Virus record (IMG/VR): IMGVR_UViG_3300010279_000462
Length of the DNA stretch: 64,000 bases
Reading direction: 5' to 3' (one strand)
Origin: a virus
Lineage: Duplodnaviria; Heunggongvirae; Uroviricota; Caudoviricetes
In this document: piece after piece, positions 1-64,000 of the stretch
Numbering within the stretch: position 1 is the stretch's first letter
Layout: each line of letters opens with the position of its first letter
Position numbers and translations under genes: made by a program
Notes under the pieces: model-generated
Seen by the model: only the letters and a program-made list of their open reading frames with translations
What the model was told of the DNA's origin: nothing
Database searches by the model: none

Positions 1-1674
1 AGCTGGATCTGCACGATGGTCATGGCGGCGTCGCTGACCCTGCCCATGGCTTTGAAGGATGTCGGCACGGTGCTGAAGACCACCCAGCAGAAGGACAAAG
101 AGGGTGAGCGGTTGATCCGGCTGTTCTCCATGCCCTGCAAGCCGACCAAGACCAACGGCGGCCGCACGAGAAATCTGCCTGAGCATTTCCCGGCAGACTG
201 GGCGAAGTTCAGGTATTACTGCGTTCAGGATGTCAACACCGAGGTGGACATCTACAAGCGGCTGAAACGCTTCCCGATGCCGGCACAGGAGTGGCATCAC
301 TATCAGGTGAACGAGCGCATCAATGACCGGGGCGTGATGATCGATACGGAGCTGGTGCAGCAGGCAATCGCCTGTGACCTGATGCTTTCGGATGCCATGG
401 GCAAGAAAGCCTATGAGCTGACCGGCTTGGAGAATCCAAACTCGGTGTCGCAGCTCAAGACATGGCTGGAGGAACGCGGCATCCCGATGGACACGCTGGG
501 CAAGAAGGATGTGGCCGAGATGATCGGAGAGCTGGACAAAAACGGCGTGGACGCCGAGGCAATGGATATGCTCAAGCTCCGGCTCCAGATGGCAAAGTCC
601 TCCGTCAAAAAGTATCAGGCGGCAGAACGCTGCGTCTGTGCGGATGGCAGGGCAAGAGGTCTGTTCCAGTTCTATGGCGCAAGCCGGACGGGACGCTACT
701 CCGGCCGGAATATCCAGTTACAGAATCTTCCGCAGAACCATATCTCCACGCTGGACGAAGCACGGACGCTGGTGAAGATGGGCTGCTTCGATATGGTGGA
801 GAGCATCTACGGCAACACCCCGGATGTCCTCTCCCAGCTCATCCGCACGATGCTCATCCCGAAAGAAGGCTGTGAGTTCATCGTGGCGGACTTCTCCGCC
901 ATTGAAGCCCGCGTCCTCGCATGGGAAGCAGATGAACAGTGGGTGCTGGATGCTTTTCAGAACGGCGAGGACCTCTACTGCGCCACAGCTTCCCAGATGT
1001 TCCATGTGCCGGTGGTTAAGCACGGCGTCAACGGCGAGTTGCGGCAGAAAGGCAAGATTGCAACATTGGCCTGCGGCTACGGCGGCTCGTCCGGCGCGCT
1101 CATCAGCATGGGCGCTTTGCAGATGGGATTGAAGGAAGAAGAACTGCCGGAGATCATCGACTCCTGGCGGGAAGCCAACCCGAAGATCGTTCAGTACTGG
1201 TGGGACACAGAGAAGGCAGCAATGACTGCCTTCAAGACCGGCGAGGAGCAAGAGGTTGGCAAGATCCGCTTTGCGTTTTCCTCCGGCACACTCTGGATGC
1301 TCCTTCCGTCCGGCAGAAAGCTGGCGTATCTGGACCCCAAGCAGCAGCCGAACCGCTTTGGTCGCATGAGCGTGACCTACAAGGGCGTGGGACAGAACCA
1401 CAAGTGGAGCCGACAGGAGACCTACTCAGGACGGCTTGTCGAGAACGCCACACAGGCGATTGCCCGTGACATCCTTGCGGAAGCCATGGCGCGGATCGAG
1501 GCACACGGTCTGAATATCGTGGCCCATGTCCATGACGAGGTCATCATCGAGGCACCCAAGGGAAAGTACACGGTGGATGAGGTCTGTAAGCTCATGTCCG
1601 AGAATCCGGCATGGTGCAAAGGACTTCCACTTTCCGCAGCCGGGTACAAGGGCAACTACTACTTCAAGGATTGA
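1..1674 (+). CDS. DNA polymerase I-like (family A) polymerase domain, 5'-truncated by window edge
   Basis: Frame continues from position 1. Pol A motifs KGKIATLACGYGGSSGAL and HVHDEVIIEAP are present. Confidence 0.85.
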   Translation, partial: SWICTMVMAASLTLPMALKDVGTVLKTTQQKDKEGERLIRLFSMPCKPTKTNGGRTRNLPEHFPADWAKFRYYCVQDVNTEVDIYKRLKRFPMPAQEWHHYQVNERINDRGVMIDTELVQQAIACDLMLSDAMGKKAYELTGLENPNSVSQLKTWLEERGIPMDTLGKKDVAEMIGELDKNGVDAEAMDMLKLRLQMAKSSVKKYQAAERCVCADGRARGLFQFYGASRTGRYSGRNIQLQNLPQNHISTLDEARTLVKMGCFDMVESIYGNTPDVLSQLIRTMLIPKEGCEFIVADFSAIEARVLAWEADEQWVLDAFQNGEDLYCATASQMFHVPVVKHGVNGELRQKGKIATLACGYGGSSGALISMGALQMGLKEEELPEIIDSWREANPKIVQYWWDTEKAAMTAFKTGEEQEVGKIRFAFSSGTLWMLLPSGRKLAYLDPKQQPNRFGRMSVTYKGVGQNHKWSRQETYSGRLVENATQAIARDILAEAMARIEAHGLNIVAHVHDEVIIEAPKGKYTVDEVCKLMSENPAWCKGLPLSAAGYKGNYYFKD

Positions 1675-1683
1675 GGTGAGGAT

Positions 1684-2022
1684 ATGCCGCACGCCATTGA
1701 GATGAAGGACGGCAAGCTCCTGACGGTCTTTGATGTCAGGGATATGCTTGAAGCTGTGTCCGACTATGCCGGGGAAGAACTGGCGCGGGAACTTGGCAGC
1801 TACCTCGATACCAATGTCGAGGACATCGGTGACTACGAAAAGGAATTTGACCGACTGGATCAGGAGAACGAACGGCTGGCAGACCACTATCGGGGCGTCC
1901 TGTGCAACATTCAGGAAGAACTGTATGCGCTGGACACCCTGCTGAGTGACACCCGTCTGAATCGCGCCCGGATGCAGGGTGCGGTGAAGATCCTCCACCA
2001 GATGGTCAATCGAGAGCTGTGA
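1684..2022 (+). CDS. hypothetical phage protein
   Basis: 112-aa ORF with an RBS GAGG upstream, in the collinear replication operon. Confidence 0.5.
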   Translation: MPHAIEMKDGKLLTVFDVRDMLEAVSDYAGEELARELGSYLDTNVEDIGDYEKEFDRLDQENERLADHYRGVLCNIQEELYALDTLLSDTRLNRARMQGAVKILHQMVNREL

Positions 2023-2043
2023 ACACAGCAGAAAGGACAGCCA

Positions 2044-3111
2044 ATGAAAACAGGAAGAAACCTGCAGGAAGTTCTGGTCGAGCTGAACCGCCAGAACAAG
2101 GCAAAGCAGGATTTTATCAGCCCGGCACAGGGAATGCGCCTCCGGGAAGATGGACACACCTTTGAGCTGAACCATCTGACCACAGACCAGCAGATGACCT
2201 TCGGCACGACTTCGCTGTTCCACCGTCAGGTGGCATCGGCACTGGGCATCCCTGCCAAGTACTATGACCTCATGCAGTCGCAGAAGCCGGAGCTGCTGGC
2301 CGAGAACGTGAACGCCTGGTTCGCGGACAAGCCCAGCTCCTACATGGTGCGGTCCATGGATTACGGCGCAGGACAGGTCGCCCGTGCGTTGCTGTCAGAG
2401 CGGTACCGCCGCATTGATAACATGGAAATCGCCACAGCGGTTCTGCCACTGTTCGCCGGTTCTGACCAGTACGAGGTTATGTCGTGCGAGGTCACGGAGA
2501 ACCGTCTGTACCTCAAGGTGGTCAACCACAGGCTGGAGATGGAAGTCCGCAAGGGCGACATCGTGCAAGCCGGCGTGATGATTTCCAATTCCGAGGTCGG
2601 TCTGGGTGCAGTCTCCATCCAGCCCCTTGTTTATCGTCTGGTCTGCACCAACGGCATGGTGGTCAATGACATGGGCGAACGCCGCCACCATGTTGGCAGA
2701 CAGGCCAAGGCGGTCGAGGACAGCTTTGCACTGTATTCGGACGAAACCATGGAGGCAGAGGACAAGGCGTTCCTCCTCAAGCTCCGCGACACCACGATGG
2801 CCGCCATTGAGGAGAGCCGCTTCGCACAGGTGGTTGGCCGCTTGCAGGAATCCATGGAGGTTCCCATCACCGGCAAGGTACAGGATGTGGTGCAGCTGAC
2901 CTCCCAGAGCTACGGCATCAACGCGGAGGAGCAGGAGGGAATCCTCAAGTACCTTATCGAAGGCGGTGACCTGTCCCTCTATGGTTTGTCCAATGCGGTC
3001 ACGAGGGCCTCGCAGGATGTCGCCTCGTATGACCGCGCTACTGCGCTGGAAGGCATCGGATGGCAGGTCGCCACTATGGAGTCGGCACAGTGGAAAGAAA
3101 TCAATCGATGA
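2044..3111 (+). CDS. DUF932-like phage/plasmid-associated protein
   Basis: 355-aa ORF. Size and sequence character resemble the DUF932 family. The family assignment is from memory only. Confidence 0.5.
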   Translation: MKTGRNLQEVLVELNRQNKAKQDFISPAQGMRLREDGHTFELNHLTTDQQMTFGTTSLFHRQVASALGIPAKYYDLMQSQKPELLAENVNAWFADKPSSYMVRSMDYGAGQVARALLSERYRRIDNMEIATAVLPLFAGSDQYEVMSCEVTENRLYLKVVNHRLEMEVRKGDIVQAGVMISNSEVGLGAVSIQPLVYRLVCTNGMVVNDMGERRHHVGRQAKAVEDSFALYSDETMEAEDKAFLLKLRDTTMAAIEESRFAQVVGRLQESMEVPITGKVQDVVQLTSQSYGINAEEQEGILKYLIEGGDLSLYGLSNAVTRASQDVASYDRATALEGIGWQVATMESAQWKEINR

Positions 3112-3121
3112 GGTGACGGCT

Positions 3122-3331
3122 ATGGAAAAGGAAACACTGGTCGTTCACTGGGTCGAACACAAGAATCAAAGTCCGCCTGAGCGCAGGCACAACCGCAGTC
3201 ACGCTGACCCCACGGCAGATGCCGCCATCGGTCATGTGCTGCTGGAAGAACGCAGGAAGAAACACAAAAAGAAGCCCCGCACCGGAGTGTGGCGGGCAAA
3301 GGAGGAGCCGGATGAGGGAGAGCGAGGTTGA
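3122..3331 (+). CDS. small hypothetical protein
   Basis: 69-aa ORF between the DUF932-like and VRR-NUC genes. It overlaps the VRR-NUC start. Weak call. Confidence 0.3.
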   Translation: MEKETLVVHWVEHKNQSPPERRHNRSHADPTADAAIGHVLLEERRKKHKKKPRTGVWRAKEEPDEGERG

Positions 3332-3716
3332 GCGGCAGTTCGTGGAAGCTGTGAGGGCCGCCGGAGGGCAGGCCCTCAAATTTACGAGCCAGAGCATGAA
3401 CGGCGTACCTGACCGGCTGGTGCTGCTCATTGGCGGCAAGTGCGCCTTTGTAGAGCTGAAGGCGCCCGGCAAGCAGATGCGGCTTCTTCAGCGCAAACGC
3501 CGACAGCAGTTGGAAGCACTGGGCTTCCCTGTGTTCTGCGTGGACCGCCCGGAGCAGATCCAGCCCGCCATCGATGCACTGCTGCAATGGAATCCCGGTG
3601 AGCCGATTCCACAGGGCATCGGAGCAAAGATCCCGGAGATGCCGCGTGTCACGCTCTCGGAGCAAGCCACGCTCCCGGAGCAAGCCGCGCTCCCGGAAAA
3701 GGGGGACAGCACATGA
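3312..3716 (+). CDS. VRR-NUC domain nuclease
   Basis: RBS AAGGAGGAG precedes ATG 3312. Motifs DRLVLLIGGKCAFVELKAPGKQMRLLQ...LGFPVF are typical of VRR-NUC. Confidence 0.8.
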   Translation: MRESEVERQFVEAVRAAGGQALKFTSQSMNGVPDRLVLLIGGKCAFVELKAPGKQMRLLQRKRRQQLEALGFPVFCVDRPEQIQPAIDALLQWNPGEPIPQGIGAKIPEMPRVTLSEQATLPEQAALPEKGDST

Positions 3717-5089
3717 AGTTCATTCCGCATGATTACCAAAGCTACTGCACGGAGTACATCAAGACACACCCCGTCGCAGCTCTTTTTCTCGACATGGGAC
3801 TTGGCAAAACGGTCATTACTCTGACTGCCATCCAAGACCTCATGCTGGACACATTCGAGGTCAACAAGGTGCTGATCATTGCGCCGCTTCGTGTTGCCCG
3901 CGACACATGGCCGGCAGAAATTGAGAAGTGGGACCATCTGAAAAATCTGGACATTTCAATCGTCGTAGGCGATGTGAAGACACGCATTGCCGCTGTCCAT
4001 CACCCGGCCATGATCTATGTGGTCAACCGGGAAAATGTCAAATGGCTGGTGGAGTACTACGAGAAAAACGGGATGCGCTGGGACTTCAGCATGGTGGTCA
4101 TCGACGAGCTTTCGTCCTTCAAAAATTATCAGTCCCAGCGGTTCAAGTATCTGCGGAAAGTCCGACCCTTTGTGAAACGCTGGGTCGGGCTGACCGGCAC
4201 ACCGTCCTCCAACGGACTTATGGATCTCTGGGCCGAGATAGGAATTTTGGACGGTGGAGAGCGTTTGGGAAAGTTTATCGGTCGTTACCGTGAAGCCTAT
4301 TTCAAGGCATCGTCCATGAATCCGGCCAATGGTATCGTGTTCCAGTATAAGCCCAGAGAGGGAGCCGAGGAGCTAATCTACCAGAGAATCTCGGACATCA
4401 CCATTTCTATGAAGGCTCTGGACTACCTGCATATGCCGGACTGCATCCCGACCCGGTATGAGGTGGAGATGAACACGGAGGAGCGCAAGCTCTACGATAT
4501 GCTCAAGCAGGACCTTCTCATCCCGCTGAAGGATGGCGACATAGACGCTGCCAACGCTGCATCACTGACTGGAAAATTGTTGCAGATGAGCAATGGAGCT
4601 GTCTACGATGAGAACGGCAAAGCGAGAGTTCTGCATGACCACAAGCTGGAAGCTCTGGAGGACCTGATCGAAGCCGCCAATGGTCAGTCCGTTCTGGTGG
4701 CCTACTGGTTTAAGCATGACCGCCAGCGTATTATCGACCACCTGACAAAGCTGAAGATCCCGGTGAGGGACATCAAGACGAGCGAGGACATCAGGGACTG
4801 GAACGCCGGGAATGTCCCGGTCGCCCTGATCCATCCTGCCTCTGCCGGCCACGGTCTGAACATCCAGCAGGGCGGACACATCCTGATCTGGTTCGGGCTG
4901 ACATGGAGCCTCGAACTGTATCAGCAGACCAACGCCCGGCTTTGGCGACAGGGACAGACACAGGTGGTCACCATCCACCACATCATCACCAAGGACACGG
5001 TGGACGAGGATGTCATGGCCGCCCTTGAGCAGAAAGACATGACACAGGAGAAGCTGATTTCCGCCGTCAAAGCACGGCTGGAGGAATAG
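3713..5089 (+). CDS. SNF2-family DEAD/DEAH helicase
   Basis: Walker A DMGLGKT and DEAH-like VIDELSS are present. A C-terminal helicase domain is present. The VRR-NUC plus SNF2 pairing is common in phages. Confidence 0.85.
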   Translation: MKFIPHDYQSYCTEYIKTHPVAALFLDMGLGKTVITLTAIQDLMLDTFEVNKVLIIAPLRVARDTWPAEIEKWDHLKNLDISIVVGDVKTRIAAVHHPAMIYVVNRENVKWLVEYYEKNGMRWDFSMVVIDELSSFKNYQSQRFKYLRKVRPFVKRWVGLTGTPSSNGLMDLWAEIGILDGGERLGKFIGRYREAYFKASSMNPANGIVFQYKPREGAEELIYQRISDITISMKALDYLHMPDCIPTRYEVEMNTEERKLYDMLKQDLLIPLKDGDIDAANAASLTGKLLQMSNGAVYDENGKARVLHDHKLEALEDLIEAANGQSVLVAYWFKHDRQRIIDHLTKLKIPVRDIKTSEDIRDWNAGNVPVALIHPASAGHGLNIQQGGHILIWFGLTWSLELYQQTNARLWRQGQTQVVTIHHIITKDTVDEDVMAALEQKDMTQEKLISAVKARLEE

Positions 5090-5119
5090 CTCTCACCCTG
5101 AATAATAGGAGTAAGCAAT

Positions 5120-5836
5120 ATGAGCAAGATTCTATTTCTGAACGAAACCGACCGAAACGCATCGTATAAGACGGAGTACCGATATAAGACCGCCAAGCCG
5201 GTGAAGGCAGCCAAACCCAAGCGGGATGATGCCGGCTTCATCATCCCTTACGCAATGTTCCGTCCCATCCGGGAGCTGGGTCTGATCTGCGAGCTGCTGG
5301 GGGACACCCCGGTGCGCCGCAGTGCCGACCTCAAGATGAACCTTGACTATCTGATGAAGGAAGCCTACGAACACGCCATCGAGCAGATCATGTGCGGTGT
5401 CCGCTTGCAGGAGGTCCGCTGCCAGATGCAGTTCAATGCGGAAGACCGGGCATGGGAGCATTACACCCGGCTGCGGGAGAAGGGGCAGTACGCAGTCATG
5501 CCTTCGGTCACGGTGGAGGAACGCCGCCGGGTCATCCTTGGCGCGATCACTTGGAAGTATGACTGGATTCAGAAGCACAAGAAGTGGTGCTTCCAGTTCG
5601 CCGATGCGGTCATCACAAGAGAGAAGAACGGCGGCACGGAGAGCTGGAGCCAGTCCCAGTTCATTGAGAAGTTCATTCAGGTCGCAGATTCTCTGCCGGA
5701 AGCCAACCGACGACTGCTTGACCAACTGTACGAGACGGCTTGGGAGGTTATCCAGATTTATCGGTACGATGCTGATCCCTGCCAAGTGCCGGCTCCCTGG
5801 TATGACAAGAAGGAGGAAAACGATGCAGCAGAGTAA
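5120..5836 (+). CDS. hypothetical phage protein
   Basis: 238-aa ORF with good coding density. No recognisable motif. Confidence 0.5.
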   Translation: MSKILFLNETDRNASYKTEYRYKTAKPVKAAKPKRDDAGFIIPYAMFRPIRELGLICELLGDTPVRRSADLKMNLDYLMKEAYEHAIEQIMCGVRLQEVRCQMQFNAEDRAWEHYTRLREKGQYAVMPSVTVEERRRVILGAITWKYDWIQKHKKWCFQFADAVITREKNGGTESWSQSQFIEKFIQVADSLPEANRRLLDQLYETAWEVIQIYRYDADPCQVPAPWYDKKEENDAAE

Positions 5837-6212
5837 CACATTGCCGGCAGTTAAGAGCTTGTCGGAAGTTAAGACCTTGCCGGCAGCCAAGACCCCGTCG
5901 GCAGATAAGACTTTCCAGCCGCAGGAGAACCCTGAATGCTACGAGAACCTGGCGAATGCCATTGTCTTGCAGGCGTTCAAGGACTATAAGCGCGCACTGT
6001 GGAAGCTGTCACATGATCCGTATGACATTGACGCCGCAAGAAATAAGAAGAAGCTGGATCGTTTCTTCGATTCCAACTGGTATCGGCTGCTCACGGATGT
6101 GGATGCCGCTATTCTGGTGGGAGAAGCAAAGCGTCAGGTAGAGGACAGGTACGAGAAGCAGCAGAGGGCGATCCAGAGGTCGCGGGCGAGAAGAGCTGCC
6201 TTTGCCATGTAA
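5823..6212 (+). CDS. hypothetical phage protein
   Basis: Starts MQQSNT with RBS AGGAGGAAAACG upstream. It sits in the long ORF 5397-6212 but in the frame that follows the 5120-5836 gene. Confidence 0.45.
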   Translation: MQQSNTLPAVKSLSEVKTLPAAKTPSADKTFQPQENPECYENLANAIVLQAFKDYKRALWKLSHDPYDIDAARNKKKLDRFFDSNWYRLLTDVDAAILVGEAKRQVEDRYEKQQRAIQRSRARRAAFAM

Positions 6213-6243
6213 AACAAAGTCGGTCAGGAAGGAGGGCTTGACC

Positions 6244-6792
6244 ATGAACGAGGAAGCAAGCAACGCACAGGAAATCACAAAATCCGAACACTACATGGAA
6301 AAAGCCAGAGAACTGGCCGATTCCTATCCGCGTCTTCTGGAAAAGCGGCGGGAGCTGAAAGAGCAGATCGATGAATCTGCTGCTTGGCTGTACACACGGG
6401 ACGAGGTCATCTACAAGCTGTCGCAGGGTGCGCATGAGCAAGGTGAGCGCGTCAAGACAAGCGGCACTTCCAACCCGGTGGAGCGCACGGTCCTCAACTG
6501 CGACAAGGTGATGGCCTCCATGAACCGGGAAATCCTGAAACAGCGGGACGCCGAGCTGATGGAGCCGTACCGCCGAGTCTGCGAGGACATCGAGTTGTTT
6601 GAAATCGGCTTGCGCAGTCTGAAAGGGCAGACCCGGCAGGTTGCTCAGGAACTTTTCGTGCAGCGGAAAGCCATCCCTGCCGTGACGGATGCTGTCGGCA
6701 AACCCATCGGCCGAAAGACCGTGGAGGCTGAACGGGAGAGGGCACTTGCCGGCATTGCTAAGACCTTGGAACGATTGGAGGTGGCAGTTTGA
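6244..6792 (+). CDS. hypothetical phage protein
   Basis: Starts MNEEAS with RBS GGAAGGAGGG. 183 aa. Confidence 0.5.
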   Translation: MNEEASNAQEITKSEHYMEKARELADSYPRLLEKRRELKEQIDESAAWLYTRDEVIYKLSQGAHEQGERVKTSGTSNPVERTVLNCDKVMASMNREILKQRDAELMEPYRRVCEDIELFEIGLRSLKGQTRQVAQELFVQRKAIPAVTDAVGKPIGRKTVEAERERALAGIAKTLERLEVAV

Positions 6793-7241
6793 AAAACACA
6801 GAGGAAGTCACAGAGGAGATGAGCCGTCTGGTCATCTCGCTGTGCGATAAATACCGCAGGATTTACACGGAGGAGCTGAAAGCCAAGGCGGAACTTCACG
6901 ACTATGCAAAGTCCTCAGCGGAGGCGGTCTATCCCAAGGAAAAGGAAATGTACGAGAAGCTCTCCGCCGATGCTTCTACACGGTGTCTGATGGCCTATCA
7001 GTGGCGGCGGGACTTCAACATTGCCTTGCAGAAGGTGGAACCGCTCAAGGCAAGGCTGGTGCTGGAGCAGCACTTGATCCACGGAATGCCCCTGAAAGCC
7101 ATTGTCGGTGATCGTGGCAAAACCATGGGAAGAACCACTGCATCGCGCTACAAGCAGATCGGAATCTGGGCTTTTGCCGGGGAACTGGAGAAGATTCTCC
7201 CGGAGCTGGACAACAAGGAAAAATATATCTACGAAAAGTGA
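6789..7241 (+). CDS. putative phage transcriptional regulator (ArpU/sigma-region-4-like HTH)
   Basis: 150 aa. C-terminal HTH-like segment LKAIVGDRGKTMGRTTASRYKQ. Located at the end of the early operon. Assignment is tentative. Confidence 0.4.
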   Translation: MKNTEEVTEEMSRLVISLCDKYRRIYTEELKAKAELHDYAKSSAEAVYPKEKEMYEKLSADASTRCLMAYQWRRDFNIALQKVEPLKARLVLEQHLIHGMPLKAIVGDRGKTMGRTTASRYKQIGIWAFAGELEKILPELDNKEKYIYEK

Positions 7242-7291
7242 ACACTTTGGGTCAATGTGGAACGTCAAAGGAACACTTTGGAACATTTTTC

Positions 7292-7323
7292 TTGTTTACG
7301 GTACGTCTGCTTTTTGCTATAAT
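7292..7323 (+). promoter_or_regulatory. putative sigma70-like promoter (TTGTTT ... TATAAT)
   Basis: -10 TATAAT at 7318-7323 with a -35-like TTGTTTAC upstream. Spacing is slightly long. Confidence 0.3.
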
Positions 7324-7355
7324 TTATACTGGAAAAGCTGGATAGAGAGCGATGT

Positions 7356-7394
7356 GCCGAAGCGGTCAGATGTGACCTCGCTTCGGCTTTTTTG
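7356..7394 (+). terminator. rho-independent terminator-like hairpin
   Basis: GCCGAAGCG...CGCTTCGGC stem followed by TTTTTTG. Confidence 0.5.
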
Positions 7395-7520
7395 TTCTCC
7401 TTTTCTCCATTTACGAACATGAATTCCCATATGAATTCTCCATTTTCCGCTATCTATCCGGCTTTCTTTTACATCACAAATCCTCTCTACGAATCCCATC
7501 CACGAAAGAGGTGAACAGAA

Positions 7521-8120
7521 ATGGGTCGAAAGAATAAGAATGGGCGTCCGAAGCCCCATGTGAATAAGTACATCAACCAGAAAGGCAAGCTGCTCAAGAA
7601 GCAACCGTCGCTCAAGAAACGAATGCTCCCTCGCAAGGAGCGCAGCACACTGAAGGCGGAGGCAGAGATTATCTCTAAGGTGACCGCTCCTGCGCCGCAG
7701 TCGGTACGCCGGTTTGAGATCTGGTTTGCCGAGCTTGGCAACCATTACGGCAGCTCCGTGCAGAGCGGCAGCCGTCCGGTGCTGGTCATGAGCAATGATG
7801 TGGCAAACCACTACTCCAGCACCTTGACGGTGATCCCGATGACCACCGTGATGAAAAAGCTGGAACTGCCCACGCACATCCCGGTGTCGGAGGCGGATTG
7901 CCAGATGTACGGCAGCCACACCTATCTGCGGGAGTCTATCGCTCTGGCAGAACAGGTCACGACCATCGACAAGAAAGCCCTGCGCAATGTCCTGTGCCGA
8001 GTGACCTCTGCCGAAAAGCAGAAGGAAATCGAGCAGGCACTTGCGGGCTTCTTCAATATGGCTGCTGCGAACACAGTGGCACCTGATACCACTACCAACG
8101 AGGAGGCGAGAACATGGTAG
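7521..8120 (+). CDS. MazF/PemK-fold toxin-like protein with Lys/Arg-rich N-terminal extension
   Basis: Core FEIWFAELGNHYGSSVQSGSRPVLVMSNDVANHYSSTLTVIPMTT...LPTHIPV matches the PemK/MazF pattern. There is an N-terminal ~60-aa basic extension. RBS AAGAGGTGA. Confidence 0.65.
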   Translation: MGRKNKNGRPKPHVNKYINQKGKLLKKQPSLKKRMLPRKERSTLKAEAEIISKVTAPAPQSVRRFEIWFAELGNHYGSSVQSGSRPVLVMSNDVANHYSSTLTVIPMTTVMKKLELPTHIPVSEADCQMYGSHTYLRESIALAEQVTTIDKKALRNVLCRVTSAEKQKEIEQALAGFFNMAAANTVAPDTTTNEEARTW

Positions 8121-10516
8121 ACATCAAGAACATCCCGGTCAAGCTGAAAAATGACTGCCGGTTCTGCGTCTGGAAGTTTGAGAAGCGCAGCGGGCAGAAA
8201 ACCAAGATGCCGTATAACCCGGCAACCTCAGAACGCGCCAAAATCAACGACCTGCGCACCTTTGCGGATTTCAAGACCACCCTGATGACCTATGCGATGG
8301 GCGGTTTTGACGGCATCGGCATTGCGGTCGGCAACGGCATCGGCGCATTCGATATCGACCATTGCATTCGAGAGGACGGTACGCTGAATGACACAGCGGC
8401 GACCGTCCTTTCTATTTTCCCCTCGGCATATGTGGAGAAGTCTCCGTCCGGCCAAGGACTGCGCGGCTTCTTCTGTGTGCCGGAAGACTATGTTTTCGAT
8501 AAGACGGTCTATTACATCAACAATCGGAGCAAAGGGCTGGAAGTGTATATGCCCGGTGCGACAAACCGCTTCGTCACCGTGACGGGAGATGTTTACCGCA
8601 CAGGCGAGATTCCCAATGACCCGGAAGCCATGACCACGCTGCTTGATTCGCTGATGAAGCGGTCGAAGCAGGTGCAGAACAATCAGCTGCGCCACCACTC
8701 CTACCTGAGCGACGATGCGGTCATTGCACACGCAGAGGAAGCCGGCAACAGTGATAAGTTCAAAAAGCTGTATGCCGGTGACTGGCAGGAGCTTTATGAC
8801 AGTCAGTCTGACGCAGATATGGCAATGCTGTCTATTCTGGCTTTCTGGTGCGGGTGTGATGAGGAACAGATGGACCGCATCTTCCGCACCTCCGGCTTGA
8901 TGCGTGACAAGTGGGATCGCAAACAGGCCGGAACGACCTATGGTGCAATCTCCATCCGAAACGCTGTCAACACGGCGACTTCTGTCTATGTGCCGGTCAA
9001 CGCACAGGATATCGTGGACGAGGAGTTTTCCAATCTCGACCCGGAAGCAAAAAGTCCAGAGTATCAGCCGGATATCTCCAAGCTGACCCTGTCTCTGGAG
9101 GAGATGGCTCCGCACACGAACCCCCGCTATGGCAGAGATGAGATCGGTATGGGCAATATGTTCGCCGATTTCTTCAAGCCAATTGCCCGATACAACAGTG
9201 AGCGCGGCATCTGGTATGTCTATGACGGGAAAGTCTGGCAGCCGGATATGGAAAACCTCAAAGTTGCAGAGCTGGCAAAGCTGCTGGCGGACAAGCTGTA
9301 TGTGTTCGCCTTGACGATCACAGAGGAGGACACCAGAAAACGGTTCATCGACCGAGTGAAAAAGCTCCAGCTGCGCAAACACCGGGAGACGATGCTGAAA
9401 GATGCGAAGTCTGTGTTCCCTCTGTCCATGCGCAGTTTCGACAGCGATATTTACCTGTTCAACTGTCAGAACGGAACGCTTGATCTGCGCACGATGGAAT
9501 TTCGGGAACACCGCCCGGAGGACTATCTCACAAAGGTCTCCCCGGCTGTGTATGACCCGGAAGCGGACTGCCCGCGTTGGCGAACCTTTATTTCGGAGAT
9601 CATGCAGGACGACAAGGCGAGAGCAGACTATCTGCAGAAAGCCATCGGCTACGCTTTGACCGGCGACACACGAATGGAGTGCTTGTTCATCCTGTACGGC
9701 CCGACTTCCCGAAACGGTAAAGGCACGACGATGGAGAGCATCCTGCGCATCATGGGAGAGTACGGCAAGAACGCTGACCCGACCATGCTGCAAGCGAAGT
9801 TCAATGCACAGAGCGGCGGCCCTTCTGAGGAAATCGCGCGTCTTGCCGGCGCACGGTTCGTCAACATCTCGGAGCCTGCAAAGAAACTGACAATCGATGC
9901 GGCTTTGACTAAACGACTGACCGGCAACGATACAATCACGGCCCGGTATCTGCATGAGAACAGCTTCGAGTTTCGTCCGAACTTCAAAATCTTCATCAAT
10001 ACCAACCACCGTCCGAATATCACGGACCTTACGCTGTTCGATTCAGGTCGAATCAAGATTATCCCTTTTGACCGGCATTTCAGCGAGAGCGAGCAGGATA
10101 AGGACCTGAAGACCACATTTGCAAAGCCAGATAATATGTCCGGCATTCTGAACTGGATGCTGGAAGGCTACAGGCTGTTCCGCAGCCAAGGACTGGAAAT
10201 GCCGGACTCTGTCATCAATGCGACTGAGGACTACCGCAAGGCATCGGATAAGATCGCACAGTTCTGCGAAGCGTGTCTGGTGTCAAAGCCGGGGTCTATG
10301 CTGCGAAGTAAATCGGTTTACAACCGATACAGGCAGTGGAGCGAGGCCAATGGTTACCACGCGGAAGGTGTAAAAGGCTTCAAAGAGGAATTCAAGAAAC
10401 ACTACAAGGAAGATCGCCGCAGACCCAGTGATGGTGGGGAGAAAACCACGGTGGTTCTTGATGTGGACTTTTTGGTGGACGATGATGATCCACCTCCTGA
10501 AATTATCCCTGTATGA
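8114..10516 (+). CDS. primase-polymerase / P4-family primase with C-terminal SF3-type helicase
   Basis: N-terminal prim-pol-like DGIGIAVGNGIGAFDIDHC. C-terminal Walker A ILYGPTSRNGKGTT typical of the phage/plasmid primase P4 C-terminal domain. Confidence 0.85.
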   Translation: MVDIKNIPVKLKNDCRFCVWKFEKRSGQKTKMPYNPATSERAKINDLRTFADFKTTLMTYAMGGFDGIGIAVGNGIGAFDIDHCIREDGTLNDTAATVLSIFPSAYVEKSPSGQGLRGFFCVPEDYVFDKTVYYINNRSKGLEVYMPGATNRFVTVTGDVYRTGEIPNDPEAMTTLLDSLMKRSKQVQNNQLRHHSYLSDDAVIAHAEEAGNSDKFKKLYAGDWQELYDSQSDADMAMLSILAFWCGCDEEQMDRIFRTSGLMRDKWDRKQAGTTYGAISIRNAVNTATSVYVPVNAQDIVDEEFSNLDPEAKSPEYQPDISKLTLSLEEMAPHTNPRYGRDEIGMGNMFADFFKPIARYNSERGIWYVYDGKVWQPDMENLKVAELAKLLADKLYVFALTITEEDTRKRFIDRVKKLQLRKHRETMLKDAKSVFPLSMRSFDSDIYLFNCQNGTLDLRTMEFREHRPEDYLTKVSPAVYDPEADCPRWRTFISEIMQDDKARADYLQKAIGYALTGDTRMECLFILYGPTSRNGKGTTMESILRIMGEYGKNADPTMLQAKFNAQSGGPSEEIARLAGARFVNISEPAKKLTIDAALTKRLTGNDTITARYLHENSFEFRPNFKIFINTNHRPNITDLTLFDSGRIKIIPFDRHFSESEQDKDLKTTFAKPDNMSGILNWMLEGYRLFRSQGLEMPDSVINATEDYRKASDKIAQFCEACLVSKPGSMLRSKSVYNRYRQWSEANGYHAEGVKGFKEEFKKHYKEDRRRPSDGGEKTTVVLDVDFLVDDDDPPPEIIPV

Positions 10517-10560
10517 TCTGACTTATGCCATAGTGCTTGCCACACAGTGAAAGCATGAAA

Positions 10561-10601
10561 AGCCTGAAAAACCGCGTAATTACAGCGTTTTCAGGCTTTT
10601 T
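10561..10601 (+). terminator. rho-independent terminator
   Basis: AGCCTGAAAA...TTTTCAGGCT 10-bp stem followed by TTTT, directly after the primase gene. Confidence 0.7.
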
Positions 10602-11003
10602 GAAAGCGACTGGGGCAGTTGGGGCAACGAAAAACGGTTATTCTTATTATTACTTTCTTTTATATGTATTTTATATTTTATCTGCCACATCTGCCCCAAA
10701 AGATAAAAATAGAAAAATCAGAAAAGAAAAAAGAACGGAATATCAAGAAAAATAAGGGCTTTGAGGGCTGAAAATGTATTTTCAATGCAAAATGAGTTCT
10801 GCCACAGCCTGCCACAATCTTTGTGAGCCTATGGGTGTGCAGGGCTTTACAGAAATACGGCACTGCCTTTCAAGAATATGCCCGATGTTTTACAGGAACA
10901 CGGCATTTTACAGGAACACGGCAGGCAGTCTTTGTGGGAGCCCATATTTGTGGGCAAGGGCAAAGTCGGCCTGTTTTGTGATACATGAGAGAGGAGAACA
11001 ACT

Positions 11004-11456
11004 ATGTCGAAGAACAACCATGAAGATTTTTTGGGATGTCATACTCGCGGATATGAGGACATCAAGCTGCTGAAAATTTATCCGCTTCCGCCTGACACAA
11101 CCGTGATGGTCGTGGACACGGACAAGGACGACAATGTCGTGATGCGTGACTGTGTTGAAACCGGTAACTCCTACTGTCTGGCGTTGGTGGAGGAAAATGG
11201 CGAGAGGGCAGTTTATCCGTTTGCTCTGTCAACCATCTACGGCGTGGACTTGAGAGCGACAGTAATTCCCATTCGTCGTTGCCCCAGGTGTGGCAAACGG
11301 CTGCGTCCTCACATGGAGGAGGGCGATACCGGCACGTTGTACTACACCTGCAATCGCTGTGGTCATCGGGAGGAGAGTTGGCTGGACGCTGAGGAGCTGG
11401 ATAAACCCGAAGAATCCTGTGGCAGCTTTTTGGAGGAGGATGAAATCTATGAGTAA
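11004..11456 (+). CDS. hypothetical zinc-ribbon protein
   Basis: CPRCG...CNRCG zinc ribbon. Follows an AT-rich intergenic region. Confidence 0.5.
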   Translation: MSKNNHEDFLGCHTRGYEDIKLLKIYPLPPDTTVMVVDTDKDDNVVMRDCVETGNSYCLALVEENGERAVYPFALSTIYGVDLRATVIPIRRCPRCGKRLRPHMEEGDTGTLYYTCNRCGHREESWLDAEELDKPEESCGSFLEEDEIYE

Positions 11457-12516
11457 AATCATCACCTGTGAACAGGTCAGCAACGGTCACCCGGACAAAA
11501 TCTGTGACCAGATTGCGGATGCCATTGTGACCGACATCCTCCAGCACGACAGGAACGCCCGTGTGGCAATTGAGTGTCTGCTGAAGAAGAACCAGCTCTT
11601 TATCGCCGGCGAGGTCACGACCGACTACCAGCCCAACTACCACCAGCTCGTCCACAATGTGCTCACCGGCATCGGCACCGACAAGCTGGGCTTTGATTTC
11701 AGTGACCTGCTGCGCATCGGCATTCTGGTGGACAAGCAGTCGCCGGACATCGCACTCGGTGTGGATAGGGGCGGCGCCGGTGACCAGGGCATCATGTACG
11801 GCTACGCCACCAACGAAACGGCGGAGCAGATGCCGATTCCCTATATGGTCGCCACCAAGTTCCTGCAACTGCTGAAGGCACACCCCAGCAAGATGTTCCG
11901 TGCAGATGCCAAGGCGCAGGTCAGCTACGACTATGACACTGGCCGGATCACCACCTTCCTCTGCTCCGTGCAGCACAGCCCGGATGTAGAGGTCAGCGAC
12001 TTCCGCCATATCATCGAATCCATGATGGTGCTTGCCGCTTGTGAGTACGGACTGGATGGTGACTTCCAGAAGCTCGTCAATCCCACCGGCCGCTTCGTGC
12101 TGGGCGGCAGCTATGCAGACTGCGGTGTGACCGGTCGGAAGCTGGCGTGTGATACTTACGGCGGCATCGGTCGAATGGGTGGCGGCGCACTGTCCGGCAA
12201 AGACCCCACCAAAGTGGATCGCTCCGCTGCGTATATGGCACGGAAGATTGCCAAGGACATCGTGCAGGCCGGGTACGCTGACAAGTGCGAAGTCCAGCTG
12301 GCCTACGCCATCGGCGTGGTTCAGCCGGTGGGCGTATCGGTGGAGTGCTTCGGTACGGAGCATGAAGCCCCGGAGTTCATCGAAGCCTACGTCCGCGACA
12401 GCTACGACCTAACTCCGCAGGGCATCATCCAGCGGCTGGGTCTGCTGGATGTTGACTATAACAAGGTCAGCGCCTACGGTCACTTCGGCAAGCCTGGTCT
12501 GCCGTGGGAGGAATGA
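11449..12516 (+). CDS. metK: S-adenosylmethionine synthetase homolog, phage-encoded and compact (356 aa)
   Basis: Hallmark MetK motifs GHPDKICDQIADA, GAGDQGIMYGYA, GGGALSGKDPTKVDRSAAY. The ATG overlaps the upstream stop (ATGAGTAA). Confidence 0.85.
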   Translation: MSKIITCEQVSNGHPDKICDQIADAIVTDILQHDRNARVAIECLLKKNQLFIAGEVTTDYQPNYHQLVHNVLTGIGTDKLGFDFSDLLRIGILVDKQSPDIALGVDRGGAGDQGIMYGYATNETAEQMPIPYMVATKFLQLLKAHPSKMFRADAKAQVSYDYDTGRITTFLCSVQHSPDVEVSDFRHIIESMMVLAACEYGLDGDFQKLVNPTGRFVLGGSYADCGVTGRKLACDTYGGIGRMGGGALSGKDPTKVDRSAAYMARKIAKDIVQAGYADKCEVQLAYAIGVVQPVGVSVECFGTEHEAPEFIEAYVRDSYDLTPQGIIQRLGLLDVDYNKVSAYGHFGKPGLPWEE

Positions 12517-12519
12517 CCC

Positions 12520-12879
12520 GTGCCGCGCAGACCCAAGGTGCCGTGCAGACACCCCGGATGCCCGGAGCTGATTGAACCCGGCACTCTCTACTGTGAGAAG
12601 CACCTGCCCCTGCATCCAGAAGTGACGCGCCCTGCTGGGAAGCGGGGCTACACACGGCAGTGGCAAAAAATCAGCAAGGCGTATCTGCAAGCCCATCCAC
12701 TCTGCGCCGAGTGCATGAAGCAGGGCAGATACACGAAGGCCACCGTGGTAGACCACATCACACCGCACCGTGGAGATGCCAAACTTTTCTGGGACGAGAA
12801 TAATTGGCAGCCTCTTTGTAAGCGATGTCACGACCGGAAGACCTTCACCGAGGACATCAACCCGGTGTATCACTACTGA
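12520..12879 (+). CDS. HNH endonuclease
   Basis: CAEC...VDHITPHRGD...WQPLCKRCHDRKT is an HNH motif with zinc-binding cysteines. Confidence 0.85.
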   Translation: MPRRPKVPCRHPGCPELIEPGTLYCEKHLPLHPEVTRPAGKRGYTRQWQKISKAYLQAHPLCAECMKQGRYTKATVVDHITPHRGDAKLFWDENNWQPLCKRCHDRKTFTEDINPVYHY

Positions 12880-13280
12880 CACCCCGCCCCGGGGCCGGGG
12901 TTACTTCTCTACAGTGAAGTCACACGGAGACCGGTGGCCCCTTTCGTGTGAAAAAACGCAAAATTCATAGGCCGGGGGTCCCGGCAATATCGGCGCAAAA
13001 TGAACAGGGTGAATGCAGAGGCATCGGGGTTCCGGCTCCGGTGCCTTTCGTTTTCCCCGAAATGAACCAAAGCGTGTGAAAAACCTTGCAACACGGAACT
13101 TTTCATACGCTTTAGCTTGTTCCGGGAGGAACAGAGGCAGTTGAAAATCGGACGCCGCAAAAACAATGTAACCCGGCGGGGTAGGACCGATTTTCACTTT
13201 GCCTCTTTTCGTATGCTTTTTGAGATTTTTCACTGAAAACGCCATAGAAACGGCGAAAAATGAGGGGTAGGTGAGGATAG

Positions 13281-13583
13281 ATGCAGGATTACACAGCGGA
13301 AATGGTCAAGGACATGGCATTTGCCTTCTGTCCGCAGTGCGGAGCTGCCATCATTCCGAACCACCGGGGTAGACCACGGAAGTTCTGCTCCCCGGAATGC
13401 CGCTCCAAGTGGAACAACACTCATCCACGACCGCAGAACTGGAAGACCGTGCGGTCAAAGGTCTGCCCGGTGTGCGGCAGGGAGTTCTCCTACCGGCACC
13501 AGTACGGACTTCCGAGAAAATATTGCAGTCGTGCCTGTGCCAACACGGGCAGGGCGAAGGGAGAAAACAGAAATGGGGAATAA
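13281..13583 (+). CDS. hypothetical protein with duplicated zinc ribbons
   Basis: Two CPxCG...RKFCSxxCR / CPVCG...RKYCSRAC repeats. Confidence 0.5.
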   Translation: MQDYTAEMVKDMAFAFCPQCGAAIIPNHRGRPRKFCSPECRSKWNNTHPRPQNWKTVRSKVCPVCGREFSYRHQYGLPRKYCSRACANTGRAKGENRNGE

Positions 13584-13806
13584 GGTGATTGGCGTGTTCC
13601 CGATGTTCAACACCGGGGGCATCTGTGTACATGAGATTGACCACGCAGAGGACAAAATTCTTGCTTCCATGAACGGGGAGAACCCGGAGTGGTATCCGAT
13701 TACGGAAAAGCCGCAGTCGGAGATGGGCGGGGATGGCGATGACTTGGAGTCGGGCTTTTTGTTCGGCTCCTTTTTCGTGCCGTTCTCTGAGGTCATGCGC
13801 GTGTGA
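13573..13806 (+). CDS. small hypothetical protein
   Basis: 77-aa ORF that overlaps its neighbours at both ends. Confidence 0.35.
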   Translation: MGNKVIGVFPMFNTGGICVHEIDHAEDKILASMNGENPEWYPITEKPQSEMGGDGDDLESGFLFGSFFVPFSEVMRV

Positions 13807-15086
13807 AGGAGGACTACATGAAAGCAACCGCTGAACTGAAAATGCTGCCGGTATCTGTACTCAAGCCGGCCGCATACAATCCCCGGAAAAAGCTGAAGCC
13901 GGGGGATAAGGAGTACGAGAAGATCAAGAACTCCATCACGGAGTTCGGGTTTGCCGACCCGCTGGTGGTCAATGCCGATATGACAATTATCGGAGGACAC
14001 CAACGCCTGACTTGTGCGATTGATATGGGCTATACAGAAGTGCCTTGTGCGGTGGTGGACATCGACAAGACCAGAGAGAAAGCTCTGAACATTGCGCTCA
14101 ACAAAATCACGGGCGCGTGGGATGACACCCTGCTGGCCGACCTGCTCAAAGACATCGAAGAATCCAACTTCGATCTGGGCAAGACTGGATTTGAGCCGCC
14201 TGAAATCGAGACGCTGTTCAACAAGGTCCACAGCAAAGAAGTCAAGGAAGATGACTTTGATGTGGAGTCCGAGCTGAAGCAGCCGTGCTTCTCCAAAGCG
14301 GGCGACCTCTGGATGCTGGGCAAACACAGAGTTCTGTGCGGCGATTCCACCAAGGCAGAATGCTACGATACCCTGATGGACGGAGTAAAAGCCAACCTCG
14401 TGCTTTCGGACCCTCCGTACAATGTGGATGTGGAAGAAACGGCTGGCAAGATCATGAACGACAACATGGGCGACTCGGAATTTTACGAGTTCCTGCTGGC
14501 AGCGTTCAAGCAGATGCACGGACATCTGGCGGATGATGGCTCCATCTACATCTTCCATGCAGACACCGAAGGGCTGAACTTCCGAAAGGCATTCAAGGAT
14601 GCCGGGTTCTACTTGTCGGGGTGCTGCATCTGGAAGAAAAACGCACTGGTGCTGGGCCGCAGCCCTTACCAGTGGCAGCATGAGCCGTGCCTTTACGGGT
14701 GGAAGCAGAAAGGTAAGCACCAGTGGTATTCCGACCGCAAGCAGACGACAATCTGGGAGTACGACCGTCCGAAAGCCAATAAGGATCATCCGACCATGAA
14801 GCCCATTGGTTTGATGAGCTATCCTATCCGCAATTCCACCATGACCAACGGCATCGTCCTTGACCCGTTCCTCGGCAGTGGTTCGACCCTGATCGCCTGT
14901 GAGGAGACCGACCGCGTCTGCCGAGGTATTGAGCTGGACCCGAAGTTCGTGGATGTCATCGTGAAGCGGTATATCGAACACAGCGAAGGCCGCTATGAGG
15001 ATGTGTATGTCCTTCGGGATGGCCAGAAACTGAAGTTCGATGAGGTCGCTTCCTTTGAGCCGGAACAGGAGGCCGCAGATGGCTGA
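13803..15086 (+). CDS. ParB-like nuclease domain fused to an amino (N6-A/N4-C) DNA methyltransferase
   Basis: N-terminal ParB-N motif (PLVVNADMTIIGGHQRL). DPPYN (motif IV) precedes FLGSGST (motif I), which is the beta-class order. Confidence 0.85.
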   Translation: MKEDYMKATAELKMLPVSVLKPAAYNPRKKLKPGDKEYEKIKNSITEFGFADPLVVNADMTIIGGHQRLTCAIDMGYTEVPCAVVDIDKTREKALNIALNKITGAWDDTLLADLLKDIEESNFDLGKTGFEPPEIETLFNKVHSKEVKEDDFDVESELKQPCFSKAGDLWMLGKHRVLCGDSTKAECYDTLMDGVKANLVLSDPPYNVDVEETAGKIMNDNMGDSEFYEFLLAAFKQMHGHLADDGSIYIFHADTEGLNFRKAFKDAGFYLSGCCIWKKNALVLGRSPYQWQHEPCLYGWKQKGKHQWYSDRKQTTIWEYDRPKANKDHPTMKPIGLMSYPIRNSTMTNGIVLDPFLGSGSTLIACEETDRVCRGIELDPKFVDVIVKRYIEHSEGRYEDVYVLRDGQKLKFDEVASFEPEQEAADG

Positions 15087-15849
15087 TGCAAAATGTGTCC
15101 TCATCCACGATAACTTCCAGAACTTCAAGTCCTACAACATCCCCAAGGCACAGCTGGTGATCGCCGACATTCCGTACAACATCGGAACGGACTTCTACGC
15201 CAGCCGGCCGGACTGGTATGTGGGCGGGGACAACAAGAACGGCGAGAGCAATAAGGCACGGAAGGCGGCGTTCAATACCGACTTCACCTTCAACATCGCA
15301 GAGTACTTCCACTTCTGCAACCGGCTGCTGAAGAAGGAGCCGGCAACAGGAGAGAAGGGTGCGCCCTGTATGATCGTGTTCTGCGCGTTCCAGCAGATTC
15401 CGAAGGTCATCACCGAAGCGGAGAAGTACGGCTTCAAGAACTACATCCCGCTGACCTTCTGCAAGAACTACAGTCCGCAGGTCTTGAAGGCCAACATGAA
15501 GATCGTGGGTGCAACGGAGTATGCGCTGGTGCTGTACCGCAGCAAGCTTCCGAAGTTCCGCAACCTCGGCGAAGACGGCAAGCCCCACATGATCTTCAAC
15601 TGGTTCGACTGGAAGCGGGACGGCAAGGACTATCCGAAGATCCATCCTTCCCAGAAGCCAGTGTCCGTGCTGAAACGCCTGATTGAGATCTTCACCGACC
15701 CCGGCGATGTGGTCATTGACCCCTGCGCCGGAAGTGGCTCGACCCTTCGTGCTGCAAGAGAGCTGGGGCGGGATAGCTACGGATTTGAAGTGTCTAGAGA
15801 TTTCTACCTGAAAGCCAGGGAGCAGATGCTCGGAGAGGAGGCCGTATGA
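15079..15849 (+). CDS. DNA amino-methyltransferase (beta class)
   Basis: DIPYN motif IV and DPCAGSGSTL motif I. ATGGCTGA overlap with the upstream gene. Confidence 0.8.
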   Translation: MADAKCVLIHDNFQNFKSYNIPKAQLVIADIPYNIGTDFYASRPDWYVGGDNKNGESNKARKAAFNTDFTFNIAEYFHFCNRLLKKEPATGEKGAPCMIVFCAFQQIPKVITEAEKYGFKNYIPLTFCKNYSPQVLKANMKIVGATEYALVLYRSKLPKFRNLGEDGKPHMIFNWFDWKRDGKDYPKIHPSQKPVSVLKRLIEIFTDPGDVVIDPCAGSGSTLRAARELGRDSYGFEVSRDFYLKAREQMLGEEAV

Positions 15850-18047
15850 GCAAGGAACAGAATATGACGCTGACCCTCGGAAGTCTGTTTTCAGGCTCCG
15901 GGGGTTTTGAATTGGGAGGGCTTCTTACCAATCAAATCGTGCCGGTATTCAATTCGGAGATTGAACCATTTGCCATCCGGGTCACGACCAAGCGTCTGCC
16001 GGAGGTCAAGCATTACGGAGATGTGTCTGCCCTGAACGGTGCAGACCTGCCACCTGTGGACATCATCACCTTTGGCAGTCCTTGTCAGGATATGTCCATT
16101 GCTGGCAAGCGAGATGGTCTGGATGGTTCACGGTCCAGCCTGTTCTATGAAGCAATCCGAATCGTGAAGGAAATGAGGTGTAAGACCAATGGAGCAAAAC
16201 CAAGATTTATCGTGTGGGAGAATGTGCCGGGCGCCTTCTCCTCCAACAAAGGACAAGACTTCAAGGCAGTCCTCGAAGCCGTCATCGGTGTTAAAGAACC
16301 GTCCGCCGAGGTGCCTGCGCCTGATAAAAAAGGCTGGCCCGACGCTGACTACTATCTGGGAGACGGATGGAGCGTCGCGTATCGAGTTCTTGATGCGCAG
16401 TGGTGGGGCGTGCCCCAACGCCGAAAACGCATCTACCTTGTCGCAGATTTTACAGACCACAGTGCCCCCAAAGTACTATTTGAGTCCGACGGCCTGTCTG
16501 GGTATTCTGCGGAGAGCTTCCGTGCGTGGCAAAGAGCTGCCGCCTGTGCTGAAGACAGCACTGGAACGGCAGGCGGCTGCGGAAGAATCTGCCTGAACGA
16601 CCAAGGCGGGGCGCAGATGGATGTGTCCGAAGAAGTGACCGGGACACTCCGTGCGCAGGAGCATGGGCATCAGCCCTGCGTCCTTGAAGCGGCTGGTTTC
16701 TGTACGGAACACTCCGCCAATGCCAGAAGCATCGGGTACGAGGAAGAACGGTCGCCTACACTCCGGGCCGGCGTTGTGCCAGCCGCCATTGCACTGGAAA
16801 ATCATCCGACCGACAGCCGGGTGAAGATTTCCAAGGATGGCATGGTGCAGACGCTGACCAGCCGGTGCGGCACGGGCGGTGGGAACGTTCCTCTGATCAT
16901 GGATGGCGCGGAGAATCCTCCAGCGGTCACCTTGAAGATCCGTTCCGGGTGCGAGGGTGGCGGCAAGGGAGCCATCTGGCAGGAGGACAAGTCCGCCACT
17001 CTTGGCTGTAATAACGACCAGACAGTTTTCGTGCCGAAGTGCTACGGTGTCTGCTCGAAAGCCAGCCATTCCATGATGAGCGACAATCCGCACAGCGGCT
17101 TCTATGAAGCCAGCACTTCCCGGACGCTGGATTGCAGCGGCGGTGACCCGACCTGTAATCAGGGTGGGCTGTGTATCTGCGAACCTGTTGTCTGCGTGGA
17201 TCAGGGCGGCGGCAAGTCCAACTGTACGGTAGACGAACAGGTTGCACCGCCGCTCGCCTGTACCCATGGAGGTTCACCGGCTGTGGCATTCACGCAGAAC
17301 CAGCGGGATGAAGTCAGAGATCTGGGCGAGAAAGCCGGCTCCCTGTCCGCACAGCCGGGAATGAAGCAGCAGACCTTCGTGGCGCAGCCGGAGGATGTGA
17401 CCGCGTTCCATGTGAACCAACGCAATGAACTCATTGACCTGCACGGAAAGTCCGGCGCGCTCATGGCGACCCGGAGCGACCAGATGCAGACCTTCGTGCT
17501 GCAGGGCAGCATGATCGGGCGCAGTGATGAGAACGGTCCGCAGGGGGATGGCATCAATGAGGATGTCTGCTTCACCCTGGATGCCACTGACCGTCACGCT
17601 GTTTGCGCTTCCAAGGATGTGTACGCTATGACCACCGGCTCCTTCATGAAGGTGGAGGAGAATGTGTCTCCAACCCTTATGGCGAGGGACTATAAAGACC
17701 CGACCACCATCGCGCCGGTGCCGCAGGATATCAGCTACACGGTCCGCCGCCTGACCCCGACCGAGTGTGCCCGGCTGCAGGGCTTTCCGGATTGGTGGTG
17801 CAGTGACCTCGAAACCGAGAATCCCACGGAAGCGGATATGGCTTTCTGGCAGGATGTGTTTGAAACGCACCGCAGACTTGTGACCCATGCCAAGAAGCCG
17901 AAAACGGAGAAGCAGATCCGCAAATGGCTGGCTGACCCGTATTCGGATGCGGCAGAGTATAAGCTCTGGGGCAACGGCGTTTCTTTGCCCATAGTTTTTT
18001 TCGTTCTAAGTGGCATCGTATGGGCAGCAAATAAGGATTTTTGTTAA
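15846..18047 (+). CDS. DNA (cytosine-5)-methyltransferase with a very large variable region (733 aa)
   Basis: Motifs FSGSGGF (I), GSPCQDMS (IV), ENVPG (VI), TECARLQGFPDWW (IX) and GNGVSLP (X) are present. The final ~24 codons are supplied by the RIT left inverted repeat. Confidence 0.85.
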   Translation: MSKEQNMTLTLGSLFSGSGGFELGGLLTNQIVPVFNSEIEPFAIRVTTKRLPEVKHYGDVSALNGADLPPVDIITFGSPCQDMSIAGKRDGLDGSRSSLFYEAIRIVKEMRCKTNGAKPRFIVWENVPGAFSSNKGQDFKAVLEAVIGVKEPSAEVPAPDKKGWPDADYYLGDGWSVAYRVLDAQWWGVPQRRKRIYLVADFTDHSAPKVLFESDGLSGYSAESFRAWQRAAACAEDSTGTAGGCGRICLNDQGGAQMDVSEEVTGTLRAQEHGHQPCVLEAAGFCTEHSANARSIGYEEERSPTLRAGVVPAAIALENHPTDSRVKISKDGMVQTLTSRCGTGGGNVPLIMDGAENPPAVTLKIRSGCEGGGKGAIWQEDKSATLGCNNDQTVFVPKCYGVCSKASHSMMSDNPHSGFYEASTSRTLDCSGGDPTCNQGGLCICEPVVCVDQGGGKSNCTVDEQVAPPLACTHGGSPAVAFTQNQRDEVRDLGEKAGSLSAQPGMKQQTFVAQPEDVTAFHVNQRNELIDLHGKSGALMATRSDQMQTFVLQGSMIGRSDENGPQGDGINEDVCFTLDATDRHAVCASKDVYAMTTGSFMKVEENVSPTLMARDYKDPTTIAPVPQDISYTVRRLTPTECARLQGFPDWWCSDLETENPTEADMAFWQDVFETHRRLVTHAKKPKTEKQIRKWLADPYSDAAEYKLWGNGVSLPIVFFVLSGIVWAANKDFC

Positions 18048-18064
18048 ATTATGAGCCGATAAAA
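17976..18064 (+). repeat. RIT left terminal inverted repeat
   Basis: 17979-18004 is the exact reverse complement of 21601-21626. Imperfect similarity continues inward to about 18064. Confidence 0.7.
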
Positions 18065-18098
18065 TTCCATGATACCAACCTTTTATGATAGCTGAAAA

Positions 18099-18130
18099 GC
18101 CGGTAAAAGTAAGACCTTACTTTTACCGGC
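18099..18130 (+). promoter_or_regulatory. perfect 15-bp-arm palindrome in the ritA leader, followed by TGTATAAT
   Basis: GCCGGTAAAAGTAAG-AC-CTTACTTTTACCGGC. TATAAT lies 8 bp downstream. Confidence 0.4.
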
Positions 18131-18183
18131 TCAGCCTGTATAATGATGTTAGTACCGAACATACAGATTAAAGGTGAGGCATA

Positions 18184-19443
18184 ATGGACAATTTTCTAAC
18201 TGAGACTTCTTCAGCGAAAGTTAAAGACACTCCTACAACTTATACCGTAAAGTCCTTGGTAGAGGACGCAACGACATTTCTTCAATCCAGGGGTGACTAC
18301 CGTGACCGCGTAGTGAACTATATCAAGGGAACATGGCATCAATTTGAAAATTACTGCGAAACCAATAGCATTTTATTCTACCAGTCTGAATACAGTAACA
18401 GATTCATTGAAAGCCTTTCTATTGGTTTACAGCCTCTCAAACCGGAAACCATTAAGCGTAAGGTGGGCAATCTTAAAATGCTCGACCTGTACGCAAAAAA
18501 TGGCACATGGGAGAAGGATGCATTAGATTCCAAACCTAACCTTGAAGCGGAATTTTCTGAATTCATCGCAGCACAGGATGAGTTCTTAAAAACACGTCAC
18601 TATTCGAAATTTTCTTGTGAAACCATTTGTAAACAGACAACAGCTGTACTGAATTATCTTCAGAATAATGAAATCACCAGTTTCTCGGAAATCACTAGTG
18701 ATATCATTTCTGACTATGCTATTTCACTGAAGGGTCATGCAAAAAGTACTATGCGCTGTGAACTCAGCCGAATTAGACAGATTTTGCATAATGCCTACCT
18801 TCTAAAGTATACCGCTGATGATTTGTCCACTTACGTCCCAACGTACAATCTTGGCCAACCCCAAAGCAATGTTAAAATATGGCATTCTAGCGAGATAAAC
18901 AGAGTTCTGTCTGCGGTGGATCGGTCAAATCCTAAAGGTTTGCGGGATGCCGCTTATATCACCATTGCAGCAGAACTTGGGATGCGAAGTAAGGACATTA
19001 CTGACCTTAAGCTTTCGGATATTGATTGGGAAACTTGCACTATCTCGTTTGTCCAGAGCAAAACCGGGAAAGTCAATCCCCTTCCGCTTAATGAAAAAAT
19101 TGGCCGCGCCATTATTGACTATCTGAAAGTCAGACCCGATACGGATTGTGAATACCTATTTGTGAATATGAATCCTCCGTATGGCAAAATGAAGTCGTTC
19201 AATTCATCATTTAACAAGTATGTCAGCCGCTCCGGAGTCACTATTCCTGTTAATGCTCACCATAATCTTCACTCGCTCCGGGCTACCGTTGCGACCAAAC
19301 TTTTGAAAGAGGGCGTATCTCCTGACGATATCGTTTCTTTTCTGGGGCATTCCGACAGGGAGTCGCTTCACAACTATATCCGTATGGATATAGACAGCCT
19401 CCGAAATTGTGCATTGTCTTTTGAGAATGGTGAGTTTGTATGA
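18184..19443 (+). CDS. ritA: tyrosine recombinase RitA-like
   Basis: 419 aa. RBS AGGTGAGG. Motifs HSLRAT...LGHSD...LHNY (R-H-R-Y). Confidence 0.8.
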   Translation: MDNFLTETSSAKVKDTPTTYTVKSLVEDATTFLQSRGDYRDRVVNYIKGTWHQFENYCETNSILFYQSEYSNRFIESLSIGLQPLKPETIKRKVGNLKMLDLYAKNGTWEKDALDSKPNLEAEFSEFIAAQDEFLKTRHYSKFSCETICKQTTAVLNYLQNNEITSFSEITSDIISDYAISLKGHAKSTMRCELSRIRQILHNAYLLKYTADDLSTYVPTYNLGQPQSNVKIWHSSEINRVLSAVDRSNPKGLRDAAYITIAAELGMRSKDITDLKLSDIDWETCTISFVQSKTGKVNPLPLNEKIGRAIIDYLKVRPDTDCEYLFVNMNPPYGKMKSFNSSFNKYVSRSGVTIPVNAHHNLHSLRATVATKLLKEGVSPDDIVSFLGHSDRESLHNYIRMDIDSLRNCALSFENGEFV

Positions 19444-20420
19444 TGCGGGTTTACAAATACACAAGTGGACTATCCACACAGATACAATCCTTTATAGAGG
19501 AAAAGCGTGCTCTTGGATGCAAGTATGAAAAGGAGGCCAAAGTCTTTTATGAAATGGACAGATTTCTAGTTAGGGAAGGAGTTGTTGAGCCAATCCTCAC
19601 TCAGAATGTGGTTGAAAAATGGGTAGAGAAGCGTCCCAACGAGAAAAGAAAAAATCAACGTTGGCGACTAAATTTTACCAAGCGTTTTGTAGCTTATCTT
19701 CTGCTTCACCACTATGAAGCGTATTATCCTGAATACAAAATTTCCTCAAGCGATGACAAATGCTTCGTGCCATACATTTTCACAAACACGGAAATTGGCG
19801 ACCTTATTGCATATTTTAATACCATGAAGCCAAGTAGACAGTATCCTAATGGCCATATCGTACTTCCCTTACTGTTTCTAACACTTATATGCTGTGGGTT
19901 GCGGTCTGGTGAAGTTGCATCGCTTACAGTTAATGATGTTGATATTAAAAACGGCATTCTCACAATCAGAAATGCCAAGCACGGGAAAAGTCGCAGTATT
20001 CCTATTTCTGAAAGTATGTGCCTCAAATATGCTGAATACTATGATTTACTCCATACTAACAGCGACGGTAAGGATTATTTCTTCCCGAATGCACGTGGCA
20101 ACTGTCATCACACCAATGAAATCGAACGCAGATTTAAGGAGGCGCTATGGAACTGCGGCATTCCTTATAAAGGACGCGGTTATGGTCCTAGAGTCCATGA
20201 TCTTCGCCATACTTTTGCAGTTCGCGCCATGCAGAAGATTCGGAAGGAAAAAGGAAGTAATCTTATGGCACTTCCATATCTGTCAGTCTATTTAGGGCAC
20301 TACAACATGAACAAAACACAGCAATATTTGCACCTTGTTGTGGATGCATATCCAGAATTAATTGAGAAGCAGCAAGATTACCTTGGCGAAACAATACCAG
20401 TATGGGAGGTTTCAGAATGA
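19440..20420 (+). CDS. ritB: tyrosine recombinase RitB-like
   Basis: 326 aa. ATGA overlap with ritA. Motifs RHTFAVRA...LGHYNMNKTQQY. Confidence 0.8.
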   Translation: MMRVYKYTSGLSTQIQSFIEEKRALGCKYEKEAKVFYEMDRFLVREGVVEPILTQNVVEKWVEKRPNEKRKNQRWRLNFTKRFVAYLLLHHYEAYYPEYKISSSDDKCFVPYIFTNTEIGDLIAYFNTMKPSRQYPNGHIVLPLLFLTLICCGLRSGEVASLTVNDVDIKNGILTIRNAKHGKSRSIPISESMCLKYAEYYDLLHTNSDGKDYFFPNARGNCHHTNEIERRFKEALWNCGIPYKGRGYGPRVHDLRHTFAVRAMQKIRKEKGSNLMALPYLSVYLGHYNMNKTQQYLHLVVDAYPELIEKQQDYLGETIPVWEVSE

Positions 20421-21436
20421 GAACACCGGACTTTTCAAAATACTTAACGATGTTCCTTGAACACTATCTTCCAGAACTTAAGAATGCCAGCGAGAATACC
20501 TTGGCAACATACAGCGACACTTTCTGCTATTTTCTAACTTATTGTCAGGATGTGGAAGCAATGAAAATTGAGCGAATGTCGGTCAGTGATTTCACTGCGG
20601 AACTTGTTGAAAGATACCTGCACTGGATGGAAACAAGCCAAGGCAATAGTCTTGCAACTCGGAATAACCGACTGGCTACAATCCATTCTTTCGTTAGATT
20701 TTTGCAGCCCAGGGAACCAAAACTGCTACTCAACTTTCAGAAGATTCTTGCAATTCCAACAAAGAAAGCACCACAAAAAACTGTGCAGCCTCTCTCAAAG
20801 GAATCTGTCGCTGTACTACTTCGTCAGCCAGACACATCTACTCTCAAGGGAAGAAGGGATGCAACTGTTCTATGCGTGTTGTATGATACGGCTGCTCGTG
20901 TATCGGAAATCTGCAATCTCCGCATAGAGGATGTGCGGTTTGAGAATCCTCCGCATATTCGCATAATGGGAAAAGGAATGAAAGTGCGTACAGTTCCTAT
21001 TTTGCCAGCGACAGCTATAAACTTAAAAAGCTACCTTATAGAAACGCATCGATTAAAGCCTGAGTGCTATCACTTGCCTCTTTTCGTTAACCGTGATGGA
21101 GAACCCTTTACACGGTCCGGAATCAGGTATATTTTAAACAAATACGTCAAAATGGCCCATGAAATAGATCCATCTATTCCCGAAAGTCTTAATCCCCATC
21201 GTATCAGACATACCAAGGCAATGCATCTATATGAGGCGGTTGATGACCTTATCGATGTCCGTGATTTTCTCGGCCATGCTGATATAAAAACTACAAGTAT
21301 CTACGCTAGATCCAGTCTTGCCAAAAAGAGGAAGGCACAAGAGAAGATTTCGAATTCTCCTGTGCCTGAGATGGCATCTTGGCAACAGGATAAAGGCACA
21401 CTCGAATGGCTTAAAAACTATGGGCGCAAGAAATAG
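20417..21436 (+). CDS. ritC: tyrosine recombinase RitC-like
   Basis: About 339 aa. RBS GGGAGG 7 nt upstream. ATGA overlap with ritB. Motifs HRIRHTKAM...LGHADIKTTSIY. Confidence 0.8.
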   Translation: MRTPDFSKYLTMFLEHYLPELKNASENTLATYSDTFCYFLTYCQDVEAMKIERMSVSDFTAELVERYLHWMETSQGNSLATRNNRLATIHSFVRFLQPREPKLLLNFQKILAIPTKKAPQKTVQPLSKESVAVLLRQPDTSTLKGRRDATVLCVLYDTAARVSEICNLRIEDVRFENPPHIRIMGKGMKVRTVPILPATAINLKSYLIETHRLKPECYHLPLFVNRDGEPFTRSGIRYILNKYVKMAHEIDPSIPESLNPHRIRHTKAMHLYEAVDDLIDVRDFLGHADIKTTSIYARSSLAKKRKAQEKISNSPVPEMASWQQDKGTLEWLKNYGRKK

Positions 21437-21540
21437 CAACGGAGCCCCAAATTATAGCAGGCAGATCAGGATAATTCTTGATCTGCTTTTTTATTGGTAT
21501 ACACCATTACCTATTTGATACTGACTGTAAGGGAGGCGGA

Positions 21541-21629
21541 TTTTATTGGCTTATTTTCTATGACAAATCTTTATTATATGCCCAAACTATTCCAGATAAG
21601 ACGAAAAAAACTATGGGCAAAGAAACACC
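21541..21629 (+). repeat. RIT right terminal inverted repeat
   Basis: Reverse complement aligns with 17976-18064. The outer 26 bp are exact and the inner part is imperfect. Confidence 0.7.
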
Positions 21630-21651
21630 ATTATCGGTTGCAATACATAAT

Positions 21652-21729
21652 GGCGTCGCACTGCCATGTGTCTATTTTGTGCTGGCCGGCATCGTGTGGG
21701 CGGCGCAGAATGCCGAGGAAACCCAATAA
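21652..21729 (+). pseudogene. displaced native 3' end of the C5-MTase gene (encodes GVALPCVYFVLAGIVWAAQNAEETQ*)
   Basis: About 70% nt identity to the element-borne MTase 3' end at 17976-18040. Its protein tail parallels GVSLPIVFFVLSGIVWAANKDFC*. Confidence 0.55.
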
Positions 21730-21859
21730 AACGGCCTGCTGTATGATGAGGTACCAGAACCCCATGATACAGTGGGCATACATATCGGATGATCCTGCAC
21801 AACCGTGTCTGGCACGATTTGTGTAATGGGTCGAACATGAGAAATGTCGAAAAATGGCC

Positions 21860-21890
21860 TTGCTATTTCATCGATTCAGAGCAATATATG
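21860..21890 (+). promoter_or_regulatory. promoter cassette copy (TTGCTA-N17/18-ATATAT)
   Basis: TGGCCTTGCTATTT, same family as copies at 23161, 25060 and 27084. Confidence 0.5.
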
Positions 21891-21923
21891 TGCTACCGAA
21901 AATAAAGAAGGGAGCACAAAACC

Positions 21924-23006
21924 ATGAAAAAGTACGTTTTGAACATCGATGACCGCAAGGCACTGGTAGGCCGCCTGATGGAGCTGACTGGGCTGAGTTC
22001 CCAGTACACCTATATGCCGCGGTGTGCCTACCTTGTCGGCAACTACACCGTTGAGAAGGAGGGAACGCTTGTGACGGACGAAACCGCAGACCAGCAGGTC
22101 ATTGAGACCCTGCTGAACGAGGGCATCATCGTGGACCCTGATATGCCGACCCAGCAGCCGAGTGTGGCAGAAGCACCGCAGGACGAGATGCCCGGCGAGG
22201 TGACCGAACAGACCGATGCCGAGGAGGAAGCAACCGCCGAGGAATCCTCGGATGTTGAGGAAACCGATGACGAGGAGGAAGATGACACCCCTGATGAATC
22301 CACGGAGTCCGAAAGCGAGGATGTGGATGACCTGACGGTCAGCGTTCCTATGGCGGGTCACACTCCACAGAGCATCCGCAACTTCCTGAACCTGATGTAC
22401 AGCCGCGGACCGCTGCTGAACAAGGCTCTGGGAACGAATTTCTCGGTATCGGATGCTTTGCTGGAAGCCTTGGATCAGGCGACCATCCGCACGGTGAATG
22501 AGATGCTGGATGAGCTGGAGGAGTACCGCCTCGGTGCGGGAGATACCGGCATGACCGGCATCCTCATCCTGCCGGATAAGATCAGCCTGTGCTTCGCCGG
22601 ACCGCTGAGTTCGGAACAGGTGCGCGTCTGCACCCAGCTGACTTCCGCCATGAACCGCATGGCGATCACCCAGAAGCGGATTCAGGCAAAGACCGTGAAC
22701 GATGAGAACGAGAAGTACGCTTTACGCATCTGGCTCATCCGCTTGGGTCTGAATGGCAACGAACACAAGGAACTGCGCAGAGTCCTGATGCAGAACCTTT
22801 CCGGCCATGCCGCCTTCCGCACGGCAGAGGAAGCTGAGAAGTTCCGTATCAAGGAAAAGGCAAAGCGCGACAAGCTGAAAGCCGCGAAACAGGCGGCACA
22901 GGGCGGCGACGCCGATGCCGGGGAAACGGGCGAGGCGGAAGCAGACGCGCCCACACAGCCCGACTGTGGGGCGGACACGGCGCAGATGCTGGAAGCGGGA
23001 GCGTAA
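21924..23006 (+). CDS. protein with amidoligase C-terminal-like domain and acidic linker (paralog of the downstream amidoligase C-terminus)
   Basis: C-terminal ~110 aa (…NDENEKYALRIWLIRLGLNGNEHKELRRVLMQNL…) align with the amidoligase C-terminus (…TDNEKYAMRCWMLRLGFIGDEFKTAREILLRNM…). D/E-rich segment in the middle. Confidence 0.6.
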   Translation: MKKYVLNIDDRKALVGRLMELTGLSSQYTYMPRCAYLVGNYTVEKEGTLVTDETADQQVIETLLNEGIIVDPDMPTQQPSVAEAPQDEMPGEVTEQTDAEEEATAEESSDVEETDDEEEDDTPDESTESESEDVDDLTVSVPMAGHTPQSIRNFLNLMYSRGPLLNKALGTNFSVSDALLEALDQATIRTVNEMLDELEEYRLGAGDTGMTGILILPDKISLCFAGPLSSEQVRVCTQLTSAMNRMAITQKRIQAKTVNDENEKYALRIWLIRLGLNGNEHKELRRVLMQNLSGHAAFRTAEEAEKFRIKEKAKRDKLKAAKQAAQGGDADAGETGEAEADAPTQPDCGADTAQMLEAGA

Positions 23007-23160
23007 GCTCCTGACCCCTTATGGGGCCGGCAGATAACCGAGAGCCTTTTTCATTGTACCGATATTACCTCTGAAAATGTACATTATCAAGCGGATTTTC
23101 CGCAATAATGTACACGATCATTGCCCTCGAAGATCGGTGATTATTTGACCCTTTATGGCC

Positions 23161-23189
23161 TTGATATACACCCAACATGACGGTAATAT
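23161..23189 (+). promoter_or_regulatory. promoter cassette copy TTGATA-N17-TAATAT
   Basis: Exact 17-nt spacing. ATGTACA and TGTACACGATCA motifs lie upstream. Confidence 0.6.
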
Positions 23190-23236
23190 GCACATACCGC
23201 AAGGGGAACAGAACAAGACCAAAGGAGAAGAACACC

Positions 23237-24172
23237 ATGAACGATAAGACCAGAGAGCAGATTGAAGCCATGAAGAAGCAGACCATCGGGGTCGAGATCG
23301 AGATGAACAACATCACCCGCGAGAAGGCAGCCAGAAAGGTTGCGGATTACTTCGGAACGACAGCGTGGAATGCAGCCGCCCAGTACGGCTACATGAGCTG
23401 GGCTTGTAAAGACCAGCAGGGCAGGGTTTGGAAGTTCCAGCGGGACATCAGCATCCACGGACCGGACAGCGAGAAGTGCGAACTGGTGACCCCCATCCTT
23501 ACCTACGAAGACATCGAGACCTTGCAGGAAATCGTCCGACTGCTTCGCAAGGCGGGTGCAAAGTCCAGCCCCAGCAGAGGATGCGGAGTTCACATCCACA
23601 TCGGAAAGGGCGACCACGATGCAAAGACCCTGCGAAACTTGGTCAACATCATGGCAGCCCACGAGGAGCAAATCGGCAGAGCGATTCGCATCGATGAGGG
23701 ACGCACTGGTCACTACTGCCAAGTGGTCAACTACCACTTCCTCAAAGAGCTGAACCGCAGAAAGCCCACCACCATGACCCAGCTTGCCGACATCTGGTAC
23801 GAGGGCAACGATGCAGACTACGGCAGAACCCAGCACTACAATTCCAGCCGGTACCATATGCTCAACCTCCACGCAACCTTCACCAAGGGTACGATTGAGT
23901 TCCGGCTTTTCCAATTCGCAGACCCTTCGGACGGCAAGCAGAACGGGCTGCACGCCGGTGAGCTGAAGGCATACATCCAGCTTTGCCTTGCGATGAGCCA
24001 GCTTGCCAAGACGGTGCGCACGGCAAGCCCCAAGCCCCAGCAGACCGACAATGAAAAGTACGCGATGCGCTGCTGGATGCTTCGGCTGGGCTTCATCGGA
24101 GACGAATTCAAAACGGCAAGGGAAATCCTTCTGCGGAATATGGAGGGCAACGCTTCCTGGCGCAACGCATGA
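23237..24172 (+). CDS. amidoligase (Amidoligase_2 / GCS2-like carboxylate-amine ligase family)
   Basis: N-terminal IGVEIEMN motif and GCS2-like overall profile. Adjacent to two GGCT genes, the conserved neighbourhood described for phage amidoligases. RBS AAAGGAGAAG. Confidence 0.6.
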   Translation: MNDKTREQIEAMKKQTIGVEIEMNNITREKAARKVADYFGTTAWNAAAQYGYMSWACKDQQGRVWKFQRDISIHGPDSEKCELVTPILTYEDIETLQEIVRLLRKAGAKSSPSRGCGVHIHIGKGDHDAKTLRNLVNIMAAHEEQIGRAIRIDEGRTGHYCQVVNYHFLKELNRRKPTTMTQLADIWYEGNDADYGRTQHYNSSRYHMLNLHATFTKGTIEFRLFQFADPSDGKQNGLHAGELKAYIQLCLAMSQLAKTVRTASPKPQQTDNEKYAMRCWMLRLGFIGDEFKTAREILLRNMEGNASWRNA

Positions 24173-24241
24173 GCGCAGGAAGTTCGGGCACCTATCGGGC
24201 GGGCAACCGCCCTTTAGGCGGTAGAAGGAGGCAGCAAAACC

Positions 24242-24472
24242 ATGAAAAATCAGACAACCGAAAAAGCACCCGGCAGAAGCTTTCGGGTGGTCATCACCGA
24301 GACGCTCAAGCGGGTGGTCGAGGTCAACGAAAGCGAACTCAAGGAACCCACAATGGACGAAGCCATCCAAACCGTCAGCGACTGGTGGCACAACGAGCAG
24401 ATTGTTCTGGAAGCAGAGGATTTCGATGGCGTGGAATTCACGCCCGCGGAGGGCGGTGGACAGGATGACTGA
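24242..24472 (+). CDS. small acidic hypothetical protein
   Basis: 76 aa. RBS AGGAGG. Lies between the amidoligase and GGCT genes. Confidence 0.45.
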   Translation: MKNQTTEKAPGRSFRVVITETLKRVVEVNESELKEPTMDEAIQTVSDWWHNEQIVLEAEDFDGVEFTPAEGGGQDD

Positions 24473-25001
24473 CCGATTCCGGCTGAACCTTGACACCGCC
24501 AGCCGAAAGCCGACACGGTATTATCTTGCCTACGGCAGCAACCTCGACATGGAGCGTATGGGACACAGATGCCCCTACGCAGTCCCCATCGGAACGACCG
24601 AGATCTACGGCTACCGGCTCCTGTTCAAGAGGAGCAAGACCGGCAGCTACGCGACCATCGAGCAGGACGCCAACGAAAGCGTCCCGGCTGTGGTCTGGCT
24701 GCTCTCGGAATACGATGAGCGTCTGCTCGACGGGTACGAGGGCTGTCCGAGGTACTACTACAAGAAGCAGTTCCAGCTTCCGGTCTGGAATTTGGAAGGG
24801 CATCGGATGAAAAAACTGAAACCCTGCATGGCATACATCCTGCACGAAGAACGACTGCTGGGCTGCCCCAGCCGGGACTACTTCAAGCTGCTGGATGACG
24901 GATACGCAGATTGGGGATTTCCCAAGGATGTCCTCTGCCGCGGGCTTTGCGCCAGCATCGGCAGGGTGGCAGCCATGCAGTTTCTCGGAAACAGCGGATG
25001 A
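24465..25001 (+). CDS. gamma-glutamyl cyclotransferase (AIG2/GGCT-like) 1
   Basis: YYLAYGSNLDMERM...GYRLLF...YEGCPRYY is the GGCT signature. Confidence 0.75.
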   Translation: MTDRFRLNLDTASRKPTRYYLAYGSNLDMERMGHRCPYAVPIGTTEIYGYRLLFKRSKTGSYATIEQDANESVPAVVWLLSEYDERLLDGYEGCPRYYYKKQFQLPVWNLEGHRMKKLKPCMAYILHEERLLGCPSRDYFKLLDDGYADWGFPKDVLCRGLCASIGRVAAMQFLGNSG

Positions 25002-25059
25002 GTACAATATCCACGATCTTGTGAGGAAATCATTGTGCAGGATATGATGCACACCGGCC

Positions 25060-25090
25060 TTGCTATTTGAGCAAAACAGAGGCATATATA
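25060..25090 (+). promoter_or_regulatory. promoter cassette copy (TTGCTA ... ATATAT)
   Basis: CCGGCCTTGCTATTTGAGCAAAACAGAGGCATATATAG. Confidence 0.45.
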
Positions 25091-25134
25091 GCATACCGCC
25101 AGACAAGAGCGGAAAACGAAGGGAGATAAAGAAC

Positions 25135-25626
25135 ATGAATAAAACAAAGTATTACATCGCCTACGGCAGCAACCTGTCGGTAAAGCAGATGGCGCACCGA
25201 TGCCCGGATGCCCGCGTTGCGGGTCAGGCGGTGCTGGAAGACTGGGAACTGCTGTTCAAGGGCTGTGCGACCATCGAACCGAACAAGGAGAAGAACACGC
25301 CTGTTCTGGTGTGGGAGATCTCCGAGGAAGATGAGAAGCGGCTGGATGTCTACGAGGGCTACCCGCATTACTACCGCAAGGAAGACCTGACGGTCGAGGT
25401 GATTAGCGAGGGAGCAGAACCGAAAACGGTCACCGCCATGGTCTACATCATGGAGAACGACTTCGGGCATACCTGTCCGGCCATCAACTATTACGGAGTC
25501 CTGCATGACAGCTACAGGGCTTTGCATTTCCCGATGCACGTCCTTGAGGGTGCGCTGAAGAAGTGCATCGGCAAGGAGGCGGCAGCCCGGATGATCAAGG
25601 AGGTGCAGCACAATGTTTCCGAATGA
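25135..25626 (+). CDS. gamma-glutamyl cyclotransferase (AIG2/GGCT-like) 2
   Basis: YYIAYGSNLSVKQMAHRCP...YEGYPHYY. Confidence 0.75.
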   Translation: MNKTKYYIAYGSNLSVKQMAHRCPDARVAGQAVLEDWELLFKGCATIEPNKEKNTPVLVWEISEEDEKRLDVYEGYPHYYRKEDLTVEVISEGAEPKTVTAMVYIMENDFGHTCPAINYYGVLHDSYRALHFPMHVLEGALKKCIGKEAAARMIKEVQHNVSE

Positions 25627-26071
25627 GAACACCGTAAAAGCCCTGCGCGCGAAGTTCCCGGTCGGCTGCCGTGTGGTGCTGGACCAGATGGACGATGTGC
25701 AGGCCCCGCCCATCGGGACGCAGGGAACCTGCCGAGGCGTGGATGATGCCGGCTCCGTAATGGTCGCGTGGGATTCAGGCGGAAGCCTGAGCGTTGCCTA
25801 TGGCGCGGACAGTTGCCACCGTGTGGCTTCCGAAGAAGAAATCAAGGTGTCGCTCGACCACATCGGTAAAACGCGACACAGGGGCGCATTTTGCCCCAGG
25901 TGCGGAACCAGAGTGGACAAGGAGTATGGACACCAGCTTCAGGCAGTCAGCCGGGTGGCGGACATCCTGATTTGCAACACTTGTGGAACGTCAGAAGCGA
26001 TGGAGGCTTTCCGTGGCAATCAGACGCCCCTTGCTGACTGGGCAATTGTGAAAGCGGGGTGGGTCGAATGA
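25613..26071 (+). CDS. hypothetical conserved phage protein (DUF4314-like)
   Basis: RBS AAGGAGG. VVLDQMDD...GTQG motif and a CPRCG...CNTCG zinc ribbon. Confidence 0.45.
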   Translation: MFPNENTVKALRAKFPVGCRVVLDQMDDVQAPPIGTQGTCRGVDDAGSVMVAWDSGGSLSVAYGADSCHRVASEEEIKVSLDHIGKTRHRGAFCPRCGTRVDKEYGHQLQAVSRVADILICNTCGTSEAMEAFRGNQTPLADWAIVKAGWVE

Positions 26072-26439
26072 AGGTGCTTTTGGTCGAACCGATGAAGCAC
26101 CCGCAGGAGATTGATATTCAGCCGGAGCTGAAAGAGTACTACCGAATCCTCGACTGCGACTGCATCACGGCGACCTACCCTTGGGTGGAGCCGATGGCGT
26201 TGGTGACCGATGACAACGGCCTCTTTACGGACAAGCTTTTCAGCCGGTTCATCCCGGAACTGCAGCAGGCCATCCGGGGCAGCTTCTTCCTCTGCGGGAT
26301 CGGTGGGGAGGACTTTACCGACCTGCCGCCGGACCTGATGGAGAAGTTCAAGAAGCGGTTCTGGTACCCGGAAGCCTTCATCCGAACCGCCAAAGGCATG
26401 ATGGCCTTCCGGCTGGCCGATGACGCACAGCCCGAATAA
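26069..26439 (+). CDS. hypothetical phage protein (DUF3846-like)
   Basis: Starts MKVLLVEPMK. 123 aa. Start overlaps the upstream stop. Confidence 0.4.
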
Positions 26440-26448
26440 ATGCAAAAG

Positions 26449-26480
26449 CCCCTCCAGCGAGATGCCGGAGGGGTTGGTTT
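26449..26480 (+). terminator. terminator-like GC hairpin (CCCCTCC...GGAGGGG) followed by TTGGTTT
   Basis: 7-bp GC stem directly after the 26439 stop. The U-tract is weak. Confidence 0.45.
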
Positions 26481-26683
26481 GTGGAGCGATTGGGGGCCGG
26501 AAAATATCGAGGACCCTTTTCCAGTTTACTGTATATTAGCTCTCAAATGCAAGAATAGCAAGCCGGAATACCGCAAGATCCTGCACGAACTTTGGGCGGC
26601 AGATGTGTGTATATGGTCGAAAGGAAAACGGAGAGTACGAGGAACAGCCCCAGCCTCTGCTGGGGGTTCCTTGGGGGATTCCC

Positions 26684-26935
26684 TTAAAGGAAATCCCTCA
26701 TGCTCATGCCGACTTCGTTGAGCTGCTGTTCAAGGCTCATGTAGTGCCATTCTTCGTCCTCGTTTTCTTCCTCCTCGTCCAGTTCTTCGGGGTAGGGGTC
26801 GTGCTTCCAGCCGCCCTTCCGGTATTCTTCTTCCCGAATGTCGTTGCGGTCGTAAATGTCCAGCTCGTATTCTTCTTCCAGCTCTGCGATGCGTTCCTCG
26901 ATGGCGGTTTCAATCTCGGTGATGGTCTTTTTCAT
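26684..26935 (-). CDS. small highly acidic hypothetical protein (minus strand)
   Basis: Starts MKKTITEIE with RBS GGAGG on the minus strand. A GC hairpin (CAGCCCCAGC/GCTGGGG) lies downstream at about 26650-26675. Confidence 0.5.
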   Translation of the reverse strand: MKKTITEIETAIEERIAELEEEYELDIYDRNDIREEEYRKGGWKHDPYPEELDEEEENEDEEWHYMSLEQQLNEVGMSMRDFL

Positions 26936-27083
26936 GGTCGTGTCCTCCGTTTTCCTTGTGTGTTTCTTTCCTTTCGGTGACTGTATATTCGCTCTAAAAC
27001 ACATATTTATCAAGGCCATTACGCGATATAAATCCACCAAAGAATGCCCCGGATGATTGGCGATAATATGATGTTTTATGGCC

Positions 27084-27112
27084 TTGCTATTCTTCGGACA
27101 TGACGGTAATAT
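27084..27112 (+). promoter_or_regulatory. promoter cassette copy TTGCTA-N17-TAATAT
   Basis: Exact spacing. TTTATGGCCTTGCTATTC subfamily. Confidence 0.6.
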
Positions 27113-27143
27113 GCACATACCGAAACGGAAAGGAGCAAACAAC

Positions 27144-27350
27144 ATGGAACGCTACACCTACGAGATCACCTTCACCCGGCTGGACGGCCAGCCCGAAGAA
27201 GTCCAGCAGTACACCGACGAGGGCTTTGCCAGAGAATGCTTCCGGCTTTTCGATGAGCCGGACAGCGCAGAGATGTACAGCCGCATCCGCCTGACCCGCC
27301 ACGACTGGGAAACCGGCACGGACGAGACGCTGGAAACCTTGGAATTCTGA
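27144..27350 (+). CDS. small acidic hypothetical protein (68 aa)
   Basis: RBS GGAAAGGAGC. First gene behind the promoter copy. Confidence 0.55.
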   Translation: MERYTYEITFTRLDGQPEEVQQYTDEGFARECFRLFDEPDSAEMYSRIRLTRHDWETGTDETLETLEF

Positions 27351-27365
27351 AAGGAGAGAACGAAC

Positions 27366-27905
27366 ATGGATAAGAACTGGAACAAGGCCCGCCTTGATGA
27401 ACTGGCAGCCGATTTTGGCAGCGCGGCATCCCGCCGCAAGCTGGTTCAGGAATTCGGGGATTACCCCGATGCCCTGTGGGGCAACAACGAGAACGGTGAG
27501 AAGGTGATGCTTTCCATCCGGAAGGACGGTCTCACCGAGCGTGTGTTCCAAAACAACCACTGGGTGCGCGTCAGCGAGTACGGTGCGGAAGGACAGATGG
27601 AGGGTGAGACCTACGAGGGGCGGCGGGCTGAATGCCCGAAGCCGACCGAGACCGAACCGGAGGAGCTGGAACTTTCGGACGCGCAGAACGCCCGCAACGA
27701 TGAAATCTACAACGCCGCCTTCGATTTCTGCAAGGTGATGGCCGAGGATGAGAACCTTGAATGGAACATGGAGATCATTGGACAGCTTGCGGACTTTGCC
27801 GCAGAACTCCTGACCGCCCACGGCAGCCGCGTCCGCTTCCCCTCGGTGGTCATCGAGCCGGATGATACCCAGCACATCGAAGAATACTACAGCGAGGAAC
27901 AGTGA
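27366..27905 (+). CDS. acidic hypothetical protein (179 aa)
   Basis: RBS AAAGGAGAG. Co-transcribed with the 27144 gene. Confidence 0.55.
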   Translation: MDKNWNKARLDELAADFGSAASRRKLVQEFGDYPDALWGNNENGEKVMLSIRKDGLTERVFQNNHWVRVSEYGAEGQMEGETYEGRRAECPKPTETEPEELELSDAQNARNDEIYNAAFDFCKVMAEDENLEWNMEIIGQLADFAAELLTAHGSRVRFPSVVIEPDDTQHIEEYYSEEQ

Positions 27906-27951
27906 CACATTTGCCCGAACACAAGGCTGAATGATCGTGTACATTAGCCAC

Positions 27952-27980
27952 TTGCTATTGCCGAACCGTGACGGTAATAT
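27952..27980 (+). promoter_or_regulatory. promoter cassette copy TTGCTA-N17-TAATAT
   Basis: Preceded by GAATGATCGTGTACATT. Confidence 0.6.
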
Positions 27981-28011
27981 ACAGCTACCAAAACGAAAGG
28001 GGTACGAAACC

Positions 28012-28272
28012 ATGACCTACACGAAAATCAGCCTTTACACTTCCAACGGAATCCCGGAGGCACTCAGCAATCTTTGGTACGGAGCAGAAAGCTCGGTGGT
28101 CGAGATTCGGGATGCGGTCGAAGATGCCGAAAACGGCAAAGACCTCCTGCGGCGGCTGGGTGACATAAAGCTCCTGCGGCGGTTCACCCTCGACCGGGAG
28201 AACGAGCAGAGAATTCGACTGAAAAGCACGGACTGCTTCGGGAATGTAAGCTACCTTGAAATCCGAAAGTAA
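28012..28272 (+). CDS. small hypothetical protein (86 aa)
   Basis: RBS AAAGGGG. Starts MTYTKIS. Confidence 0.5.
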   Translation: MTYTKISLYTSNGIPEALSNLWYGAESSVVEIRDAVEDAENGKDLLRRLGDIKLLRRFTLDRENEQRIRLKSTDCFGNVSYLEIRK

Positions 28273-28390
28273 GCGGAAGGACGGGCAGGAGCAAGGGGCT
28301 GGGAAACCGGCCTTTTGCTCGTGTCCGCTCAGTAAAAAGTCGCCCGAATATGTACAAATCATCCGGCAAATGATCGTGTGATCTAGCCGC

Positions 28391-28419
28391 TTGATAGTGT
28401 GCGGACGTGACGGTAATAT
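28391..28419 (+). promoter_or_regulatory. promoter cassette copy TTGATA-N17-TAATAT
   Basis: Upstream ATGTACA...AATGATCGTGTGA. The leader contains GGGGGAAAGCCCC. Confidence 0.65.
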
Positions 28420-28480
28420 ACAGTCACCGCAAGGGGGAAAGCCCCACGGACGACAAAAAACAACGCTGGAGGATACAAAA

Positions 28481-28924
28481 ATGAAGAAGAACGAAGACCG
28501 CATCAACAAACTTTTCGAGGAGCTGGTTCCCATTAGCGGCAAGGCCGACAGCCTCGCCGGGGAGCTGGTCAGAGCCATCAGCCGCATCGGATACCGATTC
28601 TACAACGACGGCGACCTTGTGAACATTGGGTACGGCAAGGAAACCTGCAACCCGGCAGCCCGCTTCCTGATCGCCAAGGGCAATAACGAGATTTCCGACC
28701 TGACGGTTGCCCTTTGGGAAATCTTCAGCGAGGACGCCTACGAAAAGGTGCTGGACACCTTGGAAGGCGCGGTTGCCGACTACATCGAGCAGAACCCCGA
28801 CCTTCGCAAGCAGCCCACCGAAGATATGTGGAGCTTCCGGGATGCGGAAGAAGACAAGGATGACAGCTGGCTAGAGGAAGATGACTGCGAGGAAGACTAC
28901 TACGACGAGGCAGAAGATTTCTAA
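28481..28924 (+). CDS. acidic hypothetical protein (147 aa)
   Basis: RBS GGAGGA. Starts MKKNEDR. Confidence 0.55.
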   Translation: MKKNEDRINKLFEELVPISGKADSLAGELVRAISRIGYRFYNDGDLVNIGYGKETCNPAARFLIAKGNNEISDLTVALWEIFSEDAYEKVLDTLEGAVADYIEQNPDLRKQPTEDMWSFRDAEEDKDDSWLEEDDCEEDYYDEAEDF

Positions 28925-28938
28925 AACACACCAGACAG

Positions 28939-28970
28939 GGGAGCTTGCCGGAAACGGCGGCTCCTTTTCT
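28939..28970 (+). terminator. terminator-like GC hairpin followed by TTTTCTT
   Basis: GGAGCTTGCCG-GAAA-CGGCGGCTCC then TTTTCTT. Confidence 0.45.
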
Positions 28971-29030
28971 TGTGTCAGAACCCGTAAATGTACACCGATC
29001 TGAGGGCGAATGATCGTGTAGTATAGCCGC

Positions 29031-29059
29031 TTGATAATGTGGGACCGTGACGGTAATAT
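29031..29059 (+). promoter_or_regulatory. promoter cassette copy TTGATA-N17-TAATAT
   Basis: Upstream AATGTACA...GAATGATCGTGTAGTATAGCCGC. Confidence 0.65.
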
Positions 29060-29091
29060 ACACTCACAAAAACGAAAGCGAGGAAACGAAC

Positions 29092-29286
29092 ATGAAAAAG
29101 AAGACCCTTACCAAGAAGCAGCAGGAAGCCCTCCTGGAGATTGCCAAGCGCCTGATGGCATCGGTGGACAGCCGCGGCGACCTTGAGGAACGCGGATGCG
29201 ACAGCGAGGACTTCATCGAGGTTCCGGTCTGGGGCATCCAGAAGGCTATGGAGGAAGCCTACCTTCTGGGCAAAGCGAGCCGGTAA
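29092..29286 (+). CDS. small hypothetical protein (64 aa)
   Basis: RBS GCGAGGAAACG. Starts MKKKTLT. Confidence 0.5.
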   Translation: MKKKTLTKKQQEALLEIAKRLMASVDSRGDLEERGCDSEDFIEVPVWGIQKAMEEAYLLGKASR

Positions 29287-29397
29287 GCCCCAGACAGCCC
29301 CCACAAAGGGGCGCAGAAACAAGCAAGCAACGACCCAAGCCAGACCGCACAAGCCCCACGGAGGGGCTGTGTGGCGGCGTGGGGAAAGGACGGAGGA

Positions 29398-29622
29398 ATG
29401 AAGAACATGGAAGAAATCATGATGGATATCATCGTGGAAATCTACAACCACATGGATGAGGGCGACAAAGAAGCCTTCACGCTGGAGGATGCCAAGGAGA
29501 TGGTCGAAGACCAGATCCGGATGGATAAGGAGGCTGGTCGGGAACCGCTGGACTACGACCCACAGTTCTTCTACGACAACATCGTGGACCTCATGGAGCA
29601 GGATGCCGAGGACGAGGATTGA
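29398..29622 (+). CDS. small highly acidic hypothetical protein (about 74 aa)
   Basis: RBS GGACGGAGGA. Starts MKNMEE. Confidence 0.45.
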   Translation: MKNMEEIMMDIIVEIYNHMDEGDKEAFTLEDAKEMVEDQIRMDKEAGREPLDYDPQFFYDNIVDLMEQDAEDED

Positions 29623-29671
29623 TGTACATTCTGCCCGGTATTCCGGGCAGATGATCGTGTAGTATAGCCGC

Positions 29672-29700
29672 TTGATAGTGTGGGGCAGTGACGGTAATAT
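29672..29700 (+). promoter_or_regulatory. promoter cassette copy TTGATA-N17-TAATAT
   Basis: Upstream GATGTACA...AGATGATCGTGTAGTATAGCCGC. Confidence 0.65.
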
Positions 29701-29756
29701 ACAGACACCGAAAGGGAAAAGCCCCAAGGAAAACAAAACACACGGAGGATACTACC

Positions 29757-30059
29757 ATGAAAAAAACCTTTACCAGCACGAAGAACGAGTACCGCTTCAA
29801 GACCACCACCACGCAGGAAGACCTTGAAATGCAGGTTTGCGCCGGAGACGGTATGGTGTGCAAGTACGGTGACCATATCCTGATGGTTGACCCCTATTGG
29901 AAGGGCGGATTCATCGCCGCCATCTACGAGTTCATTGAAACCCCGGAGGAAACCGGGCTTTGCGAATGCGAATGCCGCTTGAATTTCTGCGAGAAGTCGG
30001 AAGCCTCTTTCGAGGATGGCGGCCACGCAATGGCATGGGCCATCAGCCGGGTGCAGTAA
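29757..30059 (+). CDS. cysteine-rich small hypothetical protein (100 aa)
   Basis: RBS CACGGAGGA. Starts MKKTFT. Contains CECECRLNFC. Confidence 0.55.
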   Translation: MKKTFTSTKNEYRFKTTTTQEDLEMQVCAGDGMVCKYGDHILMVDPYWKGGFIAAIYEFIETPEETGLCECECRLNFCEKSEASFEDGGHAMAWAISRVQ

Positions 30060-30178
30060 AGCACCCAAGGGCAAGGCTCCCGGCAGGGGGCTTTTGCTCG
30101 TTGTGGCGTATCCTCCGCGTAGAATTATACACATAAATCCGACAATACCGAGTGCGAATGATTGTGTATCATAGCCGC

Positions 30179-30207
30179 TTGCTATATCCCGGCACTGACG
30201 GTAATAT
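30179..30207 (+). promoter_or_regulatory. promoter cassette copy TTGCTA-N17-TAATAT
   Basis: Upstream TATACA...GAATGATTGTGTATCATAGCCGC. The leader contains GGGGGAAAGCCCC. Confidence 0.6.
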
Positions 30208-30264
30208 ACAGACACCGAAAGGGGGAAAGCCCCACGGAAACAAAACACACGGAGGATACACACC

Positions 30265-30642
30265 ATGATGAAGAAAGCGAAAACCTACCTTGCCAGCATC
30301 GAGAAGGCCACCACCGAGCGGGAGCTGCTCGGCATCGAGATCCAGTTCAAGCAGGACATGACGATCAGCTGCGATGACCTCGGAAAACTTTGCAGGGCGG
30401 CAGAAGACAAGCGGTACACCCTGCGGAACAACGAGGAGACCAAGCGGCTGAAGCACATCCTTTTCTTCCGTACCAAGGCGGAGATGGACGCCTACCACGA
30501 CATGAGCCGCAAGCCGGAAGCGTGGAGCGCAGAGGAAATCGAACACCAGCGCATTCGCTTCTGCAGCGTTTGGCAGGTCATCGAGGAAGCGGAGCTTGCC
30601 GATGAGTATGAGGCTTGGAAGGAAGCCAACCCCAACGCATAA
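30265..30642 (+). CDS. hypothetical protein (125 aa)
   Basis: RBS CACGGAGGA. Starts MMKKAKT. Confidence 0.55.
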   Translation: MMKKAKTYLASIEKATTERELLGIEIQFKQDMTISCDDLGKLCRAAEDKRYTLRNNEETKRLKHILFFRTKAEMDAYHDMSRKPEAWSAEEIEHQRIRFCSVWQVIEEAELADEYEAWKEANPNA

Positions 30643-30650
30643 CCCAAAAA

Positions 30651-30682
30651 GGACACACGCCCCGCAAGGGGCTGTGTCTCGT
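30651..30682 (+). terminator. weak terminator-like hairpin (ACACGCCCC-GCAA-GGGGCTGTGT)
   Basis: GC stem with one bulge. No clear U-tract. Confidence 0.3.
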
Positions 30683-30753
30683 ATCCACCATGTTTCCGAA
30701 AATGGAAAAGATTTTGAATACAAAATAAAAAGTTTCCCAAATGGGAAAATGAT

Positions 30754-30782
30754 TTGATATTCTGCGTATAATATGCTATACT
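30754..30782 (+). promoter_or_regulatory. sigma70-like promoter TTGATA-N17-TATACT
   Basis: Exact spacing. Upstream direct repeats AAATGGAAAAGATTTTGA / AAATGGGAAAATGATTTGA. Confidence 0.5.
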
Positions 30783-30804
30783 AGGAAAAAGGAGGCGGGA
30801 AAGT

Positions 30805-32022
30805 ATGGTTGTGCGAAAAGAATACCTTGATCAGCTTTGGGCATGGAAAGATGAGCAGCAGATTAAGGTTGTGACCGGAATTCGACGCTGTGGAAAGTCT
30901 GTACTTTTGGAACAGTATCAGCAACGTCTTTTAGAAGAGGGGGTTGCACCGGAACAGATTATTTCAATCAATTTTGAAGACATGGATAATGAGCCTTTGA
31001 AGGATTATAGGGAACTGTATCGGTATCTCAAGGAGCATTTGTGCGTTGGTAAAATGACCTATATCTTTTTGGATGAAATTCAGGAAGTTGAGTATTTTGA
31101 AAAGGTGGTCGACAGTCTTTATATCCGAGATGGTGTGGACATCTATATTACAGGCTCGAATGCTTATATGTTGTCAAGTGAGCTTGCGACTCTTTTGTCA
31201 GGTCGATATACAGAAATAAAGATGCTGCCGCTTTCATTCCGCGAATATAGCGCTGTGACAGGTTTGCCGAAAGAAGAAGGTTTTGCGGAGTTTATGAAAA
31301 CCGGCGGAATTCCGTATGTGGCTGCAATGAACCGCACAGATGACAAGGTAAATCAATATCTTGAAGGAATTTATAACACTGTTATCATAAAAGATATTGA
31401 GCAGCGGCAGGCAAGACGAGAAAAAGAAGGCGGAAGACGAAAAATCACGGATATTACGCTGCTGAAGACAATTGCACGATATCTCGCAAGTGTAATCGGT
31501 AGCCCGGTATCTATGAAGAGCATAACTGATTATCTGACATCAGCAGGAAGAAAGGTTTCACAGAACACAGTTAGCGATTATGTTGAAGCATTAACGGAAT
31601 CGTTCGTCTTTTACCCGGTAGAACGCTTTGACATTGTTGGAAAGCAGATTCTAAAGGTCAATAATAAGTTTTACATGGTCGATATGGGAATCAGGAACCA
31701 CATTCTTCCAAGAAAGCGTTATGATCTTGGATTTACCATTGAAAATATTGTGTTCCTTGAACTGACACGAAGAGGAGGACAAATCAATATAGGAAAATAT
31801 GGCTCCACAGAAGTAGATTTTGTGGTACAGAAGGAAGGCGTTCTGACTTATTATCAGGTGACAGCTGACATGACAGCCGAAGAAACATTTGAACGAGAGA
31901 TGCGGCCTTTGCGTAGCATCCAGGACAACTATGAAAAGATTGTATTGACACTGGATCGGTTCTCTCTTGGAAATTACGACGGCATAAAAGTCGTGAATGT
32001 CATTGACTGGCTATTGACATGA
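30805..32022 (+). CDS. AAA+ ATPase (DUF4143-type ATP-binding protein)
   Basis: Walker A GIRRCGKS and Walker B IFLDEIQ. In a low-GC island. Confidence 0.75.
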   Translation: MVVRKEYLDQLWAWKDEQQIKVVTGIRRCGKSVLLEQYQQRLLEEGVAPEQIISINFEDMDNEPLKDYRELYRYLKEHLCVGKMTYIFLDEIQEVEYFEKVVDSLYIRDGVDIYITGSNAYMLSSELATLLSGRYTEIKMLPLSFREYSAVTGLPKEEGFAEFMKTGGIPYVAAMNRTDDKVNQYLEGIYNTVIIKDIEQRQARREKEGGRRKITDITLLKTIARYLASVIGSPVSMKSITDYLTSAGRKVSQNTVSDYVEALTESFVFYPVERFDIVGKQILKVNNKFYMVDMGIRNHILPRKRYDLGFTIENIVFLELTRRGGQINIGKYGSTEVDFVVQKEGVLTYYQVTADMTAEETFEREMRPLRSIQDNYEKIVLTLDRFSLGNYDGIKVVNVIDWLLT

Positions 32023-32270
32023 AGAGGATGCGTATGAATGATGCAAACTTCGGTCCGAAGAAACAAGATGGCAATGCCAATCGGGGTACCACTGATAAAA
32101 TGAGCGTTACGGAATCGCTCACAGGAATTCTAAAAGATGAAAACCTTGAGGCACTAAAAGCGGAGAGGATAAAAGAAAAGTACGAAACTGTTTAATACAC
32201 GATATATTTCAAGGACTTCTTCGGAGGTCCTTTTTCTTTTGCTCATTTTCAAAGAAGGGAGGGAAAGCCA

Positions 32271-32750
32271 ATGGCTACCAGAGGCAGAAAACCAAAGCCA
32301 ACCGCTATCAAGGAACTGGAAGGCAATCCGGGCAAGCATCCGTTGAATGCCAGCGAACCGAAGCCCAACAAGAAAGCACCGGCCTGTCCGAAATGGCTGG
32401 AGCCGGAAGCGAAAAAAGAATGGCGGCGACTCGCCAAGCAGATGGAAGCCATCGGCATCCTGACCGAAGTGGACATGGCGGCCTTTGCCGGTTACTGTCA
32501 GGCATACGCCAGATGGAAAGAAGCCGAAGAATTCATCACCCAGCACGGCAGCATCGTCAAGACCCCGTCCGGCTACTGGCAGCAGGTGCCGCAGGTATCC
32601 ATTGCTCAAACCTACTTGAAAATCATGAACAAGTTTGCAGAGCAGTTCGGTCTGACCCCTTCTTCCCGAAGCCGGATCATTGCATCGGACGAAAGCCCTG
32701 CGGATGCGACCGATGAGATGGAGAATCTGCTGGGAGGAGGTGGCAGCTGA
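32271..32750 (+). CDS. terminase small subunit, P27 family
   Basis: N-terminal GRKPKPTAIKELEGNPGKHPL and overall P27-family pattern. Directly upstream of TerL. Confidence 0.8.
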   Translation: MATRGRKPKPTAIKELEGNPGKHPLNASEPKPNKKAPACPKWLEPEAKKEWRRLAKQMEAIGILTEVDMAAFAGYCQAYARWKEAEEFITQHGSIVKTPSGYWQQVPQVSIAQTYLKIMNKFAEQFGLTPSSRSRIIASDESPADATDEMENLLGGGGS

Positions 32751-34375
32751 TGGCAGAAACCAGACCGAAAAACTACCCTAAGCTGAAGGACTACAAGCCC
32801 AGCCGGTTCATGCTGCCGACCTGCCACTATGATGAAGCTAAGGCTGACCGGGCGGTGACCTTCATTGAGAACCTGCGCCATACAAAAGGCAAGTGGGCGG
32901 GCAAGCGGTTCTGGCTCTTGCCTTGGCAGGAACAGATCATCCGGGATGTGTTCGGCATTGTGGATGAGCGCGGCAACCGTCAGTTCCGCACAGCCTATGT
33001 GGAGATTGGCAAGAAGAACGGAAAGTCCGAGCTTGCCGCTGCGGTGGCTCTGTATCTGCTTTTTGCCGACAACGAACCCTCTGCAGAAGTGTACGGCGCA
33101 GCCGCCGACCGCCAGCAGGCATCCATCGTTTTCGATGTCGCCCACCAGATGGTGCAGATGACCCCGGCTCTTTTGAAACGCTGCAAGATCATGGCGGCGA
33201 CCAAGCGTATCGTCAATTACGGCAATGCCGGATTCTATCAGGTGTTGTCGGCAGAAGTCGGAACGAAACACGGCTTGAACGTGTCCGGCCTTGTGCTGGA
33301 TGAAGTCCATGCGCAGCCCAACCGCAAGCTCTATGATGTCCTGACCAAAGGCTCTGGTGATGCACGAGAACAGCCGCTGTTCTTCCTGATCACCACGGCC
33401 GGCACGGATAAGGAGAGCATCTGCTACGAGCTGCACATGAAAGCCCTTGACCTTCTGGCAGGGCGCAAGATTGACCACACCTTTTACCCGGTCGTCTATG
33501 GTCTGACCGATGAGGACGACTGGCACGATGAAGCCAACTGGTACAAAGCGAATCCCTCACTCGGACAGACCATCCGCATTGAGCGTGTCCGGGATGCTTA
33601 CCGGGAAGCCCTGGATAACCCGGCAGAGGAAAATGTGTTCAAGCAGCTTCGTTTGAATATGTGGGTGTCCTCGCTGACTCGCTTCATTCCGGAACACATC
33701 TACAACCTTGGCGATCAGCCAATAGACATGGAAGCCCTAAAAGGCCGTGACTGTTATGGTGGACTGGACTTGTCCAGCACCGGCGACATCACGGCTTTTG
33801 TGCTGATGTTCCCGCCGAGGACGCCGGACGAGAAGTACATCATGCTTCCGTTTTTCTGGATTCCGGAGGACACGATTCCCCAGCGTGTGCGCAGGGCATC
33901 CGTTCCATATGATATCTGGCATCAGCAGGGCTGCCTCATGGCAACCGAGGGCAATGTCATCCACTACGGATTCATTGAGGAGTTCATCAAGGAGCTGGGT
34001 GAAAAGTACCACATCCTCGAAATCGCCTTTGACCGCTGGGGTGCGGTGCAGATGACTCAGAACCTTGAAGGGATGGGCTTCACGGTCGTACCTTTTGGAC
34101 AGGGCTTCAAGGATATGAGCCCGCCCACCAAAGAGTTCTATAAGCTCCTGATGGAAGGACGCATCGTCCACGGCGGCAATCCTATCATGGCATGGATGGC
34201 GGGAAATGTGGTCGTGGACACAGATCCGGCTGGCAACATCAAGCCGACCAAGGCAAAGTCGCCGGAGAAGATCGATGGTATCGTCGCTGCGATCATGGCA
34301 CTTGACCGCTGCATCCGAAACGAAGGACAGCAGCAAGGCAGCATCTACGATGAGCGCGACATGATCGTTTTTTAA
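32750..34375 (+). CDS. terminase large subunit
   Basis: 541 aa. Terminase ATPase and nuclease organisation. ATGA overlap with TerS. Confidence 0.85.
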   Translation: MAETRPKNYPKLKDYKPSRFMLPTCHYDEAKADRAVTFIENLRHTKGKWAGKRFWLLPWQEQIIRDVFGIVDERGNRQFRTAYVEIGKKNGKSELAAAVALYLLFADNEPSAEVYGAAADRQQASIVFDVAHQMVQMTPALLKRCKIMAATKRIVNYGNAGFYQVLSAEVGTKHGLNVSGLVLDEVHAQPNRKLYDVLTKGSGDAREQPLFFLITTAGTDKESICYELHMKALDLLAGRKIDHTFYPVVYGLTDEDDWHDEANWYKANPSLGQTIRIERVRDAYREALDNPAEENVFKQLRLNMWVSSLTRFIPEHIYNLGDQPIDMEALKGRDCYGGLDLSSTGDITAFVLMFPPRTPDEKYIMLPFFWIPEDTIPQRVRRASVPYDIWHQQGCLMATEGNVIHYGFIEEFIKELGEKYHILEIAFDRWGAVQMTQNLEGMGFTVVPFGQGFKDMSPPTKEFYKLLMEGRIVHGGNPIMAWMAGNVVVDTDPAGNIKPTKAKSPEKIDGIVAAIMALDRCIRNEGQQQGSIYDERDMIVF

Positions 34376-34399
34376 TCACCAAGTTATGGAGGAAAACCT

Positions 34400-34615
34400 A
34401 TGAAGTATCTGATGAGTGCAGAGTGGTGGCACGCCGCCGGCGTCCGTGCCGCAAAGACCATGTTCCAGACCGGCGCGGCTCTGGTAGTGACCCAGATGCC
34501 GGGCGGAAGCGTGGACTGGATGGCGGTCGGCAGTGCCGTGATCGTGGCGGGCATTGCCTCGCTTGGAACCAGCCTTGCCGGTTTGCCGGAGCTGGAGAAG
34601 GGAGATAACGCCTGA
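34400..34615 (+). CDS. small hydrophobic protein
   Basis: 71-aa ORF rich in A/G/V with likely TM segments. Lies between TerL and portal. Confidence 0.4.
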   Translation: MKYLMSAEWWHAAGVRAAKTMFQTGAALVVTQMPGGSVDWMAVGSAVIVAGIASLGTSLAGLPELEKGDNA

Positions 34616-36012
34616 TGACATTCTGGGAATGGCTGGGGTTTGCGAATCCCAGAGACGCGCCTGAAACAACCGAACAGCCCAAAGAAGGTCTGCCGCAGGT
34701 CACGGATAATGTCCGTGATTCCGGGCAGACCTTTGTGTTTGGACGATCGAACGCGGGGGAGCAGGTGGATGAAAAAGCCGCTATGCAGATCCCGACCGTG
34801 TATGCCTGTGTCCGTCTGCTGGCAGAGTCCATTGCGGCATTACCGCTCCATCTGTACCGGGTGACGGATGAGAACGGCAACAAGGAAAAGGCACGGGACC
34901 ATCCGCTATACAAGATCCTGTACCGACAGCCTAATCCAGAAATGACAGCCTTTGTGTTCTGGGAGACCCTGATGACCCATCTGCTGCTGTGGGGCAACGC
35001 CTACGCACAGATCGTCCGGGACGGCAAGAACACAGTACTGGGACTGTACCCGCTTTTGCCGGAAAATGTCGAAGTAGACCGGGATGAAAGCGGCGAGCTG
35101 TACTATATCTATCATGCCTACACCGATGAAGTGCCGGGAGAACAGAACAAGGATATCTACTTCCGCAGGGATGAAATCTTCCATGTTCCGGGTCTGGGAT
35201 TCAATGGCCTAATCGGTTTCTCGCCGATTGCCATGATGAAGAACAGTCTCGGCACTTCCATTGCGGTGGACAAGTATGGTTCGGCTTTCTTCAAAAATGG
35301 AGCCCAGCCGAGCGGTGTTCTGGAACATCCCGGCATCATCAAGGACCCCACCCGCGTCCGAGATAACTGGGAAGCCGCCTATGGCGGTGCAGCAAATGCG
35401 CACCGTGTGGCAGTGCTGGAGGAGGGCATGAGCTACAAGCCCATTTCTCTGCCCCCGGAGGACAGCCAGTTCCTTGAAACCAAGCAGTTCTCTGTGACGG
35501 AGATCTGCCGCATCTTCCGTGTGCCTCCGCATCTGGTAGCCGACCTGTCCAGAGCGACCTTTTCCAACATTGAATACCAGTCACTGAATTTTGTGATGCA
35601 CTCCCTGACTCCGTGGCTTGTCCGCATCGAGCAGGGCATCATCAAAGATTTGCTGCTGGAGGAAGAACAGGATACTTACTTCCCGAAATTCAACGTGGAT
35701 GGGTTACTCCGTGGCGATTACCAGAGCCGGATGAACGGCTATGCCACCGGCATCAGCAACGGCTTCCTCTCTCCGAATGACATCCATCGTCTTGAAAATA
35801 TGGACCTGATCCCGGCAGAGGATGGCGGCGATGACTACTATCTGAATGGCGGCTATGTGAAGCTGAAGGATGCTGGTGCAGCCCAGCAGAATAAAGCGGC
35901 CGCCATCCAGCAGAACCAGCCTGCACAGACACAGCCGGAGGAAGATGACCCTGACAGCGACAATCGGCTGAGTGAGAGTAGGCCACAGAAAAGTAGAAGG
36001 AGAAGCAGATGA
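34615..36012 (+). CDS. portal protein (HK97-family)
   Basis: 465 aa. Position and sequence character of phage portals. Confidence 0.8.
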   Translation: MTFWEWLGFANPRDAPETTEQPKEGLPQVTDNVRDSGQTFVFGRSNAGEQVDEKAAMQIPTVYACVRLLAESIAALPLHLYRVTDENGNKEKARDHPLYKILYRQPNPEMTAFVFWETLMTHLLLWGNAYAQIVRDGKNTVLGLYPLLPENVEVDRDESGELYYIYHAYTDEVPGEQNKDIYFRRDEIFHVPGLGFNGLIGFSPIAMMKNSLGTSIAVDKYGSAFFKNGAQPSGVLEHPGIIKDPTRVRDNWEAAYGGAANAHRVAVLEEGMSYKPISLPPEDSQFLETKQFSVTEICRIFRVPPHLVADLSRATFSNIEYQSLNFVMHSLTPWLVRIEQGIIKDLLLEEEQDTYFPKFNVDGLLRGDYQSRMNGYATGISNGFLSPNDIHRLENMDLIPAEDGGDDYYLNGGYVKLKDAGAAQQNKAAAIQQNQPAQTQPEEDDPDSDNRLSESRPQKSRRRSR

Positions 36013-36860
36013 AAAAGTTCTGGAACTGGATCAAGAACAGCGATGACACCAGAATTCTCCGGCTGGAAGGTCCCATCGATGAGGAATCCTTCTGGGGCGA
36101 TGAGATCACGCCGCAGATGTTCCGGGATGAGCTGAATGCCGGAGAGGGTGATGTGACCGTCTGGATCAATTCTCCCGGCGGCAATGTGTTCGCCGCCAGT
36201 GAGATTTACACTATGCTCAGGGACTACAAGGGTAAGATCACGGTCAAGATCGATGCGATTGCGGCTTCCGCTGCATCCGTTGTTGCAATGGCCGGTGATA
36301 TTGTCCAGATGAGTCCCGTTGCGATGCTCATGATCCATGACCCCAGCACCGTGGCGATGGGCAACACCAAGGATATGGAGAAAGCCATCGAGGTGCTGAA
36401 CGAAGTCAAAGAGAGCATCATCAACGCCTATGCGGATAAGTCTGGTCTGACTCACGCCCGCATTGCCAACCTTATGAGCAATGAGACATGGATGAACGCC
36501 AAGAAAGCCGTGGAGCTGGGCTTTGCGGACGAGATTCTCTTTGCAAAGAAAGCGGAGCCGGACAGTGACCCGGCTGACCCTGCAGAAGCGGAAGAAGCCC
36601 CAGACGAGGAACCGGGCGAGGGCGAAGAAAAGCAGTCTATCCAGAAGGATACGGCAGGGCACCTTTTCTCCAGCCGTCAGATGGATTTAATCGTCCTGAA
36701 TCGTCTGGGTGTCAAACCTTCCGCGACCGCAGCAACCCCCAAGGAATCGCCCAAAGAGTCGCCTGCCGATTCTGGCCCTGTTCTGGATATGGACGGCAAG
36801 ACCGAGAACGGCGACTATTCCTACAATGTCCTGATGAAGCAGCTGGAGTGCATGAAGTGA
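36009..36860 (+). CDS. ClpP-like head maturation protease
   Basis: INSPGGNVFAASEIYTMLRDYKGKITVKIDAIAASAASVVAMAGD is the ClpP/S14 fold motif. Confidence 0.85.
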   Translation: MKKFWNWIKNSDDTRILRLEGPIDEESFWGDEITPQMFRDELNAGEGDVTVWINSPGGNVFAASEIYTMLRDYKGKITVKIDAIAASAASVVAMAGDIVQMSPVAMLMIHDPSTVAMGNTKDMEKAIEVLNEVKESIINAYADKSGLTHARIANLMSNETWMNAKKAVELGFADEILFAKKAEPDSDPADPAEAEEAPDEEPGEGEEKQSIQKDTAGHLFSSRQMDLIVLNRLGVKPSATAATPKESPKESPADSGPVLDMDGKTENGDYSYNVLMKQLECMK

Positions 36861-36912
36861 TGCGTCCCGGCTTTTTTCATACCGATAACTGAATTTGTGG
36901 AGGTACACGAAT

Positions 36913-38118
36913 ATGAGTAAGATTCTGGAACTGCGCACCAAGCGCAACACCCTCTGGGAGCAGACCAAGGACTTCCTGGAGAAGAACCGCGGTGAGAACG
37001 GTCTGGTCAAGGCCGAAGCTGTGGAGCAGTACAACAAGATGGCGCAGGAGGTCAAGGATCTGGGTGCAGAGATCGAGCGGCTGGAACAGCAGGCACAGAT
37101 CGAGGCACAGCTGTCCGCTCCGACTTCCAATCCTGTTCACGCTGACCCCAAGAACGGCAGCAAGAAGGATGTCAAGCCCACGGCCACTGCCGAGTATGCC
37201 GAGAACTTCTGGAATATGATCCGCAATCGCGGTCACTACGGCGAAGTCCGCAACGCCCTGTCTGTGGGCGAGGACACCGAGGGCGGCTTTACTGTCCCGG
37301 ACGAGTTCGAGAAAAAGCTGGTAGAGGCACTGGAGGAGAACAACATCTTCCGTGGAATGGCGACCGTCATCCGCACCAGCTCCGGCACCCGCAAGATTCC
37401 CATTGCGGAGGATACCGGCGAGGCAAGCTGGATCGATGAGGGCGAGGAGATCCCGGAGAGCGATGCCGCCTTCGGTCAGACTATGCTGTCTGCCTACAAG
37501 CTGGGTACTATGATCAAGATTTCCAATGAGCTGCTGAACGATTCCGCCTTTGACCTTGCCACCTATATTGCCCGCCGTTTTGGTGTGCGTATGGGCAATG
37601 CCGAGGAACGCGCCTTTATCACCGGTGATGGTGTCGGCAAGCCTCTGGGCCTGCTGGCAGAGACCGGCGGTGCAAAGGTCGGTGTGACCGCAGCCAAGAA
37701 GGATGCCGTGTCCTTTGATGAGATCTTCAAGCTCTACTACGCACTGAAGGCTCCGTACCGCAAGAAGGCACAGTTCCTCTGCAACGAAGCTCTGGTGCTG
37801 CAGCTGATGACCCTCAAGGACAATAACAACAACTATATCTGGAAGCCGGGTCTGGAGATCGGCAAGCCGGATACCCTGCTGAACCGTCCGCTGAAGACTT
37901 CTGCCTTTATGCCGGAGGTCAAGGGCGGCAGCAAGGTCATGGCCTTTGGCGATTACAGCTACTACTGGGTGGCTGACCGCCAGAACCGCACCTTCCGTCG
38001 TCTGAACGAGCTGTATGCCCGTACCGATCAGGTCGGTTTCCTGACCACCCAGCGTGTGGATGGCAAGCTGATCCTGCCGGAGTCCGTGCAGCTGCTCCAG
38101 ATGGCTGCCGGCGGCTGA
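36913..38118 (+). CDS. major capsid protein, HK97 family
   Basis: N-terminal coiled-coil delta domain followed by the HK97 MCP fold. RBS GTGGAGGT. Confidence 0.85.
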   Translation: MSKILELRTKRNTLWEQTKDFLEKNRGENGLVKAEAVEQYNKMAQEVKDLGAEIERLEQQAQIEAQLSAPTSNPVHADPKNGSKKDVKPTATAEYAENFWNMIRNRGHYGEVRNALSVGEDTEGGFTVPDEFEKKLVEALEENNIFRGMATVIRTSSGTRKIPIAEDTGEASWIDEGEEIPESDAAFGQTMLSAYKLGTMIKISNELLNDSAFDLATYIARRFGVRMGNAEERAFITGDGVGKPLGLLAETGGAKVGVTAAKKDAVSFDEIFKLYYALKAPYRKKAQFLCNEALVLQLMTLKDNNNNYIWKPGLEIGKPDTLLNRPLKTSAFMPEVKGGSKVMAFGDYSYYWVADRQNRTFRRLNELYARTDQVGFLTTQRVDGKLILPESVQLLQMAAGG

Positions 38119-38139
38119 TAAGAGAGGAGAAAACCGATC

Positions 38140-38478
38140 ATGGCACTGATCCCGCTTTTTGAAGCAAAGACCTATCTGCGCGTGGACAGCGGGGATGAGG
38201 ATGCCCTGATCGGACTCCTGCTCTCCTCTGCTGAGCAGATGTGCAAGGATGTGGGGCGGCTCTCGGATGACCAGTGGGAGGCAGTCAATGCTGCTGACCG
38301 GGATGCCGAGAACGGTGTACAGCCGACGAGGGAGCTGGAAGCCCTGCGCAGTACTTGCCGTGTGGCAATTCTGTATGCTCTGGGCTATTTGTACGAACAC
38401 AGGGACGAAGCAGACCATCACGCACTGATGATGACGCTTCGTTCCATTCTGTTTGCTGTGAGGGAGGGGGTGTTCTGA
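38140..38478 (+). CDS. head-tail connector protein (gp6-like)
   Basis: 112 aa. LIPLFEAKTYLRVD...LLLSSAEQMCKD pattern. Confidence 0.65.
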   Translation: MALIPLFEAKTYLRVDSGDEDALIGLLLSSAEQMCKDVGRLSDDQWEAVNAADRDAENGVQPTRELEALRSTCRVAILYALGYLYEHRDEADHHALMMTLRSILFAVREGVF

Positions 38479-38810
38479 TGATTGAAAAGCTGAACGAGCG
38501 AATCACGATTCAGCAGAGCAAGCATATGACCGACAAGGTCGGCAACCATCGGAACGCATGGGTGGATTATTACACCTGCTTCGCCTACGCTTCGACCTAT
38601 GAGGCGCAGGAGGAAGAAGGTGAAGTCACAGCTGAACAGAAAAGCGTGGTGTTCACGGTTCGCTGGTGCAGCGAAGTCAGACAGCTGACTTCGACCGGCT
38701 ACCGGGTCATGTTCCGGGGTGAGCTGTACGACATCATTTCGGTTGACCCAATGAACTACGGTAAGAAAACCATCAAGGTTCATTGCCGGCTGCAAAGGAG
38801 ACAGAAATGA
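38478..38810 (+). CDS. head closure / head-tail adaptor protein
   Basis: 110 aa. YDIISVD motif. TGATG overlap with the upstream gene. Confidence 0.6.
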   Translation: MIEKLNERITIQQSKHMTDKVGNHRNAWVDYYTCFAYASTYEAQEEEGEVTAEQKSVVFTVRWCSEVRQLTSTGYRVMFRGELYDIISVDPMNYGKKTIKVHCRLQRRQK

Positions 38811-39184
38811 GCAGGACTGTGAGTGTGGATGAGCTGGCATCCGCCATCAATGAGGGCTTGCAGGAGTATGCGACACTCGCTGCCGCTGGGGTCAAGAGTG
38901 CGGTCCGCAAATCTGCCAAAACCGTCAAGGAACAGATTGAGGCGGGCGCGCCGACTCGGACCGGCCATTACAAGTCGAGCTGGGTCGCCACCAAGCAGGA
39001 GGAGTCCAGCCAGAGTTTGCAGATGGTCGTGCATTCCAAAGACAGATACCAGCTGGCGCATCTTCTGGAAAATGGTCATGCCAAGCGCGGCGGTGGGCGT
39101 GTGGCGGGAAGACCGCATATTGCGCCAGCCGAGCAGCTGGGCGAAGAATTGCTCCAAGGCCTCATCGAGAAGGCACTGAAATAG
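38807..39184 (+). CDS. HK97 gp10-family neck protein
   Basis: TGHYKSSW motif. Overlapping start. Confidence 0.6.
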   Translation: MSRTVSVDELASAINEGLQEYATLAAAGVKSAVRKSAKTVKEQIEAGAPTRTGHYKSSWVATKQEESSQSLQMVVHSKDRYQLAHLLENGHAKRGGGRVAGRPHIAPAEQLGEELLQGLIEKALK

Positions 39185-39193
39185 GAGGACACC

Positions 39194-39511
39194 ATGACCC
39201 ACGAAGAAGTCAAAACTATGGTGGAGGAAATGGGCTATCCTTGTGCGTATGACCATTTCGCAGAGGGGGAAAGTCCTGACCCGCCATTCATCTGCTTCCT
39301 TTATCCGAAAGCCGAGAATTTCGGTGCGGACGACATCGTGTATCACCATTTTAACCGGCTGCACATTGAAGTCTACACAGATTACAAAGACCCGGATATG
39401 GAAGCGGCAATCGAAGAAGTCCTGACCCGGCACGAGCTTTTTTATGAAAAGAGCGAGGTCTGGATCGAGACTGAAAAAATGTATGAAGTCCTGTATGAGC
39501 TAATCGTGTGA
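39194..39511 (+). CDS. putative tail terminator/completion protein
   Basis: Call based on position only. 105 aa. Confidence 0.4.
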   Translation: MTHEEVKTMVEEMGYPCAYDHFAEGESPDPPFICFLYPKAENFGADDIVYHHFNRLHIEVYTDYKDPDMEAAIEEVLTRHELFYEKSEVWIETEKMYEVLYELIV

Positions 39512-39547
39512 CGCTGATGCAGGGCTGTTTTTATGGAGGAATAAGCA

Positions 39548-40159
39548 ATGGCCAAGAAAAGCAATAAGGTCAAGTACGGCCTGAAAAACTGCCATTACGC
39601 CAAGGCAACCTTTGACGAGGATGGCAGTGTCACCTACGCAAAGCCTGTGCGTATCCCCGGTGCGGTCAGCCTGTCGATGGATGCCAACGGCGATATTGAA
39701 CCGTTCTATGCGGACAACATCGCGTACTATGTCGTGAACAACAACTCCGGCTATGAGGGTGACCTCGAAATCGCGCTGATCCCTGAGAGCTTCCTCACCG
39801 ACATTATGCACGAGGAGCTGGACGGCAACGGTGTGCTGGCGGAGAACGCTAACGCGGAGCTGGAGCATTTCGCCTTCCTGTTTGAATTCGATGGCGACCA
39901 GCGGCACATCCGTCATGTCATGTACAACTGCGTGGCATCCCGTCCGGCTGTGGAGGGTGACACCAACGAGGACAGCAAGGAGGTCAAGACCGACAAGCTG
40001 ACCATTCAGGCAACCCCACTGGCGAACGGCTACGTCAAGGCCAAGACCGGCACTGACACCACCGATGATGTCTACAACAAGTGGTACGAAAAGGTGTATG
40101 AGCCGCAGGCGGAAGCATCCAGTGTGACTGACCCGGAGGAAGTAGACCCCCAGGGCTGA
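39548..40159 (+). CDS. major tail protein
   Basis: 203 aa. Located upstream of the chaperone/TMP pair. RBS GGAGGAATAA. Confidence 0.65.
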   Translation: MAKKSNKVKYGLKNCHYAKATFDEDGSVTYAKPVRIPGAVSLSMDANGDIEPFYADNIAYYVVNNNSGYEGDLEIALIPESFLTDIMHEELDGNGVLAENANAELEHFAFLFEFDGDQRHIRHVMYNCVASRPAVEGDTNEDSKEVKTDKLTIQATPLANGYVKAKTGTDTTDDVYNKWYEKVYEPQAEASSVTDPEEVDPQG

Positions 40160-40215
40160 TTTGAACTGTGGCAGGGCATTGGCTCTGTCACTACATGAAA
40201 AAGGAGAATTTTGAT

Positions 40216-41049
40216 ATGAAAAAAAGTCGTGTATTCCCTCTGTTCGCTGTCATCGTGATCGCATTCCTGCTGATTCGGTCGCTGACCATTGTGCCGACCG
40301 GCTACACAGGCGTTAAGACCAGCTTCGGTCAGATTCAGGAAACCACTATTCAGAGTGGCAAGCTCAACTTTACGATCCCCTTTGTGCAGAGCATCCACAC
40401 CGTCAACAACAAGCAGCAGGACAAGCATATTGAGAACCAGATCTGGGGCGAAGCCTCCGACAAGACTCCGGTGTATGCGGCAGATGTCATCGTGACCTAT
40501 CAGGTATTGCCTGAAAAGTCCGCGTGGCTGTATGCCAATGTGTCCGACATCAAGAATCTGCTTGGGGATGAGCTGGTCGCATCTGCTGTGAAATCGGCTA
40601 TGTCTGAGCTGGGTCCCGAAGATGTGACCAATCGCACCAAGGTGGAGCCTCTGGCACAGCGGAAGCTGGCTGAGTCCCTTAACCAGAAGTACGGTGAGGG
40701 TGCTGTGTTCGTCAACAAGGTGGTCATCAACGACATGGATTTCGAGGAAGCGTACAATGTTGCCATCCAGCAGAAATCCATTGCACAGCAGAATGCCGCC
40801 CGCCAGAAGATCGAGAATGAAGCCGCTATTGCTAAGGCAGAGGCGGACAAGCAGGTGGCCATCACCAATGCTGAGGCAGAAGCCCAGAAGACTTCCATTG
40901 CAGCCGAGGCACAGGCAGAAGCCAACCGCAAGATTACGGACAGCCTGTCTGATACGCTGATCGAGTACCAGAAGGTTCAGAAGTGGGACGGCAAGCTGCC
41001 CACCGTCAGCGGCGGCAATGCGCTGGTTAGCATCGACCCGGCAGAGTAA
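40216..41049 (+). CDS. SPFH/band-7 (prohibitin/HflC-like) domain membrane protein
   Basis: N-terminal TM helix, then an SPFH core (TGYTGVKTSFGQIQE…), then an Ala/Gln/Glu-rich coiled coil (AQQNAARQKIENEAAIAKAEAD...). Confidence 0.75.
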   Translation: MKKSRVFPLFAVIVIAFLLIRSLTIVPTGYTGVKTSFGQIQETTIQSGKLNFTIPFVQSIHTVNNKQQDKHIENQIWGEASDKTPVYAADVIVTYQVLPEKSAWLYANVSDIKNLLGDELVASAVKSAMSELGPEDVTNRTKVEPLAQRKLAESLNQKYGEGAVFVNKVVINDMDFEEAYNVAIQQKSIAQQNAARQKIENEAAIAKAEADKQVAITNAEAEAQKTSIAAEAQAEANRKITDSLSDTLIEYQKVQKWDGKLPTVSGGNALVSIDPAE

Positions 41050-41112
41050 GAATCACAGATTGAGGGCAGGAGGACTGCCCTCTTATACATTGAATATAGG
41101 AGGACAACAACC

Positions 41113-41490
41113 ATGGCAGTTACGAAGAAAATCGAGATCGATGGTCAGCAGGTGGAGTTCCGTGCAAGCGCAGCCGTGCCGCGCCTGTACCGCATCAAGT
41201 TCGGCAGAGACATCTATAAGGACCTTCGTTCTCTGGAAAAGAGTGTGGATGACGGCAACGAGGATAGCTCCGACCTCGACTTGTTCAGTCTGGAGATGTT
41301 TGAAAATATCGCCTATATCATGGCGAAGCACGCCCATCCGGATCAGGTGGCAGACACCCCGGATGAGTGGCTGGAGAACTTCAACACCTTCTCCATCTAC
41401 CAGATCCTTCCCCAGTTGATCGAGCTGTGGGGTCTGAATGTGCAGACGGAGGTAGAGGCAAGAAAAAACCTCGCAAAAGTGAGCGGGTAA
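41113..41490 (+). CDS. tail assembly chaperone (gpG-like)
   Basis: 125 aa. Lies immediately upstream of the TMP and ends with the slippery heptamer A_AAA_AAC. Confidence 0.7.
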   Translation: MAVTKKIEIDGQQVEFRASAAVPRLYRIKFGRDIYKDLRSLEKSVDDGNEDSSDLDLFSLEMFENIAYIMAKHAHPDQVADTPDEWLENFNTFSIYQILPQLIELWGLNVQTEVEARKNLAKVSG

Positions 41491-41654
41491 TGACCACCCC
41501 GCTCTTTATGCTGCGCTGTGTACAGCTCGGTATCAGCATCGCCGACCTCGACCTGCTGACCATTGGGTTGGTCAATGATATGTTCACGGAGCGGCAGAAC
41601 GATGAGTATCCGTATCAGGAATTGGCAAGCCAGTCGGACTTCGACCGATTCTGA
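41469..41654 (+). CDS. tail assembly chaperone -1 frameshift extension (gpGT-like)
   Basis: Slippery A AAA AAC at 41463-41469 in the zero frame. The -1 frame stays open to 41654. Confidence 0.55.
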   Translation, partial: PRKSERVMTTPLFMLRCVQLGISIADLDLLTIGLVNDMFTERQNDEYPYQELASQSDFDRF

Positions 41655-41714
41655 GAACCAGACGCTCGTGCTTATTTGAAGTGTGAAATAAGCACGGTAG
41701 GTGAGTGAGGGCGG

Positions 41715-41754
41715 AAAATAAAAAATCCCACCCAGCCGTGCACAGCTGAGTGGG
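41715..41754 (-). terminator. rho-independent terminator on the minus strand, downstream of the TA cassette
   Basis: CCCACCCAGC...GCTGAGTGGG stem. The minus-strand reading is followed by ATTTTTTATTTT. Confidence 0.55.
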
Positions 41755-41853
41755 AAAAGAAGGTGGCCCGTAGGTCATCTTCCCGGTCTCGGACCTCGCA
41801 AGGTTGCCGAAAACTGATCGCGTTTAGAATTATAACCGACTTGGCAGCAACAG

Positions 41854-42189
41854 TCAACCGATTAGACCGTGCTTGGAAGCTCTTTTCTGGGCAAGATCAT
41901 ATACTTCTTCATCGGCACGAACACCAATGACGATTACCATCATGGATGATTCCGTGCGGCGAAGTTGGTAAACGACTCGTAAGCCCGCGGAACGGAGCTT
42001 GATTTTAAGCAATCCGGCAAGATTGGTTCCACTGTGATTGCCGAGGGGCTTACCGTAGCCTTGTTCATCAACAGGCAGAGGATTCTGCTGAACTTTTTTG
42101 ATGGCCTTCAGAACAAGGACGCGCTGGCTTCCATCAAGGTCTTTCAGATCTTTTTCTGCTTCGGGAAGATATTCAAGTTTCCAGCTCAT
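41854..42189 (-). CDS. RelE/ParE-family type II toxin
   Basis: 111 aa. RelE-like profile (KPLGNHSG...GLLKIKLRSAGLRVVYQ). ATGA overlap with the antitoxin. Confidence 0.75.
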   Translation of the reverse strand: MSWKLEYLPEAEKDLKDLDGSQRVLVLKAIKKVQQNPLPVDEQGYGKPLGNHSGTNLAGLLKIKLRSAGLRVVYQLRRTESSMMVIVIGVRADEEVYDLAQKRASKHGLIG

Positions 42190-42518
42190 TCGATTTCAAC
42201 CTCGTCAAAACCGGCGAGATCGTCTTCCGTGACACCGAGACGACGGTTCATTTCTTCCTCAGAAATTAAAGTGGAGGGATCAAAATGTGCCATACGCTCA
42301 GATGCAATCGCCATCAAGCGGGCATCGTTCAATTCATCCATCAGTCGGACATACTCATCCGGGGAAATAAGGACGCATTCAGCAACGTTGTTTTTCATAA
42401 CAACTTTTGCACCGTATTGTTTGACGTCCTCAAAAATTTTTCCTGCAAGGCCGCGGTTGAATTGCGTGATGGGAACCGTATTCGTAATAGCACTCATAAC
42501 AGAAGCCATGGTCGTCAA
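42186..42518 (-). CDS. Phd/YefM-family antitoxin
   Basis: 110 aa. ITQFNRG...AECVLISPDEYVRLMDEL pattern. Lies upstream of the toxin. Confidence 0.7.
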   Translation of the reverse strand: MTTMASVMSAITNTVPITQFNRGLAGKIFEDVKQYGAKVVMKNNVAECVLISPDEYVRLMDELNDARLMAIASERMAHFDPSTLISEEEMNRRLGVTEDDLAGFDEVEIE

Positions 42519-42700
42519 CTCCTTTCTTCATCATCATTGTAGCACTTATCTGCAAAATCGTCAACCATAATATTGACCAATTTGCTGACAAATATATTGT
42601 ATGCTAAAAAGACGACTTTGATGCAAACGTCAATATATGGAGCCTGTCTGCCTTCGTGCAGATGGGCTTTTTTCATGCCAACAAGGAGGTGGTTATCCGC

Positions 42701-45700
42701 ATGGCATCCAGAATCGCAGGCATTACCGTTGAAATTGGCGGTGACACTACAAAACTCTCCAAAGCATTGGAAGGCGTCAACAAGTCCATCAAGACAACGC
42801 AGTCTGAGTTGAAGGATGTCAACAAGCTCTTAAAGCTCGACCCCTCCAATACGGAAGCGGTGACCCAGAAGCAGCGGATGCTGAAGGAAGCCATCGAAGC
42901 CACCAAGGAGAAGCTGACTACCCTCAAGACGGCGGCTCAACAGGCCAATGAACAACTGGCTGACGGCAAGATCACCCAGGAGCAGTATGATGCACTCCAG
43001 CGTGAGATCGTGGAAACGGAGGAACAGCTCAAATCCCTGCAGGAACAAGCGGCGGTCACCAATGCGACCCTTGCCAAGATCGATGCGGTGGGTGACAAGC
43101 TGCAAACTGTGGGGTCCAAGGTCGAGGACACCGGCAAAAAGTTCCTGCCGGTAACGGCGGCTGTCACCGGCCTTGGTACAGCGGCGGTCAAGACGGCAGC
43201 GGACTTTGATACAGAAATGAGCAAGGTCGCCGCTATTTCCGGCGCAACGGGAGATGACTTTGACCAGCTCCGTGCCAAAGCCCGCGAGATGGGCGCCAAG
43301 ACCAAGTTCTCTGCATCCGAGGCGGCATCGGCCATGGAGTACATGGCTATGGCCGGCTGGAAGACCGGGGATATGCTGGACGGTATCGAAGGTATCATGA
43401 ACCTCGCGGCCGCATCGGGTGAAGACCTCGCCACGACCTCGGATATCGTTACGGATGCGCTGACTGCCTTTGGCCTGTCGGCTTCGGATTCCGGGCATTT
43501 CGCAGATATCCTCGCAGCGGCTTCGTCCAATGCCAACACGAATGTCTCCATGATGGGCGAGACGTTCAAATACTGTGCGCCTATCGCGGGTGCTTTGGGA
43601 TTCTCCGCAGAGGACACCGCCGAAGCCATCGGCCTAATGGCAAACTCTGGCATCAAGGCATCTCAGGCCGGCACATCACTGCGCTCCATCATGAACAACC
43701 TTGCCGGTGAAGTTACCTTTGTGGGTAAGAACATCGGTGAGGTCACCATTGCCACCAGCAATGCAGACGGCAGTATGCGCAGCCTAAACGACATCCTGGC
43801 AGATTGCCGTGTGGCTTTCTCCGGGTTGTCGGAATCTGAGAAAGCTGCGAATGCAGAAGCACTGGTCGGCAAGAACGCCATGTCCGGCTTCCTGGCTCTA
43901 ATGAATGCCAGCCAGTCGGACATCGACAAGCTGAGCGGTGCCATTGAAAACTGCGATGGCGCATCCGAGAGCATGGCGACTACCATGCAGGATAACCTCA
44001 ATGGTCAGCTCACCATTCTGAAATCTCAGTTGGAGGAGCTGGCTATTTCTTTTGGCGACCTGCTCATGCCGACCATCCGTAAGATCGTGTCGGCGGTACA
44101 GGCATTCGTGGACAAGCTCAACAGCATGGATGACAGCACCAGAGAAACCATCATCAAGGTGGCGGCTTTGGCGGCGGCTATTGGTCCGCTCCTGATCGTA
44201 TTAGGCAAGACCATATCGACAGTCGGTACAGCCCTCAAGGGATTCAGTTCTCTGGCAAAGGGCATCCGGCTGCTGTCCACCCATGTCGGCAGCGCAAGCG
44301 GCTTGTTTGGAAAACTGGGCGCGGCACTCGGCGGGATCTCCGCCCCGGTCATGACCGTTGTTGCGGTCATCGGAGTTCTGGTCGCAGCCTTTGTGAATCT
44401 CTGGAACACCAATGAGGAGTTCCGCACGGCGATCACCAACATCTGGAACGGCATTGTGGAAACGGTACGCGGCTTCTGTGACCAGCTGACCCAGCGAATC
44501 AATGACCTCGGCTTTGACTTCAAGGACATTGTCGAAGTCCTGAAAGCTGTGTGGGATGGCTTCTGTCAGGTGTTAGCTCCTGTGTTCGAGGGCGCGTTTC
44601 AGGTCGTATCCACGGTGTTGAGTACTGTGCTGGATACCCTGATCGGTCTGTTCGATGTTTTCTCCAATCTGTTCCAAGGAAACTGGAGCGGAGCGTGGGA
44701 AGCAGTCAAGGGTATCTTCTCCGGCATCTGGGAGGGCATCCAGTCCATCTTCTCTACGGTGCTGGACACCTTGAAGGGCGTGGCAGATGTGTTCCTCGGC
44801 TGGTTCGGCACGGATTGGAACTCGGTCTGGGAGAGTATCAAGTCGTTCTTTGAAGGTATCTGGACGGGAATCAGCACGTTCTTCTCCGGCGTTCTGACTG
44901 GAATTCAGACGACCGCGTCCAACATCTGGACCGACATTTCGACATTTTTCACAGGGGTGTGGACCGGGATCAAGACCTTCTTTGAGGGGATCTGGAATGG
45001 TATCGTTTCTTTCTTTACTGGAAAGACCAGTGAGATGGACGAGAACACCACATCCACCTTCAATGGCATCTCGTCGTTTCTCGGCGGCATCCTGTCTGGC
45101 TTGCAGACGGTCTTCTCCACGGTGTGGGAAGCCATCTCTGGCGTGGTCGGCGGTGTCATGGATGCCATTTCCTCGGTCATCTCCACCGTAATGAACCTGA
45201 TCTCCGGCGACTGGTCATCGGCCTGGGAGGGTATCAAGTCCACGGCTTCTACCGTGTGGGAAGACATTTCCAGTGTGGTTTCGACCGCATGGGAGGGCAT
45301 CTCGTCCTTTGTGTCGGGTGCTGTTTCCACGCTGGGCAGCGGACTGTCCACTGCATGGGAAGGCATCAAGACAACCGCAGACACAGCGTGGGAAGGGCTG
45401 AAGACCGGCATCTCGGATGTCTGGTCGAACCTGCAAACCACTGTGTCCACAGCGGTATCCACACTGGGCAGTAATCTTTCTACGGCGTGGGATGGCATTA
45501 AGAGTACGGCATCGACGGCATGGGATGGTATCAAAAGTGCCATCACCTCGGTGTGGGACGGCATCCAGTCGGGTGTGACCTCTGCCGTTGATACGGTCGC
45601 CACCGGGTTATCCAGCGCATGGGAAGGAATTCAGTCCACGGCAAGCACTGCATGGGAGGGCATCAAGTCCGGCATTTCCAGTGCGTGGGAAGGAATCTCC

Positions 45701-48655
45701 GGCTTCTTTGGCGGCATCTGGGATTCCATTACCGGCAAGACCAGCGATTCCACTTCTCAGATGAAGACCGACACCTCCAATGCGTGGTCGGGTGTGGAGG
45801 CAGAAGCACAGACCGCATGGTCTGGTGTCTCCACTTCCGTGTCGGCTGCCTGTTCTGGTATGGCGCAGTCGGTGACAAGCCAGATCGACAGCATCAAGGC
45901 ATCCATGTCTGCGGCATGGTCCGGAATCGCCTCGGAAACGACCGCAGCCTGGAACAATGTCAAGACCAGCCTTGCAACGGCATGGTCGGGCATCTCCTCC
46001 ACCATGACTGCCAGCCTGAATGGTGTAAAAGCAGCGGTCAGCAACGGCTGGACACAGCTTCGCAGCCTGACGGTTTCCAGCTGGTCCGGCATCCAGTCCA
46101 GCCTGACGGCGAGCTGGAATTCCATCAAGACGGCGACCACGACGGCAGTCAATACCGTGAAGACTTCGGTCACAACGGGGTGGACGGATCTGCGCGGCCT
46201 GACCACTTCCAGCTGGAGTTCCATCCAGAATGCGCTGAATACGAGCTGGAACTCCATCAAGAGCGCAACGACAGCATCGGTTAATGCGGTGAACACCTCG
46301 GTCACGACCGGGTGGACGAATCTGCGGAGCTTGACTGCTTCGAGCTGGAACTCTATACAGACTGCACTGAACACAAGCTGGAACAACATCCGGAGTGCGA
46401 CCACGAGTTCGGTCAATGCGGTGAATACCTCTGTCACGGCCGGATGGAACAATCTGCGCAGCATGACTGCCAGCAGTTGGTCGAGTATCCAGTCGGCACT
46501 CAGTTCCATCTGGAACAGCATTAAGTCTACGGCTTCTTCGGCGGTCAACGCTGTGAAATCCGCTGTGTCCTCTGGATGGAGCGGGGTGAAGTCCTCGACA
46601 AGCTCCACCTTCAGCAGTGTGCAGTCGGCAGTGTCAGGTGCAATGTCGAATCTGCGCTCTACGGTATCCTCCGGTGTGTCCAGCGTCAAGAGCAGTTTCA
46701 ACTCGCTGAGTTCCATTGCATCCTCGGCATACAGCTGGGGCGCAGATATCTGCTCTCAGATGGCAGCCGGTGTCCGGGCGGCAGCTGGCAGGGTCGTTCA
46801 GGCGGCGGAAAATGTGGCAAGCAAGGTCAGAAGCCTCTTGCACTTCTCTGTTCCTGACACCGGTCCTCTGTCCGATGCGGATGAGTATATGCCTGACTTC
46901 ATGAAGCTGCTGGCAAGCGGCATCAAGAAGAATCAGGACAAGGTCATCAAGGCAGTCAAGAAGTTGTCCAGCGGCATGAACACCAACCTGACGACCCCGG
47001 TCGGTGACATGAGCGATAAGGTCAAGTCGGTGGTTGGCGGCTTTGCCAGTACGATTTCCGGCAGCACCTATCGGGTCAGTTCTGCGGCAAGTGGGCTGGC
47101 AAGCGGCATCAAAAATGGTCTGTTGAACGGTCTATCGGATCTTCAGACGGAGTTCAAGGGTGTCTGGGACGGACTCGAAAATACCACGAAGGCCGCCATG
47201 GACAACATCAGCGATGAAGTCAAGCATGGAATGTCCGAGATGGCAAACTCCATGGGAGAGCTTGGTTCTCAGACCAGCTCCCTTGGCTCCCTGATCCGTA
47301 ACCTTGGCGACACCTTCAATAACGATTTCCTTTCTAACCTCGGCAGTGGCATCGGCAAGGTCGGCGATACCGTGAGCAATGTCATGGGTATCGTGGACAA
47401 GCTGGGGCAGATGAAGAACACGGTCAGCTCTTTGGGCGAGACCTTCAAGAATCTGACCGGCGCGCTTGGCACAGATTCGGGCGGCGGATTGTTGTCGAAA
47501 TTGGGGCAGCTTGTGTCGCAGCTCGGCAGCAGCAACAGCTCTGGCATCATCTCCAACTTCGGCAACCTCATCTCCGGACTGACCTCGAAGATGGGCGGTC
47601 TGGGACAGGGCATCTCCGGCGTTCTCTCGAAGCTGGGTAGCCTTGGTTCCAGCGGAAGCGGAATCCTGTCGAGTCTCGGCAGCGTTGCTTCCGGTGTGCT
47701 TTCCAAGCTCGGCGGTGTGGGCAGCAGTCTGTCGGGAATCCTTTCCGGAGTTGGCTCCTCGCTGGGCGGCATCGCGGCTTCTGCGGGTTCGGCGCTTACC
47801 GGGCTGTTCGGCTCGGTCGGAACAACGGTGTCCGGCTTGGCGGCAGGAGCCGGTTCCGCACTGGCCGGCATCGCTTCCTCAGCTGGCGGTTTTCTCGCTT
47901 CGGCTGGTACGGCGCTTGCTGGCGTGGCCGGCCCTGCGGGTATTGCTGTAGCGGCGGTCGCCGGTGTCGGACTTGGCGTGAAAGCCCTGTGGGATAACTG
48001 CGACAGCTTCCGGGACGGTGTGACGAATATCTGGAATGGCATCAAGAACACCTTTGCCAGCGGCGTTGCTGCCGTAAAGCAGGGCGTATCGAATGCGGCT
48101 TCCTTTGTCGGCAACATCGCTTCTTCCATCTGGGGCGGTGTCAAGAACGTGGCATCCTCGGCATGGAACTGGGGCAAGGACATCGTAAGCGGTATCGCTG
48201 GCGGCATCCAAAAGGGTGTCAGCTGGTTCGGCAACGCTGTCAGGAGTGTGGCGGACGGTATCCGTTCCTTCCTCCACTTCTCTGTCCCGGATGAAGGCCC
48301 TCTGGCAGATGCCGATACCTATATGCCGGACTTCATGCAGCTTATGGCAAAGGGAATTCAGGGCAATACCGGCAATGTGCTGGATTCTGTGAAAACTCTG
48401 GTCGGAAAAGTCCATGAAGGCATGGCGGATATCAGCACATTTCGTCTGCCGGAAGTGAATATTCCACAATTCAATGCGAATGGGTGGAATATTCCGCAGC
48501 CCGCGCTGGCTGGCGGTACGACCAGAACGACCAATCTGGGCGGTGTTCACATCACCGTGAATGGCTACAATGCCCGGAACGATGATGAGCTGGCACAGAT
48601 CGTGGCAGACAAGATCAATGACATGATTGATCAGGATGATTCAGTCTACAAGTAA
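42701..48655 (+). CDS. tail tape measure protein (1984 aa)
   Basis: RBS AAGGAGGTGG. N-terminal TMP domain, long low-complexity repeat core (WxGIKS repeats) and duplicated C-terminal modules. Confidence 0.85.
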   Translation: MASRIAGITVEIGGDTTKLSKALEGVNKSIKTTQSELKDVNKLLKLDPSNTEAVTQKQRMLKEAIEATKEKLTTLKTAAQQANEQLADGKITQEQYDALQREIVETEEQLKSLQEQAAVTNATLAKIDAVGDKLQTVGSKVEDTGKKFLPVTAAVTGLGTAAVKTAADFDTEMSKVAAISGATGDDFDQLRAKAREMGAKTKFSASEAASAMEYMAMAGWKTGDMLDGIEGIMNLAAASGEDLATTSDIVTDALTAFGLSASDSGHFADILAAASSNANTNVSMMGETFKYCAPIAGALGFSAEDTAEAIGLMANSGIKASQAGTSLRSIMNNLAGEVTFVGKNIGEVTIATSNADGSMRSLNDILADCRVAFSGLSESEKAANAEALVGKNAMSGFLALMNASQSDIDKLSGAIENCDGASESMATTMQDNLNGQLTILKSQLEELAISFGDLLMPTIRKIVSAVQAFVDKLNSMDDSTRETIIKVAALAAAIGPLLIVLGKTISTVGTALKGFSSLAKGIRLLSTHVGSASGLFGKLGAALGGISAPVMTVVAVIGVLVAAFVNLWNTNEEFRTAITNIWNGIVETVRGFCDQLTQRINDLGFDFKDIVEVLKAVWDGFCQVLAPVFEGAFQVVSTVLSTVLDTLIGLFDVFSNLFQGNWSGAWEAVKGIFSGIWEGIQSIFSTVLDTLKGVADVFLGWFGTDWNSVWESIKSFFEGIWTGISTFFSGVLTGIQTTASNIWTDISTFFTGVWTGIKTFFEGIWNGIVSFFTGKTSEMDENTTSTFNGISSFLGGILSGLQTVFSTVWEAISGVVGGVMDAISSVISTVMNLISGDWSSAWEGIKSTASTVWEDISSVVSTAWEGISSFVSGAVSTLGSGLSTAWEGIKTTADTAWEGLKTGISDVWSNLQTTVSTAVSTLGSNLSTAWDGIKSTASTAWDGIKSAITSVWDGIQSGVTSAVDTVATGLSSAWEGIQSTASTAWEGIKSGISSAWEGISGFFGGIWDSITGKTSDSTSQMKTDTSNAWSGVEAEAQTAWSGVSTSVSAACSGMAQSVTSQIDSIKASMSAAWSGIASETTAAWNNVKTSLATAWSGISSTMTASLNGVKAAVSNGWTQLRSLTVSSWSGIQSSLTASWNSIKTATTTAVNTVKTSVTTGWTDLRGLTTSSWSSIQNALNTSWNSIKSATTASVNAVNTSVTTGWTNLRSLTASSWNSIQTALNTSWNNIRSATTSSVNAVNTSVTAGWNNLRSMTASSWSSIQSALSSIWNSIKSTASSAVNAVKSAVSSGWSGVKSSTSSTFSSVQSAVSGAMSNLRSTVSSGVSSVKSSFNSLSSIASSAYSWGADICSQMAAGVRAAAGRVVQAAENVASKVRSLLHFSVPDTGPLSDADEYMPDFMKLLASGIKKNQDKVIKAVKKLSSGMNTNLTTPVGDMSDKVKSVVGGFASTISGSTYRVSSAASGLASGIKNGLLNGLSDLQTEFKGVWDGLENTTKAAMDNISDEVKHGMSEMANSMGELGSQTSSLGSLIRNLGDTFNNDFLSNLGSGIGKVGDTVSNVMGIVDKLGQMKNTVSSLGETFKNLTGALGTDSGGGLLSKLGQLVSQLGSSNSSGIISNFGNLISGLTSKMGGLGQGISGVLSKLGSLGSSGSGILSSLGSVASGVLSKLGGVGSSLSGILSGVGSSLGGIAASAGSALTGLFGSVGTTVSGLAAGAGSALAGIASSAGGFLASAGTALAGVAGPAGIAVAAVAGVGLGVKALWDNCDSFRDGVTNIWNGIKNTFASGVAAVKQGVSNAASFVGNIASSIWGGVKNVASSAWNWGKDIVSGIAGGIQKGVSWFGNAVRSVADGIRSFLHFSVPDEGPLADADTYMPDFMQLMAKGIQGNTGNVLDSVKTLVGKVHEGMADISTFRLPEVNIPQFNANGWNIPQPALAGGTTRTTNLGGVHITVNGYNARNDDELAQIVADKINDMIDQDDSVYK

Positions 48656-48672
48656 GAAATGAGGTGATGCGT

Positions 48673-49449
48673 ATGGGCTATCTGCCTGAACGGAAAACGG
48701 TATCGCAGTTTGATCTCAAGGGCAGGTTCGCACGACAGTATCTGTCCTTTGCGGGGAAGTCCAGCAAGGACTTCCTTTTATATTTGTCCGGACCCGGTGT
48801 GTATGACTCCCCGGCGGCAGATGTGGAAAGCACGGCGGTCCCCGGACGAAACGGTGACATCATCAGCGAAAACGCCAAGTCCGGCAGGCGGCGGTTTCAG
48901 AATGTGGATATCAAATATGAAGCGTTCTTTTTCAACGGTCTGCCCGCCAAGACTGCGGCGGTGAAGTCGTGGCTTTTGTCCCCGGTTGGGTATCAGAAAC
49001 TGCAGGACACCTACGACCCCTCATTCTTCCGTATGGCGGTCTGTACGGAAGCCATGGAGTTTGATGTAACGGCGCAGAAGGCTGCCAAGATGGACCTCGT
49101 GTTCAACTGCAAGCCCCAGCGTTGGAGTGTAGAAGGGCAGAGAACGGTACGGCTGGAAAGCCGCAGCAACCTCATGAATCCCTTTGCTTTCCCGGCACAG
49201 CCCATCTTCAAGGTCTATGGAGATTCGGGCGGTGTGCTGTATGTGGGAGACGAGTCCATTACCATCCACAGCATCAAGGACTATGTCCTGCTGGACTGTG
49301 AGACGCACAACGCCTACAACGCCAGCGGCTTCTGCAATGAAACCATCCTGTCAGATGATTTCCCGGAACTGCCGGCCGGCAAAACGCAGATCACATGGAC
49401 GGGCGGGATCACGGCTGTAGAGGTAACACCAAGATGGTGGACACTGTGA
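48673..49449 (+). CDS. distal tail protein (Dit)
   Basis: Position after the TMP. About 258 aa. RBS GAGGTG. Confidence 0.65.
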   Translation: MGYLPERKTVSQFDLKGRFARQYLSFAGKSSKDFLLYLSGPGVYDSPAADVESTAVPGRNGDIISENAKSGRRRFQNVDIKYEAFFFNGLPAKTAAVKSWLLSPVGYQKLQDTYDPSFFRMAVCTEAMEFDVTAQKAAKMDLVFNCKPQRWSVEGQRTVRLESRSNLMNPFAFPAQPIFKVYGDSGGVLYVGDESITIHSIKDYVLLDCETHNAYNASGFCNETILSDDFPELPAGKTQITWTGGITAVEVTPRWWTL

Positions 49450-49465
49450 TAGGAGGTGGAGCGGG

Positions 49466-51286
49466 ATGATCCCTTGTCTGTATGCATCCACAGAGACAAA
49501 ATTCGACAATAACGGCATCGGGAAGCTGGCGGACGCACAGTCCTGTGTGGTGACAGAAAAGCGCAACGGCAGCTTTGAACTGGAAATGGTCTGTCCGGCA
49601 GACGGCATCCATGCGGAGAGCTTGGAGGAGGGAAACATCATTCTCGCAAAACCCTCGGATACCGGCAGGACACAGCCGTTTCGCATCTATAAGATCGCAA
49701 CGCCCATCGATGGCAAGCTGGTGGTGAAGGCACGGCACATCTCCTATCAGCTTAACTTCATCACCGTCTCGCCCTTTGCCACGACTGGCTGCACCGGTGC
49801 GCTGGCAGGACTGGAAAATCATGCGGCGTCTGACTGCCCTTTTGCGGTCTGGACGGATATTTCCTCCAATGCAGCATTCCGGCTGTCCACGCCATCGTCC
49901 TTCCGAAACTGTCTCGGCGGTATCGATGGCTCTGTGCTGGACACCTTTGACGGAGAATATGAGTGGGATCGATACGAGGTCAAACTCCATCGCTGCCGGG
50001 GAGCTGACCACGGTGTGCATATCACCTATGGAAAGAACCTCACGGATTTCCGAATGGAGAAGAACATCGAGAATGTTATCACCGGTGTGCATCCATATTG
50101 GCAGAACTCTGAAACCGGCGAGGTGACAGAGCTGCCGGAAAAGGTCGTGTTGATGGAACAGCGGTCTGTGCCGTACCAGAAGTTCTCTGTGCTGGACTGC
50201 ACCGCTGGCTTTCAGGACAAGCCGACTGCGGAGATGCTTCGCAGCTATGCGCAGGAATATCTGAAGAACACCAGCCTGACCGAGCCGCAGGTCGATATCG
50301 ACATCGACTTCATCCAGCTCTGGAATACGCCGGATTATGCGGATGTGGTGGAAGCTGAACAGGTGAGCCTCTGTGATACCGTCCATGTGTTCATTTCTAA
50401 GCTGGGAATCGAGGTCAGTTCCAAGGTGACGGAGACCGAGTACGATGTCCTGCTGGAACGGTACAAGAGCATCACGCTGTCGAACTCGCTGGTCAGCAGC
50501 CGGAACTCCTCGCTGACTACGGCGTTGAGCAGCATCCGCAATACCGCCAACGAAGCCTACAATACCGCACTTCGTGTGGAAAACAGCATGGGCGAACAGA
50601 TCGGCGGTATCTCCGTGTCCATGGTTTATGATGGTACGCTGTTGGCCGGTCTGTTCGGTCTGCACTACCAGAATGTGACCGAGGTGAACGGAGATACCGT
50701 GCGGTATGCCTTCAATGCCGGAACGCTGGCAAAGTCCAGTTTCGCATGGAAGAACAGTCCGGCAGGATTCTTCATTTCCACAGATGGCGGTAAGACATGG
50801 GGCTATGGCTGGGAAAAGGATGATTCCCCGGTCAAGACCGCACTGCTCCTGGAAGATACCTTGCAGGAGTTGGACGAGAGATACAAGAAAGCGGCGGCTC
50901 TGACAGATGAGCTTCTGGCACAGCTGGATGAGCGGTACAAGACTGCATCCGCCTTGACCGAAGACCTGCTCAAGAAGCTGGATGAACGATACGGTGTGGC
51001 AGGAAAGCTGTCGGAATCCCTGATGGCTGAACTGGATGAACGCTATGCGCCGGCAGTTGTGGTAAGAAAGACCGCACCAACAGCACCAAAGGACAATGCA
51101 CTCTGGGTCGATATCTCCGAACTGCGGCTGAAGCTGTGGGATGGAGAAGCATGGCAGACGGTTGGCTATGAGCCGCCAGAGCCTGACCCGGATACCCCGA
51201 CAGAGGAAGGAGGCGAAGAAGATGGCAAGCAGGAAAGCGGCAGTACAGACGCAGGAGCAGACAGCGCAGGTGACACAGACGGCTAA
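49466..51286 (+). CDS. tail-associated lysin / tail endopeptidase-like protein (Tal)
   Basis: N-terminal siphovirus Tal fold (NGIGKLADAQS...). C-terminal 4x LDERYK coiled-coil repeat. Confidence 0.7.
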   Translation: MIPCLYASTETKFDNNGIGKLADAQSCVVTEKRNGSFELEMVCPADGIHAESLEEGNIILAKPSDTGRTQPFRIYKIATPIDGKLVVKARHISYQLNFITVSPFATTGCTGALAGLENHAASDCPFAVWTDISSNAAFRLSTPSSFRNCLGGIDGSVLDTFDGEYEWDRYEVKLHRCRGADHGVHITYGKNLTDFRMEKNIENVITGVHPYWQNSETGEVTELPEKVVLMEQRSVPYQKFSVLDCTAGFQDKPTAEMLRSYAQEYLKNTSLTEPQVDIDIDFIQLWNTPDYADVVEAEQVSLCDTVHVFISKLGIEVSSKVTETEYDVLLERYKSITLSNSLVSSRNSSLTTALSSIRNTANEAYNTALRVENSMGEQIGGISVSMVYDGTLLAGLFGLHYQNVTEVNGDTVRYAFNAGTLAKSSFAWKNSPAGFFISTDGGKTWGYGWEKDDSPVKTALLLEDTLQELDERYKKAAALTDELLAQLDERYKTASALTEDLLKKLDERYGVAGKLSESLMAELDERYAPAVVVRKTAPTAPKDNALWVDISELRLKLWDGEAWQTVGYEPPEPDPDTPTEEGGEEDGKQESGSTDAGADSAGDTDG

Positions 51287-51965
51287 GTCGTTCACGGTGT
51301 TTCAGGATGTGGAGCTGTCCTTTACGGAGAACCTGATCCCCACGCACATCCCGGTCAAGCAGTACGACAATCAGGCGCGGAAAGTGCGGTGTCGGCTGTA
51401 TCAGAATTCTCTGGAATATAAGGTCAGCACGGACATCATTGTGAGCTATTCGGCTACGCGGCCAGATGGCGCAGTGTTCCAGTATTCCAGTGAGACGCGC
51501 CCGGATCTCGTGTTTGTGGAGGATGGCGCAGTGATCCTGACAGTCACGGCCTTTATGACCGAAGTGTATGGGCGGTTTCCCATTGACATCTACCTTCTGT
51601 CCGATGAGGGGGATGTGATCGGCTCGTTCAGTCTGGTGCTGAATGTGACCCGTGCGGCGGTCAAGAATGGCAAGATTGCAACGCTGACCTACAAGGCGTG
51701 TCTGGAAGCAACCGCAAAGGGCATTCTGGAATTCCTCATTACCGATGACGGCTACCTCGTGATGCGCTCGGACAACAATCTGGGTCTGACGCAGGGGTCT
51801 GTGTCCAGCACCATTGACAAGGTGGCGCAGGACATCGCCGAGGGAATGGTCAACGCATCCATCAATATGGATGGGCATCTGGTATTTGAGAGCTGGGATG
51901 CTCTGAACCTGATATTTGAGATGGACGACGAGGGTCGGCTCATCGTGAGATACAATGAGGCGTAA
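51222..51965 (+). CDS. tail/baseplate protein
   Basis: RBS GGAAGGAGG. 247 aa. Start overlaps the Tal 3' end. Confidence 0.5.
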   Translation: MASRKAAVQTQEQTAQVTQTAKSFTVFQDVELSFTENLIPTHIPVKQYDNQARKVRCRLYQNSLEYKVSTDIIVSYSATRPDGAVFQYSSETRPDLVFVEDGAVILTVTAFMTEVYGRFPIDIYLLSDEGDVIGSFSLVLNVTRAAVKNGKIATLTYKACLEATAKGILEFLITDDGYLVMRSDNNLGLTQGSVSSTIDKVAQDIAEGMVNASINMDGHLVFESWDALNLIFEMDDEGRLIVRYNEA

Positions 51966-51982
51966 GCCGGAAAGGACAAAGA

Positions 51983-54900
51983 ATGGGAGAGTTTGTCGGA
52001 AAACGAGTGGTTCCGGATCATGTTGGTATCTGGGATCAGAATAAGACCTATGAACCCCTGATGATCGTGCTGGACAATTCGACCGGCGACAGCTATATCA
52101 GCCGAAGGGCAGTGCCGACTGGCATTTCTCTGGCGGATGAGAGCTATTGGTCTCTGTGCGCCCACTACTCCGCACAGATGCGCAAGCTGGAACAGGACAT
52201 CAGTCTGGATGTCCAGCAGATGCACAGCGATGTGAGTGCTGCGAAGAATGCCATGAGCAAAGATCTGTCGGACACGAAAACCGCAATGAGCCGGGAACTG
52301 ACCGACACGCATACTGCCATGAGTCAGGAATTGTCGCAGACGGAACAGCGCGTGGAGAATAACCTCAAGCAGACCAGTGCCGAGCTGACGGGCAGGGTCG
52401 AACAGGCAAAATCCGACCTGAATACGGGTCGTCAGGAGTTGCAGGATGCTAAGACTACGCTGACCAAGCGCATGGATAGCATTGCCGGAAGCCGCACGAC
52501 CAATGCGGAGGTGCTGGACGCTCGTGTGGATGCAGAGGGTAAGACCCACACCAATCTTGGTGAGCATATCCGCAGCGGTTTTGAGCGCGTTTGGGGTGAC
52601 CAGCAGGAATCTGTGAATCATCTTTGCCGGATGGCGGCGGTAAGCGATGCGATGCGCACGGCGAACCTTGTCCATACGGTTGACACCGAGGCGCAGAATA
52701 CGTCTGGTGAAGTCAAGGCAAAAGCCGTGTCTTACGGACATGGTGACCGCGCGGGTGCTATCCTGAATGGTCAGCTGAAGGAAGGCGAGAATGGCGTGTC
52801 TGTTCTGCGCTTTACCGAGCCGATGTCGATCAAGGCTGGAACGCCGTATACCGTGTTCATCGATGAATCGACCCCGAAGATGGGCTACGGCGTTTTCTTC
52901 TATGAGGTCGATACCGGTGTCTGCCTGCAGGTGAATGGTGTGAACCGAGGTTTTACTCCGGCCAACAATGTCATTTCCACTGCGGTATTTGACAACGGCG
53001 GTATGTTCCGTGCTGGCGTTTATTCGACCGACTGTGAATTCGAGGATCACGAGATCCACCTGTATGTGGTGGAGGGCGAGTATACCCGGAAGGACTTCTT
53101 CGGTATGCCTGCTGCTGAAGATATCTCGAAGAACGCAGCCGAGATCGCATCCGTCCGGGATGAAGTGCGAAAGGACAACCTCATCATCATGCGGCAGGTC
53201 ATGGTGAATGATGAGGCCGGTGAGCCGCTCTTTACGGCGACCCCGGTTGGAACGCTGAATCTTGGCGCAACGGTGCTGAACGGAAAGTTGGGACCGACTG
53301 CCGGGACGTATATCACGCAGATTTCTGCCACGTTCCAGCTGGAGCAGGAGAAAAACTACACCCTGCTCGTTTTGGATGACCGCAAGGATATCGAATACTC
53401 TGTGTTCCTGCTGGATGTAGATGCGTGGAAGGATGTCATGGAAAACGGCAAGACCCGTGAATTCAATGTCATCCATAGCCCTTGCGGATTGATCCCCGCC
53501 CATCGCACGGGTCCGCATCAGCTCCGTTTGTGGGTCAAGACCGATACGGAGTTCAAGAACCGCGCGGTACAGGTCTATCTGGTAGAGGGCGAACACGAGG
53601 AGAATGAACTCCGCGCTTATCTCCCGGCCAAGGAAGCCGAAACTGCAGTGAGAGGTGTTTCAGAGAACATTGTCTCTGTCGGCCGGGTCAGTGATACTCT
53701 GCGCCGCAATAACCTGATCCGCACGGTCTCCCGAAAGGCTGTGGACTCCAGTAATGCGGTCCATGCCACGGCGGAAAGTCTGGGCGTATCTTCCGGCGCT
53801 ATCATCAACGGCAGCCTTGGGCCGAATGTAGGCATAAGTACTCTGCATTTTGGCGAGGACTTCTGGCTGGACAGCTCCAAGACCTACACCCTTTATGCTC
53901 GTGCCGGAGAAGATATGCCGGAATGTTCGGTCTACTTCTATGGAAACAGCAAGTCGGGATGTATGCAGGTGAGCGGTGTCAACAAGGGATTCAGTGTCCA
54001 TGCCATTGCACCGCAGACCTTCACTCCGGATGAAAGCTGCTATTATCGTCCGGGCGTGTACACCAGTCAGGATTTGGAGTTCGAGAACTGTGAGCTGCAT
54101 CTCTTTGTGCTGGAGGGCGTCTATACCTATGCGGATGTCCGTGGGCTTGTTGAGTTCAATGACCTAAACGACAGCAGCACTGCAATGTCCGCAGTGCGGG
54201 ACTTCATCCGGAAGAAAAATCTGCTCCGGACGACCAATTATTCGGATAGCAATGCTCAGACACAGGCAAAGATCCGGATAATCGCAGACAACGAGAGCGA
54301 CCAGTCTATGATTCGGATGGAAGGCAATATGGGCGGTGCGCTTGCACTGAACAGCATCCGCTGTACATCGCTTTTCCATCTGACGAAAGGAAGAACCTAC
54401 ACCCTGTTCGTGATTGCGGAGAAAGATTGCCCGATGCTCACTGCCTATGCCGGCGATGAGGTGACCTATGGCTCGGTACAGATCGGTGGTGTAACGGTTG
54501 CAGTCAACTCTAAGAACGATCCGGTGCATACCTTTACCGCTGACAAGGACTACGATTGCCGCCTGCGTATTGCCTGTGACACAGCCACGACCTTTACGGG
54601 ACAGAGAGCGTATTTCTATCTGGTAGAAGGCAGCTATACAGGACAGCAGATGCGCTCGTGGGCTGGGTATGATGAGCTGATGGCGTTGGAGTCTGCAACA
54701 AGTGAAATGACCCAAGCTCTGGCACAGAAGGAGGAAGCCCGCTGGAATTCTGTGCAGAACGGTTTGGAGAATGTTATGACAGTCTCGGACCGTGCGCGGA
54801 TGTACAACCTAGTGAAAACCATTGATTCCAGCGTGAAGAACAATGAGGGAAAAGTGGCTGCAACGGCAACTGCCTGCGGTATTCTCGACAATGCGGGTGT

Positions 54901-56947
54901 CGTTATCAACGGCACGATGTCCAGTGAGATGAACGCCAGCATCCTAAAGTTCTCCGAGCCGATGCATCTGGAAAAAGGCAAGACCTACACGGCGCATATC
55001 GTGGACCCTGACCCGACTGCACCGTACTCCATGTTCTTCTACAAGGTGGGTTCCAACGCCTGTTTGCAGCAGGATGGCGCGAATCGCGGTGTTTCGGCAA
55101 TCGGTGGCCGCTTTGAATTGGTGATCCCGGATACAACGGGAGATTATCAGATGGGCGTCTATTCCACCGGCGCACAGTTCGACAATCATCTGATCCATGC
55201 CTATCTGTATGAGGGCACGGATTGGAGTGCAGATGATTTCTATGCCTATCCCACCAGCACCCTGCTTGCAAGCTGCATTTCCGAGATGGCAGCAGTCAAG
55301 GACAGCGTTCGCAAGAAGAACCTTGTGCGGATGATGAGCGGCAAGGGATTCCGGGACGGTGCCGGTGTCTATCGGCTGAATGCAATCGGTATGCCCGACC
55401 CGGCGGGGCTTGTGCTGAATGGTGAGGTTGGTACAGCAACGACTGTGAGCTACACGAATATCAGCGAAGTGTTCCATCTGGAAGCAGGTCGGACCTACAC
55501 CATTCTGGTTCGGGATGACGATAAGACGATGGACTACAATGTGACGGTAGTTGATAAGACTACAGGCAACTCCATCCGGCAGGACGGAGCGGGGCTGGCG
55601 TTCCATGTTCAGAAGTCGCCTTTTGCGAACTTTGTCCCGGATGCCAGTCAGGATGTTCGTCTGCGCATCAACTTCCGTAAGGCGATGAGCTGTGAAGACC
55701 ATATCCTGCACGTTTATCTGGTCGAGGGTAAATACAGCCTGACGGATATGCTGGCGTTTGCACAGGAAAAAGAGGAAGAACCGGAAGAGGATACCGGCTT
55801 CCCTTATGAGAGCTATAACCTCCCGATCCTGAAATTGACCGGCTCCATGAAGGGCATCAGCAAGTCCAACAAAGTCAATCTGACCTACACCTACGGGGAA
55901 CTTTCTGGAAGCTGTACGCTGAAATGGCAGGGCGCATCCAGCATTGCCTACGACAAGAAGAACTTCACCATTACCTTCGGCGAGGCGCAGACCATCGTGG
56001 AGAGCTGGGGCGCACAGAAGAAGTACTGTCTGAAAGCGAATTATGTCGATTTCAGTCATTGCCGCAACATTGTGGCTGCTAAGCTCTGGGGTCAAGCCCT
56101 GCGCACCCGAACGAAGCGCAATGAAAAGCTGTATCCGCTGCCCAATGGTGGCGCTATTGATGGCTTCCCCATCATGCTGGTGATCAACGACGAGTATCAG
56201 GGCATCTATACCTTTAACATCCCGAAAGACAAGTGGATGTTTGGTATGACGGACGGTGCAAGGGAGTGTATCCTGACTGCTGAGACCCACGCCAAGGGAA
56301 CACAGTTTGCAGAGGAAGCCAAGGTCGATACGACAGACTTCGAGATGGAGTATGTGCCGGATGAAGCCAATACCCAGTGGGTCAAGGACAGCGTGAACAC
56401 CCTGATCCGCACGGTCATGAACTTTAGCGGAACCACGGCGGCAGAAGTGGACAGTGTGATTGGTCCTTATCTGGACATCGACAGCGCGGTGGACTATTTC
56501 ATCATCACCTGTATGTTTGCCCTGACGGACAACCTCGACAAGAACTATATCCTGCTCACTTTCGATGGCGTGAAATGGATGTTTTCCGAGTATGACCTGG
56601 ATACGGCATTCGGTAACTGCTGGAACGGCAAAACCTACTACAATCCGAGTACCATTGTGACCCTTAAGAGTTTTGCGAATACCCATAAGATGATGGGTAT
56701 CCTCTACAACTGCTATAAGGACAAGATCAAAGCCCGGTATGCCGCACTGCGCAAGAATGTTCTGAGCGAAGGCAATGTGCAGACGACCGTTTCCAACTTC
56801 CTCGTGGACATCCCGAAAGGGCTGCTGGATGAGGAAGTTGTTCTGTGGCCGAAGATTCCCGGCACGAACACAAACAATATGAGCCAGATTCTCAACTGGT
56901 ATCGCCTGCGCTGCATCGAGATGGACGCAGAGATCAACGCACTCTAA
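51983..56947 (+). CDS. tail fiber / receptor-binding protein 1 (1654 aa)
   Basis: The N-terminal ~190 aa are shared with fiber 2 (MGEFVG...YISR..VP, THTAMSQEL repeats). Five modules of about 230 aa each open with ..VR(K)KNL.R. Distinct C-terminal domain. Confidence 0.75.
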   Translation: MGEFVGKRVVPDHVGIWDQNKTYEPLMIVLDNSTGDSYISRRAVPTGISLADESYWSLCAHYSAQMRKLEQDISLDVQQMHSDVSAAKNAMSKDLSDTKTAMSRELTDTHTAMSQELSQTEQRVENNLKQTSAELTGRVEQAKSDLNTGRQELQDAKTTLTKRMDSIAGSRTTNAEVLDARVDAEGKTHTNLGEHIRSGFERVWGDQQESVNHLCRMAAVSDAMRTANLVHTVDTEAQNTSGEVKAKAVSYGHGDRAGAILNGQLKEGENGVSVLRFTEPMSIKAGTPYTVFIDESTPKMGYGVFFYEVDTGVCLQVNGVNRGFTPANNVISTAVFDNGGMFRAGVYSTDCEFEDHEIHLYVVEGEYTRKDFFGMPAAEDISKNAAEIASVRDEVRKDNLIIMRQVMVNDEAGEPLFTATPVGTLNLGATVLNGKLGPTAGTYITQISATFQLEQEKNYTLLVLDDRKDIEYSVFLLDVDAWKDVMENGKTREFNVIHSPCGLIPAHRTGPHQLRLWVKTDTEFKNRAVQVYLVEGEHEENELRAYLPAKEAETAVRGVSENIVSVGRVSDTLRRNNLIRTVSRKAVDSSNAVHATAESLGVSSGAIINGSLGPNVGISTLHFGEDFWLDSSKTYTLYARAGEDMPECSVYFYGNSKSGCMQVSGVNKGFSVHAIAPQTFTPDESCYYRPGVYTSQDLEFENCELHLFVLEGVYTYADVRGLVEFNDLNDSSTAMSAVRDFIRKKNLLRTTNYSDSNAQTQAKIRIIADNESDQSMIRMEGNMGGALALNSIRCTSLFHLTKGRTYTLFVIAEKDCPMLTAYAGDEVTYGSVQIGGVTVAVNSKNDPVHTFTADKDYDCRLRIACDTATTFTGQRAYFYLVEGSYTGQQMRSWAGYDELMALESATSEMTQALAQKEEARWNSVQNGLENVMTVSDRARMYNLVKTIDSSVKNNEGKVAATATACGILDNAGVVINGTMSSEMNASILKFSEPMHLEKGKTYTAHIVDPDPTAPYSMFFYKVGSNACLQQDGANRGVSAIGGRFELVIPDTTGDYQMGVYSTGAQFDNHLIHAYLYEGTDWSADDFYAYPTSTLLASCISEMAAVKDSVRKKNLVRMMSGKGFRDGAGVYRLNAIGMPDPAGLVLNGEVGTATTVSYTNISEVFHLEAGRTYTILVRDDDKTMDYNVTVVDKTTGNSIRQDGAGLAFHVQKSPFANFVPDASQDVRLRINFRKAMSCEDHILHVYLVEGKYSLTDMLAFAQEKEEEPEEDTGFPYESYNLPILKLTGSMKGISKSNKVNLTYTYGELSGSCTLKWQGASSIAYDKKNFTITFGEAQTIVESWGAQKKYCLKANYVDFSHCRNIVAAKLWGQALRTRTKRNEKLYPLPNGGAIDGFPIMLVINDEYQGIYTFNIPKDKWMFGMTDGARECILTAETHAKGTQFAEEAKVDTTDFEMEYVPDEANTQWVKDSVNTLIRTVMNFSGTTAAEVDSVIGPYLDIDSAVDYFIITCMFALTDNLDKNYILLTFDGVKWMFSEYDLDTAFGNCWNGKTYYNPSTIVTLKSFANTHKMMGILYNCYKDKIKARYAALRKNVLSEGNVQTTVSNFLVDIPKGLLDEEVVLWPKIPGTNTNNMSQILNWYRLRCIEMDAEINAL

Positions 56948-56960
56948 GGAGGTCAATTCT

Positions 56961-57086
56961 ATGAAGAAACACGTTAATATGACTAAATTTTTCGGGGGGG
57001 GGGTAGTCCTGACAGCTGATTCTCATCCTCCTCCTGCTCACTGGAAAGTCATAAGAAAGCCTAACAGCAAGCAGGAAGGAGAATGA
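56961..57086 (+). CDS. 41-codon leader ORF containing a G10 homopolymer
   Basis: Strong RBS TAAGGAGG 8 nt upstream. G10 at 56994-57003 encodes GGG. Stop lies 5 nt before the fiber-2 ATG. Confidence 0.4.
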   Translation: MKKHVNMTKFFGGGVVLTADSHPPPAHWKVIRKPNSKQEGE

Positions 57087-57090
57087 GATC

Positions 57091-59703
57091 ATGGGTGAAT
57101 TCGTAGGCGGCCGCATCGTGCCCAAGCACTGCGGCGTATGGAACAAGAACACAAAGTACGAAATGCTCAGCATCGTATTTCAGCCGGAAACGGGCAACAG
57201 CTATATCAGCCGAAAGAACGTCCCGGAGGGTACTGCTTTGAGCAGCGAGGAATACTGGGCGCTCTCTGCAGAGTATTCGGCACAGGTCCACCGGCTGGAA
57301 CAGGATGTTGAAGCGGATGTGGAGCAGATGCACACCGACCTTGCCGCAACCAAGGAAGCGATGAGCAAGGAACTCTCTGAAACGCATACTGCGATGAGCC
57401 AAGAGCTGACAGAGACCCACACCGCCATGAGTGAGGAGTTGTCTGAAACGGAGAATCGGCTGAATACCAGCCTTCAGCGGACCACGGACGCTCTGACTGG
57501 ACAGGTGAACCAGGCAAAGTCTGACCTGAACACGGGCCGTCAGGAGTTGCAGGAGGCGAAGACCACGCTGACCAAGCGTATGGACAGTATTGCTGGCGGC
57601 CGAACGACCAACGCTGAGATTCTGGATGCCCGTGTCGATAACCAGGGCGTAACGCACGACACAATTGGCGCGGCAATGCGCTCGGCAGAACAGACGCGCG
57701 GACTGTGGGATAGCTGGTTCTCTTCCATTGTGACGCAGCTTCTGGATGAGGCGACTGGGCGGGAAACGGAAGCATTGACTTTCGATTCTACAATCAAGAC
57801 CTTTATCAATCTGGATGGCACGGTGGGAACGCTGGCAAATGACAGTGACAGCGGTTGGCACACTTCCGAGATGATTCCGGTCGTTGCAGGTCATGTGTAT
57901 GTGGTGACTGCATCAAGCGGTTGGAGAAAATACTACTATGCTTTCTACGACAGCGATGAGAAGGTTCTTTCTGGTGAAATCGCGCCGGATAACAGCTCTG
58001 CCCGCATTGAGAATCGTGTTGTGATTGCGCCGGTTGGTGCCGTTACGATGCGCATCACATGGATTCAGAGCACCACCTTTATCGGAAAGGTCGAGGAAGT
58101 GACGCGGTTCCTCTTTGCCTCCAATGAACTGAACGGAAAGCCGGAGGAACGTGTGGCGGCTCTGGAAGGTGAAATGGACAGGGCACAGGCTGATCTAACT
58201 GCGGCGGCAACAGGAGAGCAGAACACGCTGGACAGTGCAGCGGTGGTCGAGGGTGAAGCCATTGAAATCACTTACACGGCAAACCGCTGCATCAACGAAA
58301 GAGCAGGTGAAATCAGTCCTCTGGCAACAGAGAACACTGCCTTCCGTGTCTCTGACCCTATTCCTGTGGTTCCGGGTGAGCTGTACGCTTTTACAGTGTC
58401 TGGTGGCTGGCACAAGTATCTGTATGCGTTCTATAATGCCGATGGAAAAGTTGTCGGCGGATTTCAGGAGCATCGTGATGCTGTTGGTACCTACTATGAT
58501 AGGATTTCACCGGTTCCGGCAACTGCGGCTACTGTGCGTATTGCGTGGATTGAAAACAGTCATTTCACCGGCGTGATCAAGAAGGTGAGTCGTATCAGCT
58601 ACCCTTCGGCAGAGCTTGTTGGCGTTGCCGCGGAAGAAGCTGCTGTTCGGGATAGCAAGATTGCCGGGCTGGAATCCTATCTGGCCACCAAGGTCGTTGA
58701 CGAAAACTACGAGTATGCCATTGGCGATAAGCTCAAGGTCACGGAGAATACTGGTATTGTCTTGAATCCGACGACTGGCGCCAAGGTCAAGGAGCCAACC
58801 GGTAACACGAACTACCGGGTCACGGAACCTATTTCTGTGGAGCCGTACACGCCGTACTGCATCAATGCAGCTGGAAGGGCTGGCTACGGACTGTATGCGT
58901 TCTATGATGCGGCTGGCAATCGTGTCGGCGGTGAAAACAATACCAGTGGAGCCGACCGAAAGATTGAGAACAAGACTGTGGTTGCGCCGGCAAGAGCCGC
59001 GACAGTTCGGATTGCCTGCATCCGTGGCGTTCAGGAGTGCTCTATTCAGAAAATGACGCGCGGCTATTTTATCGGTATGAAGCCGAAATGGGCGGGCCGC
59101 ACTTGGGTATGCCTGGGTGACAGCCTGACGGAGAACAACAGCCGAACCACAAAGCACTACTTCGACTATATTGCCGAAAAGACCGGCATCAGCGTAGTCA
59201 ATCTCGGTGTAAGCGGGACTGGTTATATGCGGCGTCAGGATATCAACAGAGCCTTCTACCAGCGGGTAAGTGATATCCCGGTGGATGCCGATGTGATCAC
59301 CATCTTTGGCAGCGGCAACGACCTGAGCCTGACACTGGGGACGGTTACAGATACCGGCACGGATACGCTTTGCGGCTGTATCAATGCGACTATTGATGCA
59401 ATCTACGAGCGCATCCCGTTGGCACGGCTTGGCATCGTAACGCCGACTCCGTGGGTTGGCAGTATGCCCTCTAAGACCACTTGTGCTATGGCAAAGTATT
59501 CGGATGCCATCGTTGAGATTTGCAAGCGGCGCAGTATTCCGTGTCTTGACCTCTACCGCGAATCCAATCTGCGCCCGGATGATGAGAATTTCCGCAAGCT
59601 GGCTTTCTCGAAGGATGACGGTAACGGTGTGCATCCGGACGAAAAAGGACACGAGATTATTGCGGCATCGTTCCAGAGTTTGCTGGAACGGCTCATTCTC
59701 TAA
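57091..59703 (+). CDS. tail fiber 2 with three CBM-like repeats and a C-terminal SGNH/GDSL hydrolase
   Basis: N-terminus paralogous to fiber 1. Three repeats of about 95 aa. C-terminal GDSLTE...GSGND...DGNGVHPDEKGH (SGNH catalytic motifs). Confidence 0.8.
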   Translation: MGEFVGGRIVPKHCGVWNKNTKYEMLSIVFQPETGNSYISRKNVPEGTALSSEEYWALSAEYSAQVHRLEQDVEADVEQMHTDLAATKEAMSKELSETHTAMSQELTETHTAMSEELSETENRLNTSLQRTTDALTGQVNQAKSDLNTGRQELQEAKTTLTKRMDSIAGGRTTNAEILDARVDNQGVTHDTIGAAMRSAEQTRGLWDSWFSSIVTQLLDEATGRETEALTFDSTIKTFINLDGTVGTLANDSDSGWHTSEMIPVVAGHVYVVTASSGWRKYYYAFYDSDEKVLSGEIAPDNSSARIENRVVIAPVGAVTMRITWIQSTTFIGKVEEVTRFLFASNELNGKPEERVAALEGEMDRAQADLTAAATGEQNTLDSAAVVEGEAIEITYTANRCINERAGEISPLATENTAFRVSDPIPVVPGELYAFTVSGGWHKYLYAFYNADGKVVGGFQEHRDAVGTYYDRISPVPATAATVRIAWIENSHFTGVIKKVSRISYPSAELVGVAAEEAAVRDSKIAGLESYLATKVVDENYEYAIGDKLKVTENTGIVLNPTTGAKVKEPTGNTNYRVTEPISVEPYTPYCINAAGRAGYGLYAFYDAAGNRVGGENNTSGADRKIENKTVVAPARAATVRIACIRGVQECSIQKMTRGYFIGMKPKWAGRTWVCLGDSLTENNSRTTKHYFDYIAEKTGISVVNLGVSGTGYMRRQDINRAFYQRVSDIPVDADVITIFGSGNDLSLTLGTVTDTGTDTLCGCINATIDAIYERIPLARLGIVTPTPWVGSMPSKTTCAMAKYSDAIVEICKRRSIPCLDLYRESNLRPDDENFRKLAFSKDDGNGVHPDEKGHEIIAASFQSLLERLIL

Positions 59704-59708
59704 CACCC

Positions 59709-59731
59709 CACAGCCCAGCGGCTGTGTTTTT
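59709..59731 (+). terminator. rho-independent terminator
   Basis: CACAGCC-CAGC-GGCTGTG followed by TTTTT. Confidence 0.7.
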
Positions 59732-59813
59732 AATAGATTACCACTACACAGGGGCGGCAGACACCGTCCCAATTTTTATGCCCTGAAATGGGGCAGGAAA
59801 GGCAAGGTACAAT

Positions 59814-60245
59814 ATGCAGAATGTGATCGACAAGATCCAGTTCGCTTTTGCGGCACTGGGCGGCTTTCTCGGTTGGTTTTTCGGAGGCTTTGATGGCTTC
59901 CTCTACGCGCTCATCATCTTTGTGGTGACCGACTACTTTACTGGCATCCTTGCGGCAGGCATTCGCAAGGAGTTGTCCAGCGAGGTGGGCTTCAAGGGCA
60001 TCGCAAAGAAGGTGTGCATCTTCCTGCTGGTGGGCATGGCGAATGTCATTGACACGCAGGTACTCCAGAACGGAGCAGCCATCCGCACGGCAGTGATCTT
60101 CTTCTATCTGTCCAATGAAGGTCTGTCTATTCTGGAGAACTCCGCCGTCATCGGAATTCCCATCCCGGACAAGCTGAAGGAGATGCTGATCCAGCTGACC
60201 AAGGAAAAGCACATCCCTGAAAAGAGCGATGAGGACGATAATTGA
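59814..60245 (+). CDS. holin (TcdE/phage_holin_4-like)
   Basis: 143 aa. Three TM segments and a charged C-terminus. Confidence 0.7.
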   Translation: MQNVIDKIQFAFAALGGFLGWFFGGFDGFLYALIIFVVTDYFTGILAAGIRKELSSEVGFKGIAKKVCIFLLVGMANVIDTQVLQNGAAIRTAVIFFYLSNEGLSILENSAVIGIPIPDKLKEMLIQLTKEKHIPEKSDEDDN

Positions 60246-60362
60246 CCTCTATTGAGAGAAATTTTCATGAGAAGGCTTAACTTTCGTCAGAAAATCGTGC
60301 GCTTTATGAAGGAGTGTTTATGGGAGAGGGCAACCTCTCCCTCATTTTGAGGAGGAACAGTT

Positions 60363-61031
60363 ATGAGTGAATATCCTGCAAAGCTGACCACCGGCTATTA
60401 CCGTGTGCGGAGCAATTGGGAAGATGAGGCATCCCAGCTCGGAGCCTACAAGCTGCTGTCAAATGCCAAGGCTAAGTGTGACGAAAACCCCGGCAGCTAT
60501 GTGTTTGCCGAGGACGGCACCGTAATCTACCCGGAAGACGAACCTGCAACTCGTGAAGAACTGGGCGAGGAGAAGCCTGTGTTGGACAAACCGGAGGAGC
60601 ATCCTACTGAGGATGAGTCTGGTAAGGATGACTCCGCCGACAGCGAGGAGTTCCCACCCGCAGAGGCACAGCCGGATGCTAATGCCTATGGCAAGCTGAA
60701 AACGCTGATGAACATCCGGGCGGAACCCGACCTCACTGCCGAGGTGAAAGCAATCTACCCGGTTGGAACCATTGTGGAGGTGCTGGAGGTCTGCGGTGAC
60801 TGGCTGAAGATCAGATGCCCGGAAGCAGAGAATGGCATTGCGTATGTGCTGAATGCTGAGGGCGAGTATGTCTTTGTCGGCCGGAATGTGTACGAAGTCG
60901 TAGCGGGGGACAACCTGTGGCGCATTGCAGAGCGCAAGCTCGGCAGCGGTACCCGCTATACCGACATCCGTGCGCTGAACGGCCTGACATCCAACACCAT
61001 CCGCATTGGCATGAAGCTCCTGCTTCCCTGA
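60363..61031 (+). CDS. cell-wall-binding protein (novel N-domain, SH3-like and LysM), no catalytic domain
   Basis: N-terminal domain YRVRSNWEDEASQLGAYKLLSNAKAKCDENPGSYVF is paralogous to the endolysin C-terminal module. C-terminal LysM (GDNLWRIAERKLG...IRIGMKLLLP). Confidence 0.65.
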   Translation: MSEYPAKLTTGYYRVRSNWEDEASQLGAYKLLSNAKAKCDENPGSYVFAEDGTVIYPEDEPATREELGEEKPVLDKPEEHPTEDESGKDDSADSEEFPPAEAQPDANAYGKLKTLMNIRAEPDLTAEVKAIYPVGTIVEVLEVCGDWLKIRCPEAENGIAYVLNAEGEYVFVGRNVYEVVAGDNLWRIAERKLGSGTRYTDIRALNGLTSNTIRIGMKLLLP

Positions 61032-61060
61032 TGCCCGCTGAAACAAATCAACCATGCACG

Positions 61061-61085
61061 GCCCGGAGCAATCCGGGCTTTTTTC
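61061..61085 (+). terminator. rho-independent terminator
   Basis: GCCCGG-AGCAAT-CCGGGC followed by TTTTTTC. Confidence 0.65.
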
Positions 61086-61102
61086 ATTTGGAGGAAAAGA
61101 CT

Positions 61103-62605
61103 ATGGCTTATACGAACAGCCCACTTGTGGCATACACGAAACTCAGCCCGAATCACTCCGGGCAGAGGACGCACAGCATCGATCGCATCACGCCCCACTG
61201 TGTCGTTGGTCAGCTGAGTGCGGAAAGCATCTGCGGGTGCTTCATCAACACGAGCCGTCAGGCAAGCTGCAACTATGGCATTGGCAAGGACGGTCGCATC
61301 TCGCTCTGTGTCGAGGAGAAGAACCGCAGCTGGTGTTCTTCCAGCAGGGAGAATGACCAGAGAGCCATCACCATCGAGTGCGCCAGCGACAACTTCCACC
61401 CTTATGCAATGAACGATGCGGTCTACACCAGCCTCATCAAGCTCTGCACCGACATCTGCAAGCGCAACGGAAAAACGAAACTTATCTGGCTGGCGGACAA
61501 GAATAAAACTCTCAATTACACCCCGGCGGCAGATGAGATGGTGCTGTCTGTTCATAGATGGTTTGCCGCAAAAGCGTGTCCCGGTGACTGGCTGTACGCC
61601 CGCCTCGGTGATCTTGCCGCCAAGGTGACGGCTGCGCTTGGCACACCTGCTGCTCCTGTGGCGACCGGCTTGCAGGCAACTGCGCTCAAAGCACTCACCG
61701 ATGCAGAAGTCGTGGCAAAGGTGGCTCCGCTGTTCACTGCAAACCAGAAGCAGTCCGGCATCCTTGCCTCTGTGTCTCTGGCGCAGTTCATTCTGGAGTC
61801 CGGCTATGGCAAATCGGAACTGGCGCAGAACGCCAATAACTGTTTTGGCATGAAGAAATCCCTTTCAGGGAACAGCTGGGCTGGCTCTGCGTGGGATGGG
61901 CAGTCTGTCTACACCAAGCAGACCGGGGAGCAGAACCCGGATGGGAGCTATGAGACCATCACGGCGGATTTCCGAAAGTATGCTTCTGTCGAGGACTCCA
62001 TTACGGACCACTCCGCCTATCTGCTGGGCGCGATGAACGGCGACAAGAAGCGGTACGAAGGTCTGGTAGGGTGCAAGGACTACAAGAAAGCCGTGCAGCT
62101 CATCAAGGACGGCGGCTATGCCACCAGCCTGACCTATGTGCAGAACCTTTGCAGTGTCATCGAGCGTTGGAACCTGACGCAGTATGATGTCACTGAATCT
62201 TCTGCGCCAGAGGCATCTGGCTGGTACCGTGTGCGCAAGAGCTGGTCTGACGCGGCATCCCAGAAGGGCGCATTCAGGGAACTTTCCAATGCCAAGGCGT
62301 GTGCGGACAAGAATCCCGGCTATTCCGTTTTCGATGGCAGCGGTAGCGTGGTCTATGCGGTTGCCAGCACCTCTGCCAATGCAACCGCATCCTTCCAGCC
62401 GTATATGGTGCGTGTTTCCATCAGTGACCTGAATATCCGCAAAGGTCCCGGCACGAATTACAGTTCTCGCGGCTATACCGGCAAGGGCGTGTTCACCATT
62501 GTAGAGGAGGCATCCGGCAAGGGCGCAACCAAGTGGGGGCTTCTGAAGTCCTATGCTTCCGGCAGGAACGGCTGGGTCAGCCTTGACTACGCCAAGAAGG
62601 TCTGA
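61103..62605 (+). CDS. bifunctional endolysin: N-acetylmuramoyl-L-alanine amidase plus glucosaminidase plus wall-binding domains
   Basis: Amidase_2/PGRP motifs (IDRITPHCVVGQ, HRWFAAKACPGDW). Glucosaminidase (ILESGYGKSELAQNANNCFGMK). Repeated YRVR-type domain and bacterial SH3. Confidence 0.8.
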   Translation: MAYTNSPLVAYTKLSPNHSGQRTHSIDRITPHCVVGQLSAESICGCFINTSRQASCNYGIGKDGRISLCVEEKNRSWCSSSRENDQRAITIECASDNFHPYAMNDAVYTSLIKLCTDICKRNGKTKLIWLADKNKTLNYTPAADEMVLSVHRWFAAKACPGDWLYARLGDLAAKVTAALGTPAAPVATGLQATALKALTDAEVVAKVAPLFTANQKQSGILASVSLAQFILESGYGKSELAQNANNCFGMKKSLSGNSWAGSAWDGQSVYTKQTGEQNPDGSYETITADFRKYASVEDSITDHSAYLLGAMNGDKKRYEGLVGCKDYKKAVQLIKDGGYATSLTYVQNLCSVIERWNLTQYDVTESSAPEASGWYRVRKSWSDAASQKGAFRELSNAKACADKNPGYSVFDGSGSVVYAVASTSANATASFQPYMVRVSISDLNIRKGPGTNYSSRGYTGKGVFTIVEEASGKGATKWGLLKSYASGRNGWVSLDYAKKV

Positions 62606-62668
62606 TTGACCGCATCAGCCTCGCAACGGAAACCTATCTGACGGTTGCAAAGCAGCCCGCTTCGCTCT

Positions 62669-62698
62669 GGACTTCCCAAATCAGCTGGGAAGTCCTTT
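62669..62698 (+). terminator. rho-independent terminator
   Basis: GGACTTCCCA...TGGGAAGTCC 10-bp stem followed by TTTACATTTT. Confidence 0.7.
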
Positions 62699-62784
62699 AC
62701 ATTTTGTCGGTATTGCTTCGATCTCGGCATTCTGTCAGGCAGATAATTTGTCGGTATTATGCCGATTTATCTTTGCGACAGAAC

Positions 62785-62813
62785 TTGCTATTCGGGTCCA
62801 TATGCGGCAATAT
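62785..62813 (+). promoter_or_regulatory. promoter cassette family copy TTGCTA-N17-CAATAT
   Basis: ACTTGCTATTCGGG...GGCAATATAC resembles the 27084 copy. Precedes the serine recombinase. Confidence 0.45.
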
Positions 62814-62839
62814 ACGACTACCAAAAGGAGGACAACACA

Positions 62840-63781
62840 ATGGAAGTGATGGTTGATCGCAAGCGGGCGGCGGCTTATTGCCGAGTCAGTACGGGAATGG
62901 AATGTCAGGAAGGTTCGTATGAAACCCAAATCAAGTACTACAAGGACCTGATCTCTAACGACCCGGATGAGGAACTGGTAAAAATCTATGCAGATGAGGG
63001 AAGCGGACGGAGTACGCAACGCCGGCCTGAGTTCCAGCAGATGATGCAGGACTGTGAGGATGGCAAGATCGATGTCATCTACACCAAGTCCATCTCCCGA
63101 TTCTCCCGAAATATGCTTGATTGTGTGACCGCAGTGCGTCGGCTGAAAGAGCTGGGCATTGCGGTCATTTTTGAACGGGAAAACATCAACACAATGGACC
63201 GCCAGAACGAACTGTTCTTCCACATCATGGCGATTATCGCTGAGGAAGAATCCAAGAGCATCGGCGGAAATGTAAAGCTCGCCATTGACCACTGCCATGA
63301 GGAAGGCAAGCCGACCGGGCGCGTGACTTATGGGTATCGCCGGGTAAACAACAAAGGCGAGTGGCGCATTGAGGAATCGGAGGCACGGCGCGTCCGTTGT
63401 GCCTTTGACCTTGCCGCCAAGGGCATCGGCTACGATGCTATCCGGAAGGAACTGGACGCGATGGAAAAGGCGGAAGGAACAGGCGTTTCATGGTCCCAAA
63501 ACCGCAACCGTGTTCCGATGCTGTTGAAGCACATCGCCTACACGGGGGACTACATCACGGACACCTACTATACGGCATACGGCAAAAACGGCCACCGATA
63601 CAGCAAGCGGAATAACGGGGAACGCGCCCAGACCTATCTGGAAGGTCATCATGAACCCATTGTCAGCAAGGAGCAGTTCGAGCGTGTCCAGACCCTGATG
63701 AGCATGGGACTGCTTCACTCTGGCAGGAAGAAGTACACGAAGGAACAGCAGGAGCTTCTAAACGATTCCAGCTGGCAGTAA
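62840..63781 (+). CDS. serine recombinase (resolvase plus recombinase domains)
   Basis: AAYCRVSTG with catalytic Ser. SRFSRN. Recombinase domain YGYRRVN. RBS AAAGGAGGA. Confidence 0.8.
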   Translation: MEVMVDRKRAAAYCRVSTGMECQEGSYETQIKYYKDLISNDPDEELVKIYADEGSGRSTQRRPEFQQMMQDCEDGKIDVIYTKSISRFSRNMLDCVTAVRRLKELGIAVIFERENINTMDRQNELFFHIMAIIAEEESKSIGGNVKLAIDHCHEEGKPTGRVTYGYRRVNNKGEWRIEESEARRVRCAFDLAAKGIGYDAIRKELDAMEKAEGTGVSWSQNRNRVPMLLKHIAYTGDYITDTYYTAYGKNGHRYSKRNNGERAQTYLEGHHEPIVSKEQFERVQTLMSMGLLHSGRKKYTKEQQELLNDSSWQ

Positions 63782-63796
63782 GAGGGAGGAAAGCGT

Positions 63797-64000
63797 ATGG
63801 AGATTACAGTTGAAAAAGTCAATACGGCAGTACAGCCCAAGAAACGAGCACTGAACACCTTGAACGGAGTGCGCGTGGCAGTCTATGCCCGTGTCAGCAC
63901 GGATCAGGAGATTCAGCTCCACAGCCTGGATGAGCAGATGAAAGGCTTCAAGATGAAGATTGCCCAGAATCCCGGCTGGGTGCTGGTAGATGTTTACGCC
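63797..64000 (+). CDS. second serine recombinase, 3'-truncated by window edge
   Basis: VAVYARVSTDQE resolvase motif. RBS GAGGGAGGAAAG. Confidence 0.7.
   Translation, partial: MEITVEKVNTAVQPKKRALNTLNGVRVAVYARVSTDQEIQLHSLDEQMKGFKMKIAQNPGWVLVDVYA

What the first reader, a model, noticed from the sequence alone, without database searches (positions are those of the whole stretch)
56961..57090. G10 homopolymer inside a strongly initiated 41-codon leader ORF that terminates 5 nt before the second tail-fiber gene: candidate phase-variation switch
A TAAGGAGG RBS drives the ORF MKKHVNMTKFFGGGVVLTADSHPPPAHWKVIRKPNSKQEGE*. Its Gly codons are a run of ten G (56994-57003). With 10 G the ORF ends at 57086, so terminating ribosomes are delivered to the fiber-2 ATG at 57091 (translational coupling). 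With 9 or 11 G the ORF stops about 60 nt earlier (…SPDS*), uncoupling it. Slipped-strand length variation here could toggle expression of the SGNH-hydrolase fiber and therefore host range. Such contingency tracts are rare in phage genomes.
Basis: seen in the sequence. Interest (0 to 1): 0.7.

Follow-up and report, generated by a model that had tools for sequence, protein, structure and literature searches.

The report
Variable poly-G switch gating a phage tail fiber
A run of ten Gs in a tiny upstream reading frame, kept in all 54 related human-gut phage copies examined but varying from 7 to 16 Gs, most likely works as a slippage-driven on/off switch for translation of the phage's second tail fiber, which would let one phage lineage produce particles with different host-recognition equipment.

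Summary
G10 lies at 56994-57003 inside a 41-codon ORF (56961-57086). The ORF has a strong SD and stops 5 nt before the fiber-2 ATG at 57091. It is the only homopolymer longer than 7 nt in the 64 kb.

All 54 distinct related cassettes keep an uninterrupted G tract at this position. Its length ranges from 7 to 16. Contigs that are 0-1 substitutions apart over 3.1 kb differ only at the tract.

Two features were missed:
- A conserved hairpin of about 22 bp (-31 kcal/mol) pairs an anti-SD (CCUCCUCCU, which also encodes PPP in the leader) with the fiber-2 SD and start codon.
- In 35 of 36 sequence variants, two reading frames stop within 18 nt after the tract. The third frame reads through the hairpin and ends between -32 and +16 of the fiber ATG.

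About half of the assemblies are in the read-through frame.

The first fiber never has the cassette. Second and third fibers always do.

The closest known mechanism is the repeat-containing leader peptide of Streptococcus gallolyticus pil1. The closest known biology is the polyG tracts of Campylobacter phages. I rate this a new variant of a known kind. The effect on expression is inferred, not shown.

The parts
51983..56947 (+). Fiber-1 (1654 aa, CotH C-terminal domain). It is the first fiber of the module and has no leader cassette.
   Evidence: In all relatives, first fibers start ATGGGAGAGTTT about 20 nt after the preceding gene, with no G tract.
56946..56952 (+). Shine-Dalgarno sequence (AAGGAGG) of the leader ORF, overlapping the fiber-1 stop codon.
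   Evidence: SD-like motifs lie 6-9 nt before the leader ATG in five different upstream contexts.
56961..57086 (+). Leader ORF of 41 codons, in the read-through ('long') frame in this window.
   Evidence: Gene callers have called long-form homologues on hundreds of contigs.
56994..57003 (+). G10 homopolymer, the hypervariable tract.
   Evidence: It is G7-G16 in 54 related cassettes and the only internal indel between near-identical contigs.
57004..57006 (+). TAG stop used when the tract is one G shorter (G9, G12 and so on).
   Evidence: The equivalent early stop (TAC TCC TGA/TAA) is conserved in relatives.
57017..57019 (+). TGA stop used when the tract is one G longer (G11, G8 and so on). It also forms the base of the hairpin's 5' arm.
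57017..57038 (+). 5' arm of the hairpin. It contains the anti-SD CCUCCUCCU (57027-57035), which is also the Pro-Pro-Pro codons of the long leader frame.
57070..57091 (+). 3' arm of the hairpin. It contains the fiber-2 SD (AAGGAG, 57076-57081), the leader stop (57084-57086) and the A of the fiber-2 start codon.
   Evidence: The opening cost is 13.9 kcal/mol, against 6.1 for the fiber-1 start region.
57091..59703 (+). Fiber-2 (870 aa). Its N-terminal 199 aa are 64% identical to fiber-1, and it has a C-terminal GDSL/SGNH esterase domain. This is the gated gene.

Best explanation
The region 56945-57093 is a conserved regulatory cassette. I propose it makes translation of the second tail-fiber gene depend on the length of a hypermutable poly-G tract.

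**Shown from sequence and comparison**
- The tract sits in a short leader ORF that has its own SD.
- The SD and start codon of fiber-2 are locked in a hairpin of about 22 bp. Its 5' arm (anti-SD CCUCCUCCU) lies inside the leader ORF.
- In one tract-length class, which includes G10 in this window, the leader frame runs through the 5' arm and ends within a few nucleotides of the fiber-2 AUG.
- In the other two classes the frame stops 3-18 nt after the tract, before or at the base of the hairpin.
- Tract length differs between otherwise identical phages.

**Inferred**
- Slipped-strand mispairing during prophage or lytic replication changes the tract by one G or more.
- In the read-through frame, ribosomes melt the hairpin and may pause on Pro-Pro-Pro. 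They terminate next to the fiber-2 start and reinitiate, or allow a new 30S subunit to bind. Fiber-2 is then ON.
- In the early-stop frames the hairpin stays closed and fiber-2 is OFF or low. The +1 frame, whose stop sits at the hairpin base, may be intermediate.
- Both fibers share an N-terminal anchor domain, so the switch would change which distal enzymes (CotH-type or SGNH esterase) decorate the virion.
- That would give a bet-hedging mix of adsorption specificities.

Phages with three fibers carry two independent cassettes, which would allow combinatorial states.
For: **The tract**
- It is unique in the window and is the only G/C run of 6 or more in the related 14-kb loci.
- It is present in all 54 distinct cassettes, at G7-G16 with a mode of 9-10. 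The search patterns used did not include the tract.
- Leaders identical outside the tract differ in length.
- Contig pairs with 0-1 substitutions over 3.1 kb have the tract as their only internal indel: L006/L007, L006/L027 and L008/L045. L006/L044 shows the same over 2.4 kb.
- Long-form peptides occur as GG, GGG and GGGG variants of the same sequence.

**The frame trap**
- In 35 of 36 distinct post-tract sequences, two frames stop within 18 nt. The third is open for at least 55 nt and ends between -32 and +16 of the fiber ATG.
- This holds in variants where an extra base has changed which frame is the open one (L030, L036, L040, L050).

**The hairpin**
- It appears in the RNAalifold consensus.
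- 98% of cells pair, against about 42% when the partner columns are slid, with 2 compensatory pairs.
- Its energy is -31 to -36 kcal/mol, with z-scores of -3.0 to -3.7.
- Opening the fiber-2 start region costs 13.9 kcal/mol, against 6.1 for fiber-1 and 6.8 for the leader. The cost falls to 5.1 when the 5' arm is ribosome-covered.

**Other support**
- A leader SD is present in five unrelated upstream contexts.
- Both states are common: 26 long and 28 short.
- The cassette precedes only second and third fibers, never the first.
- There is no promoter or intrinsic terminator in the region.
- A mechanistic precedent exists. In S. gallolyticus pil1, GCAGA repeats set the leader-peptide length and so control a downstream stem-loop (PMC3894217).
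Against: - There are no read-level data, so within-population switching has not been seen.
- There are no expression data, so neither the dependence of fiber-2 on the leader nor the polarity (long frame = ON) has been tested.
- Covariation support for the hairpin is modest: 2 compensatory pairs among closely related sequences. Part of the 3' arm (SD to start codon) was fixed by my search pattern.
- Conservation of the leader peptide (FHPPPAC) cannot be separated from conservation of the RNA arm that encodes it.
- A ribosome terminating at the +1-frame stop would also open the base of the hairpin, so the switch may not be binary.
- Some tract lengths come from low-coverage or error-prone assemblies. 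L014 and L024 show other homopolymer indels.
- RNA polymerase slippage on G10 could blur the genotype-to-frame relation.
Confidence: 0.6

Rival explanations
1. The tract acts without leader translation. Its length would modulate fiber-2 through RNA or DNA properties, such as alternative pairing of the G run with the C-rich anti-SD, a G-quadruplex in long tracts, RNA polymerase pausing or slippage, or Rho access. The small ORF would be incidental.
For: - The G run is complementary to CCUCCUCCU in principle.
- Tract lengths of all three frame classes occur, which is also what a frame-independent element would show.
- Peptide conservation can be explained by the RNA arm alone.
Against: - In minimum-free-energy and centroid folds the anti-SD pairs with the SD arm, not with the G run.
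- The leader ATG plus an SD is kept in five different upstream contexts.
- The layout of two early stops and one open frame is kept in 35 of 36 variants, even after frame-shifting indels. A non-translated element has no need for this.
Confidence: 0.15
2. The tract has no regulatory role. It is a mutation-prone and assembly-error-prone homopolymer in an intergenic spacer, and fiber-2 is translated constitutively from its own SD.
For: - Fiber-2 has a good SD of its own (AAGGAG, 8-9 nt before the ATG).
- Some contigs have low coverage or show other homopolymer errors (L014, L024, L025).
- The three assemblies of this exact phage all show G10.
Against: - A neutral G10 should decay by point interruption. 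Instead all 54 cassettes keep an uninterrupted run of 7 or more Gs, while the flanking leader sequence varies (mean column identity 81%).
- The SD is buried in a conserved hairpin of about -31 kcal/mol.
- The frame trap is conserved.
- The tract is the only internal indel between contigs from independent samples that are otherwise identical.
Confidence: 0.12
3. The long leader peptide is itself the functional product, for example a small assembly or regulatory peptide. The tract would toggle the peptide, with fiber-2 affected only secondarily. A related variant is that read-through translation represses fiber-2 by occluding its start site, which reverses the polarity.
For: - The long-form peptide family is recurrent, with invariant D20, H22 and PPP.
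- In the L004-type cassette the long frame overlaps the first five codons of the fiber gene.
Against: - The C-terminal half of the peptide is replaced wholesale in variants with one extra C (…PPPCLRKRRW… instead of …PPPACKKDVG…) and is truncated in others. The amino-acid sequence after PPP is therefore not conserved.
- The peptide matches no PHROG family.
- Upstream ORFs that terminate within a few nucleotides of a structured start site normally activate the downstream gene. This rests on general knowledge of translational coupling.
Confidence: 0.08

Closest known systems
Streptococcus gallolyticus pil1 (and pil3) phase variation by a repeat-containing leader peptide with an attenuation-like mechanism (Danne et al. 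2014, PMC3894217)
   Same: - A slippage-prone repeat inside a short leader ORF sets how far ribosomes travel.
- Only the long leader reaches and destabilises a downstream stem-loop that otherwise blocks expression of the surface-structure genes.
- The host is a Firmicute.
- The outcome is a stochastically heterogeneous population.
   Different: - The repeat there is a GCAGA pentanucleotide. Here it is a G homopolymer.
- The stem-loop there is an intrinsic transcription terminator. Here it has no U tract and instead buries the SD and start codon, so control is translational, with termination next to the downstream AUG.
- That system is a bacterial pilus operon. This one is a phage tail-fiber gene.
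Hypermutable polyG tracts in Campylobacter (Fletchervirus) phage genes, including receptor-binding proteins (Sorensen et al. 2021, Cell Rep 35:109214, as cited in PMC10877375 and PMC12823448); contingency loci in T2/T4 (bioRxiv 10.1101/2025.10.21.683753)
   Same: A phage-encoded homopolymer whose length varies, generating subpopulations that differ in host-interaction proteins as a bet-hedging strategy.
   Different: - Those tracts lie inside the coding sequence of the affected gene and act by truncating it.
- Here the tract lies in a separate leader ORF and would act through a hairpin and translational coupling, leaving the fiber ORF intact.
- The hosts also differ: temperate siphovirus-type phages of gut Oscillospiraceae, against lytic Campylobacter and coliphages.
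Translational coupling by unfolding of an SD-sequestering structure or by termination-reinitiation (for example the infC-rpmI-rplT operon and RNA-phage coat/replicase genes), and leader-peptide attenuation of ermC (cited from my own knowledge)
   Same: The downstream start region is closed by pairing with a sequence that lies inside the upstream ORF. Ribosomes on that sequence open it. The upstream stop lies within a few nucleotides of the downstream AUG.
   Different: In the classical cases the upstream ORF is always read, or stalling is drug-induced. Here a hypermutable tract would decide whether the ribosome arrives at all.
Tail-fiber switching by DNA inversion (Mu Gin/G segment, P1 Cin) and by diversity-generating retroelements (cited from my own knowledge and PMC12823448)
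   Same: A programmed, heritable but reversible change in the phage's receptor-binding equipment.
   Different: There is no invertible segment, recombinase site or reverse transcriptase involved at this locus. The change is the presence or absence of an extra fiber, not a swap or mutagenesis of the fiber tip.

Membership tests
Simple-sequence-repeat contingency locus (phase variation by slipped-strand mispairing) | Homopolymer long enough to slip (G/C of about 7 or more) | tested here: met
   G10 in the window and G7-G16 in relatives.
Simple-sequence-repeat contingency locus (phase variation by slipped-strand mispairing) | Repeat-number polymorphism between very closely related genomes, concentrated at the tract | tested here: met
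   Identical leaders carry different G numbers. The tract is the only internal indel between contigs 0-1 substitutions apart.
Simple-sequence-repeat contingency locus (phase variation by slipped-strand mispairing) | High-frequency, reversible switching within one population | not testable with these tools
   No reads were available. The three assemblies of this exact phage all show G10.
Simple-sequence-repeat contingency locus (phase variation by slipped-strand mispairing) | Repeat number changes the expression of a gene | not testable with these tools
   Only inferred from the frame logic and the hairpin.
pil1-type leader-peptide phase variation (S. gallolyticus) | Repeat inside a leader ORF changes the leader length | tested here: met
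pil1-type leader-peptide phase variation (S. gallolyticus) | Only the long leader overlaps a downstream inhibitory stem-loop | tested here: met
   The early stops end 3-18 nt after the tract. The 5' arm begins at the second of these stops, and the long frame crosses it.
pil1-type leader-peptide phase variation (S. gallolyticus) | The stem-loop is an intrinsic transcription terminator | tested here: not met
   The scan found no terminator. The 3' arm is followed by AUGGGUGAAUUC rather than a U tract, and the arm contains the SD and the start codon.
Translational coupling through a structured start region | Downstream SD and AUG are paired with a sequence inside the upstream ORF | tested here: met
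   The opening cost is 13.9 kcal/mol free and 5.1 kcal/mol with the 5' arm covered. This is computational evidence only.
Translational coupling through a structured start region | Upstream stop lies close to the downstream start | tested here: met
   At -4 in 26 of 36 variants, and between -32 and +16 in all.
Translational coupling through a structured start region | Downstream translation depends on upstream translation | not testable with these tools
   Needs reporter constructs.
Campylobacter-phage type polyG tracts | Tract lies inside the coding sequence of the structural gene it controls | tested here: not met
   The tract is 87 nt upstream of the fiber ATG, in a separate 41-codon ORF.
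Any curated RNA family (Rfam 15) | Match to a covariance model | tested here: not met
   Only chance miRNA-hairpin matches far below the gathering scores.

The most novel reading that the evidence does not exclude
A widespread lineage of temperate phages of human-gut Oscillospiraceae (Lawsonibacter and relatives) uses a portable cassette of about 145 nt to switch each accessory tail fiber on or off independently. The cassette consists of an SD, a leader ORF with a poly-G tract, a two-frame stop trap and an SD-sequestering hairpin. The first fiber stays constitutive. Phages with three fibers would then have four or more virion types from one genome. This would be the first translational, leader-ORF-based contingency switch described in a phage, and the translational counterpart of the pil1 attenuation switch.
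Probability: 0.5. Interest if true: 0.8.

Novelty: new variant of a known kind. Interest (0 to 1): 0.72.

Why it matters
Host range is the central variable of phage ecology and phage therapy. For gut Clostridia phages almost nothing is known about how it is regulated.

If confirmed, the cassette would show three things:
- Temperate gut phages hedge their bets on receptor-modifying fibers through a simple mutational switch.
- The switch works at the level of translation initiation without damaging the fiber gene.
- It is modular enough to be placed in front of successive fibers.

It also gives a practical warning. Tract length, and therefore the predicted phenotype, differs between assemblies of the same phage. 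The 41-codon ORF is annotated only as 'hypothetical protein', or not at all.

The cassette is compact enough (about 145 nt) to be tested directly with reporters. It could be reused as a stochastic switch in Firmicutes.

Tried and rejected
- BLASTN of 55500-58500 against 50,697 GenBank phage records gave no match, so there is no annotated relative.
- An exact leader pattern from the window found nothing in IMG/VR. Relatives differ too much at the DNA level and were found through the fiber protein instead.
- Exact look-up of the window's 41-aa peptide found it not on record. The peptide has no PHROG match.
- I looked for a promoter whose spacer would contain the G tract, as in fim/opc-type phase variation. 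There is no sigma-70-like site on the + strand. TAGTCC/TACTCC after the tract lacks the invariant final T of a -10 box, so I rejected this.
- I looked for an intrinsic terminator or antiterminator. None was found and there is no U tract after the hairpin, so I rejected this.
- Rfam gave only sub-threshold chance hairpin matches.
- I considered the G tract acting as an anti-anti-SD that pairs with CCUCCUCCU. The minimum-free-energy and centroid folds do not favour this, so I kept it only as a minor rival.
- The genome-contig scan returned only one species representative, a Lawsonibacter asaccharolyticus MAG. Host assignment therefore rests on a single MAG.
- The fifth sequence folded (L050) used wrong coordinates and should be ignored.
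- The excess of long-frame states over the 1/3 expected at random (26 of 54) is suggestive only, because the contigs are not independent.

Full report
**1. The observation**

Reading 56700-57300 confirms every sequence statement:
- Fiber-1 ends with TAA at 56945-56947.
- TAAGGAGG (56945-56952) lies 8 nt before the ATG at 56961.
- The ORF 56961-57086 encodes MKKHVNMTKFFGGGVVLTADSHPPPAHWKVIRKPNSKQEGE.
- Ten Gs occupy 56994-57003.
- The leader stop TGA is at 57084-57086, and the fiber-2 ATG is at 57091.

One detail needs correcting. G11 gives ...GGGGSPDS* (the TGA at 57017-57019 in the G10 numbering). G9 stops at once at TAG 57004-57006.

The tract is a clear outlier. In the 64 kb no other homopolymer exceeds 7 nt, and the next-longest G run is 5.

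**2. Context**

The window carries a siphovirus-type tail and lysis module:
- tape measure protein, 42656-48655
- Dit, 48664-49449
- Tal, 49466-51286
- a small protein, to 51965
- fiber-1, 51983-56947 (CotH C-terminus)
- fiber-2, 57091-59703 (GDSL/SGNH C-terminus)
- holin, a LysM protein and an endolysin
- serine recombinase

The two fibers share their first 199 residues at 64% identity and then diverge completely. They have the same anchor and different distal domains.

There is no GenBank phage relative. The one species-level genome hit is a Lawsonibacter asaccharolyticus MAG. The metagenome hits whose record names state a source are from human gut.

**3. Relatives: is the tract conserved and variable?**

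I retrieved relatives in five ways. None of them specified the G tract:
- the fiber-2 protein in IMG/VR
- the fiber SD and start DNA motif in metagenomes and in genomes
- an alignment of the shared N-terminal domain
- the exact fiber protein
- leader-peptide homologues

All 54 distinct cassettes have an uninterrupted G run at the same place, about 87 nt before the fiber ATG. The lengths are 7 (4 cassettes), 8 (4), 9 (16), 10 (21), 11 (4), 12 (1), 13 (2), 15 (1) and 16 (1).

Leaders identical outside the tract differ in length:
- the L004 type has G9 three times and G10 four times
- the L006 type has G7, G8 (twice), G9 and G10 (three times)
- L003 and L013 have G15 and G13
- L008 and L045 have G11 and G10

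Contigs from independent samples that are 0-1 substitutions apart over 3.1 kb have the tract as their only internal indel. This holds for L006 against L007 and L027, and for L008 against L045. L006 against L044 shows the same over 2.4 kb.

The protein database independently holds the same leader peptide with GG, GGG or GGGG.

Two contigs (L014, L024) show other homopolymer indels, and L025 looks artefactual, so individual lengths should be treated with care. The overall pattern does not depend on them.

The three assemblies of this exact phage all have G10.

**4. Anatomy of the cassette**

(a) *A leader ORF with an SD.* Five unrelated upstream contexts, following different first fibers, all provide an SD-like motif 6-9 nt before the leader ATG.

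(b) *A frame trap.* In 35 of 36 distinct post-tract sequences, two frames stop within 18 nt of the tract. The third stays open for at least 55 nt and ends between -32 and +16 of the fiber ATG. It ends at -4, as in the window, in 26 of the 36. The rule survives single-base insertions that change which frame is the open one (L030, L036, L040, L050).

(c) *A hairpin.*
- RNAalifold predicts a long helix that pairs 57017-57038 with 57070-57091.
- The 5' arm contains CCUCCUCCU. The 3' arm contains the fiber-2 SD (GGAG 57078-57081), the leader stop and the A of the start codon.
- On 30 distinct sequences, 98% of cells pair, against about 42% when partners are slid. Two pairs show compensatory changes.
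- The hairpin alone folds at -31 to -36 kcal/mol, with z-scores of -3.0 to -3.7.
- Caveat: the SD-to-start part of the 3' arm was fixed by the search pattern for many loci, and the sequences are closely related, so covariation is limited.

(d) *Energetics.* Opening the fiber-2 start region costs 13.9 kcal/mol, against 6.1 for fiber-1 and 6.8 for the leader ORF. The cost falls to 5.1 when a ribosome covers the 5' arm. It stays high (21.7) for a ribosome at the -1-frame stop. It falls to 5.3 for a ribosome at the +1-frame stop, which sits at the base of the hairpin.

(e) *No other signals.* There is no promoter or intrinsic terminator and no Rfam family.

**5. Distribution of states and of the cassette**

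Of the 54 cassettes, 26 are in the read-through frame and 28 in an early-stop frame. The same leader type occurs in both states in different samples.

The cassette is never found before the first fiber, which follows the preceding gene after about 20 nt. It is always found before fibers that start ATGGGTGAATTC.

One contig (UMFP01057437.1, L034 plus L036) has three fibers of 1080, 872 and 664 aa, all with GDSL motifs. It has two cassettes, one in the short frame and one in the long frame.

The commonest long-form peptide is called as a hypothetical protein on hundreds of contigs.

**6. Most likely mechanism**

The following points are shown: the tract is hypervariable, the leader has translation signals, tract length decides whether the frame crosses the hairpin arm, and the hairpin buries the fiber-2 start region.

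The following points are inferred:
- Slippage toggles the frame.
- Read-through ribosomes melt the hairpin. They may pause on the Pro-Pro-Pro encoded by the anti-SD.
- They terminate beside the fiber AUG, so fiber-2 is translated by reinitiation or by new 30S entry.
- Early-stop ribosomes leave the hairpin closed.
- The +1 frame may give an intermediate level.
- Because the fibers share an anchor domain, the result would be virions with or without the SGNH-esterase fiber.

I put 0.6 on this mechanism as a whole and about 0.9 on the tract being a genuinely hypermutable, selected element.

The rivals are:
- length-dependent RNA or DNA effects without leader translation (0.15)
- a neutral, error-prone homopolymer with constitutive fiber-2 (0.12)
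- a functional peptide, or reversed polarity (0.08)

**7. Comparison with what is known**

The closest mechanism is S. gallolyticus pil1. There, GCAGA repeats set the leader-peptide length, and long leaders destabilise a downstream terminator (PMC3894217). Here the stem-loop is not a terminator but an SD trap, and the repeat is a homopolymer.

The closest biology is the hypermutable polyG tracts of Campylobacter phages (Sorensen 2021, as cited in PMC10877375 and PMC12823448) and the contingency loci reported in T2/T4 (10.1101/2025.10.21.683753). Those tracts lie inside the affected coding sequences.

Full-text searches found nothing describing this cassette, or any prophage study in Lawsonibacter.

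I therefore rate it a new variant of a known kind.

**8. Verdict**

The expression effect is untested. My interest score is 0.72.

Noticed in passing
window 51983-52579 and 57091-57687: Fiber-1 and fiber-2 share their N-terminal 199 aa at 64% identity and then diverge into CotH and GDSL/SGNH distal parts. This suggests that they dock to the same site on the tail tip.
   Followed up: partly
L034 + L036 (contiguous pieces of UMFP01057437.1): This phage has three fibers (1080, 872 and 664 aa, all with GDSL motifs) and two poly-G leader cassettes. One is in the early-stop frame and one in the read-through frame, so combinatorial states look possible.
   Followed up: partly
L064:7384-7620 and L078:4131-4367; L069:7389-7802 and L072:7390-7803: The leader-gated fiber carries a single in-frame stop at a conserved Gln codon. 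In L064 and L078 it is DVE*MH (TAG). In L069 and L072 it is LTG*VTT. The reading frame is intact downstream. These could be nonsense knock-outs of a dispensable fiber, or a stop codon read as Gln.
   Followed up: no
A2 columns 96-103 (window 57027-57035); L004-type, L033, L034: The C-rich run in the hairpin's 5' arm also varies in length: CCTCCCCCT, CCTCCTCCCT, C6 in L033 and C7 in L034. This moves the end of the read-through frame to +16, -32 or -24. It may be a second, weaker slippage site.
   Followed up: no
L025 (ERZ833782 contig, coverage 2.9x): A run of about 20 A lies directly next to G16 in the leader. This is probably an assembly artefact of a low-coverage contig.
   Followed up: no
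window 62759-63781; L001 11750-14613: Three consecutive large serine recombinase genes (Resolvase + Recombinase domains) lie at the end of the prophage, after the lysis genes.
   Followed up: no
A2 columns 17-22 with 170-175 (window 56961-56966 with 57099-57104): RNAalifold pairs the leader start codon region (AUGAAU) with codons 3-5 of the fiber gene (AUUCGU). There is no covariation, so it may be chance.
   Followed up: no
window 56961-57086 and homologues P0001-P0078: Gene callers predict the long-form leader ORF on hundreds of metagenomic contigs as an unnamed or hypothetical protein. P0001 alone is on 299 contigs and in 571 index blocks. The lineage is therefore common in human gut samples.
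   Followed up: partly
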